Origin: Antedon mediterranea
Lineage: Eukaryota > Animalia > Echinodermata
DNA: 64,000 nucleotides
Direction of reading: 5' to 3'
Assembly (NCBI RefSeq): GCF_964355755.1
Contig: NC_092675.1
Span: forward strand, 19,068,912-19,132,911
Part shown: piece by piece, positions 1 to 64,000 of the stretch
Layout of the letters: each line of letters opens with the position of its first letter
Position numbering within the stretch: the first letter of the stretch is position 1
Notes under the pieces: generated by a model
Told to the model about the DNA's origin: nothing
The model's input: the letters and a program-made list of their open reading frames with translations, nothing else
Databases searched by the model: none
Position numbers and translations under genes: made by a program

Positions 1-1653
1 CGCATAATATCCCCTACTGCTTGTAAACACAACTTTGTAAAAAGATTGACTTTGGAGTGTAGATGTGCAGCCAAGCTTTTCGACGATGTGGGAGCTGTGT
101 TGTATAAGTTACATGCATGAATTTCTATAACTCATCATAAATTTAGAACCAACAAATATTCTTTTATGAAACTTAATGAAATTATAATTCATATCATGCG
201 TCAACTTTCTATGTGGTAATAAAACAAGTGTAAATGTTGCTTTTGTAACTCCCCTCTGAATGTTTACAAATGAATAGCATACAGGGTGTTACAGTACTAA
301 GCTAATAATGTGTAACCTTAATTTTACCATGGTCAGTTTTTATAGGCATAGCAAACAAAAATATGTTGGCAATTTTTAATATAAAATTTGTACTAAAAAT
401 TTAGTAGTTGTTTTGCACAAAGTATTTCGCACGAGTGATAATGTTTTGCTACATTTTATTAATTTGATAGAATTTCACTGCAATGTGTATTGTATTGCCC
501 CTTTCGTATGGCCAGTACTGACATGACATTGAAATCAACACCTATATACCAAAAAAAATGTTTGGTAACCAGTGCATATATTAGCGTTTTCTTTCATGTT
601 TCTAACCGTGGGTGTTGCTCACAATTGTTCAAACTTGTGTTAACTCCAAAGTTCTGGTTTTCTTTGTGTGAAAGGAACACAAGTTTTGTATTTAGCAATA
701 GCAAATAGTTGTGGATATTGTAGAGTTAACAGTGCTTTAAATGTATAAATTATAAATAAGATATAAAGAGTTCTATACTGCAGAAAAAGTGGTACTATAA
801 AAAAGAAACATTGTATAGATGAAGTTAATTTTTTGTTGTAAATTTATATTTTTTTAATTCTTAAGAAAGTTCATATAATAATTTTATTCTGATGCATCAG
901 ATACACTTGGAATTATTTCCTATTTTTGCATAATGCACACATATCAAGTTGTGAAACAACTTGCAGTACAGTTAATACTACTTGTACAGTACTTATAAGT
1001 GCATTATTACTGTTTAATATTTGTTTACCATTTTATTTGTTTTACTGAATCTGTCGAAATCATTTTACTGTATCATGCTTGGCTATGGTAATAAACATTC
1101 ATGTCTGAACCTTTTTTTCAATCGTTCTTGTGCTTAAGTTTGATTTCACACAAAACAAGCACACAGTGCTTTAGATTGGTTTTACACAATGTAAGCACAC
1201 AGTGCTTAAGATTGGTTTTACACAATGCAAGCACACGGCAAGTAATTTGGTCAATGTCATGGATCATCCAAATCACTTGCGGTGACCATTATTTTTTCAC
1301 AAAGATCTGAACAGTAAGTTTCATCTATTTATACCCATACCATCTGCTGCAACTAGTTAATTTAGTAACATTAGCATGTTTGTGGTTAGAATTAAGAGGC
1401 AAGAAACAAGTTGTAAGTGATTTGATTCGAATTTGTGTACAGATCAGTTCGAAAGAAACTCGCATCTAGTTCTAATGAAAGCATACAAGGGTATTTAGTA
1501 AAAGTGGGTACATAATAATTTGAATGAAACCAATGCAATACAAATAATTTAAAGTACTATAACATATTTATTCTATATAACAATATTTACAGTTAAAACA
1601 ACGTTTCACTAGAAAATAACTTTGTCTATGTCTATAGATTTTGTTAATTGTCT

Positions 1654-1858
1654 AGGGTCCTGGGAGAGCAATTTTGTACTGAAGGGTCCTGGGAGAGCAA
1701 TCTTGTACTGAAGGGTCCTGGGAGAGCAATCTTGTACTGAAGGGTCCTGGGAGAGCAATCTTGTACTGAAGGGTCCTGGGAGAGCAATCTTGTACTGAAT
1801 GGTCCTGGGAGAGCAATCTTGTACTGAAGGGTCCTGGGAGAGCAATCTTGTACTGAAG
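1654..1858. repeat. 29-bp minisatellite, ~7 near-identical units (AGGGTCCTGGGAGAGCAATCTTGTACTGA), just downstream of the PPM1K stop
   Basis: Head-to-tail units visible directly, with no spacers. Confidence 0.95.
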
Positions 1859-2022
1859 ATCAGTACACAGTTTATGAAAATAAATAAATATACCAGAAAA
1901 CTAAAATATAGTGGATTGTCTTACAGAAATAATTGTACATTTGCAAATACATCTGTATTCGCGGTTGGCACAAGCAAATATTTATATATCAATATGGTGT
2001 ACATTTCAATACTGATGATGTG

Positions 2023-5000
2023 TTAACAATTTGACCTCCCTCTCCATCTTAAACTGTACAGAGAATTAGGATTAAGGTATTCTTGATTTCCCCATTGTCC
2101 AAGTGGTATCACCATGGCACTGGCATTGTCATCGCTCCCAAACTGCATAGCCTGATCCACTATAAAACGGGCCGCTTCTCGTGGATCGTCAACGCGGTTA
2201 ATGGCGTCGCAGATCTCTTGATCCGTCATCACAAAATGAACACCATCAGTAGTGAATATCAGGAAACCGTCTTTGCTGTGTTTTATCTAAAAGAAAAACA
2301 TTACTTATTAAAAAAGGTATTTAGATATTCATGTATGACATATAAAGCCTACACTATCAACTTTATGTGACAACAAAATATGATGTGCCCATATATGGAC
2401 ATGATGATGTCATATCACTACCATATTTGGGAACATCATATTTGGGCACATCACACTTTTTTTGTTTTATAGTGTAGACAGAGTTTTAATCATGCCAGAG
2501 AAAATGAATAGCATCTGCACATTCCAGGTACAGTACCATAGAGATATTATCATACAGATATTGCCTGCTTAGAGGTGAAATATATGATTTGACATCCCCG
2601 AGGGAATGTCAAATCTTTTTTTTTTACCGATATAAAAGGCGATATCTGTTTACGTTCACATATTTAACCTTTCATCCTTCACCTCGTGCCATTATTTGTA
2701 CCATTACACTCATAAACATTCATTATTTGTTTTATATAACACCTAAATAAATTCCTGTCATTTGAATCAAATAAGGTAGCCCGGGCCTAGCCAAGTCTTA
2801 ATACATTTCATTCACATTGATTAAAAACAGTAACATTTGGTTTTTAATAATTTTATATTAAATGTTATATTTATATGGATTTCATAAACACACCTACTTT
2901 TGTGTTAATTATGTCAACAAACGACCAAATAATCCTAGGCCTAGCAAGGCTAAAACGCGTAGGCTAGGCCTAGCTTAATACTATCATGGCCTAGGCTAGA
3001 CTTCTCTAGTCTAGCTTGGCTGAAAGGTAAAACTTCGACAGACAATTGGAACTTATCTAGGCTAATTATGGTTTTTCCACGTCTTGTAGTGATGTCCCCA
3101 TTAATTAATCAAAATCCTAAAAACGATCTAAAGCTAATTTAAACGCCTTTTTGAATGAAATTAGTACATATTATGTCCAAATCGTACACAAATATCTGCT
3201 GCTGTTGCATATCTCGTGGTGGTGTTTACAAATGAAACTGAGACCAGACGACAGGTGGCGCTGTTGTATTTCACAGTACAGAGCCATATCATTGTGTAAT
3301 AGATTTTTTTTCATCCGCGAGGCGTTTTTTTTTTCGTACACAAAAATGTTTCAAAAAGTACTATTAAACAATCGTTTAATAGTGCGTACTATTGCACGCC
3401 ATGTGACCCACAATCGTCCAATCAAATGACAGGAATTTATTTAGGTGTTATATAAAGTTCAATATAATATCTCTATGACAGTACTGTACAAGTTTTAAAT
3501 CTACCTGTTACTAGGGAGGTTTCGCAACCTTACAAATACGATAACGAAAACGGATTCGTCATACATTTGTGAAACTTTTGAGCTGATCCCTATTTCATAT
3601 TCGTAAAGCGTATTCGTGTTGACGAATATCACCAGTCATATTCGTAACTACAAAACGAGTATAGTTTTTGATCTATTTTGCACATTTTGCATTTGAATTA
3701 GGAATGATTCATGATTATAATATAATTATAGATTTATTGAAAGTAATTTACTAAAGTAATTTACTAAAATGCCAGGTCAATTTAGATAAATAGCAGTTTT
3801 TAAAGTCCTCACTCGCTTTGATGTTACGCTAGGCCTAGGCAGCCAAGCACCAAGCAACACGTACCTGCGCTTCGCTCAAATTTACCTCAGTCATATTTTG
3901 GACGCGCCTCGATATTTCGTTGCCATGCGAAACAGATTTTTTTATGGCTTACGAAAACGAATACGTGTGCGTGACGTATCCGTTTTCGTATTTGTAAGAT
4001 TGCGAAACCTCTCTACTTACTTCAACTGATTTTGTTTGTGGTGCAGCAGTCACTCCATATCTCTTTAACTCTGTATCTCCAATACTACGACTCATTGATA
4101 ATACACCATTTACAAGTGGTCTACCAATGCTGTCACAGCTGAAATAAAAAATACAAATTGTGAGTAAATGGCAGAGCGGTTAAGCCGAGGATTTCCATAG
4201 TACAGCCGACTAGCTCTCATACGACTGACCTGTTGATGGAACAATCTTTCTTTGATAAGGAGACAATAAAGGGCCAATGCCAACAATGTGTGAATGAGCC
4301 CTCGGAGTATGTTTTGAACTATTTTATCCATAAAAATACTACACTATGTTGATATAAAGTTTGCTTTACTGTACATCACGTATATACAGTAGAGTTTCTC
4401 GACGTTTCGATCAATAAACTTCGTCAAGAGGACGATCAAAGTATATTTTCAGAACTATATATACATGGTGTACCGCAAACTTTATTTTCACATATTAATT
4501 TTGCCATGCAAACCTTCAAACTATATAATACTACAATACACATACAGTGTAGTACCCAACCTTTCACTTCATTAAGCTCTGTCTACACCATCAAACTTTA
4601 TATGACAAAAAAGTGTGTATCCAAATATGGTAGTGATATGCTTAAATATGGTAGTGTTATGACATCATCATGTTCATATATGGGCATGTCACATTTTTTT
4701 GTCACATAAAGTTTGATAGTGTAGACAAGGCTTTAGATTAGTAATCCACAATACCCTAGCATACCCTGTTGATGGATAAGCCTTATAATACCTGATGAAT
4801 CCACCAGCCTTTTTAATTCTCTCCTGTTCAGCAGGAACTTCTGGTTCATGATCTCGACTCAAGCGTATTGCTTTTCCTTTTCGGCATAAAGTTAAACGTG
4901 TGTCACCAACATGGCTTAACACCAACTCATTTCCATTGCGTAACAAACAAACAGTGGCGGTCGTACCTGAGTTTGATAAAGGATCTAAAAACACACAAAA

Positions 5001-5817
5001 ATAAATTAAAATTTGGATGGAATTAATCAAAGAAAATCCTACCATGGGGTTTACATTTAAATCTTTTTAACATTTGGAGAAATTTTCATGCAATCAAAAT
5101 CCACTCAATTTTGCTCCTGTAATAATGAGCCAATCAGGCACTAACTTAACCCATTTTTATGTCGGAAGTGGGTGGAGATTACACTATAACTTTAACCATG
5201 CAAAAATAGCTTCTTTTTTAAAAAATGTACTGTAATAGTATAATAGATAGATAGATAAGTATAATCAGTTACATAAGGATATGGACTTAGGTGTGAACCA
5301 GAACAAAATTCTGTTAAAAATACTAACTTCCACTTTCAAGTATTAGATATCTCATAAACTTATTATTGAGGTCGATAAATGCGTTCTGTAAAACAATTTG
5401 GAGGTCATCTTCACGCGATATCCAGTATGATATATGATGTTCTAAATGTTTTTGAGTATAATCTGCAGCTAACCCACCACCATGTCCGTCAAATATCCCA
5501 AAATACAACAGGTTTGGCTGAAGTTCATGAATACGAATTCGGTCTTCATTGACACTTTTTCTTCCGGTTAATGATGCATGACCAACCATTTCAAGTGAAA
5601 TCTTTGGGATAGGTATTCCATGTTTAATACTCTGCTGTAACAGTATTGGTTCTTCAATCCTGTTTTCCCACACACCAAAGTTTTTTTGATTAATACAGTG
5701 ACTTGGTTCCTGATTTGGTTCACGGGACCAAAACGTTTCTTCGGACGAGACGAATCTTGCTGTAAGTTTTGAGATATTTCTGTAGGTTGGTGATCTCCTC
5801 GAAATAAAACGAAGCAT
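2023..5817 (-). CDS. PPM1K: Mitochondrial PP2C-family protein phosphatase 1K; coding exons 5817-5328, 4984-4792, 4138-4021, 2286-2023
   Basis: GT-AG introns join in frame. Arg/Ser-rich transit-like N-terminus; '[29 protein letters not shown]' is typical of PPM1K; PP2C motifs NEDR, FDGHGG, SGTTA, HVGDTR, SRSIGD, TDG, GSDDN. Confidence 0.93.
2346..2485. mobile_element. Degenerate copy of the ~130-160 bp Harbinger/Tourist-like MITE family (AGCTCTGTCTACACTATCAAAC TIR)
   Basis: Shares CTACACTATCAA...ATAGTGTAGACAGAG ends and internal GTGCCCATATATGG with copies at 4575, 28956, 41162, 41291 and 52161. Confidence 0.75.
2731..3456. mobile_element. Non-autonomous TIR element in a PPM1K intron; superfamily unassigned
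   Basis: ~35-bp perfect inverted termini TTTATATAACACCTAAATAAATTCCTGTCATTTGA; the right end recurs at ~48420-48490. Confidence 0.8.
3513..4014. mobile_element. PIF/Harbinger-type (ANT target) MITE
   Basis: TIR AGGGAGGTTTCGCAACCTTACAAATACGA, with ACT duplicated at 3510-3512 and 4015-4017; related fragment at 26063-26147. Confidence 0.85.
4575..4732. mobile_element. Harbinger/Tourist-like MITE
   Basis: TIR AGCTCTGTCTACAC(C/T)ATCAAACTTTA, flanked by TTA on both sides. Confidence 0.85.
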
Positions 5818-5898
5818 TTTGTGAACTTGTCTTGCTCAGTTAAAATTCTAAATTAGAGAGAGTTGAAACATAGAGATACAGTATTATATATTTCATTA

Positions 5899-6236
5899 TG
5901 CACTTATCAATTGTATGACCCACTATACGACCCCCGGGAGAGGTGCGTCATTTGTCCGATGTGCGTCATACTTTTGAATACCATGACGCACCCGTGCGTC
6001 AAAAAGGTGACTTACCTTTAGGTGACCATGACGCACCCATTTTGACGCACTGTGACCATGTTGTTTATGATATGGTGGGTGGTAAAGTGACGGACATTGA
6101 CACACCTTGTTCATTGATGTGACGTACCATCTAGGTTTTTTGACGCACCCCTGCGTCAGTAATTATTTGTAAATGACGCACCCATGACGCACCTCTCCCG
6201 GGGGTCGTATAGTGAGTCATACAATTGACAAGTGCA
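5899..6236. mobile_element. MITE with ~50-bp TIRs and internal TGACGCAC repeats, probably Harbinger-type
   Basis: TGCACTT(A/G)TCAATTGTATGAC(C/T)CACTATACGACCCCCGGGAGAGGTGCGTCA is inverted at both ends; TTA flanks at 5896-5898 and 6237-6239. Confidence 0.85.
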
Positions 6237-6310
6237 TTATTAATAATGGTTGAAACAATTCAATTGTGGTTTTTGTGCACTGTATAAATTATGTATTTTT
6301 TACTTATAGG

Positions 6311-7017
6311 TGTTAACTTTGAATAGTATAATGTCGCCCTCTATTTCATGTTTGGTGAGCAAGAGGTGACTTTTCTCCTAGTAAGGTCAGATTGCCATAG
6401 TAACGGGCAGATTGTCTCAGAGTTGTTCTTTGGGATAGTTCATAGCCTAGATAAATACACTAATAGTCAAAAATATGTACTGTAATCTATAGGTTCTGGT
6501 GAAGAAACAGATGTAAGTTTATGATGCTTTATATTTAGATAATATAATCTTTTGTATCATTTAACTGTAGCCTACTAGATAATTACAAATTACTGACTCA
6601 ATTATACTATAATCTAGGCCTAGGCCTACTGTTAAATTGAAGTAATGGTAATACAGTAATGATTAATCGATCATTTTCTATAAATCTAGTTTAATATGAT
6701 TGTTGAGCTATTTAGCTTAGATGTTCCAATTGTTATACAGTACCAATTGATTATTTAATTACAATGACGGCTTTGATTATCCATTAATTTACAGTTTAAA
6801 CCGTTCGATCTATCGTTCGTTCCACTGCTGTGTGTTCGTTCAACATCTATTCATTGTGTGCTCAACCAATTGTTCGACCATTCAACCAATCGTTTTACCA
6901 ATTTGTCAAATCGTTCGTTTCATTGCCGTGTTGAATAAACATTATTTATGTCTATACCTTTGTGAACGCGTTTAATTCGTTTTGACTCCCAGAACCGCAC
7001 GTGACGTCAAGGTTACA
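6311..7017 (+). repeat. 5' LTR (707 bp)
   Basis: Direct repeat of 12771-13472; by eye it differs by 2 substitutions and one 5-bp indel. TATA-like TATAAAT near 6679 and AATAAA near 6934. Confidence 0.97.
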
Positions 7018-7060
7018 TAAGTTTAAAATCAATCTTCTACTGCAATAATCTATCTCTAAG

Positions 7061-10000
7061 ATGTTTGACGTTGAACCAAGTGATTCAGTGAGTTGCGTAA
7101 GCTCCAAACGCTCATCATCGAGCAGCAGATCTAGGATCCGGGTTAAGGCTGAAGCTGCAGCATTAAGGGAACGAGCTGCCAGACAGAAAGAAATGCATGA
7201 CTTGGAAATGCAGGAATTGGTGCTCAAACAAAAGAAGGCGGATGTGGAATTGCAAATTGAAATCGGGGCAATTGAAGCTGCCGACAAAGTTTACAACGAA
7301 GCTGAACAGGACGAGGATGAGGCAGTAGATCGTGAACTCGAAGATCTCTCTCTACCAAAGCTTCAAATTGAAACAACCACTCCCAAACTTCCATCAGGAA
7401 ATCTGCCCGACCAACGATTTGCTCCTGATTATCGAGCAGATTATGTTCCAAAGGAGGAGACAGAACTGTTAGGGAATCCTATGCTGTGGCAGCCTACACC
7501 TCAACCAGCAGTGTTCCAACCATTTAATCTGGATGCTCCTGTATTCCACCAACACAAGCAGATCGATGCCATAGATAGACTGGCATCCACAATGATGAGA
7601 GCACAAGATAAGCAAAATGAAGCATTGAGACAGATCGTCCAACAACAGCAACAAAGTGTTACTGCGCTTACCTTGCCTAACCCGTCAATGAAGTTATACA
7701 GTGGCAATCCTGCTGAATACTGCGAGTTTGTCACTTCATTCAAACATCTTGTTGAGAACAAAACTGTGAGCCAGAGTGCAAGACTGCACTACTTGGTACA
7801 GTACACGACTGGGGCTGTACAAGAGTTGATGAGAAGCTGTCTATCGATGAGTGATGATAAAGGATATGTTGAGGCGAGACGCTTGCTAAAGGAAAGATAT
7901 GGACAAGCATACAAGATAGCTGCTGCCCACGTTCAACTCTTGCTGGATTGGCCGATTATCAAAGTCGAGGATGGCATAGCTCTACAACGCTTCTCTACTC
8001 AACTAACAAGCTGTGCAAATACACTTCAGGAAATTGGATACCTTAGCAAGCTAGATAATCCAGACAATCTTCGGAAAATCATTGAACTCCTTCCGTATCG
8101 ACTAAGGCTAAGATGGCGGGAAGTGGTTGACACTATCATCGTAAAGGAAAAGAGAGATGTAAACATTAAGGATATTACCAAGTTTGTCACCGATAAGGCT
8201 AGGGTAGCAACTCATCCAGTCTTTGGTAAAATAGAGCCAGTGAAGTCTACCAATTCTCCAAATTCGGATAAATTATCGACCAACCACAAATCTAGCAGTT
8301 ATGCCGTTCACAATTCTCAGTCAAACACACCTGTAACATCACAACCAACGTGTCCGCTATGCTGTGAGGACCATTGGCTCTCCAGATGTGAGCAGTTCCG
8401 ACGGAAGTCACTCAACGACCGATGGAAATGTGTAAATGACAAGAAAATCTGTATCAACTGTCTTACAGTTGGACATTTTGTGAAAGATTGTCAAAAGCAA
8501 AGTTTCTGCAAAATATCCGGATGCACGAAGAAACACTCAACATATTTACATCCCAAAGGTGAGACTGCAAGTAATGCTGGTACTGTTGCTGTACAACCAG
8601 TTCAGACATCTCCAGCAACCTTCAGTGGTGAACAGGTCAACATGTCGGCATCGAGAAGCACATCAACCGTTACTGGTCTTGCTGCCGTACCTGTGAGAGT
8701 CAAGGCTCCAGGAAGTGCCAAGCTTGTAGAAACCTATGCATTTCTTGATAGTGGATCCAACACAACTTTCTGCACCACTGGTCTACTAAAGCAATTAGGG
8801 ATATCATCGAATACTGTAGACTTATCATTGACAACCATGAACGGAGTAAATAGACCAATCCAGTGTGAACTTACAAAGTTGGAGATTTTGGATTTAAATC
8901 ATGGACATTCCGTCTTACTTCCAAACGTCTATTCAGTGCAAACCCTACCAATTTCTACCGATACGATCGCTACTCCAGATGACATCAACAAATGGCCTCA
9001 CCTAGCTGGGATTAAAGTAGATAAAATAAATGCAGATATTGGTATTCTCATTGGAAGTGATGTGCCAGAATTGCTACAACCGCTGGAAGTACGCGAATGC
9101 CACGATGGTGGTCCATTTGCCACTAGAACAATATTTGGCTGGGTTGTCAACGGCCCATTGGGAAGGAAGAACTCTGGATCAACACACTGCGCTAACTACA
9201 TTGATTCACATGAAGAGTTGTCAACACAGTTCAAGGACTACTGTAATCTAGAATTCAATGACAGCCTGTACAACCCGAAGGCTGCGATGTCGCAAAATGA
9301 CAAACAGGCATTGCGAATTATGGAAAAAAGCGCTGTTTTGAAAGATGGACATTATGAGATTGCGTTACCATGGAAGTCTTATCCACCAAATCTGAAGACC
9401 AACAAAATACAAGCTGAACGCAGACTTCAGTCCCTCAAACGACGTCTAGACAATGATCCAATTGTATTTGAGAAATATCGCATGTTCATGAACGACTTGG
9501 TAAGAAAGGGCTATGCTGATAAGGTGGAAGTTAATGGTTCGGTACCTGAAGGATGGTACTTACCACATCACCCAGTATTTCATCCTCAAAAACCTGACAA
9601 GGTACGTGTTGTTTTTGACTGTTCGGCGAGATATGGAGGCACATCATTAAACGACCAGCTTCTACAGGGGCCGGACCTTACTAACACACTAGTCGGGGTA
9701 CTAACCCGTTTCCGGCGAGAACAAATCGCTTTCATGGCGGACATTGAATCGATGTATTACCAGGTACGAGTACGAAAAAATGATTCAGACTACCTTAAAT
9801 ACCTCTGGTGGCCAGATGGCAATACCGAGAAGCAGCCTGAAGAGTACAAGATGATGGTTCATCTGTTTGGGGGTGTGTCATCTCCCAGCTGCGCCAACTA
9901 TGCACTAAAACGTAATGCAGAAGACAACCGAGATGACTTTGATGCAGAGACAATCAAAACAGCGAAGGAAAGCTTTTATGTGGATGATTGTCTTCATTCT

Positions 10001-12697
10001 GTAAAGACAGAGCCAGAAGCCAAACAACTGATCAAACAACTTCAGGAACTACTAAACCAGGGCGGGTTCCGTCTGACAAAGTGGACGTCAAATTCAATAA
10101 ATGTTATTGAATCAGTTCCGGATGCCGAAAGGGCAAAATCGGTGAAGGACTTGGATCTGAACTTTGGTGGCATGATGTTAACTGAACGAGCATTAGGTGT
10201 CAAATGGAGCCTGTCAACTGACACATTTGGTTATAGTATCAACAAGAAAGAACGTCCAGCGACAAGACGTGGAATGTTATCAATAACAAGTTCGGTGTAC
10301 GATCCACTTGGATTTGTCGGTCCATGCATCTTGCCTGCAAAGGCCATTCAACAAGAACTGTGCCAAAAGGGTTTAGGATGGGATGACAAGATTCCAGATG
10401 CTTGCAAAGCAAGGTGGGAGGATTGGCTCCAGGATCTTCCTAAGCTGGAGCAGTTCAGCATTCCAAGATGCTTCAAGCCTCTAAACTTTGAAAATGTAGT
10501 TAAACGAGAACTACATCACTTCTCAGATGCTTCAAGTCATGGATATGGTGCAGTATCTTATCTTCGACAAATCAATGTAAATGGAGACATCAGTTGTGCT
10601 ATTGTGATGGCAAAATCCAGGTTAGCTCCTCTCAAGACGATGACTATACCAAGAATGGAGTTATCGGCAGCTGTTGTTTCCACACGATTAGACAAAATGA
10701 TTAAACAAGAACTGCAAACACCTATTGATAGTTGTACGTTTTGGACGGATAGCACATGTGTTCTACGCTATTTAGAAAACAAGGAAACACGATTTCAGAC
10801 GTTTGTAGCTAATCGAGTCACAACCATACTTGATCAAAGTGACGCAAGTCAATGGAGATTTGTGGATGGGTTACACAACCCTGCAGATGAAGCATCAAGA
10901 GGTATGACAGTAAATGAATTACTGATCAATCAACGTTGGAAGGAAGGTCCAGAATTCCTAAAGCAACCTGAGAGGACATGGCCACAAAGACCAGCAAACA
11001 TGGGTGAAATCCCACAAGATGACCCAGAGGTAAAGGCAAAATCCACAGTCTGTGCTACTGGTATAAATGTAATTGACTCGATTTCATCAGTCATTAACTA
11101 CTACTCATCATGGGAGAAGTTGAAGAAGTCGTTTGCATGGATTTTGAGGTACAAAGAAAAGTTACGAGAAGTGGTTCGCAGGCGTAAGGCTGGAGACGAT
11201 GTTTCATTTAATAGAAATGACACAGTTGATCCAATCAATGTTTTGGAGATGAAAGGTGCTGAAATTGCTATCACGAAGCATGTACAGAAATGCTTTGAAG
11301 ACGAGCAAGTTTGCCTGAAGCATGTAAGCCTATCTCAACCCTGCAATACCAAAAAGCAACGAGCACTACCAAAATCCAGCAAGATCTACAAACTCGATCC
11401 CATCTTAAGTGAGGGAGTGATCAGAGTAGGGGGCCGTCTTCAAAATTCACCTATCAACGGTGACATGAAACATCAGATAATCCTACCAAAGAATCACCAC
11501 ATAGTGAAGCTCATTACTACATACTATCACCATTTATCAGGACACAGTGGACTAGAATACACACTGTCCCTAGTTCGACAGAAGTTCTGGCCGATTGATG
11601 CACGTACTGCAGTGAAGAAAGTTCTAAACGAGTGTTTCAGCTGTAAGAGACGCCAATCATCAGTTGGGAAACAAAAAATGGCTTCACTTCCGCAAGACCG
11701 AGTAACACCTTCGAAGCCACCGTTCACGTACGTTGGTGTTGACTGCTTCGGCCCATTCGAAGTAAAAAGGGGGAGGTCAAATGTGAAGAGATATGGTGTC
11801 CTTTTCACATGTCTCACTGTACGAGCAATCCACATCGAAGTTTCAAACTCACTTGACACGGAGTCATTCATGAATGCTATGAGAAGATTCATAGCACGAA
11901 GAGGACAGCCAGAAGAGATTCGATCAGATAATGGAGGAAACTTCAAAAAGGGAGAGAAGGAACTGAATAAAGCAATTAAAGAGTGGAATCAAGGACAAAT
12001 CCATGAATTCTTGTTGCAACGAAATGTGAAATGGTTATTCAATCCACCAATGGGATCTCATCATGGAGGAGTATGGGAGCGCTGTATTCGGACAGTGAGG
12101 AAAGTCATGATGGCTGTGCTGAAACAACAAGTGCTTGATGATGAAGGCCTAAACACTTTAATGTGTGAAGCAGAGGCTATTGTTAATGGTCGGCCGATTA
12201 CTAAGATATCGGATGACCCTCGTGACATGACGCCTTTAACTCCGAATCATTTACTGCTGTTGCGAGGAGGGAACAGCTTACCTCCTGGTAACTTTTCAAA
12301 GGAGGATATTTATCGTCGACGATGGAAACAAGTACAGTACTTATCAAATGTGTTCTGGCGACGATGGGTACGGGAGTATTTACCATCACTGCAACAAAGA
12401 CAAAAATGGAATGTGCAAAAGAGAAACTTTGCTGTAGACGATGTTGTGCTTGTTCTTGACGAAAACACACCACGAAGTTCATGGCCATTGGGAAGAGTTC
12501 TTGAAGTGTACAGCAACCAAAAGGATGGACTTGTACGGTCAGTGAAAGTAAAGACAAACACATCAACGCTTGTGAGACCAATTGACAAACTGGTCCTTCT
12601 TGAGAATGCGAAATATGAACTTTTGAACATTACAGATTGTTCTTCTGCGTTTTATAAGATCCAATTTTGGAATTTATCTTTTCCTTATAAATTTTAA
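7061..12697 (+). CDS. BEL/Pao gag-pol polyprotein (1878 aa)
   Basis: Three Cys/His knuckles (CPLC..HWLSRC, CINC...HFVKDC, C....C...HSTYLH); protease FLDSGS; RT with YLPHH, ADIESMY, YVDD; RNase H FSDAS; integrase HHCC plus DDE (VDCFGP, SDNGGNF, WERC). PR-RT-RH-IN order. Confidence 0.97.
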   Translation: MFDVEPSDSVSCVSSKRSSSSSRSRIRVKAEAAALRERAARQKEMHDLEMQELVLKQKKADVELQIEIGAIEAADKVYNEAEQDEDEAVDRELEDLSLPKLQIETTTPKLPSGNLPDQRFAPDYRADYVPKEETELLGNPMLWQPTPQPAVFQPFNLDAPVFHQHKQIDAIDRLASTMMRAQDKQNEALRQIVQQQQQSVTALTLPNPSMKLYSGNPAEYCEFVTSFKHLVENKTVSQSARLHYLVQYTTGAVQELMRSCLSMSDDKGYVEARRLLKERYGQAYKIAAAHVQLLLDWPIIKVEDGIALQRFSTQLTSCANTLQEIGYLSKLDNPDNLRKIIELLPYRLRLRWREVVDTIIVKEKRDVNIKDITKFVTDKARVATHPVFGKIEPVKSTNSPNSDKLSTNHKSSSYAVHNSQSNTPVTSQPTCPLCCEDHWLSRCEQFRRKSLNDRWKCVNDKKICINCLTVGHFVKDCQKQSFCKISGCTKKHSTYLHPKGETASNAGTVAVQPVQTSPATFSGEQVNMSASRSTSTVTGLAAVPVRVKAPGSAKLVETYAFLDSGSNTTFCTTGLLKQLGISSNTVDLSLTTMNGVNRPIQCELTKLEILDLNHGHSVLLPNVYSVQTLPISTDTIATPDDINKWPHLAGIKVDKINADIGILIGSDVPELLQPLEVRECHDGGPFATRTIFGWVVNGPLGRKNSGSTHCANYIDSHEELSTQFKDYCNLEFNDSLYNPKAAMSQNDKQALRIMEKSAVLKDGHYEIALPWKSYPPNLKTNKIQAERRLQSLKRRLDNDPIVFEKYRMFMNDLVRKGYADKVEVNGSVPEGWYLPHHPVFHPQKPDKVRVVFDCSARYGGTSLNDQLLQGPDLTNTLVGVLTRFRREQIAFMADIESMYYQVRVRKNDSDYLKYLWWPDGNTEKQPEEYKMMVHLFGGVSSPSCANYALKRNAEDNRDDFDAETIKTAKESFYVDDCLHSVKTEPEAKQLIKQLQELLNQGGFRLTKWTSNSINVIESVPDAERAKSVKDLDLNFGGMMLTERALGVKWSLSTDTFGYSINKKERPATRRGMLSITSSVYDPLGFVGPCILPAKAIQQELCQKGLGWDDKIPDACKARWEDWLQDLPKLEQFSIPRCFKPLNFENVVKRELHHFSDASSHGYGAVSYLRQINVNGDISCAIVMAKSRLAPLKTMTIPRMELSAAVVSTRLDKMIKQELQTPIDSCTFWTDSTCVLRYLENKETRFQTFVANRVTTILDQSDASQWRFVDGLHNPADEASRGMTVNELLINQRWKEGPEFLKQPERTWPQRPANMGEIPQDDPEVKAKSTVCATGINVIDSISSVINYYSSWEKLKKSFAWILRYKEKLREVVRRRKAGDDVSFNRNDTVDPINVLEMKGAEIAITKHVQKCFEDEQVCLKHVSLSQPCNTKKQRALPKSSKIYKLDPILSEGVIRVGGRLQNSPINGDMKHQIILPKNHHIVKLITTYYHHLSGHSGLEYTLSLVRQKFWPIDARTAVKKVLNECFSCKRRQSSVGKQKMASLPQDRVTPSKPPFTYVGVDCFGPFEVKRGRSNVKRYGVLFTCLTVRAIHIEVSNSLDTESFMNAMRRFIARRGQPEEIRSDNGGNFKKGEKELNKAIKEWNQGQIHEFLLQRNVKWLFNPPMGSHHGGVWERCIRTVRKVMMAVLKQQVLDDEGLNTLMCEAEAIVNGRPITKISDDPRDMTPLTPNHLLLLRGGNSLPPGNFSKEDIYRRRWKQVQYLSNVFWRRWVREYLPSLQQRQKWNVQKRNFAVDDVVLVLDENTPRSSWPLGRVLEVYSNQKDGLVRSVKVKTNTSTLVRPIDKLVLLENAKYELLNITDCSSAFYKIQFWNLSFPYKF

Positions 12698-12770
12698 CAA
12701 TGTTAGGTTTTTGTTGACATGTTTATTTTTATGTAAAGGCTATCCATACGGTGCCTTTAAGGGGCCGGAA

Positions 12771-13472
12771 TGTTAACTTTGAATAGTATAATGTCGCCCT
12801 CTATTTCATGTTTGGTGAGCAAGAGGTGACTTTTCTCCTAGTAAGGTCAGATTGCCATAGTAACGGGCAGATTGTCTCAGAGTTGTTCTTTGGGATAGTT
12901 CATAGCCTAGATAAATACACTAATAGTCAAAAATATGTACTGTAATCTATAGGTTCTGGTGAAGAAACAGATGTAAGTTTATGATGCTTTATATTTAGAT
13001 AATATAATCTTTTGTATCATTTAACTGTAGCCTACTAGATAATTACAAATTACTGACTCAATTATACTATAATCTAGGCCTAGGCCTACTGTTAAATTGA
13101 AGTAATGGTAATACAGTAATGATTAATCGATCATTTTCTATAAATCTAGTTTAATATGATTGTTGAGCTATTTAGCTTAGATGTTCCAATTGTTATACCA
13201 ATTGATTATTTAATTACAATGACGGCTTTGATTATCCATTAATTTACAGTTTAAACCGTTCGATCTATTGTTCGTTCCACTGCTGTGTGTTCGTTCAACA
13301 TCTATTCATTGTGTGCTCAACCAATTGTTCGACCATTCAACCAATCGTTTTACCAATTTGTCAAATCGTTCGTTTCATTGCCGTGTTGAATAAACATTAT
13401 TTATATCTATACCTTTGTGAACGCGTTTAATTCGTTTTGACTCCCAGAACCGCACGTGACGTCAAGGTTACA
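12771..13472 (+). repeat. 3' LTR (702 bp)
   Basis: Direct repeat of the 5' LTR, followed by TSD ATAGG. Confidence 0.97.
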
Positions 13473-13689
13473 ATAGGTGGGCCATTTGTATGCATAATGA
13501 CAGGTTTAGCCGCTGTTAAGTTGAGGCACTGTGTGTGTGGAACCGGGACAAGATCTTTATTAAATAATTATTACAACACAACAGGATATGCGGTTTCCCC
13601 ACCACCCAGACCCAAACAGCTGATCGTCCACACTGCGCAGTCAGAGAGAGGAGACTGTACAGCATGCACTGTCGTCATGTCTTATTAAA

Positions 13690-14090
13690 TTAGGGCCTAC
13701 TTAGTCCTAGCTAGAGCTTTTAGGCATCTAGGTAGTCCTTCCTACTAGGCCCTAGTACTAGACCTAGGCCTAGGCCCTAGCCGCCTATTTCTATTATTAT
13801 ATATTTTCTAGCCTATCCAGCAGGGCCACCAGACCGTGTCAGTGTGTGTGATATCCTCTACCAAGCCTAAACTAATAAAAGCAGAGGCCTAGCCTAGCTA
13901 GCCGCCTACATATAGGATTAGGCAATATATTACCAAAATAATTGAAAAACACTTGCTTTGTATTCTGATTAAATGTAAAAGCATGTCAAAATTTTCCATT
14001 GCCTCCTCTCCGATCCCTTCAATAATTCTCTCCTCTTCTTTTTTTTCTTTTGTGACTAGTTGTTTTTAAAGAGCGCCACCAACTTGTATA
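13690..14090 (-). promoter_or_regulatory. Probable PPM1K promoter, non-coding first exon and start of intron 1
   Basis: The PPM1K ATG exon is preceded by a splice acceptor (~5848), implying an upstream exon. Candidate donor near 13932; TAGGCCTA-rich tract like that in DCTN4 intron 1; GCGCCACC motif near 14073. Inferred. Confidence 0.4.
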
Positions 14091-14680
14091 AAGGCAAAAA
14101 CAAAACGTAAATCTGCTGTGGTTTTCGAATCACAGATTTAATATAGTGTTTTCGATCCCATAGGCCTATATTAAATGCTTCATTTGAAAAAAAAACATTT
14201 TGGAGATTTTATTTTTCTGATCTGTGGGTGATAGTTGAAATTACTTTGTAAACACTATTCTTTTTTACTCAAAATTGTAATAGGCCTAGAGAGGCATTAA
14301 ATTAAATAATCATATGAAAAATAAAGTAATTAACATTTTGTCACAGCAAAAACATTTTATCCGAAAATAAACTTTTATTTTATTTAATTTTCGCTGTACC
14401 TACAATATAATACTATTGTATATTATTGTGTTTGTTTGTTTGTTTGTAGTGTGACATTTAATTGACTTGAACCCAGGGCGATTGTTAGCCAAACCACCAA
14501 GCATGCACCAAAGCCACAACTTCATAATGTAGCCTGTATTGTCCCCAAAAAACATGAAAACTGAACTTTAATAACAGACTTTCAGTATTTTATTTTGCAG
14601 TTTTAAAAGTTATTCCCTTCCTTATAAATACAAACAAAACAAAATAATGATTTCACTTATATTATAAAAGGTGGTTAATT

Positions 14681-15894
14681 AGATTATATGCATTCAATTA
14701 TCTTGAAAAATCAGTTTCATCCAGCTAAGTCAATTTTTCAGCAGAGTATATACCTTATGGCCAGGAATCGATGTGGTTATGTTTTCACGGTGCGCAATAA
14801 AAAAATATGCGGTCTACGCACGATTTAACGAAATCACGTTTGTAATCATATTATCTTCATGAAGCATGAATCACAATTAAACAAAATTTGGTACTCATAC
14901 ATTTCAGGTCATATTTCATCATAATGGCAATACAAGTACGCGCACTTAAAATTTTCGATGAAATTAGAGTAGGCCTACGTTTCAGGATTGCCATGAGTGC
15001 GCAGATTTTTGCACGCGCACTGCGCATTAAACGGTAATATGCACTCTTTTTGACTGTTTTACAACCTTTCTTTAATAATATCATCATATTTGAGTTACTT
15101 TTCAATTCGAAATTGCGTTATACGAGCACGTCAAAAGTGACAGGCTACGCACGTGTAAGTTAACAAAATAGTGAAAATATGTTAAATTTTAAAATTAATA
15201 TAGATCGTTAGAATGCTCGGGACACCTATTTTGCAATTCAAGTGATGTATCATATGTGATGATTACTGCCTTTCCGCTGAAAAGTCTGCCGACATTTCTG
15301 CCTGGCTGCTCCGTAAATCTCTTTTATCATATGTATGATTTATTATAAAATTAAGAGAACAAAAGGTGATTAAGTCATCATTAATTGCATATTCAATTTA
15401 ATAAAATTAATTTTGACAATCAAACTAAAACAATCTCTACTAAAGTGGTTACTGTAAATACAAGGAGGAATCTTTCTTCAACTTTTAGTCAGCTGTGTAT
15501 GGCTGGGTGGTCTGTGCTCGTCAAGGTACGAGGTCGAGTCTCAATTGGGAAACAAAAAGAAATAAGATCTTTTTTTTCCGTATTATTTGTTCAATTTTAT
15601 TCCTTAGTGTATAGATTATACACATGATTTATAATTAAATTTAGATAAAAAGTAACTTATGTCTTTATTATTATGTAACAAATGTGGTTTATGATATTAT
15701 ACACAGATGGATCTTTGATCGGATTGTGATACCGGCTATTGTATTTGCGTTAGCAAGATCCTATCATATAATATAAATAAACAAAGATTCCGACAAAATC
15801 AATCAATCAATATATCTTTTAAAAATCAATTATCTTTATTTAAATCAATGTATGTAACCTATAATTCGTCATAGTGACGAATAAAATCTTACTT
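14681..15894 (+). mobile_element. Helentron/DINE-1-like non-autonomous element, copy 1
   Basis: 5' subTIR AGATTATATGCAT; 3' inverted subTIR ATGTATGTAACCT (15848-15860), then hairpin ATTCGTCA-TAG-TGACGAAT and TT; body homologous to 19159-20177. Confidence 0.65.
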
Positions 15895-16135
15895 AAACTT
15901 ACTTATAATTCCTACCTGTACTCCTGATCTTTATATCATATTAATTTAATGTTGTCATGCAATCCTTCAAACAATATATAAAACGTACTTTTTATATATA
16001 TTTTCACACTCAATAAGTGGTCTACATCCGTGACAGCACAAATGTGTGGTATATAGTGTGCGATTGTACTATGGTACAAGATGCATGATGCTGTTAGCCA
16101 TCTTGGTACCAGTTTGGCTACCAATGATGTTGACA

Positions 16136-16180
16136 CCAGTCTACCACGATGAGGTAGCATCTCCGACTTCAGACTGGGAT
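16136..16180. repeat. Hairpin-forming terminus of another interspersed repeat, abutting a T-tract
   Basis: CCAGTCT..CTACC-N7-GGTAG..AGACTGG followed by poly-T; the same sequence occurs inverted at ~28985-29021. Confidence 0.6.
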
Positions 16181-17010
16181 GTTTTTTTTTGTTTTTTGTT
16201 TTTTGTTTTTTGTTTTTTTTAAATTCCTTATCGAGCTAAAACTTATATTAACTTAAATAAGTGAAGATTATTGAGTAAATTACTTATTTTAACTATTTAC
16301 TATACAATAATATAGGCCTAAAACCTATTATATACGAAATTCATAATGAAAAATATTTTAATAATTACAATATTATTTTTGGGGGGTTTTTTTTTTTAAA
16401 TTATTTCTTACTAACTAAATCAACTTACGATAACATTTTTTTAATTAAAATTTATTATTAAAATATAAACTCGTAAAAAAATTAAACCAAAAACTTATAT
16501 CAATTAAATATTATTAACAATTTTTTGGAAAACTAAGTAAATAATGTTGTTTTTGTTTTTTCCTTTTTTTTTTGTATTGCTTACTATCTAAAAACTTACA
16601 TTAGCATAATAACGGGAAGTTTAATTACTGAAACAAATTACTTTATTTTAATCATTATTATCAATAATCTATTTTTAATTTATTATTGGTATTATTAATA
16701 TCCTCATTAGAGCTTTTTTTTATCATTATAATGTAACAATAGCATATTGTTTTTAATCCACATTACTTATCATTATTACTGTTTTTCTAAGTACAAGTGC
16801 TGCAGTAATCTACATTTTTAAAACGTTATTTTATATATTTATTACCTTAGTACTTAGATATTGCACATCTTAGAAAATCTATTTAGTTTAACTTTTCTTT
16901 AATCAATTTAATCGTCTTAACATTCCTGTAACTATATTCTAGATCTAATCCCTTAAACTGTTTTTTTAATGATGGTTACTTAAATTATGTTTGAAATTAT
17001 CTTAATTTGT

Positions 17011-17879
17011 TTAAGAACTATCGTCATTATTCTCAAAATAGAATGAGTCTTGTAATTCAAATTTCTCAAGAATTGCGTTAATTATTAAGTAAGCTATTGC
17101 TGATGGCTTTACTGTTGTAAGAGATATTTTATTTGTAATCAAATATTTGACAGATTCGTGTCTCACTCTTTCTATTCTACGTTTGTTGTTGTTGGTTGTA
17201 GCTTTACTGATAGCAATATCGCAATAAATGTGAACAAAATCAAGACAAGTGACACTATTGATATTAAAGTTTACTATCTGTAGTATTTTAAATTCTATTT
17301 GGGCATTTTTTTTAGGATTAAAGAAGCCAAGATTCCGGAGGCAGTCACAAGCATAAGGGATGATGTGTTTAGATTGGTATCGTTCAGCACATTTCAATGC
17401 AAGGCAAAATGATGCAATTGCATATTCTTCGAGATCTTCAAGTTGAAATGCTGTGTAATCAGAGATTAGTACATTTTCTATAATTGTAAGGCTACGATGA
17501 ACAATATCATAATCGATCATGTATTCATAACGTATGAGTTCAGATCGAATATTACATAAAAATTCTACCATATGATCTTTAACTGATTGTGATTCAAAAT
17601 GTGCCCATGGATTTTCAGATATTTTTTCACGATTAATTAATGAATTAAAATATTCTTTATTAGATTCAAGTTCCAAATTTTCATTTGAAATGTCGTTAGA
17701 ATTGCTATCATCACTACCTGGAAAATGAAACAAAACATCACCATGTCCTACTACTACAACAGTGCTACTATTAGTACTACTAGACTTTTCTCCTATGCTG
17801 CTACTGCCACTGTTGTTGCTACTAACACTAACTACTCTCACCACTATTGCTACTAGTGCTATTGGGCATAGTGCTGCAG

Positions 17880-17936
<57 letters not shown>

Positions 17937-18686
17937 TCACTATCACTGTCAATACTAATAATGATGTCACTATCACTACTCCTATCTCTACTTATTATAA
18001 TAGGCATATCATTTGTATTTGGAGACATTTGATCTTCACTAGGCCAACTACTATCACTATCACTGTCAATACCAATAATGATGTCACTATCACTACTCCT
18101 ATCACTACTTATTATGATAGGCATATCATTTGTATTTTGAGACATTTGATCTTCACTAGGCCAACTACTACTATCACTATCACTGTCAATACTAATAATG
18201 ATGTCACTATCACTACTCCTATCACTACGTACTATGATAGGCATATCATTTGTTTTATGGAGACAACATTTGATCTTCACTAGGCCAACAACTACTATCA
18301 CTATCACTGCTGCTACTAATAATGATGTCACTATCACTACTTATATCACTACTTATTATGATAGGCATATCATTTGTATTTGAAGACAACATTTGGTCGT
18401 CACTAGTAGGCCTATTTAATTCATGATTAAAATGACAATAATTGATATCAGCTGATTTGTTTTCCGATTTTATAAGTTTATCTAATTCGTGTAAATTACA
18501 AGTTGGGTTAACATTAGCGTTTCTTCTGACATAAGGACGCGCCCTGTTTCTAGGCCTAGACCTTCTATTATTCCTCACCTGGAGGAACCTAGCGTACTTA
18601 GCGGCGGGATACTCATTTGGTCTCACCGCATTCTGGGCTTCTTCTAAAGAAGCATTATATCTTCTTTTAAATATCAACTTTGCCAT
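17011..18686 (-). pseudogene. Divergent cyclin with basic N-terminus and Ser/Asp/Ile-rich tandem repeats; ~557 aa if two +1 frameshifts (18257, ~17830) are corrected
   Basis: Cyclin-box pattern: EYFNSLINREK, VKDHMVEFL (cf. MRAILVDWL), LEEYAIASFCLALKCAE (cf. LQLVGVAAMFIASKYEE), EFKILQIVNFNINSVTCLDFV (cf. ERKILKVLNFDL..PT..DFL), KPSAIA. ORFs 18686-18255, 18337-17828 and 17976-17011 step through successive frames. Confidence 0.75.
17880..18412. repeat. (ACT)n microsatellite plus ~4 tandem units of ~117-123 bp
   Basis: Units repeat ACTATCACTATCACTGTCAATACTAATAATGATGTCACT...GGCATATCATTTGTATT...CATTTGATCTTCACTAGGCCA; on the minus strand they encode ~39-41 aa units. Confidence 0.92.
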
Positions 18687-19158
18687 AGCAGATGATGTAA
18701 GTATAGCAAACGTAATAGGAAATAGATGTATAGTATTTCCAAACTGAATTGCACGGTAAAAGCGGTTTTATTTCGTTTTACATCGATTCGGATTGAAAGA
18801 ATTTTTCATTCTGACTTAAATTTGGAATAGTCGTTAGTTATTTTCGAATATTTGATGACGTAACAATGGTTGCGCTGTTCTATTGTAAGCGCGGTGAGCG
18901 CACTAACTAGCCAATTGAATACCACTATTGTTACTAATACTGCTCTTGGAAACTATACTCTCTTAAATGCGCGCGCACTACACAGCGTCATCTCTCTGTA
19001 TACATCAAAGATTTTATATAGTTGTCGGCGGCTTTATCTCACTGGTATACATCTGTTAATTAGAAAGAGCGCGTTCTTTAGACTGGACGACAAACCAACA
19101 TTTTTCTTTAAATAAAAACCAATGGTTCAACATTGGTTCATGTTGCTATATTATTATT

Positions 19159-20177
19159 AGGTTATATGCATTATCATGCATATAACCTTTGATTCTGTCA
19201 GAATCTTAGTTTATTTATTCTTTCCTTAGCACTATTTTGTCCGTCAATTATCTTGATATCAGTTTCATCTAGCTAAGTGAATTATTATGGCAAGGAATCG
19301 ATGTGGTTATGTTTTCACGGTGCGCAATCAAAAATTACGCGGTCTACGCACGATTCAACGAATCACGTTTGTAATCATAATCTTAACAACAAGCATGAAT
19401 CACAATTAAACAAAATTTGGTACTCACACATTTTAGGTCATAGTTCATCATATATGGCAACAATTACGTGTGTAGCGCATATAACGCATGCGTATATGCG
19501 CGCTTAAAATTTTCAAAATTGTCAACATTTATTTTCGAAGAAATTAGAGTACGTTTCAGACAATTTTAAGCCTTTAAAAAATTGCCATGAGTGCGCCGAT
19601 TTGTTCACGCACACTGCGCGGTAAACGTTAATATGCATTCTTTTTGCCCGATTTCTGTTTCACAACCTTCTTTAATAATATCATCATATTTGATTCATCT
19701 TGAAATTGCGTTATACGAGCACGTCAAAAGTGACAGGCCAGCTACGCACGGTGAAAATATGCTAAATTTTAAAATTAATAAGCCTATAGGCCTACTAATA
19801 GATCGTCAGAATGCTCGGGACACCTATTTTGCCTTTCATTTTTTTAAAAGTGTACCACCGGTATGTAATATGTATGATTTATTATTAAGAGAACAAAAGT
19901 TGATTAAGTCATCATTAATTGTGCATATTCAATTTAAAAAAATTAATTTCGACAATCAAACAAACTATGACATTTTCTTGGGCCGAAATAACAAACGTAA
20001 TATTAACTTTATTCAGTAAAAATGATATACTTTGACAGTGCGTCAAATTTTCAAATCTTTTAAGTTGTCATGATAGTAAAACATTATAATTCATGCGGTA
20101 TGCAATAACTGTACCTGCACCAAAGTGGAACTGCATAGTAAATACACAGTTTCTTCAACTTTAAGTCTGTGCTCGTA
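19159..20177 (+). mobile_element. Helentron/DINE-1-like non-autonomous element, copy 2 (3' end not found)
   Basis: Perfect 13-bp palindrome AGGTTATATGCAT-TATC-ATGCATATAACCT at 19159-19188; ~700+ bp diverged direct repeat of 14681-15540. Confidence 0.65.
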
Positions 20178-21726
20178 TCTATCTATTTTCTTTTTTTGAT
20201 CCAATTTGTTGTCAAAATAAATAACTATTATTACTTTATGTGACACTAAAATATGACATTTATAGAAAAGAAAATAATTTTTTCTTTAGGTTTTGATTTT
20301 AAATTTATAATTATATAATTTTAAAAGGCTGCCTGTTGACGCTTTGCAGCGTTCAGGTAGTATGTGTTGACGGATATTGCGTCGTGTTATTGGTCACTGA
20401 GCCTGATTAAATTGTTGATGTGAGTACTACAAACAATATTTTGTTTTGCAAGGTTTTGTTTTGATAGTTTAAAAGCAATTACATACTAGTAATTAAATAG
20501 ATTAGTGCTTTGAAAAGATGTGTTATAATACTATACTGACGAATAGTTGATTTAAAAGCTAGATTAACACGCATAAACCATAGTCCTACTAAGGATTTTC
20601 AGGCCGAGAGTTCGTAATTTTAAGCCTTCTGCACACACGCCGTCGGCAGGTTATCCATGCATGACATTGAGAGATTTCCTGTTGTTGCTTCTTCTTGTCA
20701 AGCCTAGAGGAGGCCTAGCCTTCACTTTAGTTACATGTACGTACGCGGTGTTTCGAAAACAGAGACCTCGAAAAAAGGGGGACCCAATTAAGGCTCATGA
20801 TACCCCTCTCTTTTCGAGTGTCACTTTAAATAATGTGTATTAATATCCCGAGTTCGAGGATACACCTTCGTCCTTACCTTATTTATATGAATATGATGAG
20901 TTCATTTTTTTTAATAAAGAAATAATATAATACATAATAATATTATAAATATTATAATACGCATCACTTTCTTTCATCATGGAGGTATGAAATTAGATTT
21001 TATCATTTATTTTATACCTCCATGCTTTCATGTTATATTTAAATTTTTTTTATATAATCAAAATGATACTAGCCTAGTGCGTATTTTTAGACTAGCTATG
21101 TCTATCTACAGTAGTTTTTACAAAAAAAACATATCAATTCTCAATTCCTTTTCCATCAATTTTTATTTATTTATGATGCATTCCATATAATAATAATAAT
21201 AAGATTTATATGGCGCACATATCCACAAAAATGCTCAAGGCGCTTGTGAAAAACCATGAAAAAACATAAAAATATAAACCTTGAAACCAAAATATAGTAT
21301 TTTTTTGTTAATGAGAATATAACTAGCCATATCTTAGAAATAAAATAAAATACAAGAGTTAAATAAATGTATGGCCAATGTTACGGTAATTATGAAAGTC
21401 TAACAAATTTCTAAGACTGTACAATATTTTAATGTTTATTATGAAAATTGTATGCGTCGCAGAAAGGACAGTAAATGGACATGACTTTTAAGAAGGTTTA
21501 CGTATTGTAATATTCTCCTCATTTAGAAGAGATTTTAAAATTTGTTTTGTATTATTATGTTACAGATAGTTGTTTTAGATGACTGAATAATTATAGAATT
21601 TTAACTGCAAATTAATTAAATAAATAATAAAACTAACTATTAAATGTTGTGGACGAGACAATTATGAAATTTGAAACGTAAATAGGAAATTTAATAAACA
21701 AAATATGTGTTATAAAATTCTTGACT

Positions 21727-22010
21727 ATAGAGTTCTGCGGTGCTGACATCACGATGATAGGTGGCGCTGCATGGTTTGCTAGCCAACCAAAAAATGCGTT
21801 TAACCTGCCTGAATGACTCCTAGTTATAAAAACATTAACTAAAATTTCAAAAGATCATTAAATATCTGTTTTTAATACGGTAATCTATTTATTCTTCAAC
21901 TACAGTTTAAGTTTAAACAAAAAAAAGTTAAGATACATAATTTGATAGAAACACAAATCTATAGTGGTTATCGCCATCTACCGTTGTGACGTCACACCGC
22001 AGAACTCTAT
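21727..22010. mobile_element. MITE, superfamily unassigned
   Basis: Inverted termini ATAGAGTTCTGCGGTG...CACCGCAGAACTCTAT, with further imperfect pairing internally. Confidence 0.75.
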
Positions 22011-22059
22011 GTACTATAGGGACATAGAGTAACTATATCTGGCAAAAAAATGTTTAAAA

Positions 22060-22440
22060 GATTCATTCAAATATCTTGGAGTTGTGTTTGATTCTCAATT
22101 AACATGGTCAGAATGAAACGAATTGGTGTTATCCGACGTGTAAAGTACTAAATACCAGGAAATACTCTCAAAATGTTAGCTAATGCTTTAGTAATACAAT
22201 ACCTTATTTTAATTACTGTGACTGTGTTTGGTCAAATTGTAATGCAAATCTTGCAAACTCTCTCCAAATACTGTTAAACAGACTTGGAAGAATTTGACTT
22301 TCCACAGATATTAAAACACCAGTTAAGATATTTTTAAGTTCTTTGGGGTGGTGTACACTTAGTGATAATTGGGAAGGACAATTACTTATAATGTTATTCA
22401 AGTGTCTAAATGATCATGCTCCATGCTACTTATTAAACAA
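22060..22440 (+). mobile_element. Decayed CR1/L2-type LINE fragment (RT C-terminal region)
   Basis: Interrupted peptides KYLGVVFDSQLTW, LANALVI and YCDCVWSNC, typical of CR1/L2 ORF2. Confidence 0.7.
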
Positions 22441-23010
22441 ATTTTGAATGTTTTAAATTAATGCTTTAATCCCTTTTTTTCACTTGTGCTCCATTTTTTT
22501 TCTAACCCTAACCCACTAAAAGGAATATAAAACAATTGAGTAAAAATATTAATAACACTGTTTGTTAGACAGCATTTTATTGTAATTGTTTCCTTTAACT
22601 ATAAATTATAGAAAAGAAACAATAGTTGCTACGGTATAAATAGATGAACATATGCTAAAACACCTGTCTAATACAGTCAAGAGGGTGTTTTTAAATACTT
22701 TCATTTAATAAACCAAATAAATATTAAATACCTGGCAATACCTAAAGTATAGTTCATGTTTAACAAAAATAATGATTTCACTTTTATAAAAACACAAAAT
22801 TGTTTTTTTGTAAAATCAATGCTGATAAACAATTGTTATATGTAAACAAATAATTTTTTTTTTTGATCCAATTTTTTGTCGTAAAAAATAAAGATTATTA
22901 CTTTATGTAACATTAAAATGGCATATTCGACAACAACAAATGAGACAAATTTGTTTTTTTAAATTATGTTCAGGTCAAACAAACAGATGTCAAGTATGTA
23001 AATTGCAGAG

Positions 23011-25778
23011 ATGGTCATTAGTGTTGATGGCCAAGATAATTTGGTTGTTGTCACGGCAACGTCATTAACAACTGCTGTCATTTTCGTAGTAATGATTCTA
23101 AGCTGTGTCACTTGCAAATGCTGGTAAATATCTCTATATTATTATTTATTCTTAAAAATATTAATAATTATTTATTAAGCGCATCAATAAATAAGTAATA
23201 ATACAGCCTGGACAAATCCTGATAATATACTAATTAGAAAAAAAATGACATTACTTTCAAATATGTTTTTTAAAAAAATGAGATTACTTGTTCAAATATG
23301 TTAAAAATGTATTATACCTTGTATTTAAAAAGCATGTTTGCTTTTTGTTTGAGGAAAAAATGGTACCCAATCAAATCATTTTTTTGTTGTATTAAACCTT
23401 AATTGATAGAGGGTGACCCTAAACAGCATATGCTGCCCTCTTGATGAGTGACAGTGGTTGTGTGTATACTAGTACAACGGGGTAACCTCCTACTTGTTTC
23501 GAAAGATGTTCTTTAAAGTGAACATGAGCCAGATGTTAGACTTTCAATCAATCAAAATCAACATTTATTTCCAAAATGGTGGCGTCACCAAAAAAGCAAA
23601 GCTTGTGTCAGGGACGCCCAAACAAACCAATCAAAAGCAAACAAAACATATAAATAAGACATAGAAATGAAAATAACAATAAAACGTAAAGCGGTACATT
23701 TCAATTGTAGTATAAATCATATTAAATACATTTTCAATATTTCTAAAGGTAAATATATTAACAAGAAACATGGCAGCTAAGTATTGTTTGATAATAAATA
23801 ATATTTTGCCGTTTTTAAAAAATTATTTACATTATGTATATTTTGTAACGAATGAGGCAAAACATTCCAAAGTTTTGCACCAGAGTATCTAATACTTTGG
23901 TGAAATATTGTAGTCCTGTGTTTTGGGAGATGAATATAAGAGGATGACCTAGTGTCGTAGTTATAGAAAGTAACATTAAATTTAAACATATCGTAAAATC
24001 TATGAGGATAATTATGATTAATACAGTTATGAACTTGCTCCAAGTCTGTATTATTGTCTTTTTTTGTCATTCCACACGTCGTCGTTTTGATTTTTGTCTG
24101 AAAATACACTCAAGTAATACACGTATGAAATGCCATATGTGCAAAAATATTTATATTTTAACTAATATTAAGACAAAACTCCGTCTGGAGCCCAGACTAG
24201 CCAGGTGTGTGTGTACACTGGACCTATGGTTTATAGTCCTTATCGTGGAAAAACTTGTTCTACCACCAGAACCATGGAGTGAGTGAGGCTCGAACCCTTG
24301 CCGATATTAATATGGCAAGGTATTATGTTCCACTGTCTTAACCGCTTGTCCACTCACGTAATGTATATTCTTGTATTGCATGTATAAAGTGTTGTATTGC
24401 AGTACTTAATTATTTTCAAGATTTGTTATGAAATATAATTCATTGGTATTTATTCATTAAAAAAAAAGATAAAAACATTGCAGGCCGGAAAAATGCTAAA
24501 TTTTATTTCAATTTACAAAATATGTATAAAATTGGTTAAAATTACTTTTAAAAATTTAAAAGAATTACTGCTATGTGTCATAAAAAACAAATTGAACTAC
24601 ATTAAAATGCAAAATTATATTAAAATGCAAAATTACAAGGATGACAATTGTAAACAAATACTGTATTTATCTCTTTTCTTCCAGGAGGCGGTTTACAAAA
24701 AAAGATGTAGTTGATGATGAGGATAGTCCTGATGAAGTTTATACAAACCCTTCATTTGATGACGCACCTCAGAAAACTACTGTAGAGGTGATGTACAATA
24801 TAAGTATAGTTACAATTAGAAGAGTAACATATGTGTTGCAAATGCCTATGTTTCATATCAAATTAATAATATGAATTTAAAACACAAGTGACAATATTAA
24901 TATATATCTGTATGGGAAAATAGTATGTTTATTACATTCATTTCGTAACATAACATATGTTTTTTTTAATATGTATATAGAGTACAATAGTTTCTATCTA
25001 ATCTATGCTGCTTTTGGGATGTTAAATTCTTGTCTATTATGTTAAGAAATGTCAGCGTTCAATTTTAATTCTGCCTTTAAATGATCAAAATATGGGCCAG
25101 CTACCAACCACCAGTTACTGTATCCGCTCTATAAAATACAGCTTTCCGTGAAGCCTGGAAGCTGCTCTATCTGACATCAGAGGTTTGGGTCTGCTGTTTT
25201 GACCTCATTCAACTTTGACTCACTTTCTCCATGTCTTCTTCTTCATGTTTTCTTCATTTTTTCAGACAAAGAGGAAAAAGTTGGGTTCTTCTGTTGTTAC
25301 AAATTCACCGATCAATTCAATTGAACCATACCAAGAAATAGCAGAAGGAGTAGTGTTACAGAATAGGTTTACAAATGAAAAGAAAGAAAACTTGCAACAA
25401 CTTAATGAATTTAATTCAAAAAATGGAGATGTAAAATCAAGTAAATCTCCTGACGATAAACCGGATACGGAAAGAGTTAGTCAGAGTGAGCATTCATATT
25501 CATCTAATACGCCGACTATTCCTGCAGATGCTGTGTCAAACTCAAGCACCATCATTGTTAGTGTGGAGGTGCATTGTACAAACGTTGAAAACGGCAAGCT
25601 TGGTGTATCTGGAAACATTAGTAACTCGCCGAAACAAAATAGCATTTTAGAAAACCCAAGAGGTGTCGACGACAATGATAGGAATGGAATAGCAGTTCAT
25701 ATCAACCCATTTGCAGTAGAACGACTAGAAGAAAATATGAGAAAGGATAAAAATTCTGGCATGAGCATTGCATTATAA
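23011..25778 (+). CDS. Uncharacterised type III single-pass membrane protein (~242 aa) with adaptor-like layout; exons 23011-23123, 24685-24787, 25266-25778
   Basis: Three GT-AG exons join in frame; in-frame TAA upstream of the ATG; hydrophobic segment LVVVTATSLTTAVIFVVMILS, then CVTCKCWRR, then a polar tail. Confidence 0.75.
23393..24358 (-). mobile_element. tRNA-derived SINE interrupted by a CR1/L2 LINE 3' fragment (~23545-24010)
   Basis: Minus-strand A box TGGACAAGCGG and B box GGTTCGAGCC near 24350-24285; LINE C-terminal peptide SIRYSGAKLWNVLP with AATAAA and a (TTGA)n tail. Confidence 0.65.
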
Positions 25779-26062
25779 AATATTGAATGTCTTACCACTG
25801 CAACTGTCTATTCTATTCTACAACTTGTTCAATTTCTTGTATACTGCCATTATTATACCGGTATAAATACAGTATATATATATTTGCTTGAAGATGCTAA
25901 AAGCTGTACAGTATACTCAACAATCCCACCAACTCTCTCCCCTATTCCCTCAAATTAGTGACATTTTGTATAATTAAAAATTCATAAAACTGACCAACTC
26001 TTTAGCCGGTCATCACAGGGATCAATGAATGTTCAATTTGACCATTTGATTCTAGGGAAGAG

Positions 26063-26147
26063 TGAAATGGGGATCAGCTCAAAAGTTTCACAAATGTGTG
26101 ACGTATCCGTTTTCGTTATTGTATTCGTAAGGTTGCGAAACCTCCCT
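26063..26147. mobile_element. One-ended fragment of the 3513-4014 MITE family
   Basis: Reverse complement of the left ~85 bp of the 3513 element, ending GCGAAACCTCCCT. Confidence 0.75.
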
Positions 26148-28955
26148 ATTAGTATAAAATAGCTGAGATGCTAACAGGGACCGAACACAATGCAAAGCTT
26201 ACCTCTGTAACAGTGTTTTTATGTGCTGTACTTGTACTGTATATAGAAATATTGATTAAACAATGATTACTGGTAATTATGTATAAATGAAGACTTTTTG
26301 ACATAAAATCATGCACGTAAAATTAATCAAATTAAAAGAATATGCAGTTTGTTTTACAGACATTGTGTGCAAGTTGGGTGTATGTAGTTATGTGTATGAA
26401 GGAATAAAATAATTTTGTATTTGATTATTTTTTCATTATTACTGATTTTAATTTGATTGTTGTTAATATTTATGTTGTATTAATTTATGTAAACATATTT
26501 AAAATGTTAATATTTATAATTGAAAAGAATGAACTTAAAATCCAAAATATGAAAAGTATTATTTAAAAAAGGGTTTATTTTAGTATCATTTGGCTAATTG
26601 AAAATAATGTATTTAAATTTAATAAACTGTATCAAATATGTAAAAGGAGAAATATTCTATATATAATTACTCGTAATAGTATTAATTACTTGATTTTAAT
26701 TGTATTTAAGTTCAATTCAGTATTTAAATTATTTATATAATATCTTTAGTAATCGTTAATCGTCTCTAGTAAATTATTTGATTTATGATTTACTGTAAAA
26801 AATGATTAAACATATGAATTTAACTAATTAACACATGTTAAGGGCCTTTAACACCCGCTCAGGTTCTGGTGCAGTCCCAATGTTTGTTTTCATGACACAC
26901 CACATTATGCACATAGCGTGTGGCACGTCACGAAAACAAAAAGTCACTAATGCTGAGTATGACATGAACTTAAACTTGAGTCGGACCAGAGCAGGTGTGA
27001 AAGACCCTCATATGGCACCAGAAATATTCATTTGGATATATGTTCAAATTAAAGATTAGTTTAAAGGTTGTAAATTCTATAAGGTACATTTAAATATTAT
27101 ACTGTACACCATAATTATATATTCATTGGATTTACAGGCCTGTACACTTAGTCGTAAATGGATTAGTGAGAGGAGTGTCTTTTTAATGAAATAAAATCAA
27201 ATTGTATAAGCATAAAGTATTGTCATATCGTGCCATATTTGAATATGGCATATCAATTGTATAGGCTTATTGTATTGTCACATTTCTCAATTTGAATATG
27301 TACTCTAACACTTTATACTAACTGGTGCTATTAGTATTAAAATCAGCAATCAATGTCATTGTTATTACTGTACTAAAAAGCATTTTTCATTAGGAAATCA
27401 AAAGCTGGAGATAAGGTAAAACACGCTTATGATAAAATTCCAAAGTTGCTTTCAGATCAGAATGTTATTTTACAGAGTAATTGTGAATTATGACCCAATG
27501 GCATGGCATATCATTTTTTTCTGAGGTAAAGAACGTCCTAATTATGGCAAGGCTGCTACCCATAAATAGAGGGTTTCCTATAACTTGTAGGATGTTAAGC
27601 GTACACCTATAAATACTAATGTATATGTCAATGATTTAAAAATGCACATAACATGTGCCTTATTAATAATTTGGTTTGGGTACAATTCATCTTTAAAAGT
27701 TCTTTTTGGATAATTTTTGAATTTATTTTTATGTTACATTTGTTTTCAGAAGAGTATTGAAAGGTAACATTCTTGTTTATCGACCATTGTATTATAAATG
27801 TCGCCATGCAAAGTAATAATGTATAGTAATAATATTATAATCAGATAGTTTTTTTTATATATATATAATAATTAATAAAGCCTGGTTATATATATTTTTT
27901 TCTATAAATAATACATTATTGATTTGGCTGTTGCTACTTTATTTTTTAAATTACAAAAAGCTTAGTTGGTGCTAAATAAAGGGCAAAAGCTACCATTCTA
28001 AAAAAACTATGCAAATATATGTACATTGTATTAATTGTATAAAATATATACAAAATGTAAAATCTTTTGGTGCAAAGTAAGTTTGAAGATCGTTTTTTAA
28101 ACAGGTATTATTACAGAGGAACATCACTTAGACACCTACAGTATGACGGCTGATTAAGTGAATACATTACCGTAGTGAATTTGTCATACATGTATGATGT
28201 AGTCAACTCTCCTAATACAACTCTCTCTCTGAAAACCAAAAACTCTTTCAAAACTAGACTGTTTTTGTATTGAGGGCAAAAAGGTCCCAATTCTAAAACA
28301 CAATTAGTCCAGATATATTGGCCAGCCAGAGGGAGAGATAACTGTATCATATTCCCTTCCAATAAAAAGATCTAAGAATGCATATATTTTTTTGTAAGAT
28401 GAAAAAAAAATGTGGGTTTTTTGGTCAAACCAAAATGTAGTAAAAGATGAAAGGGATTTTTAAAAATTATGTCTTAAATATATATATTGTAGTAGTATAT
28501 TTATAGAGTTTATAGAATATAGTTTGTACTGTACAACCTGCAATCCAATGTATTAAATTGTATTTTGGACAAACTCTACTTGCTCTGATGAATGAGACAT
28601 AACACATTACTCCTTTTCAGACAACCATCTTGTATCATGTTCGGTGCCTAGTAACTTTGTAAAATATTAAGCCTTTACATGAATGGTTTGGGTTGATGAT
28701 GAATGTATTGTTAAATGGTATGGATTGAGGACTTTTGGCAGACTTGGCTTGCCATACTCTGGCCTTTTTTTCCCTGGTACTATACTTTTTCTGTTATTAT
28801 GTAATAATTTTCTTATAATGTGAATATTGGGACACAAAATGGTACGCTTCAAACAATAATTGACTGTTCTCAGGGCTTCTTGCTTTAAATTAATAAAAAG
28901 AAATTGGACACAAAAGAGTGTAATTGTTGATTCTTTGAATGATTACCTAGTGTTA

Positions 28956-29077
28956 AGCTTTGTCTACACTATTAAACAAAAAAAAAACATCCCAGTCTGA
29001 AGTCGGAGATGCTACCTCATCATGTGCCCATATGGACATGTCATATCACTACTATATTTGATAGTGTAGACAGAGCT
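28956..29077. mobile_element. Harbinger-like MITE copy carrying a fragment of the 16136-16180 repeat terminus
   Basis: AGCTTTGTCTACACTAT...ATAGTGTAGACAGAGCT termini, with internal AAAACATCCCAGTCTGAAGTCGGAGATGCTACCTCATC. Confidence 0.7.
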
Positions 29078-30386
29078 TTACTCATAACTCATACACAAGA
29101 CACCAAATTAAGCTTAATACCCCATGTAGGGGGTCTGACTAGGTTTTTAATAATAATCATCTTAAATACACAAAATGATAAATCAATCTTGACTCATTAA
29201 ACATATAAACAAATTCTTTGATATTTCCGATTATTTAAAAAAAAAAAACACTGATTTTCCAGTTAATAAAATAACGATTTAAATCTTAAAACTTGCCCTA
29301 AACTCTTGATTCTAAATGTTGATTAGAATAACAAAGTCTAAAATCTGAATATTAAACACTATTTCCTTTACATAAAGATCTAATTTAAGCAGTAAACTCA
29401 ATTACTGTATGTTTTATAATGAAGTATATTGTAAAATTCTCAAACAAACTTATCACCCTAAACTACTATCTATATTACAGTTTCTTTTTAACAGAATATT
29501 TTTTCTACAAATAAATGTGATGCAAACGGGTTGATTATATTTATGAGATGATCTATACAAAACACAACAGACAAGTTAGAAGAATTTCATAATTGAACAC
29601 AAACAGTGCTTACAGCAAAACTTAAATATAAGTTCAGGTTAATACTTTTTAACTATAAAAAATGAATATCAAAAAGCACAATAAAGAAACGTTTAAGACT
29701 AGATAAAGAGTCTTCATCTTTTAGGCATTACATCCCTTCATAAAAAATGTGAAATAAACTATTAGTATGATCATGTACGACATTTTCTAATTTAGCTTCA
29801 CAGCTGCAACCTCTCCACTATTTCTTTTTGAACAAACATGCTTTTTAAAATCATTTTAGTTTAATATCTCTGCAAAATACATGTTAGCAGATGCATTAGT
29901 ATAATTTGTGCAATTTGCAACTTTACTTGGTAATTTAGTTGGTAAATCGCCAAAACTAAAAATGTACACAGAGGTTTTAAGTCTTTGATTATTATCAATT
30001 ATGATTAGGCAGCTGACTCATTTAATTAACACCTATACTATTTTTCTTTAAGAATAAAAAAATTAAAGTCATGTCAATACACTACCATACCAGTGATAAA
30101 TCAGTTATCAACATCACGTTTAATAATGTTATTATAGTAGTTAGGCCAGCATTTCTTGAGCTTTTATGTTGCTACAGGACCATTGACTCCTCCCCTCCTG
30201 CGGTTCACTAAGTAAGTGCCCACAACAGAACAAGCAGAGCCTAGCACTTAAAAGGCTCTCGATCACCAGTTATTTATACACATCTTGGTCGGTTGCTGGT
30301 ATCGTATCTTGGATAGGTTTGTTATTCCAGTTTGTTTTATCCAATCCACTCCGTTTTTTTAATCGTCCCTCGTTCTTCAGATCTGA

Positions 30387-33300
30387 TCATACAGAGTACT
30401 TGTGTTTCGCCATCGATCCTGTTTTCACTTTAGTATCTGCATGGGACTAAAGAAGAAGATAATTGTGTTTTATATCATGAAATTCAAATACAGTAAATTC
30501 ATCTCAGTATGTAATTGCAGTGTAAAAGTAGGAACAAATTTGAGAACTTATCTATCCTTTTGGGCGAGTGAAATTGCTTTTAAACACACTATGGTATAAA
30601 CAATAACAGTAAAACAGATCTTATCACATTAACTATGTGATAGGACTATTTTTTTATATTTTGTTTTTATCTTACCTCAAATCCAATTATTGCTCTTGGT
30701 GGTAAGTTAAGTCTACTTTTAAATTTCCGTCTAAAAGAAAAAAATTATATTTAATATTATTAATTGGTGATTATTTCAATTTGAAAGGCTAAGTCATTGT
30801 AAATTGTTTTCCCCTTTCATATTTGGCATATTTTCCTATGACTCAATTACAGCCAAAGGCAATTACAATTGACTTTTGTTCAATGATGCAATGAACCAAC
30901 ACCTATTGAAGATCAGCTGGAGGCACTAGAGAGTAGAGAGGAGGTAAATAATGAACTTACCCGACAGCCATTACGCTTTCCTCATTTTGTGAACCAGTCC
31001 ATATTGCTATCTTATATGCCTTGGGTCGTATATTAATAACACAACCGTTCACGTAATCACCTTGGTCTTCAAATGCTTCACCAACTAAGCACAATAACTA
31101 AAAACAGATAAAACAAAAAAGTATTACTATTACAGTAGAGGCCCAATTAAGGGAACACATTAATAGGAGTGTACCTTTGATATGGGGTATCCATAGTCTC
31201 AAAAACCCAAGCCTCACGTATTGACTGACTCCACTCTAGATGTTTGCGCTACATCAGCCACAATCAGAATATCCTTTATAAATGTAACGATCTATATAAT
31301 TTTGACGATGAAAAAAAAATATATCTCATATCTCCCCCTTCATTACGTAGATGTCACAATGATCTTATTTTTCTTTTTAAATGTCTTCATTCAATTTTTG
31401 ACTGCAACTTTATCTCCAATTTTCGGTATTCGTGTTCCCACCCATAATTTAAGAAACAACAATATCCTTTGTGTTCCCTTTAGTAGAGTCAATGTTCTTA
31501 AAAATGGTTACATCAGTAGGTTAAGTTTATGTTATAATAGTTCAGTCCAGGCCCATCCCTATATCGACATTTTAAATTCAAATCTTTATCTGTTTCGTCG
31601 TAATTTAATTGTTTCTGAGTTGTTGTAATTGTCTTTGTATCTGTTAAACCAAGCTGTAAGTGGCGGATTTGTTTCTGCTGTAATTGTTTCTGGTTTTAAA
31701 AATAAAATAAAATTTACAAAAATAAAAATATATTTCCATTTCACTTACCGTTTCTAGCCATAACTTATCTATATCAGAATTACGATTTCTTTTGTCAAAA
31801 TTCACAAGCCACCTTCCACCTGCTTTGTTTTGATCATCTTCCCACATTGGTTTCACTCCATCCTTTATTGAGAAGACAAAGAAAAAATATGCTAAAATAT
31901 ATGTCATGGGGGCATAGGGAATCACCACAGCACCATGATGCTTAAAACCCACACTAAACTTGTCACATAATGATGTGCTTTGTAGAAATAGTAGATGTAT
32001 TTGTTTTGCCCAAAGTTGTGAGTTTATGCTCAAAATGACAGGTACTGTATAGCGCCTCCTTGGTGCAAAACAACATCATTACCAACCACTATGCAAATTA
32101 GGACTATCATAAAACTTTCATGATCTTTTAAATGTTGTAGTTCAAATGCAAAAGAGTGTCATAGTTTACCTTGAATAATGAATAGTCACATCCTGTTACA
32201 AGTTTACTTGCAAGTTGTATATGATTGTATACCCTGTAATAAATAATATATGAAACTTGATTATTATACTGACATGTTAATCATGATTGTTACTGTATAG
32301 TTTCACACATGTATGCACAATATATTTAAAAATACTGTATAGCATGCTTTTTTACATCAAATTATGAAAGACATAAACGCTGCCTTCAGCTGTGGGTTTG
32401 ATCAATGAAATTATTCTCTACAGAAGGAGGTTTGATTTTGAACAGAATATTATTTGAAAACACCTTAATAATTTAGGGTTTTATAGCCTATAAACAATAT
32501 ATCATTAATCACAGTAAGATGTGCAGAGCAGTTAGTTCAGTCAAAAACATAATTAGTTAGAATAGAACAAAACCTTTACTGATACAATGTACAATGAAAC
32601 ATGCTATGAATCATGCAATGCTTCAAGTGACTTACGCCCAGAAGTCTTCAACCGTATCAAAGGTTGTTACAACTCTAAGATTATCAGCCCATGATTTTGT
32701 CTTGTCGTTTTTGAAGAACCATAGGGCCCATTTGTTTTCTAAAGGATGTTTGATTGCATGATCAGGGGTGACATCAATTTCTTGTTTAATCACTTCTTTT
32801 CCTTCTTTTGTTTCAGGAACCTCCTCTGCTTCATCCTTCTCCTTTATAAAAAAAAAAATATATAGTAAAAAATGACTGTCATCAGGGCTCGATTTAGTGC
32901 TAGCCCGGCGTACAATGGCTAGTAAAAACAGCTCCGGGCTACCTAAAGTATCTTCCTTTAAGCCCGGATGGCTAGTAGGTTGTGGGAACTCGAAATTGGG
33001 ACGAAATGACCTCATAAAAATAACTCCAGCATAAAAGACATGTCTTGGCAACATCAGCAAAAAAAAATCACTCGCGCGCTGCTGCTGGGGCCATAACAAG
33101 TGATGATGTAGGCGGAGCCTCTCATAATCAAACAAATTTCCCGAATTATGATTGGCCATTTATGTTTTTGTCACCCAGGTTATTGTGAAGTAGGCGGAGC
33201 TTCATTATCAGGTCAAACATGTCACAAAAATATGACCATAAATAACGAACTGTGATTGGCCAAATGTAGTAGAATTTTGCCAATGTTAAAAATAACTTGT

Positions 33301-34777
33301 CCAGTCTTGTCAGGCCAGGCCTGGTTGTCACAGACCAAAGCTAGTAGGGATATTTTGTAGGGCCGGGTGGCTGGCTCTATCCCTGTAGGTAGGCCATGGA
33401 GGCCATATTTTATAATATGCGTAGGAGGCCTAGATAGAACCAAAAGCCATCGTTTGGCATCGTGATGGCTGCTCAGCAGCTAGCTAGGCCTAGCTAGATA
33501 CTACCTAGGCTAGGGCCTAGTACCATTTTGGTACAGTAGGCCAGGGTGCTCCAATGCGATCTAGGCTAGGCTAGGCCTAGTAGGTAGGTCTATCCTAGCT
33601 ACCCTACTATAATAATAGGCTCTAGGCCTAGGCCTCTAGCCTAAGGTAGACAGAATCTAATTAGTTTTCTTGGCTAGGTTGAAGCCCAACAACAAAAAGA
33701 CCTCAATAAATCGATTCTGTGAATATGTTGAGCATGAAATAGACTATGCGTCGCAACGCAAAGTTAATTTTTATAATGTGAACCGGGATGTGAACAATAA
33801 AGAAATACAATTTTGTGTAATTTTTCATGTAATAATAGTTTAATACAGTTTGTATGTAAATGTGTAGCAATTCTCGAGCGTTTAGATTAGTGCGCCCTCT
33901 ATTGTACAAAATGCCTGAATTCATTTATATGGCGGCCCTGCTATCACGGTGCGATAATAAGAGTGGGCTAGTAAAATAATGTATGGGCTAGTGAAATCTA
34001 CAGTGAACTAGCCCAGTGGGCTAGCAATATGAAAAAGATAAATCGAGCCCTGGTCATATGTGTTATCAATTTCTGTATTTAAGATACCCTGTGGCTTTAA
34101 AATATAGTAATAGTTTTAATGGGAATTTTCCAATACTAAAGTTTTGACGATTTTTCCTAGCACATAAGACAATCTGGCCCTTAAAAACTGGACCCATTTT
34201 GTCTTTCTGGTCATAGGTCCGATCATTTGTTGCTCTGGTACACTACTGTGTAGTAGGCTAGATAAGAGATGTGTTATTATTATATTAAATATAGAAATAA
34301 AAATAAAATAAAAAATCAATATAAAATTTCTTAAAAAATTGTAAAAATGTACAACTCTTTATTTCTAAATAAAAATGGCATGCTTTTATTTATAAATTAG
34401 GTGCAGGATGCGATACCTAGTACATTAATCAGATATCTACATACATACAAACAATACAAAAACAAGAAAGTTGTTAGGCATAGTACTGCGTGGCAAAGTG
34501 TCTCTCTTGTCATACACACGCCACACACAGCACAGGTAGGATACTGCCTTCCCTCTCTCTGAAATGATGGACTCGATCTTCCTGATTTCTCGATGTTTAA
34601 ATTATCAGATTACTCTGACAAATCAACACAAAATTACGTAATTTTATTATACAAAAATGCTTTAATAAATGATTTATTATATTATATGCTTAATAATAAA
34701 AAAGTGAATTATTTTGCTTTTATAATCGACTTGATAATTACCTCTTTACGTATTTTGGTAACTTCTCCAGATGCCAT
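30387..34777 (-). CDS. EIF4E: Class I eukaryotic translation initiation factor 4E (~223 aa); exons 34777-34742, 32841-32636, 32233-32170, 31862-31749, 31097-30961, 30730-30676, 30446-30387
   Basis: KHPLENKWALWFF, TVEDFW, DYSLFKDGVKPMWED, GGRW, LWLETLLCLVGEAF, KIAIW, IGFESHADT; all introns GT-AG and in phase. Confidence 0.95.
31221..31628 (+). mobile_element. Decayed CR1-type LINE 3' fragment in an eIF4E intron
   Basis: Frameshifted peptides LRRCHNDLIFLFKCLH..DC and RVPTHNLRN...SRVNVLKNGYISRL. Confidence 0.65.
32883..34052. mobile_element. Non-autonomous hAT-like element with 5-bp TSD in eIF4E intron 1
   Basis: TIR CAGGGCTCGATTTA; GTCAT directly repeated on both flanks; subterminal GGGCTAG repeats. 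Confidence 0.8.
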
Positions 34778-35053
34778 GTTCGATGAATGAGCAATGTTCC
34801 GATACCACGTGACACCGGTCAATAGCCTCTTATTTCCAGATGTATCATAAATCCCAGTAACACAAATGTTTGTTGCTGTACTTGGTAAAGTATTAAAAAC
34901 AGCAAGTTACTAAAATATATTTTTTATAACACACTGCAATACATCATCGTAGTTTTTATTGTTTAAAAATATCTACATTCCTTGTCTCATAATCTCCCAA
35001 ATTACAAACGTCTGGAGATCTTACAAAGGTCAGGGGTGAGATGACTACCACAA
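34778..35053. promoter_or_regulatory. Bidirectional promoter shared by eIF4E and DCTN4
   Basis: Divergent start codons only ~280 bp apart. Confidence 0.75.
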
Positions 35054-38000
35054 ATGAAAAAGATGGCAGACTTGCAGCAATATGAAAAGGTTCAAATCTT
35101 ATGTTCTTGCGGTATTCGTTCACCTATCACAAAACTTTACTTCTGCAAACATTGTATGAAACTAAGATGCAAACGATGTGTATCGCACGAGGTACTGTAT
35201 TTCATTATTTTATTAATGTACAGCGAGTATGCATCCGATTCTTGCTAGACTAGCCAGCCGTTACTTTTTTTAGCCAGTTTGTGACTGCTGAGTCAAGTGA
35301 GCCGGCAGCAGCAGCAGGAGCACAGGACAGTGAGGGTGGAACCGGTTGTGGGCGTGGCAATTTTCCACTGCTCTTCTCTGTCTGTGTTGTCTGCTCTAGC
35401 AGGTCATAGAATAATTCATCACTATATAATATAGGCCTAAATCTGAAATAAATTAGACAAAGACCAAGCTAATTTTTTTAATAAAATAAACTTTGTGTAG
35501 CCTAACTAGAGGCTAGGCCTACTACTAGCCTTAGTTAGGTAGGCTAGGCCTAGTATAGTATTAGTACACTACTATCCTGGCTATGTAGGCCTAGCCTACT
35601 GACACTATCTGTATTTATTTTCAGCATTACACTATTTTATTTTATTTTTTAGGGCTAGAGTAAATGTCAAATTATTTTGTGGCATTTTTCCAATCATAAT
35701 TTAAAAAATTTAATAATAAATATAGGCTATAATTTAGTATAATTATTATTTTTCATTTACATTTTTGACAATGATAAAGAGATGAGTAAAAAAAAATTAA
35801 AGACACCTTCCCTACAATTTGTGACGTTTTGTAAAAATAATACATATATATTACTTTAAAAACATTAAACCAGGTCATTCCTTGTCTTAAATGTACGTTT
35901 TATGGTAAATTATAATAAAAAGTGAGAAACAATGCACTACCCAAGTAGCTCGCGGTGACTGACCTCTCGTGGTCTCTAGGCTTAGTTTTGTAGGCCTAAC
36001 TGGTAAACATCGGTAACGTACGAACATCGTACGCTAGCTATATACCTAGCCTGACGTTGTATAGTTGCTGCATTAATTGTCTTTCTATTTTTGCCAGACT
36101 CCGTTAATACAAATTGGGGAAAACCCGGTATTTTCGCTGAAAAGTTAGGAGTCTTCCATTTATTTTGGCCTCACGATCAATCGAAAAGTGGGTGAATTAC
36201 AGAAGAAAAACGTAAAAGTTATAAGCTGCTTCTATATGGTAAGCATATGAGTAGGTCTGGTTATAAAGACACTGTACAAATTGTTTCTGATTTCTTTCAG
36301 GTCGATTCTCATTTTTGCCCAAATTGTCTTGAGAACATGCCATCTGCAGAGGCGAAGTTGAAGAAGAATAGGTTTGTTATATTCATAACTTTATATATTA
36401 ATATTAGATAGTTTATTTAATTTTTGGAACAGCCATCAAGCCAACATCGGGTACAACTCCAAACCTAGAACTAATAAATGATCTGTGAATAAATACAATG
36501 ATACACCTGGTGGCTACCAATTCCACTGACTTTTGGTGTACATACCTGATTACCACCTACAGGTAATTAGGATGTGCTGATGCTCATCAGCCCAAAAAAT
36601 TGTAGGCCTATATTAAAATAATACACCTAAATAAACTTTGGATTTGCATATATACCACCTAATTAGGATGTACTGATGCTCTTGGAAATATTTGCCCAAA
36701 AAATTGTAGGCCTATATTAAAATAATACATCTAAATTAACTTTGGATTTGCATATATTTACCATACCAGGTGCGCAAACTGCTTCGATTGTCCAAGCTGT
36801 TCTCATACACTGTCAACACGAGCGACCAGCGTTGCACAACCTGATGTTGAGGATCAAAAGAAGAGTACCACGAGAAAAGTATACTACTTGGCGTGTGGAT
36901 TCTGCCGATGGAGCTCTCGAGATATTGGAATGAAAGATAAGCAAGCAGGTAATATATGTTATAATTTTGATTTAATGTACAAAAACAAAGATTTGTAAAC
37001 TAAACTCATGTCATTTTCTTTATCTAATTAGCTAGTGGGCAGTGGGATGAAAAGGAGAATGCAAACACCACAAGGGTAAGTATTGTATAGTGCTTTTTTA
37101 GCTTGTTGATACTCGGCTACCAATCCCAGGATCCTGGGTTCAAATCCTGTCAGACGCCAATAAAGACTTTTGTAGAGCATCATGTGTATTAATGTTTGTT
37201 TTGTGAACAGGGTTGCCACCTTTAAGAATGAACTCACTTATGGCTACCCTTGCTATGTGCTCAGCTACCCTTGCTATGTGCTCAGCTACCCTTGCTATGT
37301 GCTCAGCTACCCTTGCTATGTGCTCAGCTACCCTAGCTATGTGCTCAGCTACCCTTGCTATGTGCTCAGCTACCCTTGCTATGTGCTCAGCTACCCTTGC
37401 AATGTGCTCAGCTACACTTGCTATGTGCTCAGCTACCCTAGCTATGTGCTCAGCTACCCTTGCTATGTGCTCAGCTACCCTTGCTATGTGCTCAGCTACC
37501 CTTGCAATGTGCTCAGCTACACTTGCTATGTGCTCAGCTACCCTTGCTATGTGCTCAGCTACCCTTGCTATGTGCTCAGCTACCCTTGCTATGTGCTCAG
37601 CTACCCTTGCTATGTGCTCAGCTACCCTTGCAATGTGCTCAGCTACCCTTGCTATGTGCTCAGCTACCCTTGCTATGTGCTCAGCTACCCTTGCTATGTG
37701 CTCAGCTACCCTTGCTATGTGCTTAAATGAAAATACAATAGAACAACAGCTAAACAATTATGTATACCATTCTCCCAATAATGAGCATTAGTATGAATTT
37801 TATTATTTATCAATATTTTATTTTTTTTTGTACCTATTTTGGATAATAATAATTAATATTTCCTCATCAGATTTCTGACCTGTTGGAATACTACAGACAG
37901 CTGTCTATCCGTGAAAAACAAGAACGTGAACGAAAAAGATTTACACGGCGACGTACTTATTTTAGTATGCCAGACAAGTCAGCAAGCAGTCGTACATCTC

Positions 38001-41000
38001 GTAGGAGTAGTGCTTTAATGAGTGCACTTGCTTCGTAAGTAACTAACAATGTAGCTATAACATTCATAAAATTATCTGCTACAGTAGAGGTCCTATTAAC
38101 AGGACACCTTCTGGACCCAACATGTGTCCCCTGAATAGGGTTGATAATAGTGTTAAAACATATATTTCCCCTAATAAGTGTCTCCTTAAAGCCTGGTTTC
38201 CATAAAATTGCTACACCGTGTCGCCAACTGCTGTCGCCGACAGAGCGTAGCGATTCTATGGAAACGCTAGAATTTATCGGGGATCTAGTACGCGAGCGCT
38301 AAAGATTCTTTGGTACACTCGTATACGATTCATCGCCGACAAAATCGGCAAGGTTGAACATGGTTGAACTTTGCCGATTTGTCTGCGATGAATCGGGGAG
38401 ACCTCTCCGATGCGCGTCGGCGACATCTGCGCGTGTAGCGATTTCAATGGAAACGGTGTAGCGATTTTATGGAAACCAGGCTTAATAGGAGTGTCCCAAA
38501 GGAGGGGTTTTACTGTATCCTAGATTTAATTTGTAGTAACAATACTAGATTAGAATAACTTACAAAACTTATTTTTTTAGGCTTAAAACAATTGAAAACA
38601 ATGAAAAAGAGATAGCAGTTGAAGAAGTCGAGGCATCAGAAGAAGTTGAACCTTTACCTGCTAAATTTTACACTCAAGCAGTCGTTCTTGAAAAAGGTAA
38701 TCGCATTTCACAAGCAAAATTATTAATATTGTTTTGCCTCATTAACAATTGTACATTATATATTGACACAATTATATTGTACTTTTGTCTGATATATACC
38801 GTAGTTCCTCGGGTATAATCCCACCTCGGGTATAATCCCACCTCCGACTTTACGATTACCTTCGCACGCAAGCATATCCCCGGGCAAAGTCCCAGTGTAT
38901 AATTTAACATTAGGCCAGAGGTGGACCTAGGCCTACTGTAGCTAGCTAGGCCGACGTCAATGTCTCACCATAAAAATAGAGTAATTTCTCTGAATTTGGC
39001 TGACTTAAAACTCATCAAACATTGTTAAGTTGAATACAACCTTAAGGCTAGCATGCTCCGATCGTCACGTTCTGTACATCCTTTCGCCGTCGTGTACATT
39101 CTTTCTTGTTTACACTACTGTGCATGCTTGATTACCGTAAAAAAAACACCGCCCTCTATACCAACCGGCTTGTGCAGTAGAGTTTGTGTCACATGCAACA
39201 ACATGCGATTTACACAGAGAGCTCGAGCGTGTGGGTGAACGTGGAGAACTCGTATGATCGAGTTCATGTCGATTTAGGAAGCTAGACCTAGATCACATTT
39301 TAGGGTATTTTTTAAGTAGAAATCTCGGGGAAAATCTATACGGTAGGCATAGCACAGGTAAGACCAATTAGGCCGCCTAGGCCTAGATGGCCTGGCCGTC
39401 TAGTTGCTAGGCCTACATCGGAATACTGTATAGCTTTTAGATAGCAAAATCGTAGACAGAAGAAATATCGTCATTTTCAGTTCATGCAGCGGGAAATCCC
39501 CGGGTATAGTCCCACCTCCCAAATTCGGGCAAATTTCACGTACAAGGGGGGTAGGATTATACCCGGGGAACTACGGTAATGCCTTTTTAACGTTTTATGC
39601 TCTGTATTTGTGAAGGATACTGCTTCTTCTAAATAAAACTACATAGTTTATGGATAGGTAAATAAATAGATGATTAAAATTTTAAAATTTGTTTTTATAG
39701 TGGCAGCCATTGAACAGCGTCATATGCAACCAGAGTTTAGTTGCTCAAACATCAATGAACTGTTTCCACGCCACAAACATCTTCTAATTAAAAGGTCACA
39801 GAGATGCCGGGTATGTTTCTTCTTCTTAATTTATTAATAATATTAATGTACAGTAAATATAATTACACACTGCATTGCATGAATTCCTATTGTGTGATAT
39901 GAACCCTCATGATTATACAGTGAACCCCTAATATGAAGACACCACCAGGACCCAATAAAGTGTCCCTTAATAGAGGTGTGTCCCCAGAATAGGGGTGTAT
40001 CCCCTGAATAGGGGTGTATCCCCTGAATAGGTTGGTTGGTTTGTAGCTTCAAAACCTGTGTTTCCCTAATCAGGATGTCCCAAAAGATATGTTTGATGTC
40101 TATCTTTTGTATATAAATAAACATTATGCAAATTATACAAAACTTTTTGACGCTTGCAATTTACAGGAGGCATTTATTATCACGTTAATATTTTATTTTG
40201 ATTTTAGGAATGTGAACACAACCTAAGTAAACCAGAGTTCAATCCCTCTTCCATTAAGTTTAAATTACAGTTAATTGCTCTGTAAGTATAATTCCCTTTT
40301 CTTGTAGTCACTCAGTGAATACTTTCTCCAGTTTAGCATAGCAAAAAGCTCTTCAAAACAACCTTATTGCTACACAATTTTATAAATGTGTAGCAAAAAT
40401 GGTCAATACAAAAACTATGTTTCTGGACTAAAAAATCAGTTTGATTAGCAATATTGCTAAACAACATTTTTAAATGAAATTTTTCCCTGTCACTGTATGT
40501 AAAATAAAATAATAAATGAAGAATTGCTGAATATATATATAAGAATATTTCTGCCGTACCATGCCAAGGGTGGTAAATCAAATTTGAATAATACCATGCT
40601 AGTCTCAGTGGTCTAATGTTTGACATCTGCAAATCAGGCAGAAGATTCTGAGTTTGAATCTCAGTTGGAGTGGCTTTTTCTCATTCCCACTGATTTATTC
40701 TTTATCATTTTTAAATTAATTAATTAAATTATTTAATCACAGTTTAGAATTAAAATTTAAAATACATGTTGGCCAAGAATCATTTTAAATTTTTAATCAA
40801 TGTTGTCTACACACAAACAGGATACTAGTAAATATAAGAAAAGTATATAAAAGTAGACAGGCTTAAGGCCAGTAGATTAACACTATTACACTAATATTTT
40901 ATTCAGACATTATTTACCTGATGTTCGCATATTTCTTGTGCCCAATCTACAATTTGAGCGCGAGAGTCATGTGACACTATTGTTTGTGAATCCAATGGAG

Positions 41001-42628
41001 TACACGACTAACATCAAGTTAGAAGCAATTGAGCCTGAAAACAGCCCATTAGCCAACTCTAAGGTGAGATTGTTCATCATTCATGGTCAGCTTCTAGGTA
41101 GCTAAACTTTATGCTTTTGGCTTCCTGTTAATGAATATACAGTATAACTTTCAAAGCTTTAAGCACTGTCTACACTATCAAACTAGTTTGACAAAAAAAA
41201 TGTGATGTGGCCATTTTTGGCATATCACTACCATATTTGGGCACATCACACTTTTTTGTAAACTAGTTTGATAGTGTAGACAGAGCTTAAAGCTCTGTCT
41301 ACACTATCAATTTTATTTGAAATTAAAAATGTGCCCATATATGGACATGACAATGTCATATCATTACCATATTTGGGCACATCACACTTTTTTTTGTCAA
41401 ACTAGTTTGATAATGTAGACAGAGCTTAACTGACTGTTTTTATTGTTTAGATTGTTGTTCCTGAGGAGGAGCTCATTTTGGCTGCTAAAGATGATACAGC
41501 AGAGTTTGATGACCAACCACAAGATGGAACACAATTTGAAGATAAACCAGAGTAAGTTGGTCTATACATAGGTCTATCCACAAAATATTCATGTATCCTT
41601 TAATTGAATTTTTAAATGATTTTGCACTAAAGTTCTTATAGTCAACTAAATTATCTGTATGTTTCTGTGAATTTACAATTCTATTATATCGTTAATATAT
41701 AATTTTCCTCTTCAATAAGGCGTGGTTCCCACTAGAGACACAACGGAAGGACGTACGCACAACGCAAGTTAGTTGACCAATGACAATCCACTGTTAGAAT
41801 AATCAATCGCTTGTGATTGGTCAAAATCACTTGCGTAGCGTTACGCCCTTGAGTTGTGTCACTATTGGGAACCAAACTTTAAAGACCAATTATGGTTTTG
41901 TAGTTGACTTATTTGTATCTTTAATGAAACTCATGAAAGCTTTAAGGCACATGAAGATCTTGTAGTTAGAGGGAAGACACTTTTATCATCTACATTTCTT
42001 TTTCAGGATTGTGCAGTTTCGTCGTGCTCACAAGCTGGGTATTCTAGTTAAAGTGACACCTCTTACGTCTACTAATGATGTAATAGTAAGTACGACGTTG
42101 TGTACTAACATGTTAAGAAGATTTACTAGCTACAGTATCAACAGTCTGCATTAACAGTGACTAAATGCTAAACTCAATACAGTGGATGTAATTTTTGTGT
42201 GATATATGATGACTGTATTGATCGATCTTATACCTGCATCTGTACTAACCAAACAAAAAAACCAAACCAAAAATATTATAATATAAATATTAATTACTGA
42301 TGTAATCTGTGGTCTCATATACAGGTATATACAAATCTTGTTTCTTGAGACAATTTTTAAATTGTATGTATTTCAAATTAATTAATATTCAGTTTATCAC
42401 CAGGTGGTTTAGAATTTATTCTGTGCTTGTTAATTGATATATAAAAATGAAATATGATATTGCCATAAATCATGTTTGAATGGTATTTGTATTTCATAGG
42501 TGTCTTTCATATTGAGATATGTCTTCAAGAATATTTCCACTCCATTGCGTAATACTGAAGAGAAGCTGCCTGAAATCTCCTGGCTACAAAATGAAGTTAC
42601 AATCAATCTAGGTACGCTCAGTCAATAA
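35054..42628 (+). CDS. DCTN4: Dynactin subunit 4 (p62); exons 35054(or 35063)-35191, 36301-36371, 36770-36948, 37032-37075, 37871-38034, 38581-38696, 39701-39810, 40208-40281, 40907-41063, 41451-41551, 42007-42085, 42500-42628
   Basis: [93 protein letters not shown]; introns in phase. Confidence 0.95.
37243..37723. repeat. 21-bp minisatellite (~23 units, GCTACCCTTGCTATGTGCTCA) in DCTN4 intron 4
   Basis: Direct tandem units between spliced exons. Confidence 0.97.
38082..38515. mobile_element. Tc1/pogo-like MITE (CAGTA...TACTG, TA flanks) with a nested Harbinger-like MITE at 38190-38482
   Basis: Inner TIR AGCCTGGTTTCCATAAAAT(T/C)GCTACACCG with TAA duplicated; outer element related to fragments near 31130 and 39918. 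Confidence 0.75.
38799..39576. mobile_element. pogo/Tc1-like non-autonomous element
   Basis: TIR CCGTAGTTCC(T/C)CGGGTATAATCC(C/T)ACC with TA on both sides. Confidence 0.8.
41162..41426. mobile_element. Two adjacent Harbinger-like MITEs (41162-41287 and 41291-41426) separated by TAA
   Basis: Same TIR family as 4575-4732. Confidence 0.85.
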
Positions 42629-44989
42629 TAGCATTTCATATGGACATTTTAAATTTGATTTTTTAAATGTTATCATTTTCTATGTTCCAAATACCAAGAA
42701 AACCAGTATCTGTATTTGATTGATAATTATCATATTGTCAATAAAACCTTGGTCGTACATTGGAAATTCAATAGACGGTCTGCAGCCATGTAATTTAAGA
42801 AATACCACCATACATACACAATATCAGGCCAGGATAGTCATTATGGTGCACATGGAGAGAAACCTAAAAGGAAATAATGATTTTCCTAAATGAATCTGTA
42901 AAAGTAATCATGTATATAAAGTGTCATTTCAATCCATTGTATGGCTGAAGAGCCATGCATTATTATATGTAAAAAGTACACAATTACACTAGTAGTATAG
43001 TATCATATTATATCCGATTATATTGGTGCAATATTTTGAAGACATTGAGTCAGTCCGGAATAATGGCTGACAATGTTTGTTATTTAATTTTGGTTCACTT
43101 TTACTTCATGTTTGTATTTATTTTTAGATGCTCCTTGGTGGGGTATTTTTTATTCAGTTAACCAAGTAGTGTTCTTGCTAGAATCTAGAGCTAAGGTGAT
43201 CCAAACCAGACCCTTTTCATAGTAAATTGTATCGTAATCAATGTAGTCAAAGTTATGTGATTCTCTTTATTGGTGCTTCACCTTCCTATGAGTATGTTCA
43301 GATCCATGGAGTTATGCTTTCATATCTCAAGCAATGTCATATTATAATTAATGTAGTAACAGTAAAGTATTCAGATTTGCCTACCTAACGCTTTGGTTAC
43401 AAGCTGAATTGTCACCGATTTGTGTGAACATCTGGTATGCAGGAGTAAATTTGATTGGTTAGAGGTCAAAATCGTTGATGCATGACTTTCGTATCGTAAG
43501 CGGAGTTCACTAATCCTGTACTTTGAGCTGTCGTAACAAACAAAAGATCAGTGTAGTACAAGGTGGCTTCCACTAACCTTTTCCTGGTTCAGACATATGG
43601 AGTTGTACGCTGCGTACAATACGAAAGCATAACTCCGTAGGTCTGAACAGGCCCTTAGTCTTGTGTTCAGTTTTGTTGTTCGATTTGATTTGTTGGGAAA
43701 GACCTCTCTAATCAGTGCTCTGTGATATCCATCCTGTAATTGCTGTTAGACTACAATTGTTTGCTGATTTTAAGATTATGTTTTTAATTAACCATTTTGT
43801 TGATTGTTGCCAATTTATGAAATAGATACATACATACATTATGTATTCCATAAAATATCTGTTTAAAATCATAATTGTAATGCAACGCTTTGAAGTATGC
43901 TTTGCTTATACTCCTAGTCTCCTGGGTTTGATTCCTGTTCAAGTACTAGGATTTTTCTCTTTGCCAAAATATAAGTTTAGTTCACATTCTCAAACTCGCT
44001 ATTAGATGTGTGATGAAAATATAGTTGTATAAATAAATAAATTAAATATAATAAATACACAAAAACCTTATCATTATTTTTTTCATTCATTTATTAATAT
44101 CTCTGTTTTAATATTATATTATGCAAATAAGGCAATTTGATTATTTAAAATAATTTTTTTTGCTAATTTTGTAAAATGGAATGCATTGTCAATAACCAAT
44201 TTGTAGTTGGATAGTCAATGTTTACGTCGTGCATATTCAATAAATTAAATTAAAATAATGAATTTCTGCATCACCTACCGAAGAAATCAAACTAAAAAAC
44301 CCTTTTATACGGAAATTGTATGTTCAATTCTCGCGATACTTTTAAAACTGCAAAATAGGGCTAATCTTGATACAATTATGAGTTTAAAGGGGGATTGTTT
44401 TTACGATACTGTAAATGTGGTAAAAGTAGAAAATTATGTTATGAGTCAAAAAAAGTTCCCTGTGCAATTCCTGCTTATGCAGACCACTGAGGCTTCCGTG
44501 GTATGGATTCAAGCAATCAGGTACTGACAGCACTATTATTGGCTTATGTATTCCGCCCACAAATTATTATTATTATTTTGCGCATTATACTGACTCGCTA
44601 CACTACTATATTGAACAGAGAATTCAATAACATAGGAAGAACAGTAATAATGATTATTAACACTACTGGCAAGATCTGTGTACATGGCAAGCTGTGTAAA
44701 ATATACATTATAATTGTAAAATATTTTATATCTATTTACATAATATAAATAACTTTTTACCGAAATAAAATTATGAATATAAAAATCTCTCTTATACCAA
44801 TCTTTACATAATGTAAGATGTAATGGTATTTCACTCTTTCCTTGTAATACTAAGCGCGAAATTATTGTTAGGCCTATATGGACATACTGTATTAGTAACC
44901 GTGACAGATTTAAGTTGAACTAACTCGAAATATGCCGAAAAAGCGATGAATGTCAAATTCACTTCTTGGGTTAATCTTTCCATAAATTA

Positions 44990-47512
44990 TTAACGTAAAA
45001 CATTATACAAAATGGCAGAAAATGCAAGTGTAAGCAAACTTAGTGTAGGACCCAGATTTGAAGCAGTGTTTCCTACGTTACATCCATTGGTACGGCAGCA
45101 GAAGTTACAAACTGATGTAGTGATGCCGAGACCAGTGTGTTTACAGTATCCATCAACACAGTTACTGGAACAATCACGAACGAATTCAACGAGAACACCA
45201 GCAGCTTTCGTCTGTGTTATCTAACCATTGAAATTAAAAATGGTCTGTAAGTATACAGTCTGTTCGATAGTGACTGGAACGAATGAAATTAAAATGGGCT
45301 GTTTGAGAAAAAGGATGCCTTGGTGAAAGAAGTTTTCTGTTTCAAGTGTATCAAATACCGATAACAATGCTTTTGGAATATAAATGGTAGATGAACTTTA
45401 GTACAGTTTGTACTGTCACAGTAGTGAACACGCGGGGTGCATCTTCACATTTATTCGTCTCATTCAAACACAAAAGCATAAATTATGATAAAGAAAAACA
45501 AGACACAAATCTAAAAAGTGAACCTAATCAACTATCAAATATGTGTGATGATACAAGGCCCGATCAATATAATTTATTTTACTTACAGCGCAGGAATGTT
45601 CAAATGATTGGCAGAGCCTTGGTGTAAATGTTCTGTTGGGATTGTCTAAACAGTCGGTACCTAACGGTTTAGATTTGTAATATTTAGCGGTACAGTCATA
45701 ACATCGTAGCGATCGTCCTGCAAAAAAACAAATTATTATTACTAGACTTCATTCATTGTACGTTTATTTCTATACGAATAATTATTATATTTCTAAACTT
45801 AAAGAAGAAATGCTGAAATCGTAAAAACTAATCAGGAGTCAGACCAAGTGGCGTAACGGCTATGAACGTTCACTGGTCAAGACCAGGGGCCCGGAGCATT
45901 GCCCAGAGGGATTAAAATATAACGAAAAGACCCCTAGCGTTAAGATCCCTAATCCAGGAGCTCCAGGCCTCTGTGTTACGCCACTGCTCAGACCATTGGA
46001 CTTCAGTAAGTTTTTAACCTTTACATATTTGTTACCGTTAATTCTTTCAACACAAATTGCATGTACCATCCATATACCCACATCCAATATCACTAACGCC
46101 TATTATATAAATATAAGTCTACTTACAGTTCTATTTTTACCTAACGTGTTTAATTAATTATAACTTATTACCCAATGATTGAATACTGATCGTTTCTGTT
46201 AGAAACAGTCGTAAATATTGAACAAGGATCATGCAATAGTGTGTGTATTGTTGTATTGTATAATATATAATTAAGATTTATCTGGACATTTAAAATGCAG
46301 AGTTTTTCACAAATACAAAATTCGAAATATTGTTTCACACAATAAGTAAGAATAGTGAAGGCTTACTGCGTTACATTAAAAGACATTAGAAAACATAATT
46401 AAATAATTATTATCATTGCATATTCTATAATATGGTACAATTGGGAAAAATACATATTTTAAAAAAGCTTTACAATCTTATAGAGGTATACATTGTTTGT
46501 ATTATTTAAGGATCAAAATATTTCTTACATCCACTCAAATTATTTTGTTCAGGTTGCGTCAACAAGTGTTAAAATCAACAACCTTATATCGTTCTAATAA
46601 GCTCGAGTCACATTGAAAGAAAGGAGTATTTCCAATTTCGCAAAATAATAAATGCTATTTTGAGTTTTGTGCAATATGAGTTTGTTTGAATTACCCATGT
46701 CCTTGGAAAAACATACATTGCAATATATATATATTATAGTTTTCCAGTAGGCCTATTTAGAGAGATATTAAATGCAGGTATTTTTTGAAACGTATATAAA
46801 GCCAAGACTGTAATGACAAATCGTTTTATACATTATACTATACTGTCTACCTATGAATAATTTTGCTATAAGATGTTTCAAAAGAAGATATCAATTTATT
46901 TCGCAATGTTATCAATTTCTACTTAATATCTCATAAACCGCATGTTATTGTGATGGTTCTTTTACTGTTTGTATTCATACAATAATGTTGTCTGCATTTA
47001 TTTGCTCAAATTGAATAAGACCTACTACAATAAAACAATAAAGAATCATCTTTACAAAATTGTAGGCCGCAGGCCTGTGACATTATAATTATTATATCGT
47101 TAAGTTAGTCTATACTTATGATAATAATAAATACAATGTCAGTCAATAAAAAAAAACACAATCGTGTCTAAAAGTTTAAGTACAGAACGTTATATGTGAA
47201 TACAAATCTTAAGCCTACATTTTCTAGATAATAGGCCTAAAGACCCAGTGAAAAGGTCACTAACAGCATAGTTACCAAGTAGATAACAAAATATTGCACT
47301 TTTTTCAACTAAGAAACACTAAATGTAATAGGTCTCGTATTGCCTATTCCCGACCAAAACAGATAATTATTTCTCTCGTTTGACAACGAAATAAACCACC
47401 ACATATACATGATATATAACAGCATGAATACAGCATACTCATACAGTTACTTACCTAGTCTTGTTAATTGAAGAAATGCTAAAAGAAACAAAGTATTTAG
47501 AAATATACGCAT
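44990..47512 (-). CDS. GPI-anchored Ly6/uPAR (three-finger) protein, 139 aa; exons 47512-47455, 45717-45587, 45220-44990
   Basis: Signal peptide MRIFLNTLFLLAFLQLTRLG; LRCYDC start; CCRTNGCN end motif; 12 Cys; hydrophobic C-terminus TLSLLTLAFSAILYNVLR; intron phases 1 and 0 match. Confidence 0.9.
45846..45986. mobile_element. hAT-type MITE in the Ly6 gene intron
   Basis: TIR (A/C)AGTGGCGTAAC; 8-bp flanks GTCAGACC and CTCAGACC (7/8 identical). Confidence 0.75.
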
Positions 47513-49591
47513 CGCCTGATTCTCTTGAAACACGACAAATCAGATCATTGCCAATGAACCAACTGTTGTTGTGCGACAAAAACTTATTATAGGCTATATT
47601 TATCCAATAGCCTGGCTATGGTTAAGGAACTATATCGTTAATGGTGTAAAAAGTATGCCTATAGGAGTGAAAACGTGCAATCATTCAGGCGACATCAAGT
47701 AGAAATGGATAATCAATAACTACATGTAATGGCAAATTAATTTCTCTGTTTGTATTTGTTATTCCGTTGAATAACTCTAATATTCTCTTTAAAGCCAACA
47801 TGCGTAAACATTGAAGAAATATGGATAAACATATTTTACAAATTAAATTTATTTTTACATTATATAGATGTTATGCTATTGCAGAAATTTGTCCCAGGTT
47901 ATTGGCATTTCAAGCTGTATATTTTTAATTTCAAAGGAGTTTCTGAAATCTGTCCTACCCCAGAACACACCACAGACGGAACATACCGTAATTGCGCCTT
48001 TTTGTACCAAAACCCGCAAACTTTTATAATAATAATATTGATTGTTTTACATAATAACGTCTAATAGCCTTGTAGTATTAAAACCCGCAAACATATAATA
48101 ATAATATGAGTCTTATATAGCGTCTAATACAACGTTTCTAAGCGCTTTACACACAAATGAATATGATTCCTAAAATATCCTAAGATAACCCGAAAACTAA
48201 GAGAAAAGCAGGTGAACCTCCGCTCCATCTTTCAGAACTTTGAATCTCCTATATCAGAGCTCGCCGTTATCCTTTTAACAGATTGAGCTTGCAGTTGAAA
48301 TATTTTCGTTTTCTGGTCTCACAAAGAACCACACCTCAATGTGCCTTATTCAGACTAGCTTTGGATGATGTGCTATTTTGATACGTTTGGTATTATACAA
48401 ATAATGAACGACCGTTCAATGCGTACTATTGCACGCCATGTGACCCACAATCGTCCAATCAAATGACAGGAATTTATATAGATGTTATAAAGTGTATTAT
48501 TTGGTAATTTATTAGCGCGGTGGTTTGGACATTTGTTTTGTAGAGAACAGACATTTATCATTTTTGTTTAATGTTGAGAATTGAATGGAGTTATTATTGG
48601 TTAAAAGACGGGCATGTGAGAGGGTAGGCAATATAATTGGAGTGAGAAACTGTAAATCGTTGAAATTAATTTACAAAATCGATAACTCATGTTTCTTTTT
48701 ATTGTTATAGGCCTATGTTTACAATATAAGAATATAAAAATATTCTTGAACATTTTGACGATAGAAAGACGATTATATAAACGGTCAGGACAACCAATTT
48801 TAAATTGATAATTATTAATTAAAAGTATCGTCACCTATATGTATTTGTCGCACACAACTGAGCATTTCGACTGCAACGTTGCCTTTCTCTGTATCTTCAA
48901 ACCATCAATTAGCATTGTTTTTCTAATAAAGTATTGATTATTAATAAGAACGATAATAGCCTGCAAAGTTAAGACGTACTATAATTAGATCATTCTGCTA
49001 TTTGCGCGTACTTTTCGACAACAATTTTCTTGGCGCGCCTGCGCAGAATATCTTCTTGATATGGTGTGTATGTCTTTGAAATGTTTGTCTCAACATAACT
49101 ACAGCATACAGTATATCACATACCTTCTGTCAGGTATATTACATTTTATTTATCTTAAATCAAATATCTTTTTTAAGGCCTACAGTTGGTAGGGAAAACA
49201 AACTACAAATACAAACAACTTATTTATTTCAATAAAATACACACTAACTTGGTTAATACTGTGGGTTTACTGTATATCTAATCTTATATAATACGACTAA
49301 GAAATTGAATATTTAGTGCACAATATATAATACAGGCTTTATTTTATATGCAAGATATGACTAAAATTAAACTTTTAAAAATTGTAAAATCAAAAGACGT
49401 CTAAGACGAACAAATACTACATTTAAGACCTACTTATCAGCACTATAAGTACTATAATGCTCATTTTAACAAACCGTCGTTGGATATATACATATGGCAT
49501 CTCGTTTTAAATCAACCTCCTCCTCACTCACTCATTTGCATTTTACGTATATTTTATTATTTTAAAATATATAAATTGTACGTTTCACTAT

Positions 49592-52500
49592 CTATTTGTA
49601 TTTTGGAATTCTACGGAGTTGGATGTATGAGAGTGTCAACAATACCAATATCATGATTCCTAGGGCCATTTGGTTTTGCCAAAGACCCCATGTGCTGTAG
49701 TCAATGCCTTGCTGATCCATATAAGCTTCGCCTGTTATACTGTAAAATAAATGGTATAAGTTAAAATAGTGGGAGCTAAGCTTGTGGAAGAATATGAATA
49801 CTGAATTATCATAAGGTATTATTATGAGGTACGGGAGCCAGAAGGTAGAAAATACGTGTGAATGATATTCGGAGACTTTGTGGGATTCGAACTTATCAAA
49901 AATTATCCCAGTACAGTATAGACCTACTGACCTGAATATGAAATGGAAATCGTAAACAATATGGTCATCTTCAGTGTTTATTTTATTCTAACAAAATACT
50001 CACCAGGTTACTGGGTCATAGTAATGTGCACTTGCATTCAAAGGCGGATCACAGAACACCATTCCTTTTAGTTCATTTATAGTTAACGTCTGTAAAACAA
50101 GTAATAATTTACTTTTATTACAGAACATATATTATTATTAATTCAAAACTTCTATACAGAATATAATAACTGTTGAGCTTCTGTGCGTTTATACTGTACT
50201 GTATCTGATGATGAATTTGTTCTATTTTCGCCATGCAAACCACCTTCAAACAATACACTGTACAGAATAATAGGAAAGTATTGTTTAGGTCCTGCTGCAG
50301 GTAGTCGCAAATCGAAAGCTAGGGCCTACTATTTAGCGTCATGAACAAGACCAAACTGAACCTTTAGATATCTGAATATTATAACGTAACTTAGGGAGTA
50401 ATTCAAATCAATACAATCACCGAGACCCGCATGGAAAATGCGATTGACATTCATAATTATGAATAATTAGTAACGTAAAATGGCACTTACATTAAGACTA
50501 AATCGAAACATGCTAAGGTACTGTAACCACTGCAGCCAAACTGGTAAAGATGAAATGTTTATAAAAAGCCCACCGAAAACCTAATGATAATTATAATGAT
50601 TAATTATATATAGTAATTAGGATAGAAAATAATATACTGTATTATTAATTACGCACTAATTTAACATTGGTGGGCGTCTGCAAGTACAAGAGCCAAACTT
50701 CGAATGTCTGTGTAAATCGGGGTAATTGATCACTCTTGAATTATTATCTCATTTTCATCGGGTTAGGCTACATATTATTATAATCCATTCATTTGCCGCC
50801 GATAAGTTCCCTTCTTCCCAGTTTCCTTTGCCTTAGCTTCACAGTAATTATAGGTGTAGGCCCAGTCTTATTTTAGTTAATAGCACAATTATACTTACCA
50901 CCATAATAATCATAGACATAGCTGCAATTAGGACGGCAATTCCATAAATTCCAACCGTTGCACTAATACAAAACACCAATGAACAGCCTGTCATTGTGGT
51001 CACCAGCAGATCCAATAGGAATATAAAGAAGTTTGTAGCAGTCGGCTGCAACCCTTTTAGAGAAAAAAAGAAAAACATTTGTGTTTTGTATTTTTTTAAA
51101 GTCTTTTTATATTTGTGATTTGAAATGTTGTACTGTAGGCTACAGTCCATTGAGATGTTTATTATAATGTACTATAAGAATAAATCAATTAATCCTACTG
51201 ATTACCGCTGAAAAGAGAAAAGTTAATACAGTATTTGAGGCCTATACTTCCTCCCTTATTCTTTAAAGTGATGAGGATGATTTACCTATCATCCAGTACG
51301 TGATACAGCAATAGATGGTTGTAGGCACAATTCTCATTGGAATAAGATCACAAAGCACCATTGAAAAGAAGTAGGCAGATGCACGATAGAAACCGCTTGC
51401 AGATTCATGCCTGTAAATGAGAAGGAAAGGAGAACAAAACCATAATATTAGTAAATGTTGACGCTGACGTTAGGATTTAGGCTATAACTCTATCGATTTT
51501 ATCAAAACATTCACCCTTTTGATAATAAAGGTAAAAAGCATAAACTGTATTACTCGAGAATGGTGGACCACAACGTTAACTTGTCTGTTGGTTCTTGATA
51601 CATTATTATTGTCAGTTTATGGAGTTTTTTGTTGCTATTTTCAATATCAATATAGGCCTAATAACATTTCAAACTTACCTAAATATTACTCTTTCGTAAA
51701 TAAAAACCTCCAGGGCACTCATGTTTCCGAAAGTGACGTTCATAATCATAAAGAAAAACACTCCGATTCTGAAATATAAGAATTCAAGTTGTTTTTTCAG
51801 TAATCATTTATTATGTATCATAACGTTACCATATTTTGATGATGCAATGTAAATTATTATAGAACTCAACAAGGAGCACATTGTCTAATGTTTTGCGAAT
51901 ATTTTTAATGTTTGTAAAACCTGTTTTGTATTCCTGATGACTGTGAGGTATCAAGCTGCCAAAATAAGCCGCCAACGAAGATACCCAACACAACCATAAT
52001 CAAAACCTGTGGAAAGACGTTGAACAAATTCTTGTACAATTTAGCAAATTCAAATTTTACTCGGAACATTATATGTATTTTCTGCTGCCGTACTATTGGA
52101 AGGATATGTGAACATTGAAGCAATAAGCAACATAGGCCTACTAAAATCTTCTAATATTAAAGCTCTGTCTCTACACTATCAAACTAGTTCGACAAAAAAA
52201 AGTGATGTGCCCAAATATGGTAGTGATATGCCCAAACATGGTAGTGGTATGACATCATCATGCCCATATATGGGCACATCATTTTTTCAACACTTTATTA
52301 TATAAAGTTGATAGTGTAGACAGAGCCAGACTCTTGAACAGTTTACCTGTAAGGACGATGTCTGTGGATTACGAATCATGTTTGTAAACGCCCTTTTTGA
52401 TAGTACAGCAAACTAAAACAGAAGTTGGTGGAAACAAAATAAATGATAAATAAATTACCTTTTGATGTTTTTATTGTAATGTAATGGGACCTATGGAAGA

Positions 52501-54642
52501 ACAGTTTTTACTGAAGAGGTCACCCAGTATAAAGAACAAATAAACAAAATTTTAATGTAAATTAGAACTCAAATCAGCAATTTTTTGCTACTATGTTTTA
52601 AAAATTAGGAAGTTGAATTTCAATAAATACGAATAATACAATTGGTTGGTGATAGATGACAGCTAATCATCAGCTTGATTGACGGTTTTAAGGGAACAAG
52701 GAACTCAGTAGGTAATCAATAATTACTCAACTTGACAGATAGGTGAGGTATTTTAGTATTTACTAACTATGCTCCTACCTGTTTGAAGACTGACGTTGGA
52801 TAGTCAATAACTTGTTCAACAAAACTATCTGATCGGTGCAAACCTGTAAGTTTTCTTTCCTCTTCCTCTAATACTGTGTTGTATTTTGATTTATTAAAAT
52901 ATTCCACCAATGTCTTGGTACCATCTATTGCATTTTCTATTTTAAAACATACAATGTATACACGTGTTTATCAATATACAGTTAAGTTCACACATTGTTT
53001 TGGGGGATAAGACTTCACGGTGGGATAGACCGTCTAAAAAGTCTAAGTACAAGTAGGCCTACATTATATCAAGGAAAGATTTGTACAGTGACACTTTTAC
53101 AAAATGTCATTACTCTCCAATAGAACATAATTGAAATAAATTGTTTAAGAACGTATCGATCTGAAATACATTTACTTTTTGGTTAATAGGCCTAAAGCGT
53201 TTGTGGACTAAAAAATTCTCATGGAAAATTCTACACTGCTGTCTAATTAAGGCATAACATGTTGGCCTACATACCACTTTGTTCTTGTTCAATAATAACG
53301 TCGAGAAAGAAATCAGCCGGGTTGTTGAACTCGGGGCAAGGATACCCTAAGAAAGAAATTTGAAAAGTATAAAATATGACGACCAAAGAGTTTAGTAAGT
53401 TAAACATTCGGTTTTTTATTCCACGTGAAGCCAGCTTTTTTTCTTCTTTTTTTAAAATTAAAAAGCAAGTCTATTCGTGGTGTTTTTCGTTATTGAATAT
53501 AGACCGAATCTATTATATTATTAGTAAATGTTGAAAAAGTGAATCAACTTTACCAGCGGCTCCAAAGAAGTCATTCGTCTCGTTTGCTGGTCCGTGATAC
53601 ACCGTCTGGCCTAGACTCAGTAGATGTAGCTTATTGAATTGACTGAAGATGGAATACCGTGGCTGGTGAATGGAGAATATTATAGTGCGTCCACGTTTAG
53701 ACAACCTGTAACATGAATGAAAACTTGGATTACATTTTATTAGCGTAAGCGTGATTAACACATTGATGTAGGGCGGCCCTCTGTTTCTTCGGTTTCATAG
53801 TACATAATTTTGAGTAGGCCTAGGCCTTCTACAAAGATGCTTTGTTGATTTAGTGCAGTTTCCATCGTAAAAACGAATAATGTTGTGTGTGTGTGCGGTT
53901 TTTATAACAGAGTAATATCTAGCAATTTGGAGGCATGTATTCAATGTCGTTTTTTAAAAGAAGCAAGAACAGATAACGAAAAAACGTACTGAGCAAGATT
54001 TGTCATGACCGATTTGGCCGTGCTTGCATCTAGGCCCGTCGTTGGTTCGTCCAGAAAAAGTATTCTTGGCTTAGTTACCAATTCCATCCCAACATTTGTT
54101 CGTTTTCGCTCACCTCCTGAAATTCCGCGGATGAAAAGAGTTCCAACCTGTTGATTACAACCATATAAATCATTTGTTTATTATTTATATTTTAAAAATA
54201 GAGTGAGTAGATTGAGCGGACCATTTATATATGAATGGGTGGATGGGAAGGTAGTGAATATATAGAATACCGGTACACAAGACGGCGAACTACACGACAT
54301 AGAAGTGATTCCAATAATTTTAGTAGTTTTACGTTTTTATGTCAGTACATTTTGTTTGTTCCATACGCTACATGGAAAAATATGGACAAGTATCAACTTT
54401 GGAATGTATTGGAGAGTAAGAATTTAACAGAAAACATTTTGTGGAAATATAAAGAAAAGTGCAGCCGACATCGTCAACATTGATTCTGAAATCAACAACA
54501 AATAAGAATCAATAATAATAATAATTGGGGAAAACAATGTTATATTATTGCATTATATTATTTTTATTATATGTTCATTATCAGTTGTATATTTACAGTA
54601 TTATGATTCTCTGTATTTTGCTTTAATATTTGTGGAAATAAA

Positions 54643-54680
<38 letters not shown>

Positions 54681-57600
54681 TTATATCTAATAATTAATTC
54701 GTAAAACAGAGATTGACCCGTAAAATAAAATGACTTTTACCTTTGAGTCTGCGCATTTTGTTAATCCTAACTCTTTTATTATGTCATTGACTCGTCTTCG
54801 TTTTTCAGAAGTAGATATTTCTTTTCCTAGTCGAAGTTCTGCGGAAAATCTCAGATTTTCTTTTACTGACATCGTTCCCATAACCACGTCATCCTTTTTG
54901 AATAAAAATACCTTATTTTATTTCAACTTTAGTAACGTAGCCTACTGCTCATATATTGTATATAATTAATTAAACAATAATAAATGCGGAAACCATACTC
55001 TTCAAAGCAGAAGAGTTATTGTAAAGAACTCTTATAAGTGCGTGCACTTTCATGTCTTCCGAATAAAAGACATCGTAACTTGCCATACAAACAACAGGTG
55101 TAGACCTAGGGTAGGCCATATCATGTTTGACAACACTGATGCACATAAATGCATTAACCTACCTGAACGACATAGCCGGATATTAACCGGAATTGTGCTG
55201 GTTGTGGCTTTCCATCAATTAGTACTGCCCCTGAAAGTCCTTTAGGATGCTTTCTTGCCGCTAACACGTCTAATAATCTGAGGAAAGACGAAGCATCTGT
55301 AAGGATATGGAAGAAAAATCCTTCCATCAACTACTCATTCGGTCGCCGTTCATCTTAATCTAAGTACTTCCTATCCTTCTCTCCATCTACTGTATCCTAA
55401 AATATTTCCTTCTATTCATACATTGCAATCCAGACATCTTTCTATCACCACTCCATCCTTCCTTCCATCTCTAGCCACTATCCCTTCACCACCCTTTTCT
55501 CTATCCCTGATCTTTTTTCTCCCTTTCCACCATGTAATCATTATTTCTCAGTACAGTATACTTACGACGTTTTGCCACTACCTGTCGGTCCCATTATTCC
55601 ATTCATACCAGGAGCAAAAACACCACTAATATGCAGAAAGTATAAACAATATACGTATTAATAAAGAATACAATGAAAAATCAGCCCAAATCAAAATATG
55701 TTTTACTGTAAATACTTTTAAATTCTGCCGTTTAATGTCATCACAGGATCCAATAATTATTGATAATCTATCTAAATATTTATCATGCTTATAAGTTAAG
55801 ATATATGTTTTGGTCAGTGAACGAAATTAATTAATTAATTTTTCTTGTGACCATAAATTGCTTTATTTTTCAATGTAATTATTATTTTGTTAATAACTAG
55901 GGGCCAGAGGCCTAAAGTAAATAAAGTCAGGCGATAAGCCTGAATGAATGAATGTATTTCTAAATACAAGTACAAGTACTTCCTTCCACTTTTGTTGTTT
56001 GTCAGTCATACAGTCGGTCAAGTCAGTGAGTCGGTCATTTGTGTAACGGTCAGCCAGATCATTTTTTAAAGATCACATTTGGCTCCAGGTAACCCTACCT
56101 AATGTTTGTCAGGATGTTCTTGTACACGTCTTTTCCAGCAGCTTTGTCCAAAACTCGGTAGCATATATTGTGGAAAGATACAACTGAATGGATGTTAGTG
56201 GACTCAACTTCCACCTTGTGGTGATTGTCATCCGCGGCTTGGTAACTGGGATGTAACCCACCAACACCAGCGTACGATACTTCTGGATGTCTTCCATTAC
56301 CGAGCAAACTTGTCTTTAATAATAATAATAATAATAATAATATTAATAATAATAATAATAATAAAAGAAAGCTATTTAAACACGAGGATAATACAATACT
56401 AGGATATAGACCGTTAATTGTACTTCCAAACTTCAGTTGGTTGTTAGAAGTAACTAAGACCTAATAGTCTATAACCAAAGACCTGTGTTTCGCAATGCGT
56501 TATTCAAGACAAGTTGTGAAAATACATGTATTTGTTATGCGCGATTTGAACGATTTGCGCAATTTAAAATTGCGCAAAGAATTCCTTGCGCAATTTGAAT
56601 TGAAACATCTGTTTCAAATTGCGCAAGCAACGTATTAAATTGCGCAAGTAATCTGCAAATTGCGCAAGGTTTTTCGACAGATTGTGAAATCATGCACACC
56701 CATATTTTCATAGTAATTTCTAAGAATGATTCAAAATTAAACATAATATCGCATTTCCTTATTTTAGTAGTGAAAATATTGTTATTGTTAGCATACCGTC
56801 GAAGACCCGACAAAGGACCACAAAGGTGGTGTTCCCGGCGGGCGGCTAATACTATTACTACATCTAGCCAAAGATGCTCTCTATAGCCTACTGTATGGCT
56901 ATGTTTTGATAGCAGGTCTAAACGTTAGTGGCGGTAGACATGTTGTGTATTAGGCCTACTACATTAATTTTTGTTATTTTTACATTTATTTTGATTTATT
57001 TTAAGTTGCAATGAGTGATAATATTATTTAATTGTGTATGCCATTGATGTTGTGTATATACACATGTTATCTTCGCATTTATTATGTTTCATTTTGAGTT
57101 ATTAGTTTCTAATAAATTATCATTGTTAACCGATCGTCGACGTTAGCACGCATTCTGGTAGAATTCTGCTGCGCAATTTGACAATTTTACAAATTGTGCA
57201 GCGCAATTTGAAATTGCGCAAGGATTTTCTTGCGCAATTTGATATTGCGCAAGTTGATTGCGCAATTTGAAATTGCGCAAAAAATTCCTTGCGCAATTTG
57301 AAATTGCGCAAGAACTTTGCGCAATTTCAAATTGCGCAAGGAATTTTTTGCGCAATTTCAAATTGCGCAAATCGTTCAAATCGCGCATAACATATTAATA
57401 TACGAATGGCTGTTTATTTAATGCCCTGGACCGTAAACATACAGGCATGAGGGTATGACAACAAAGCACTAGGCCTATTAATTACCGTACACGTCTAGTT
57501 AAAAATGTATAGTTGATATATTATTAGTTGAGATAGATAAATGAGAATTACAGAAGGAAAGAATTCTAAAATAGGGGACAGGGCGTTTCTACTTTTTTAT

Positions 57601-58252
57601 TTTTGTAAAAAAACTAGTCAATTGTTTCTTACGCAGGTTGAAGATTACATTATGAATAAAGAAACCATTTTCAATTGTCGTATCTTAATCTATCGATTTT
57701 TGTGATAATGCACCTTGCGATCAAGGCCATCACAATTACCTACGGATGCCAGGATGACCAACGTTTCCTAAATATAAAGTGTGAAGGTTCGTCTAAGCCA
57801 GGAAATTTCGATAAATATACAGTGCATTTGGTCTCCTTTCCATACAAAAGAAACACACTCGTCCACCCCCATTTACCCGGGTCAGATGAAAATTGTATTA
57901 AATTAAAGCTCCAAATGATCACTTTTTATTGAATGGTTTTAAAAGAACATTATATCTGGTACTTTGGGAGCCTACAATCCGTTTGTTGTATAAAGTATGC
58001 TTAATTATATCTATTGGACCAACCAATCTTAATTGCTACCTTTAATTAAATTGTTAAAATGTGTTTGTTTTTTTACGGATTCGACCTCCCTTTGCAAAAT
58101 GCTGGTATAGGCCTAATCATTAATATTGCATGGACGGGCATGGACTACATATTATTCTAGTAGTAGTACGACCATGCAATGTACGACTGAATTGGCCTAC
58201 AATTTTGAGTGTGAGTGAGTATAGGTAGGCTACTTACCTTTTCTGTCATCAT
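49592..58252 (-). CDS. ABCG2: ABCG2-like half ABC transporter, ~17 exons (e.g. 58252-58238, 56313-56099, ~55627-55567, ~55277-55164, ~54893-54741, ~54147-53990, ~53705-53554 ... ~49740-49592)
   Basis: Walker [17 protein letters not shown], signature ISGGERKR, Walker [54 protein letters not shown]-terminal TM segments. First exon and some internal boundaries are approximate. Confidence 0.9.
52161..52327. mobile_element. Harbinger-like MITE copy in an ABCG2 intron
   Basis: AGCTCTGTCTACACTATCAAAC...TTGATAGTGTAGACAGAGC. Confidence 0.8.
56533..57392. mobile_element. Ginger-like non-autonomous DNA transposon in ABCG2 intron 1
   Basis: TIR TGTTATGCGCGATTTGAACGATTTGCGCAATTT; 4-bp TSD TATT; TGTNR termini with 4-bp TSD fit Ginger; subterminal TTGCGCAA arrays. 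Confidence 0.75.
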
Positions 58253-59189
58253 GAGATACTTTCAAAAGCAAGTTAATAAGTCCTCTCCGAATATAATTAC
58301 AGTACTAGCATTTATATACTTTAAACATGTCATCGATATCTATAGTTGAAAGTTTGTTTTAATAACCCATTCCGTTGTTCCGCTTGAAAAGATAACGTCC
58401 TGGTGACATAAACTATCACCTATATCTCACAGATAGACTATCAACACAATGGAATTAAATGATCAAACATGTATACAAGTAGGTAAGGTCACATGTCTGT
58501 GTATAGTCTATTCTATAATCATGATTGCTTTACATGCGATACAAATTTCGCAATATTTAATATTAAGCTCTTTTATCATAAGTGGGCTATAACAATTGTC
58601 ATGTGTAATAATATTATTATATAAGAACATATTACAGTATTATTAAGCCATTTTTATTTAGAACGTATACTTATCTACGTCTAAATCTAAAAGTCACGGC
58701 GTTCTGTTGCAATAATTTACGTCTAATGACACCGATTGGAACATGGCTGATCTACATTCTTTGATGTGTAATTATGTGTATCAATGTAATTCTGCGGGTA
58801 TTAAATTTATCATTTTTAAATTACCGGTATTGCTTTGAGGCCTAGATGTCCATAATATTCTGTATTCATTATTTAAAAAAATAATACTATTAGGCCTAAT
58901 CACTACATTTTTCTATTTTGAATTTTTGAAATCGTTGATTCCCTCTGAGCTTAAACGAACAAAAAAATTCTACCAAAATGAAAAGTACGTCTACGAAGTA
59001 AATTAGCGAGCTTTCGTTTTAGTACGGTAAACGTGCAGTACGGCCGGTTTAACCAACCGTGACCGTACTCATTTACTAGGTTCCCGTCATGTCTGTTTCT
59101 GTTTCGTTTTGTTCACGGGCGCGACGGGAACATGTGCGCGATGTATCAGGTACCATCATCAGTTGACTCGACTTTCAGCATCTTACAAC

Positions 59190-60598
59190 ATGGCGAACCT
59201 ACATAGGGTACGAGATGCTCTTGTTGCTGCCTATATATCAGATGTTCTGGACGAGGAAGAATTCATTATGTTGTATAGTATGAATTCCCCAAGTAATCCT
59301 GATTTTCAGTATAAAAGTGATGAATATCAATTCAACTTGGATAAATTCAACGATGATGAATGCAACAGCTATTTCAGGTAAGCCGACCATCAGGCTAAAT
59401 CAGGGTAGCACTTTATTTATCAATTTATAATCTACTACTAGGTAGGGCTAGATAACGTTAAGGCATTATAAAGCTTAAATACATTTAACATTGGTTACTA
59501 ACAATTATACTTCCATATACCTTGAAGGTATTGCTTTCTTTTATGTATAGCCCTAGTAGGCTACTATACTATCTACAGAAGCTACTATTTAGTAATAAAT
59601 GTTGATTAAATATTAAATTAATATATGATGCCCATAACATGTCCAGTATCATGTATGTTATCCATTATGAGATTTAAAATATACTGTGTATTATTATTTC
59701 CCTTAGATTCCAGAAAAATGATATCTACCGGCTGAAACATGCTTTGGGGGTGCCACCAACTGTAATTCTGGAGAATAAGTCGAAAATTGATGGACTTGAG
59801 GCTTTGTGCATCACACTCCAAAGGTATGCATATCCTTGTAGATATGGAGATCTTATCAAGGACTATGGACGTTCAGTACCACAGCTTTACTTGGCGTTTA
59901 AGTGGATGACCAACTACATCTTCGACATCCATAGACATCGGATCTCATCCTTAGATCAGCCATGGTTATCCCCACAACATTTACAGGAATTTGCTGAGGC
60001 AACACACACAAAGGGTGCTGCTTTGAGGAACTGTTGGGGGTTCGTTGATGGAACCGTAAGGCCAATATGCCGACCAAATCAGCATCAACAAGTTATGTAT
60101 AATGGTCACAAAAGAATCCATGCCATGAAATTCCAGTCAGTGACAGCTCCCAATGGCCTCATAGCTCACCTATATGGACCTGTGGAAGGGAGGAGACATG
60201 ATGCATTTCTCCTTCGTGAATCGGGTCTGTTGACAGAGCTTGAGGCCAGATCACATGATCCACAGGGAAATGTATTGTGCGTGTATGGTGATCCTGCGTA
60301 CCCATTGCGCCCACAATTGCAAGCACCTTTCCCGACGGTACGGATAACACCAGAACAAGTGGCCTTCAACGTGGCAATGTCCAAAGTCAGAATTAGCGTT
60401 GAATGGCTATTTGGTGACATTGTAAATATATTTAAATTTACAGACTATAAGAAGTCTCAGAAAGTGCAATTGAGTGCATGTGGCAAAATGTACATTGTTT
60501 CTGGAATACTTACAAATGCACATACATGTGTGTATAAGAACAATACATCTGCCTATTTTGAACTTGAACCGCCATCGCTGGAAGAATATTTTCAATGA
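59190..60598 (+). CDS. Harbinger/HARBI1-like DDE transposase, 359 aa; exons 59190-59377 and 59707-60598
   Basis: Motifs WGFVDGT, YNGHKRIHAMKFQ, GRRHDA, YGDPAY, RISVEWLFG; phase-2 intron joins YFR/FQK. Confidence 0.93.
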
Positions 60599-61272
60599 AT
60601 GTATTTTTTTTCTAAATTATTGTAAATAATTGTGATAGAAGTGATATTGAATTTATTAAAAATTGTATAAATTATAAAGTAAATAACTGTTTCCATTTAA
60701 ATTTAAGAAGTTATTCATATAAATATTTTTATTGTAACCATATACATATATACATTCATAAACATCTAACTGTAATACAAGAGAACCTTTAATAGATTAA
60801 AAGAAATAAAATGGTTCCAGTTTAAATAAAAATCCTGGAAAACTCTTAAACACTTAACTGTATATAACATACCAACACTAAAGATACACCTGCAATAGAA
60901 CAAATATTTAGTGTATTTTTAAAATGTAAATTATTGTAATTGTGACTAAAGTGATAGCTGAATTACCGGTATTATGTTAAAACGTCGTAAGGTAAATAAA
61001 TGTTTCTATTTATTGATATTGAAAAGCATGTATTAATTATATTTTGTTAATGCTCATTCATATAGAAACAAAACTTCTTTGATTTAAACTACATATTCTT
61101 TGGCATCAATGGTATTCAAAACATTCAAGATAATAATTAATAGATTGAAAGAAACAATGGTATAAGTATATATAAATAAAGGCATGCATTAATAAACACA
61201 AATATATATAAAAACAACTATAGTAGAAAGTATATTGCACAGATTAGCACAATAAAAAAATATATCAAGGAT

Positions 61273-63047
61273 CTAGTTTTTCTTTTCCATGGACTTAAGA
61301 AATGCCATCATCAGTGTTTGCGTTTGCTGGTTTTGATGTTGCAAGAGTTGCTGTTGTTGAAGTATTTGCTGCTGCATTTGTTGTTGTTGTTGCAGTTGTT
61401 GCTGTTGGAAGGCCTCAAATCGTCTTTCCCTTCCTCTTTCTTCTGCCCTCCTTCGTTCTTCTTCCTCTTTTTTTCTCTCCATCTCCTCCCTTCGAAGTTG
61501 CTGATCTATCTCCATTTTTTTTTTAATGATACCGATTGTGTCATTCCCACTATTCCTTCTTTTTGGTGTGTTACTTTCAACATCAAGCCTAAAAATAAAT
61601 TTACAAAAATAAGAACTAAACTAAGGAAGAGGGGGATAAAAAACACTTTAATCTGCCTCTACATTTTACATAAATTTGGTATTACCTTTTCCGCGTTTCT
61701 CCAAATGTTTCACATGCACGTTTTCTCATTTCTGCACCATCAGCCTTTTTCTTCTCTTCATCTCCTCTTTCCTTTGGTAACATTTCTATATCCTCCTCTT
61801 CTTGGATGAATTCTTCAATACTTTCCCTTATTTGCTTTTCCTCATCTGTCTCCTCCACTGCAATTCCACTGGCTGCCTTTTCTTTGTTATTTTTTCCTTT
61901 CACCTTATCCATCAAATTAGATATGCGATCTCGCACTGCCCGCCTGTCAACTTTGTATTCACGGGCCTTCATTGCATCAGCAACAGCCTGCCATGCCTTT
62001 CCCCGCTCAGTTGTGCCCTTCTTGGACTGGAAAGGTCTAGCCAAGATTACTTCTCCTATTAGGATTTGATCCTTTTGGTTGTCCCAGATCATGCTGAAAT
62101 AAATAATAAAATCACATAATTTATGATAGTGTTTTTTAATGTAATATTTTTCTCATCAATTCAGTGTAGGAGTTTTTAATCTAATGAAGTAATAAATGAA
62201 AATAAATAATATAGCTTGAATGAACTATCCACTTTATACAATTAATCATGCTAATATTGATTGACATTGATAACACATTTATTTCAGACTGAAAAAAGCA
62301 TACTATTATATAATATTATATGTTTTGTGCATACAAAAAAAAAGTTTACAATAATAATAATATATTAAAATAAATGTAAAAAAGTGAGCACTATTGAATT
62401 ATCTAACTAACCGGTTTGTACTCTTTTTTGTCTTAATTTCTTCTGCCTGTTTTGAAAAAAAAATAAATAAAAAATCAAGATAAAAATAATAAAATGTACA
62501 CAAGCTTATCTACATATATCTTATATTGTATGACAATAAGATAAATACTTTAAGCTACATTGGCAGGGAGTTGTTATAAATCTAATAAAGTAAACAACTC
62601 CTTTGTTTTAAGCAAAGCAGGATTGAATTGAAGATAATTTGATTAGCTAGTTTTTATCAATATTATTGAACTTGTCATTTTCTGTCATCTTTTGAGTAGG
62701 GGGTCCTACGTATCTAGACCTCCTATTTGTGCAAGTTGTGTTTATTTGTAGGACCGTGTAGGGATAGCCTAAATGCCAGCAGCTAGGGTATCGCAGCTAG
62801 GCCCTAGGCTAGTTAGTTCGATTAGGCCACTGGTTTGCCCTCTATTATACTACTACTAGCCTAGGCTAGCTAGGCCCTAGGCCGAATCTCTAAGCCAATT
62901 TTTTTATTTTATATTTGGCATCACTGATCTAGAGCACTACATTAATGAACATTCATTTAATATGCTATAGCCTAGTCTATGTTTGATTACATAAAGCTAA
63001 AATAACGACTGATTAAACTGCTTTACCTTTGACGATACTGCTTCCAT
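61273..63047 (-). CDS. Harbinger accessory Myb/SANT-like DNA-binding protein with coiled-coil/poly-Q tail (~260 aa); exons 63047-63027, 62446-62412, 62093-61686, 61588-61273
   Basis: W..QKDQILIGEV...PF..KKGTTERGKAWQAVA...VDRRAVRDR pattern; four GT-AG exons in phase with no stops. Confidence 0.8.
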
Positions 63048-64000
63048 CGTGTCCTTCGTATTAAAATACACAGCTGAATGTTCGTTTCAGACAGGACGCT
63101 ATTTCTTCTCACTACCGTTCTGAAATTTAGCGCTACGGCGAGTCTTAAATTTCTGCGCATGCGTAGATCACATTTCGGTTCAAATTACCGTACTGAACTA
63201 CTTCCGTACTAAAACGAAAGCTCGCTAATTGTTTGACTTCGGAACGGTAGAAAGGGGACGGTTAACACGCATGCGCGCATGCATAAAATCTAGTATACTC
63301 TTAAGATACAAGACGCGTGCGGAAGTGTAACGGCATGTTAAAACTTTCCACCAATGAAAATTGCCGAAGCATGTACAAAGAAAGAATGTTTTAAGTTTAC
63401 TTGAATTGTTTCTTCCTCAGTTAGGACCGTACCATCCAAAATAAACCAACCTCAAACCATGATCATTGTGATAATGTGTCCCCATCCTTATTTCTCATTA
63501 CCACAAATTCATAAATAATAAAACAATTAATGATATAATTAAATTCGATTACTATTTTTATTTCAGAAAAAAGATCAAACTCGGCCTTAGTGTGTTAAGT
63601 TCCTATATGTAATTACATCATTGCTAGATGCATGCATTCTCAATCCTTTTGTTAAATCATCTCCTCGGATTAATAATTGTATATATTTAGATATTCCTAT
63701 AGTAACCGCATCCTTGTTCATAACTAAAAGTGCATGCGAGTAGAAACCCCATTGGCCATCTTCTTTTATCGTTAAATCATACTTAATTTTTATTGTGTAT
63801 ATACGTTACTTGATGACCTTGTACGTTACATGATAATTACGCTCCGAACACTGTAAATAAAATTACATCAATATATTAATGATATATAAGTATGATCCTA
63901 CTATTACTTATAATAATTGTTTATTTGTTTTTTGTTGTTTTTTTTTTCATCCGTGCCCTTTATCCTGATATATAAAATCATTTGTGTATGACGTTTGTAC

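Follow-up and report, generated by a model that had tools for sequence, protein, structure and literature searches.

Cyclins, of which that of walleye dermal sarcoma virus is a viral example, contact the CDK through a Lys in helix 3 and a Glu in helix 5, and they normally choose their substrates by means of a small docking groove. Metazoan cyclins fall into 16 subfamilies (PMC3923393), and the RxL recruitment site includes a Trp, which is W217 in cyclin A (PMC6170502). In RNF4, spaced SUMO-interacting motifs (SIMs) confer avidity for SUMO chains (PMC3901395), and phosphorylation of Ser beside a SIM can strengthen SUMO binding (PMC11409511). The ULP-like Kaonashi genes carried by MULEs in Arabidopsis are described as amplified transposon cargo whose expression is low or cannot be detected (PMC6117577). 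Here, we describe a minus-strand locus in which SIM-like repeats lie ahead of a divergent cyclin domain; its features are listed in Table 1 by their position in the window, by which we mean the whole 64,000-nucleotide stretch analysed. Our preferred reading, to which we assign a probability of about 0.5, is that the locus belongs to a small crinoid gene family present in several copies and is itself broken and likely decaying, and that an intact member would likely serve as a SUMO-chain-binding nuclear CDK adaptor.

Table 1. Position, strand and supporting evidence for features of the cyclin locus and its flanks
Feature	Position	Strand	Evidence
First frame: ATG, Arg-rich NLS-like segment, repeat unit 1, stop (143 aa)	18255..18686	-	ORF reading
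First frame break, at the unit 1/unit 2 boundary	18250..18257	-	ORFs, unit alignment
Four repeats of ~39 codons; per repeat, two Ile-rich cores followed by Ser/Asp tracts	17927..18406	-	tandem-repeat scan, alignment, SIMa
AGT microsatellite read as poly-Ser, followed by a Ser-rich linker that ends in the second frame break and stop (17828-17830)	17828..17936	-	
Strong acceptor-like site, needs phase-1 donor	17717..17737	-	splice scoring
Divergent cyclin domain, from an N-terminal helix through a full first box to a shortened second box and the stop	17011..17700	-	profile, ESM, alignment
Multicopy unit in organism A (window-like); extends further left in the relative	~16580..19150	.	depth profiles, joints
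13-bp-stem hairpin at near end (start) of upstream high-copy repeat	19159..19188	.	z -7.85, 0/200 shuffles
High-copy interspersed repeat, upstream of gene	19190..20171	.	self-comparison, depth
Second, diverged copy of high-copy repeat	~14694-15497		self-comparison

The initial annotation treated the locus as one fused open reading frame running from 18686 to 17011 on the minus strand. That span is 1676 nt, which is not divisible by 3, and the parts lie in three frames instead. The ATG frame yields 143 aa before its stop at 18255. A second minus-strand frame, closed by a stop at 17828, contains the poly-Ser together with repeat units 2-4, and a third holds the cyclin part, ends at 17011 and has no ATG upstream of helix 1. 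A fused protein would need two frame changes in the assembled copy, so this copy cannot encode the NLS/SIM/cyclin fusion and does not have the unbroken reading frame of a functional gene. Several elements recognized earlier are nonetheless in place: the ATG at 18686 stands in good context, with G at both -3 and +4, the basic segment after it is present as an Arg-rich stretch, and 19 AGT units in a row, read as Ser, make up the poly-Ser. An open run of 95 codons (18400-18686) was equalled in length by 9 of 1000 shuffles, and the N-terminal piece (18255-18686) gave no family or look-alike in family, protein and viral-contig searches. No stop interrupts the cyclin part over 235 codons, whereas 1000 shuffles gave open runs averaging 64 codons, the longest being 130. 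Of the three minus frames across the repeats only one is open, having no stop in 107 codons where the others have 5 and 48, and the ATG reads in the same frame as unit 1, which suggests that a single ancestral ORF likely joined the basic N-terminus, the SIM-like repeats and the cyclin.

The repeat array has a period of 117 bp, with 3.8 copies and 90% matches, and at the protein level the units are 81-86% identical to unit 1; the period, the copy number and the unit alignments all agree with the four repeats of about 40 aa reported at the outset. About eight SIMs had been proposed in this array. SIM-like cores are indeed present, but the SIMa consensus, as printed in PMC3395311, fits only five of the eight, with no match in 18,587 background residues from other open stretches, and a looser scan with a pattern of our own fits seven. 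The arrangement of a phospho-SIM, in which a SIMa hydrophobic core is followed by acidic or Ser residues, was found for five of the eight cores, and the first two frames contain 11 S/T-x-x-D/E sites. The repeats are built of AGT/GAT-rich DNA, and the Ile/Ser/Asp tracts could therefore stem from low complexity. The cores are thus a good match to the SIM motif embedded in low-complexity DNA, with SUMO binding predicted from the motif.

It is conceivable that the locus is alive, either because the frame breaks are assembly errors or because the repeats constitute an intron and the acceptor at 17717 yields a plain divergent cyclin. Both breaks fall within repetitive DNA, and the acceptor, which could let the repeats be spliced out, is one of the window's five top-scoring acceptor sites on the minus strand. 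However, the better donors of the ATG frame, at 18578 (score 8) and 18626 (score 6), are phase 0, whereas the acceptor would require phase 1, for which there is only a weak donor at 18499. Furthermore, the first break differs from the sister units by more than one letter. Together with the behaviour of the window alleles described below, these observations make a live locus very doubtful.

The evidence that the third frame is a cyclin comes from several comparisons. In ESM Atlas features, the domain matches Cyclin_N clusters with a score of 0.95, a level that shuffled proteins attain about once per 100, with 197 of 256 features shared and all ten of the best named matches in one family or clan. 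For a profile, comparison cyclins were fetched from viral contigs by motifs, and of 16 translated candidates nine were set aside, six because they were not cyclins, two for long insertions and one as a duplicate. Of the seven kept, four were confirmed individually as Cyclin_N, and a profile built from six of the seven together with the query found human cyclin A2 at 1.6e-53. The seven-cyclin profile scores 12.8 bits (P 3.6e-6) over most of the length of the domain, a value reached by none of 2000 shuffles and compared with 1.4 for the reversed sequence, and the domain ranks best of 202 window stretches, the next unrelated one scoring 4.6 bits. Pairwise comparisons with the seven were above chance for five (z 2.5-5.1) and at chance for two, and hhalign gave E 0.24 with a five-sequence profile and E 7.4e-4 with seven. 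Identity to six aligned cyclins is 12-20%. Homology to the cyclin box is weak, yet well above shuffles, and the cyclin call made initially stands on the ESM features, the profile and hhalign. Judged by its sequence, the domain is a true but very derived cyclin, with a pattern nearest the A/B/D/E group.

The Pfam HMM check for Cyclin_N and Cyclin_C that the initial annotation proposed failed to return a cyclin match, even at E 10. Likewise, the cyclin part had no match in NCBIfam or among PDB sequences, none among 1.84 billion representative proteins, and none among proteins of 125-2000 aa in a set of 5.8 billion, in keeping with the earlier remark that no standard cyclin class is recognizable; similarity placed the domain in none of the 16 metazoan subfamilies. 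No relative was found in viral contigs or in metagenome contigs, the latter also searched by DNA pattern. Because the protein set, which includes a RefSeq protein of Antedon mediterranea, gave no match to the cyclin part, no annotated paralogue is apparent; cyclins below Pfam detection are missed by annotation. Single-sequence AlphaFold2 models are of low confidence (pLDDT 46.5 and 56.3), with helix boundaries that fit a cyclin. Six fold searches with these low-confidence models gave nothing significant, although the weak Foldseek matches repeatedly include cyclin and TFIIB chains, all at E above 0.5.

Numbering residues from 17700, Lys103 and Glu136 are invariant in the seven-row alignment, for which three of the comparison cyclins had been fetched with a motif containing the Lys, and they match the conserved Lys of helix 3 and Glu of helix 5. 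The retention of both CDK-contacting residues, as originally read, is therefore confirmed against real cyclins. The replacement of the MRAIL Arg by Lys is less secure because registers compete: it is the best ungapped register, at 10.1 against 6.4 for one that keeps the Arg, but the HMM chooses a third. In all three helix-1 registers the Trp of the RxL site is absent, and a Gln that is invariant in all seven cyclins aligns with Glu in the domain. The fold had been called complete; in the alignment the first box is full but the second is not, and there the stop falls ~30 residues past the Pro-Ser motif, soon after the third helix, leaving the box ~48 alignment columns shorter than in full-length cyclins. 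With regard to CDKs, two scans for PSTAIRE-type kinases found nothing and a third found mostly giant-virus kinases. Viral-contig kinases with CDK-like C-helix motifs occur at L036:675-1631 (-) and L050:744-1682 (-), in a set of 53 loci made up largely of other kinases.

An exon of the neighbouring phosphatase gene is 99% identical to a RefSeq protein of the crinoid Antedon mediterranea. Public contigs from six of nine listed runs were aligned to the region. Compared with the window over its single-copy flanks, organism A (run X2) departs at 7 of 4162 bases and organism B (run X7) at 127 of ~2707, whereas cover of organism C (run X9) is too thin for it to count as a third species. The gene is multicopy, with about 2-5 copies in organism A and 10-22 in its relative, as given by summed contig depth, a rough measure, which relative to single copy is 2.2-5.5-fold in X2 and 10-22-fold in X7. 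Within the gene, many sites carry a letter in the window that most contigs of A and B do not share. Among the listed differences from the majority in the coding span, 3 of 27 are synonymous, compared with a neutral expectation of 18-22%, as expected of a decaying pseudogene, and there is no sign of purifying selection on the window copy. Contigs of run X1 carry the window letters at some sites at low depth (186 of ~3100-3800 at 17422-17457), which fits one real locus among several. Both results argue against a live locus, given that the substitutions in the window copy look neutral and that its alleles, some of them shared by X1 contigs, are not all errors. An intact copy was not seen among the public contigs, none of which spans the gene. 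Depth over the gene in run X5, guessed to be RNA, is 0.04-0.18 of that in X2, like that of repeats (0.06-0.22), and is uninformative for expression.

The same data bear on whether the whole family might be dead, that is, the remnant of an ancient mobile element or gene fragment that was amplified shortly before the two organisms split. This would agree with a window copy that is broken twice and has no synonymous excess, with the missing annotated protein match, and with the divergent gene copies, at 86-92% identity, that are also present among the contigs. Nevertheless, the cyclin motifs, the ATG and the 235-codon open run survive in DNA of 30% G+C. In addition, gaps within the coding span of the listed contigs number mostly 0 or multiples of 3 (the exceptions are one contig with 8 and contigs extending into the flanks), against gap counts of 8-25 in the flanks, although the in-frame pattern could also come from triplet slippage. 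High-depth contigs of organism B are only 0-2 letters from the window over 120-210 bases in several places, and are far closer to it than is the single-copy DNA of B. The closeness of these dominant copies may reflect selection, recent spread, or the merging of decayed copies into a common majority during assembly, the last being how a dead family would account for near-identical dominant contigs. We consider it unlikely that the family is dead throughout. On the improbable selfish-element reading given below, the family may still be spreading, since the dominant copies in the two organisms appear far more alike than their single-copy DNA.

The flanks bear on how the gene may have been carried. 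The gene sits between two copies of a high-copy repeat with a depth of ~1000-2500 times single copy. These were rejected as LTRs, since they agree at 71% across 643 columns, contain many indels and are not near-identical direct terminal repeats like the 99% identical LTRs of the neighbouring BEL element. Other gene copies (X1, X6) join 18997/18998 to 19089-19152, and these joints, together with the hairpin at the repeat end, indicate that the gene and the repeat end may travel together. An inverted 30-bp match between 15773-15802 and 19189-19218 scores 48, barely above the 45 obtained in shuffles, and no 14-mer is shared between the gene flanks. Neither a transposase, nor terminal repeats with target duplication, nor a viral gene was found around the gene, and Rfam gave nothing over 12000-32000. 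The selfish-element origin raised initially thus gains from the multiple copies and the flanking high-copy repeat, but not from any transposase or terminal repeats with target duplication. Most likely, the family would have been dispersed as cargo in linkage with the upstream high-copy repeat. A bolder version, in which the poly-SIM cyclin belongs to a crinoid selfish element, substitutes SUMO docking for RxL docking and sends CDK to SUMOylated silencing complexes in order to switch them off, is in our view improbable.

Other elements lie nearby. Downstream of the cyclin stop is an old direct duplication (16200-16314 and 16550-16671, 74%) that is AT-rich and has an A-rich tail on the minus strand. 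A 50-bp element with a T-rich end forms an inverted pair at 16145-16194 and 28974-29024 (96% identity), and depth near 16085 reaches ~400 in each of X2 and X7, about ten times the single-copy level. An apparently intact BEL/Pao LTR retrotransposon at 6311-13472 (+), with a 1882-aa frame containing protease, reverse transcriptase and integrase domains and with 707-bp LTRs, is likely a very recent insertion; just downstream of it, a PPM1K-like gene has its first coding exon. Probable exons of a gene with a hydrophobic segment, read by eye, are located at ~23011-23124, 24686-24789 and 25267-25778 (+), the last without a Pfam match. If the first exon of the plus-strand gene is near 13700, the cyclin unit lies in an intron of that gene. 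Further along are exons of an eIF4E gene (31644-33159, minus strand), a 21-bp tandem array (37243-37723, 22.9 copies, 96% matches) that is open in several frames, and a Harbinger-type transposon (59031-62152) in which a DDE_Tnp_4 nuclease gene (+) faces a Myb/SANT gene (-).

A viral source, also raised in the initial annotation, would make the gene an endogenised one from a large DNA virus or retrovirus of echinoderms, whose SIM cyclin would have countered a SUMO-based nuclear defence. Echinoderm viruses are poorly sampled. The gene is intronless, AT-rich and extremely divergent, and one IMG/VR cyclin (L004) likewise has a short second box. Moreover, viral cyclins (PMC6170502) and viral phospho-SIM proteins, such as ICP0 (PMC9430112), are on record. 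However, no viral gene lies nearby, the ORFs in 12000-24000 other than the gene pieces, their antisense shadow and the BEL polyprotein all being short (≤142 aa), no relative turned up in viral contigs, and predicted viral structures gave no significant match to the low-confidence query model. Viral descent is accordingly a reading of low probability.

Under the preferred reading, an intact member of the crinoid family would enter the nucleus through its Arg-rich segment, and phosphorylation of the S-x-x-D sites by CK2 would raise its affinity for SUMO. By analogy with RNF4, the spaced cores would then bind SUMO chains avidly, while the retained Lys/Glu face of the first box would bind and activate a host CDK. 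Since the Trp and Gln of RxL docking are lost, the SIM array would take the place of that docking, and SUMO would select the CDK substrates. The window copy itself probably performs none of these steps. The architecture looks new, as seen through a dead copy, and its carrier could be a mobile element, a host family or a virus.

The initial claim that no cyclin with tandem SIMs has been described held up in the full-text literature searched, which includes few subscription journals. The cyclins of gammaherpesviruses, walleye dermal sarcoma virus and giant viruses resemble the window gene in being intronless and divergent and in that they could redirect host CDKs. They differ in that no sequence link to them was found and the window gene is without viral context, and to our knowledge no viral cyclin carries a SIM array. 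As with Kaonashi, a SUMO-pathway-like gene has been amplified in a genome, although the Kaonashi genes encode a peptidase C48 within a defined transposon, whereas the cargo here is SIM-like repeats and a cyclin. Group I (A/B/D/E-like) cyclins, with Cyclin_N (PF00134) and Cyclin_C (PF02984), share with the window domain the helix order, the pre-box helix, the helix-3 Lys, the helix-5 Glu, the Thr/Phe after that Glu and the Pro-Ser motif of the second box. In contrast to them, the window domain is 12-20% identical and below Pfam detection, the Trp and Gln of the RxL site are replaced, the second box is short, a SIM-like array stands in front, and the gene is multicopy and intronless. A cyclin that lost its groove and gained a SUMO-reading array would represent a new way to aim a CDK and, if true, would tie cell-cycle kinases to SUMO-based silencing. 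The SUMO-targeted ubiquitin ligase RNF4 likewise has several spaced SIM-type cores beside an enzyme-recruiting module, but at the window locus the effector is a cyclin and not a RING, SUMO binding is predicted from motifs, and the cores arose by recent 117-bp tandem duplication. A SUMO-targeted CDK activator of this kind would be the kinase counterpart of the SUMO-targeted ubiquitin ligases.
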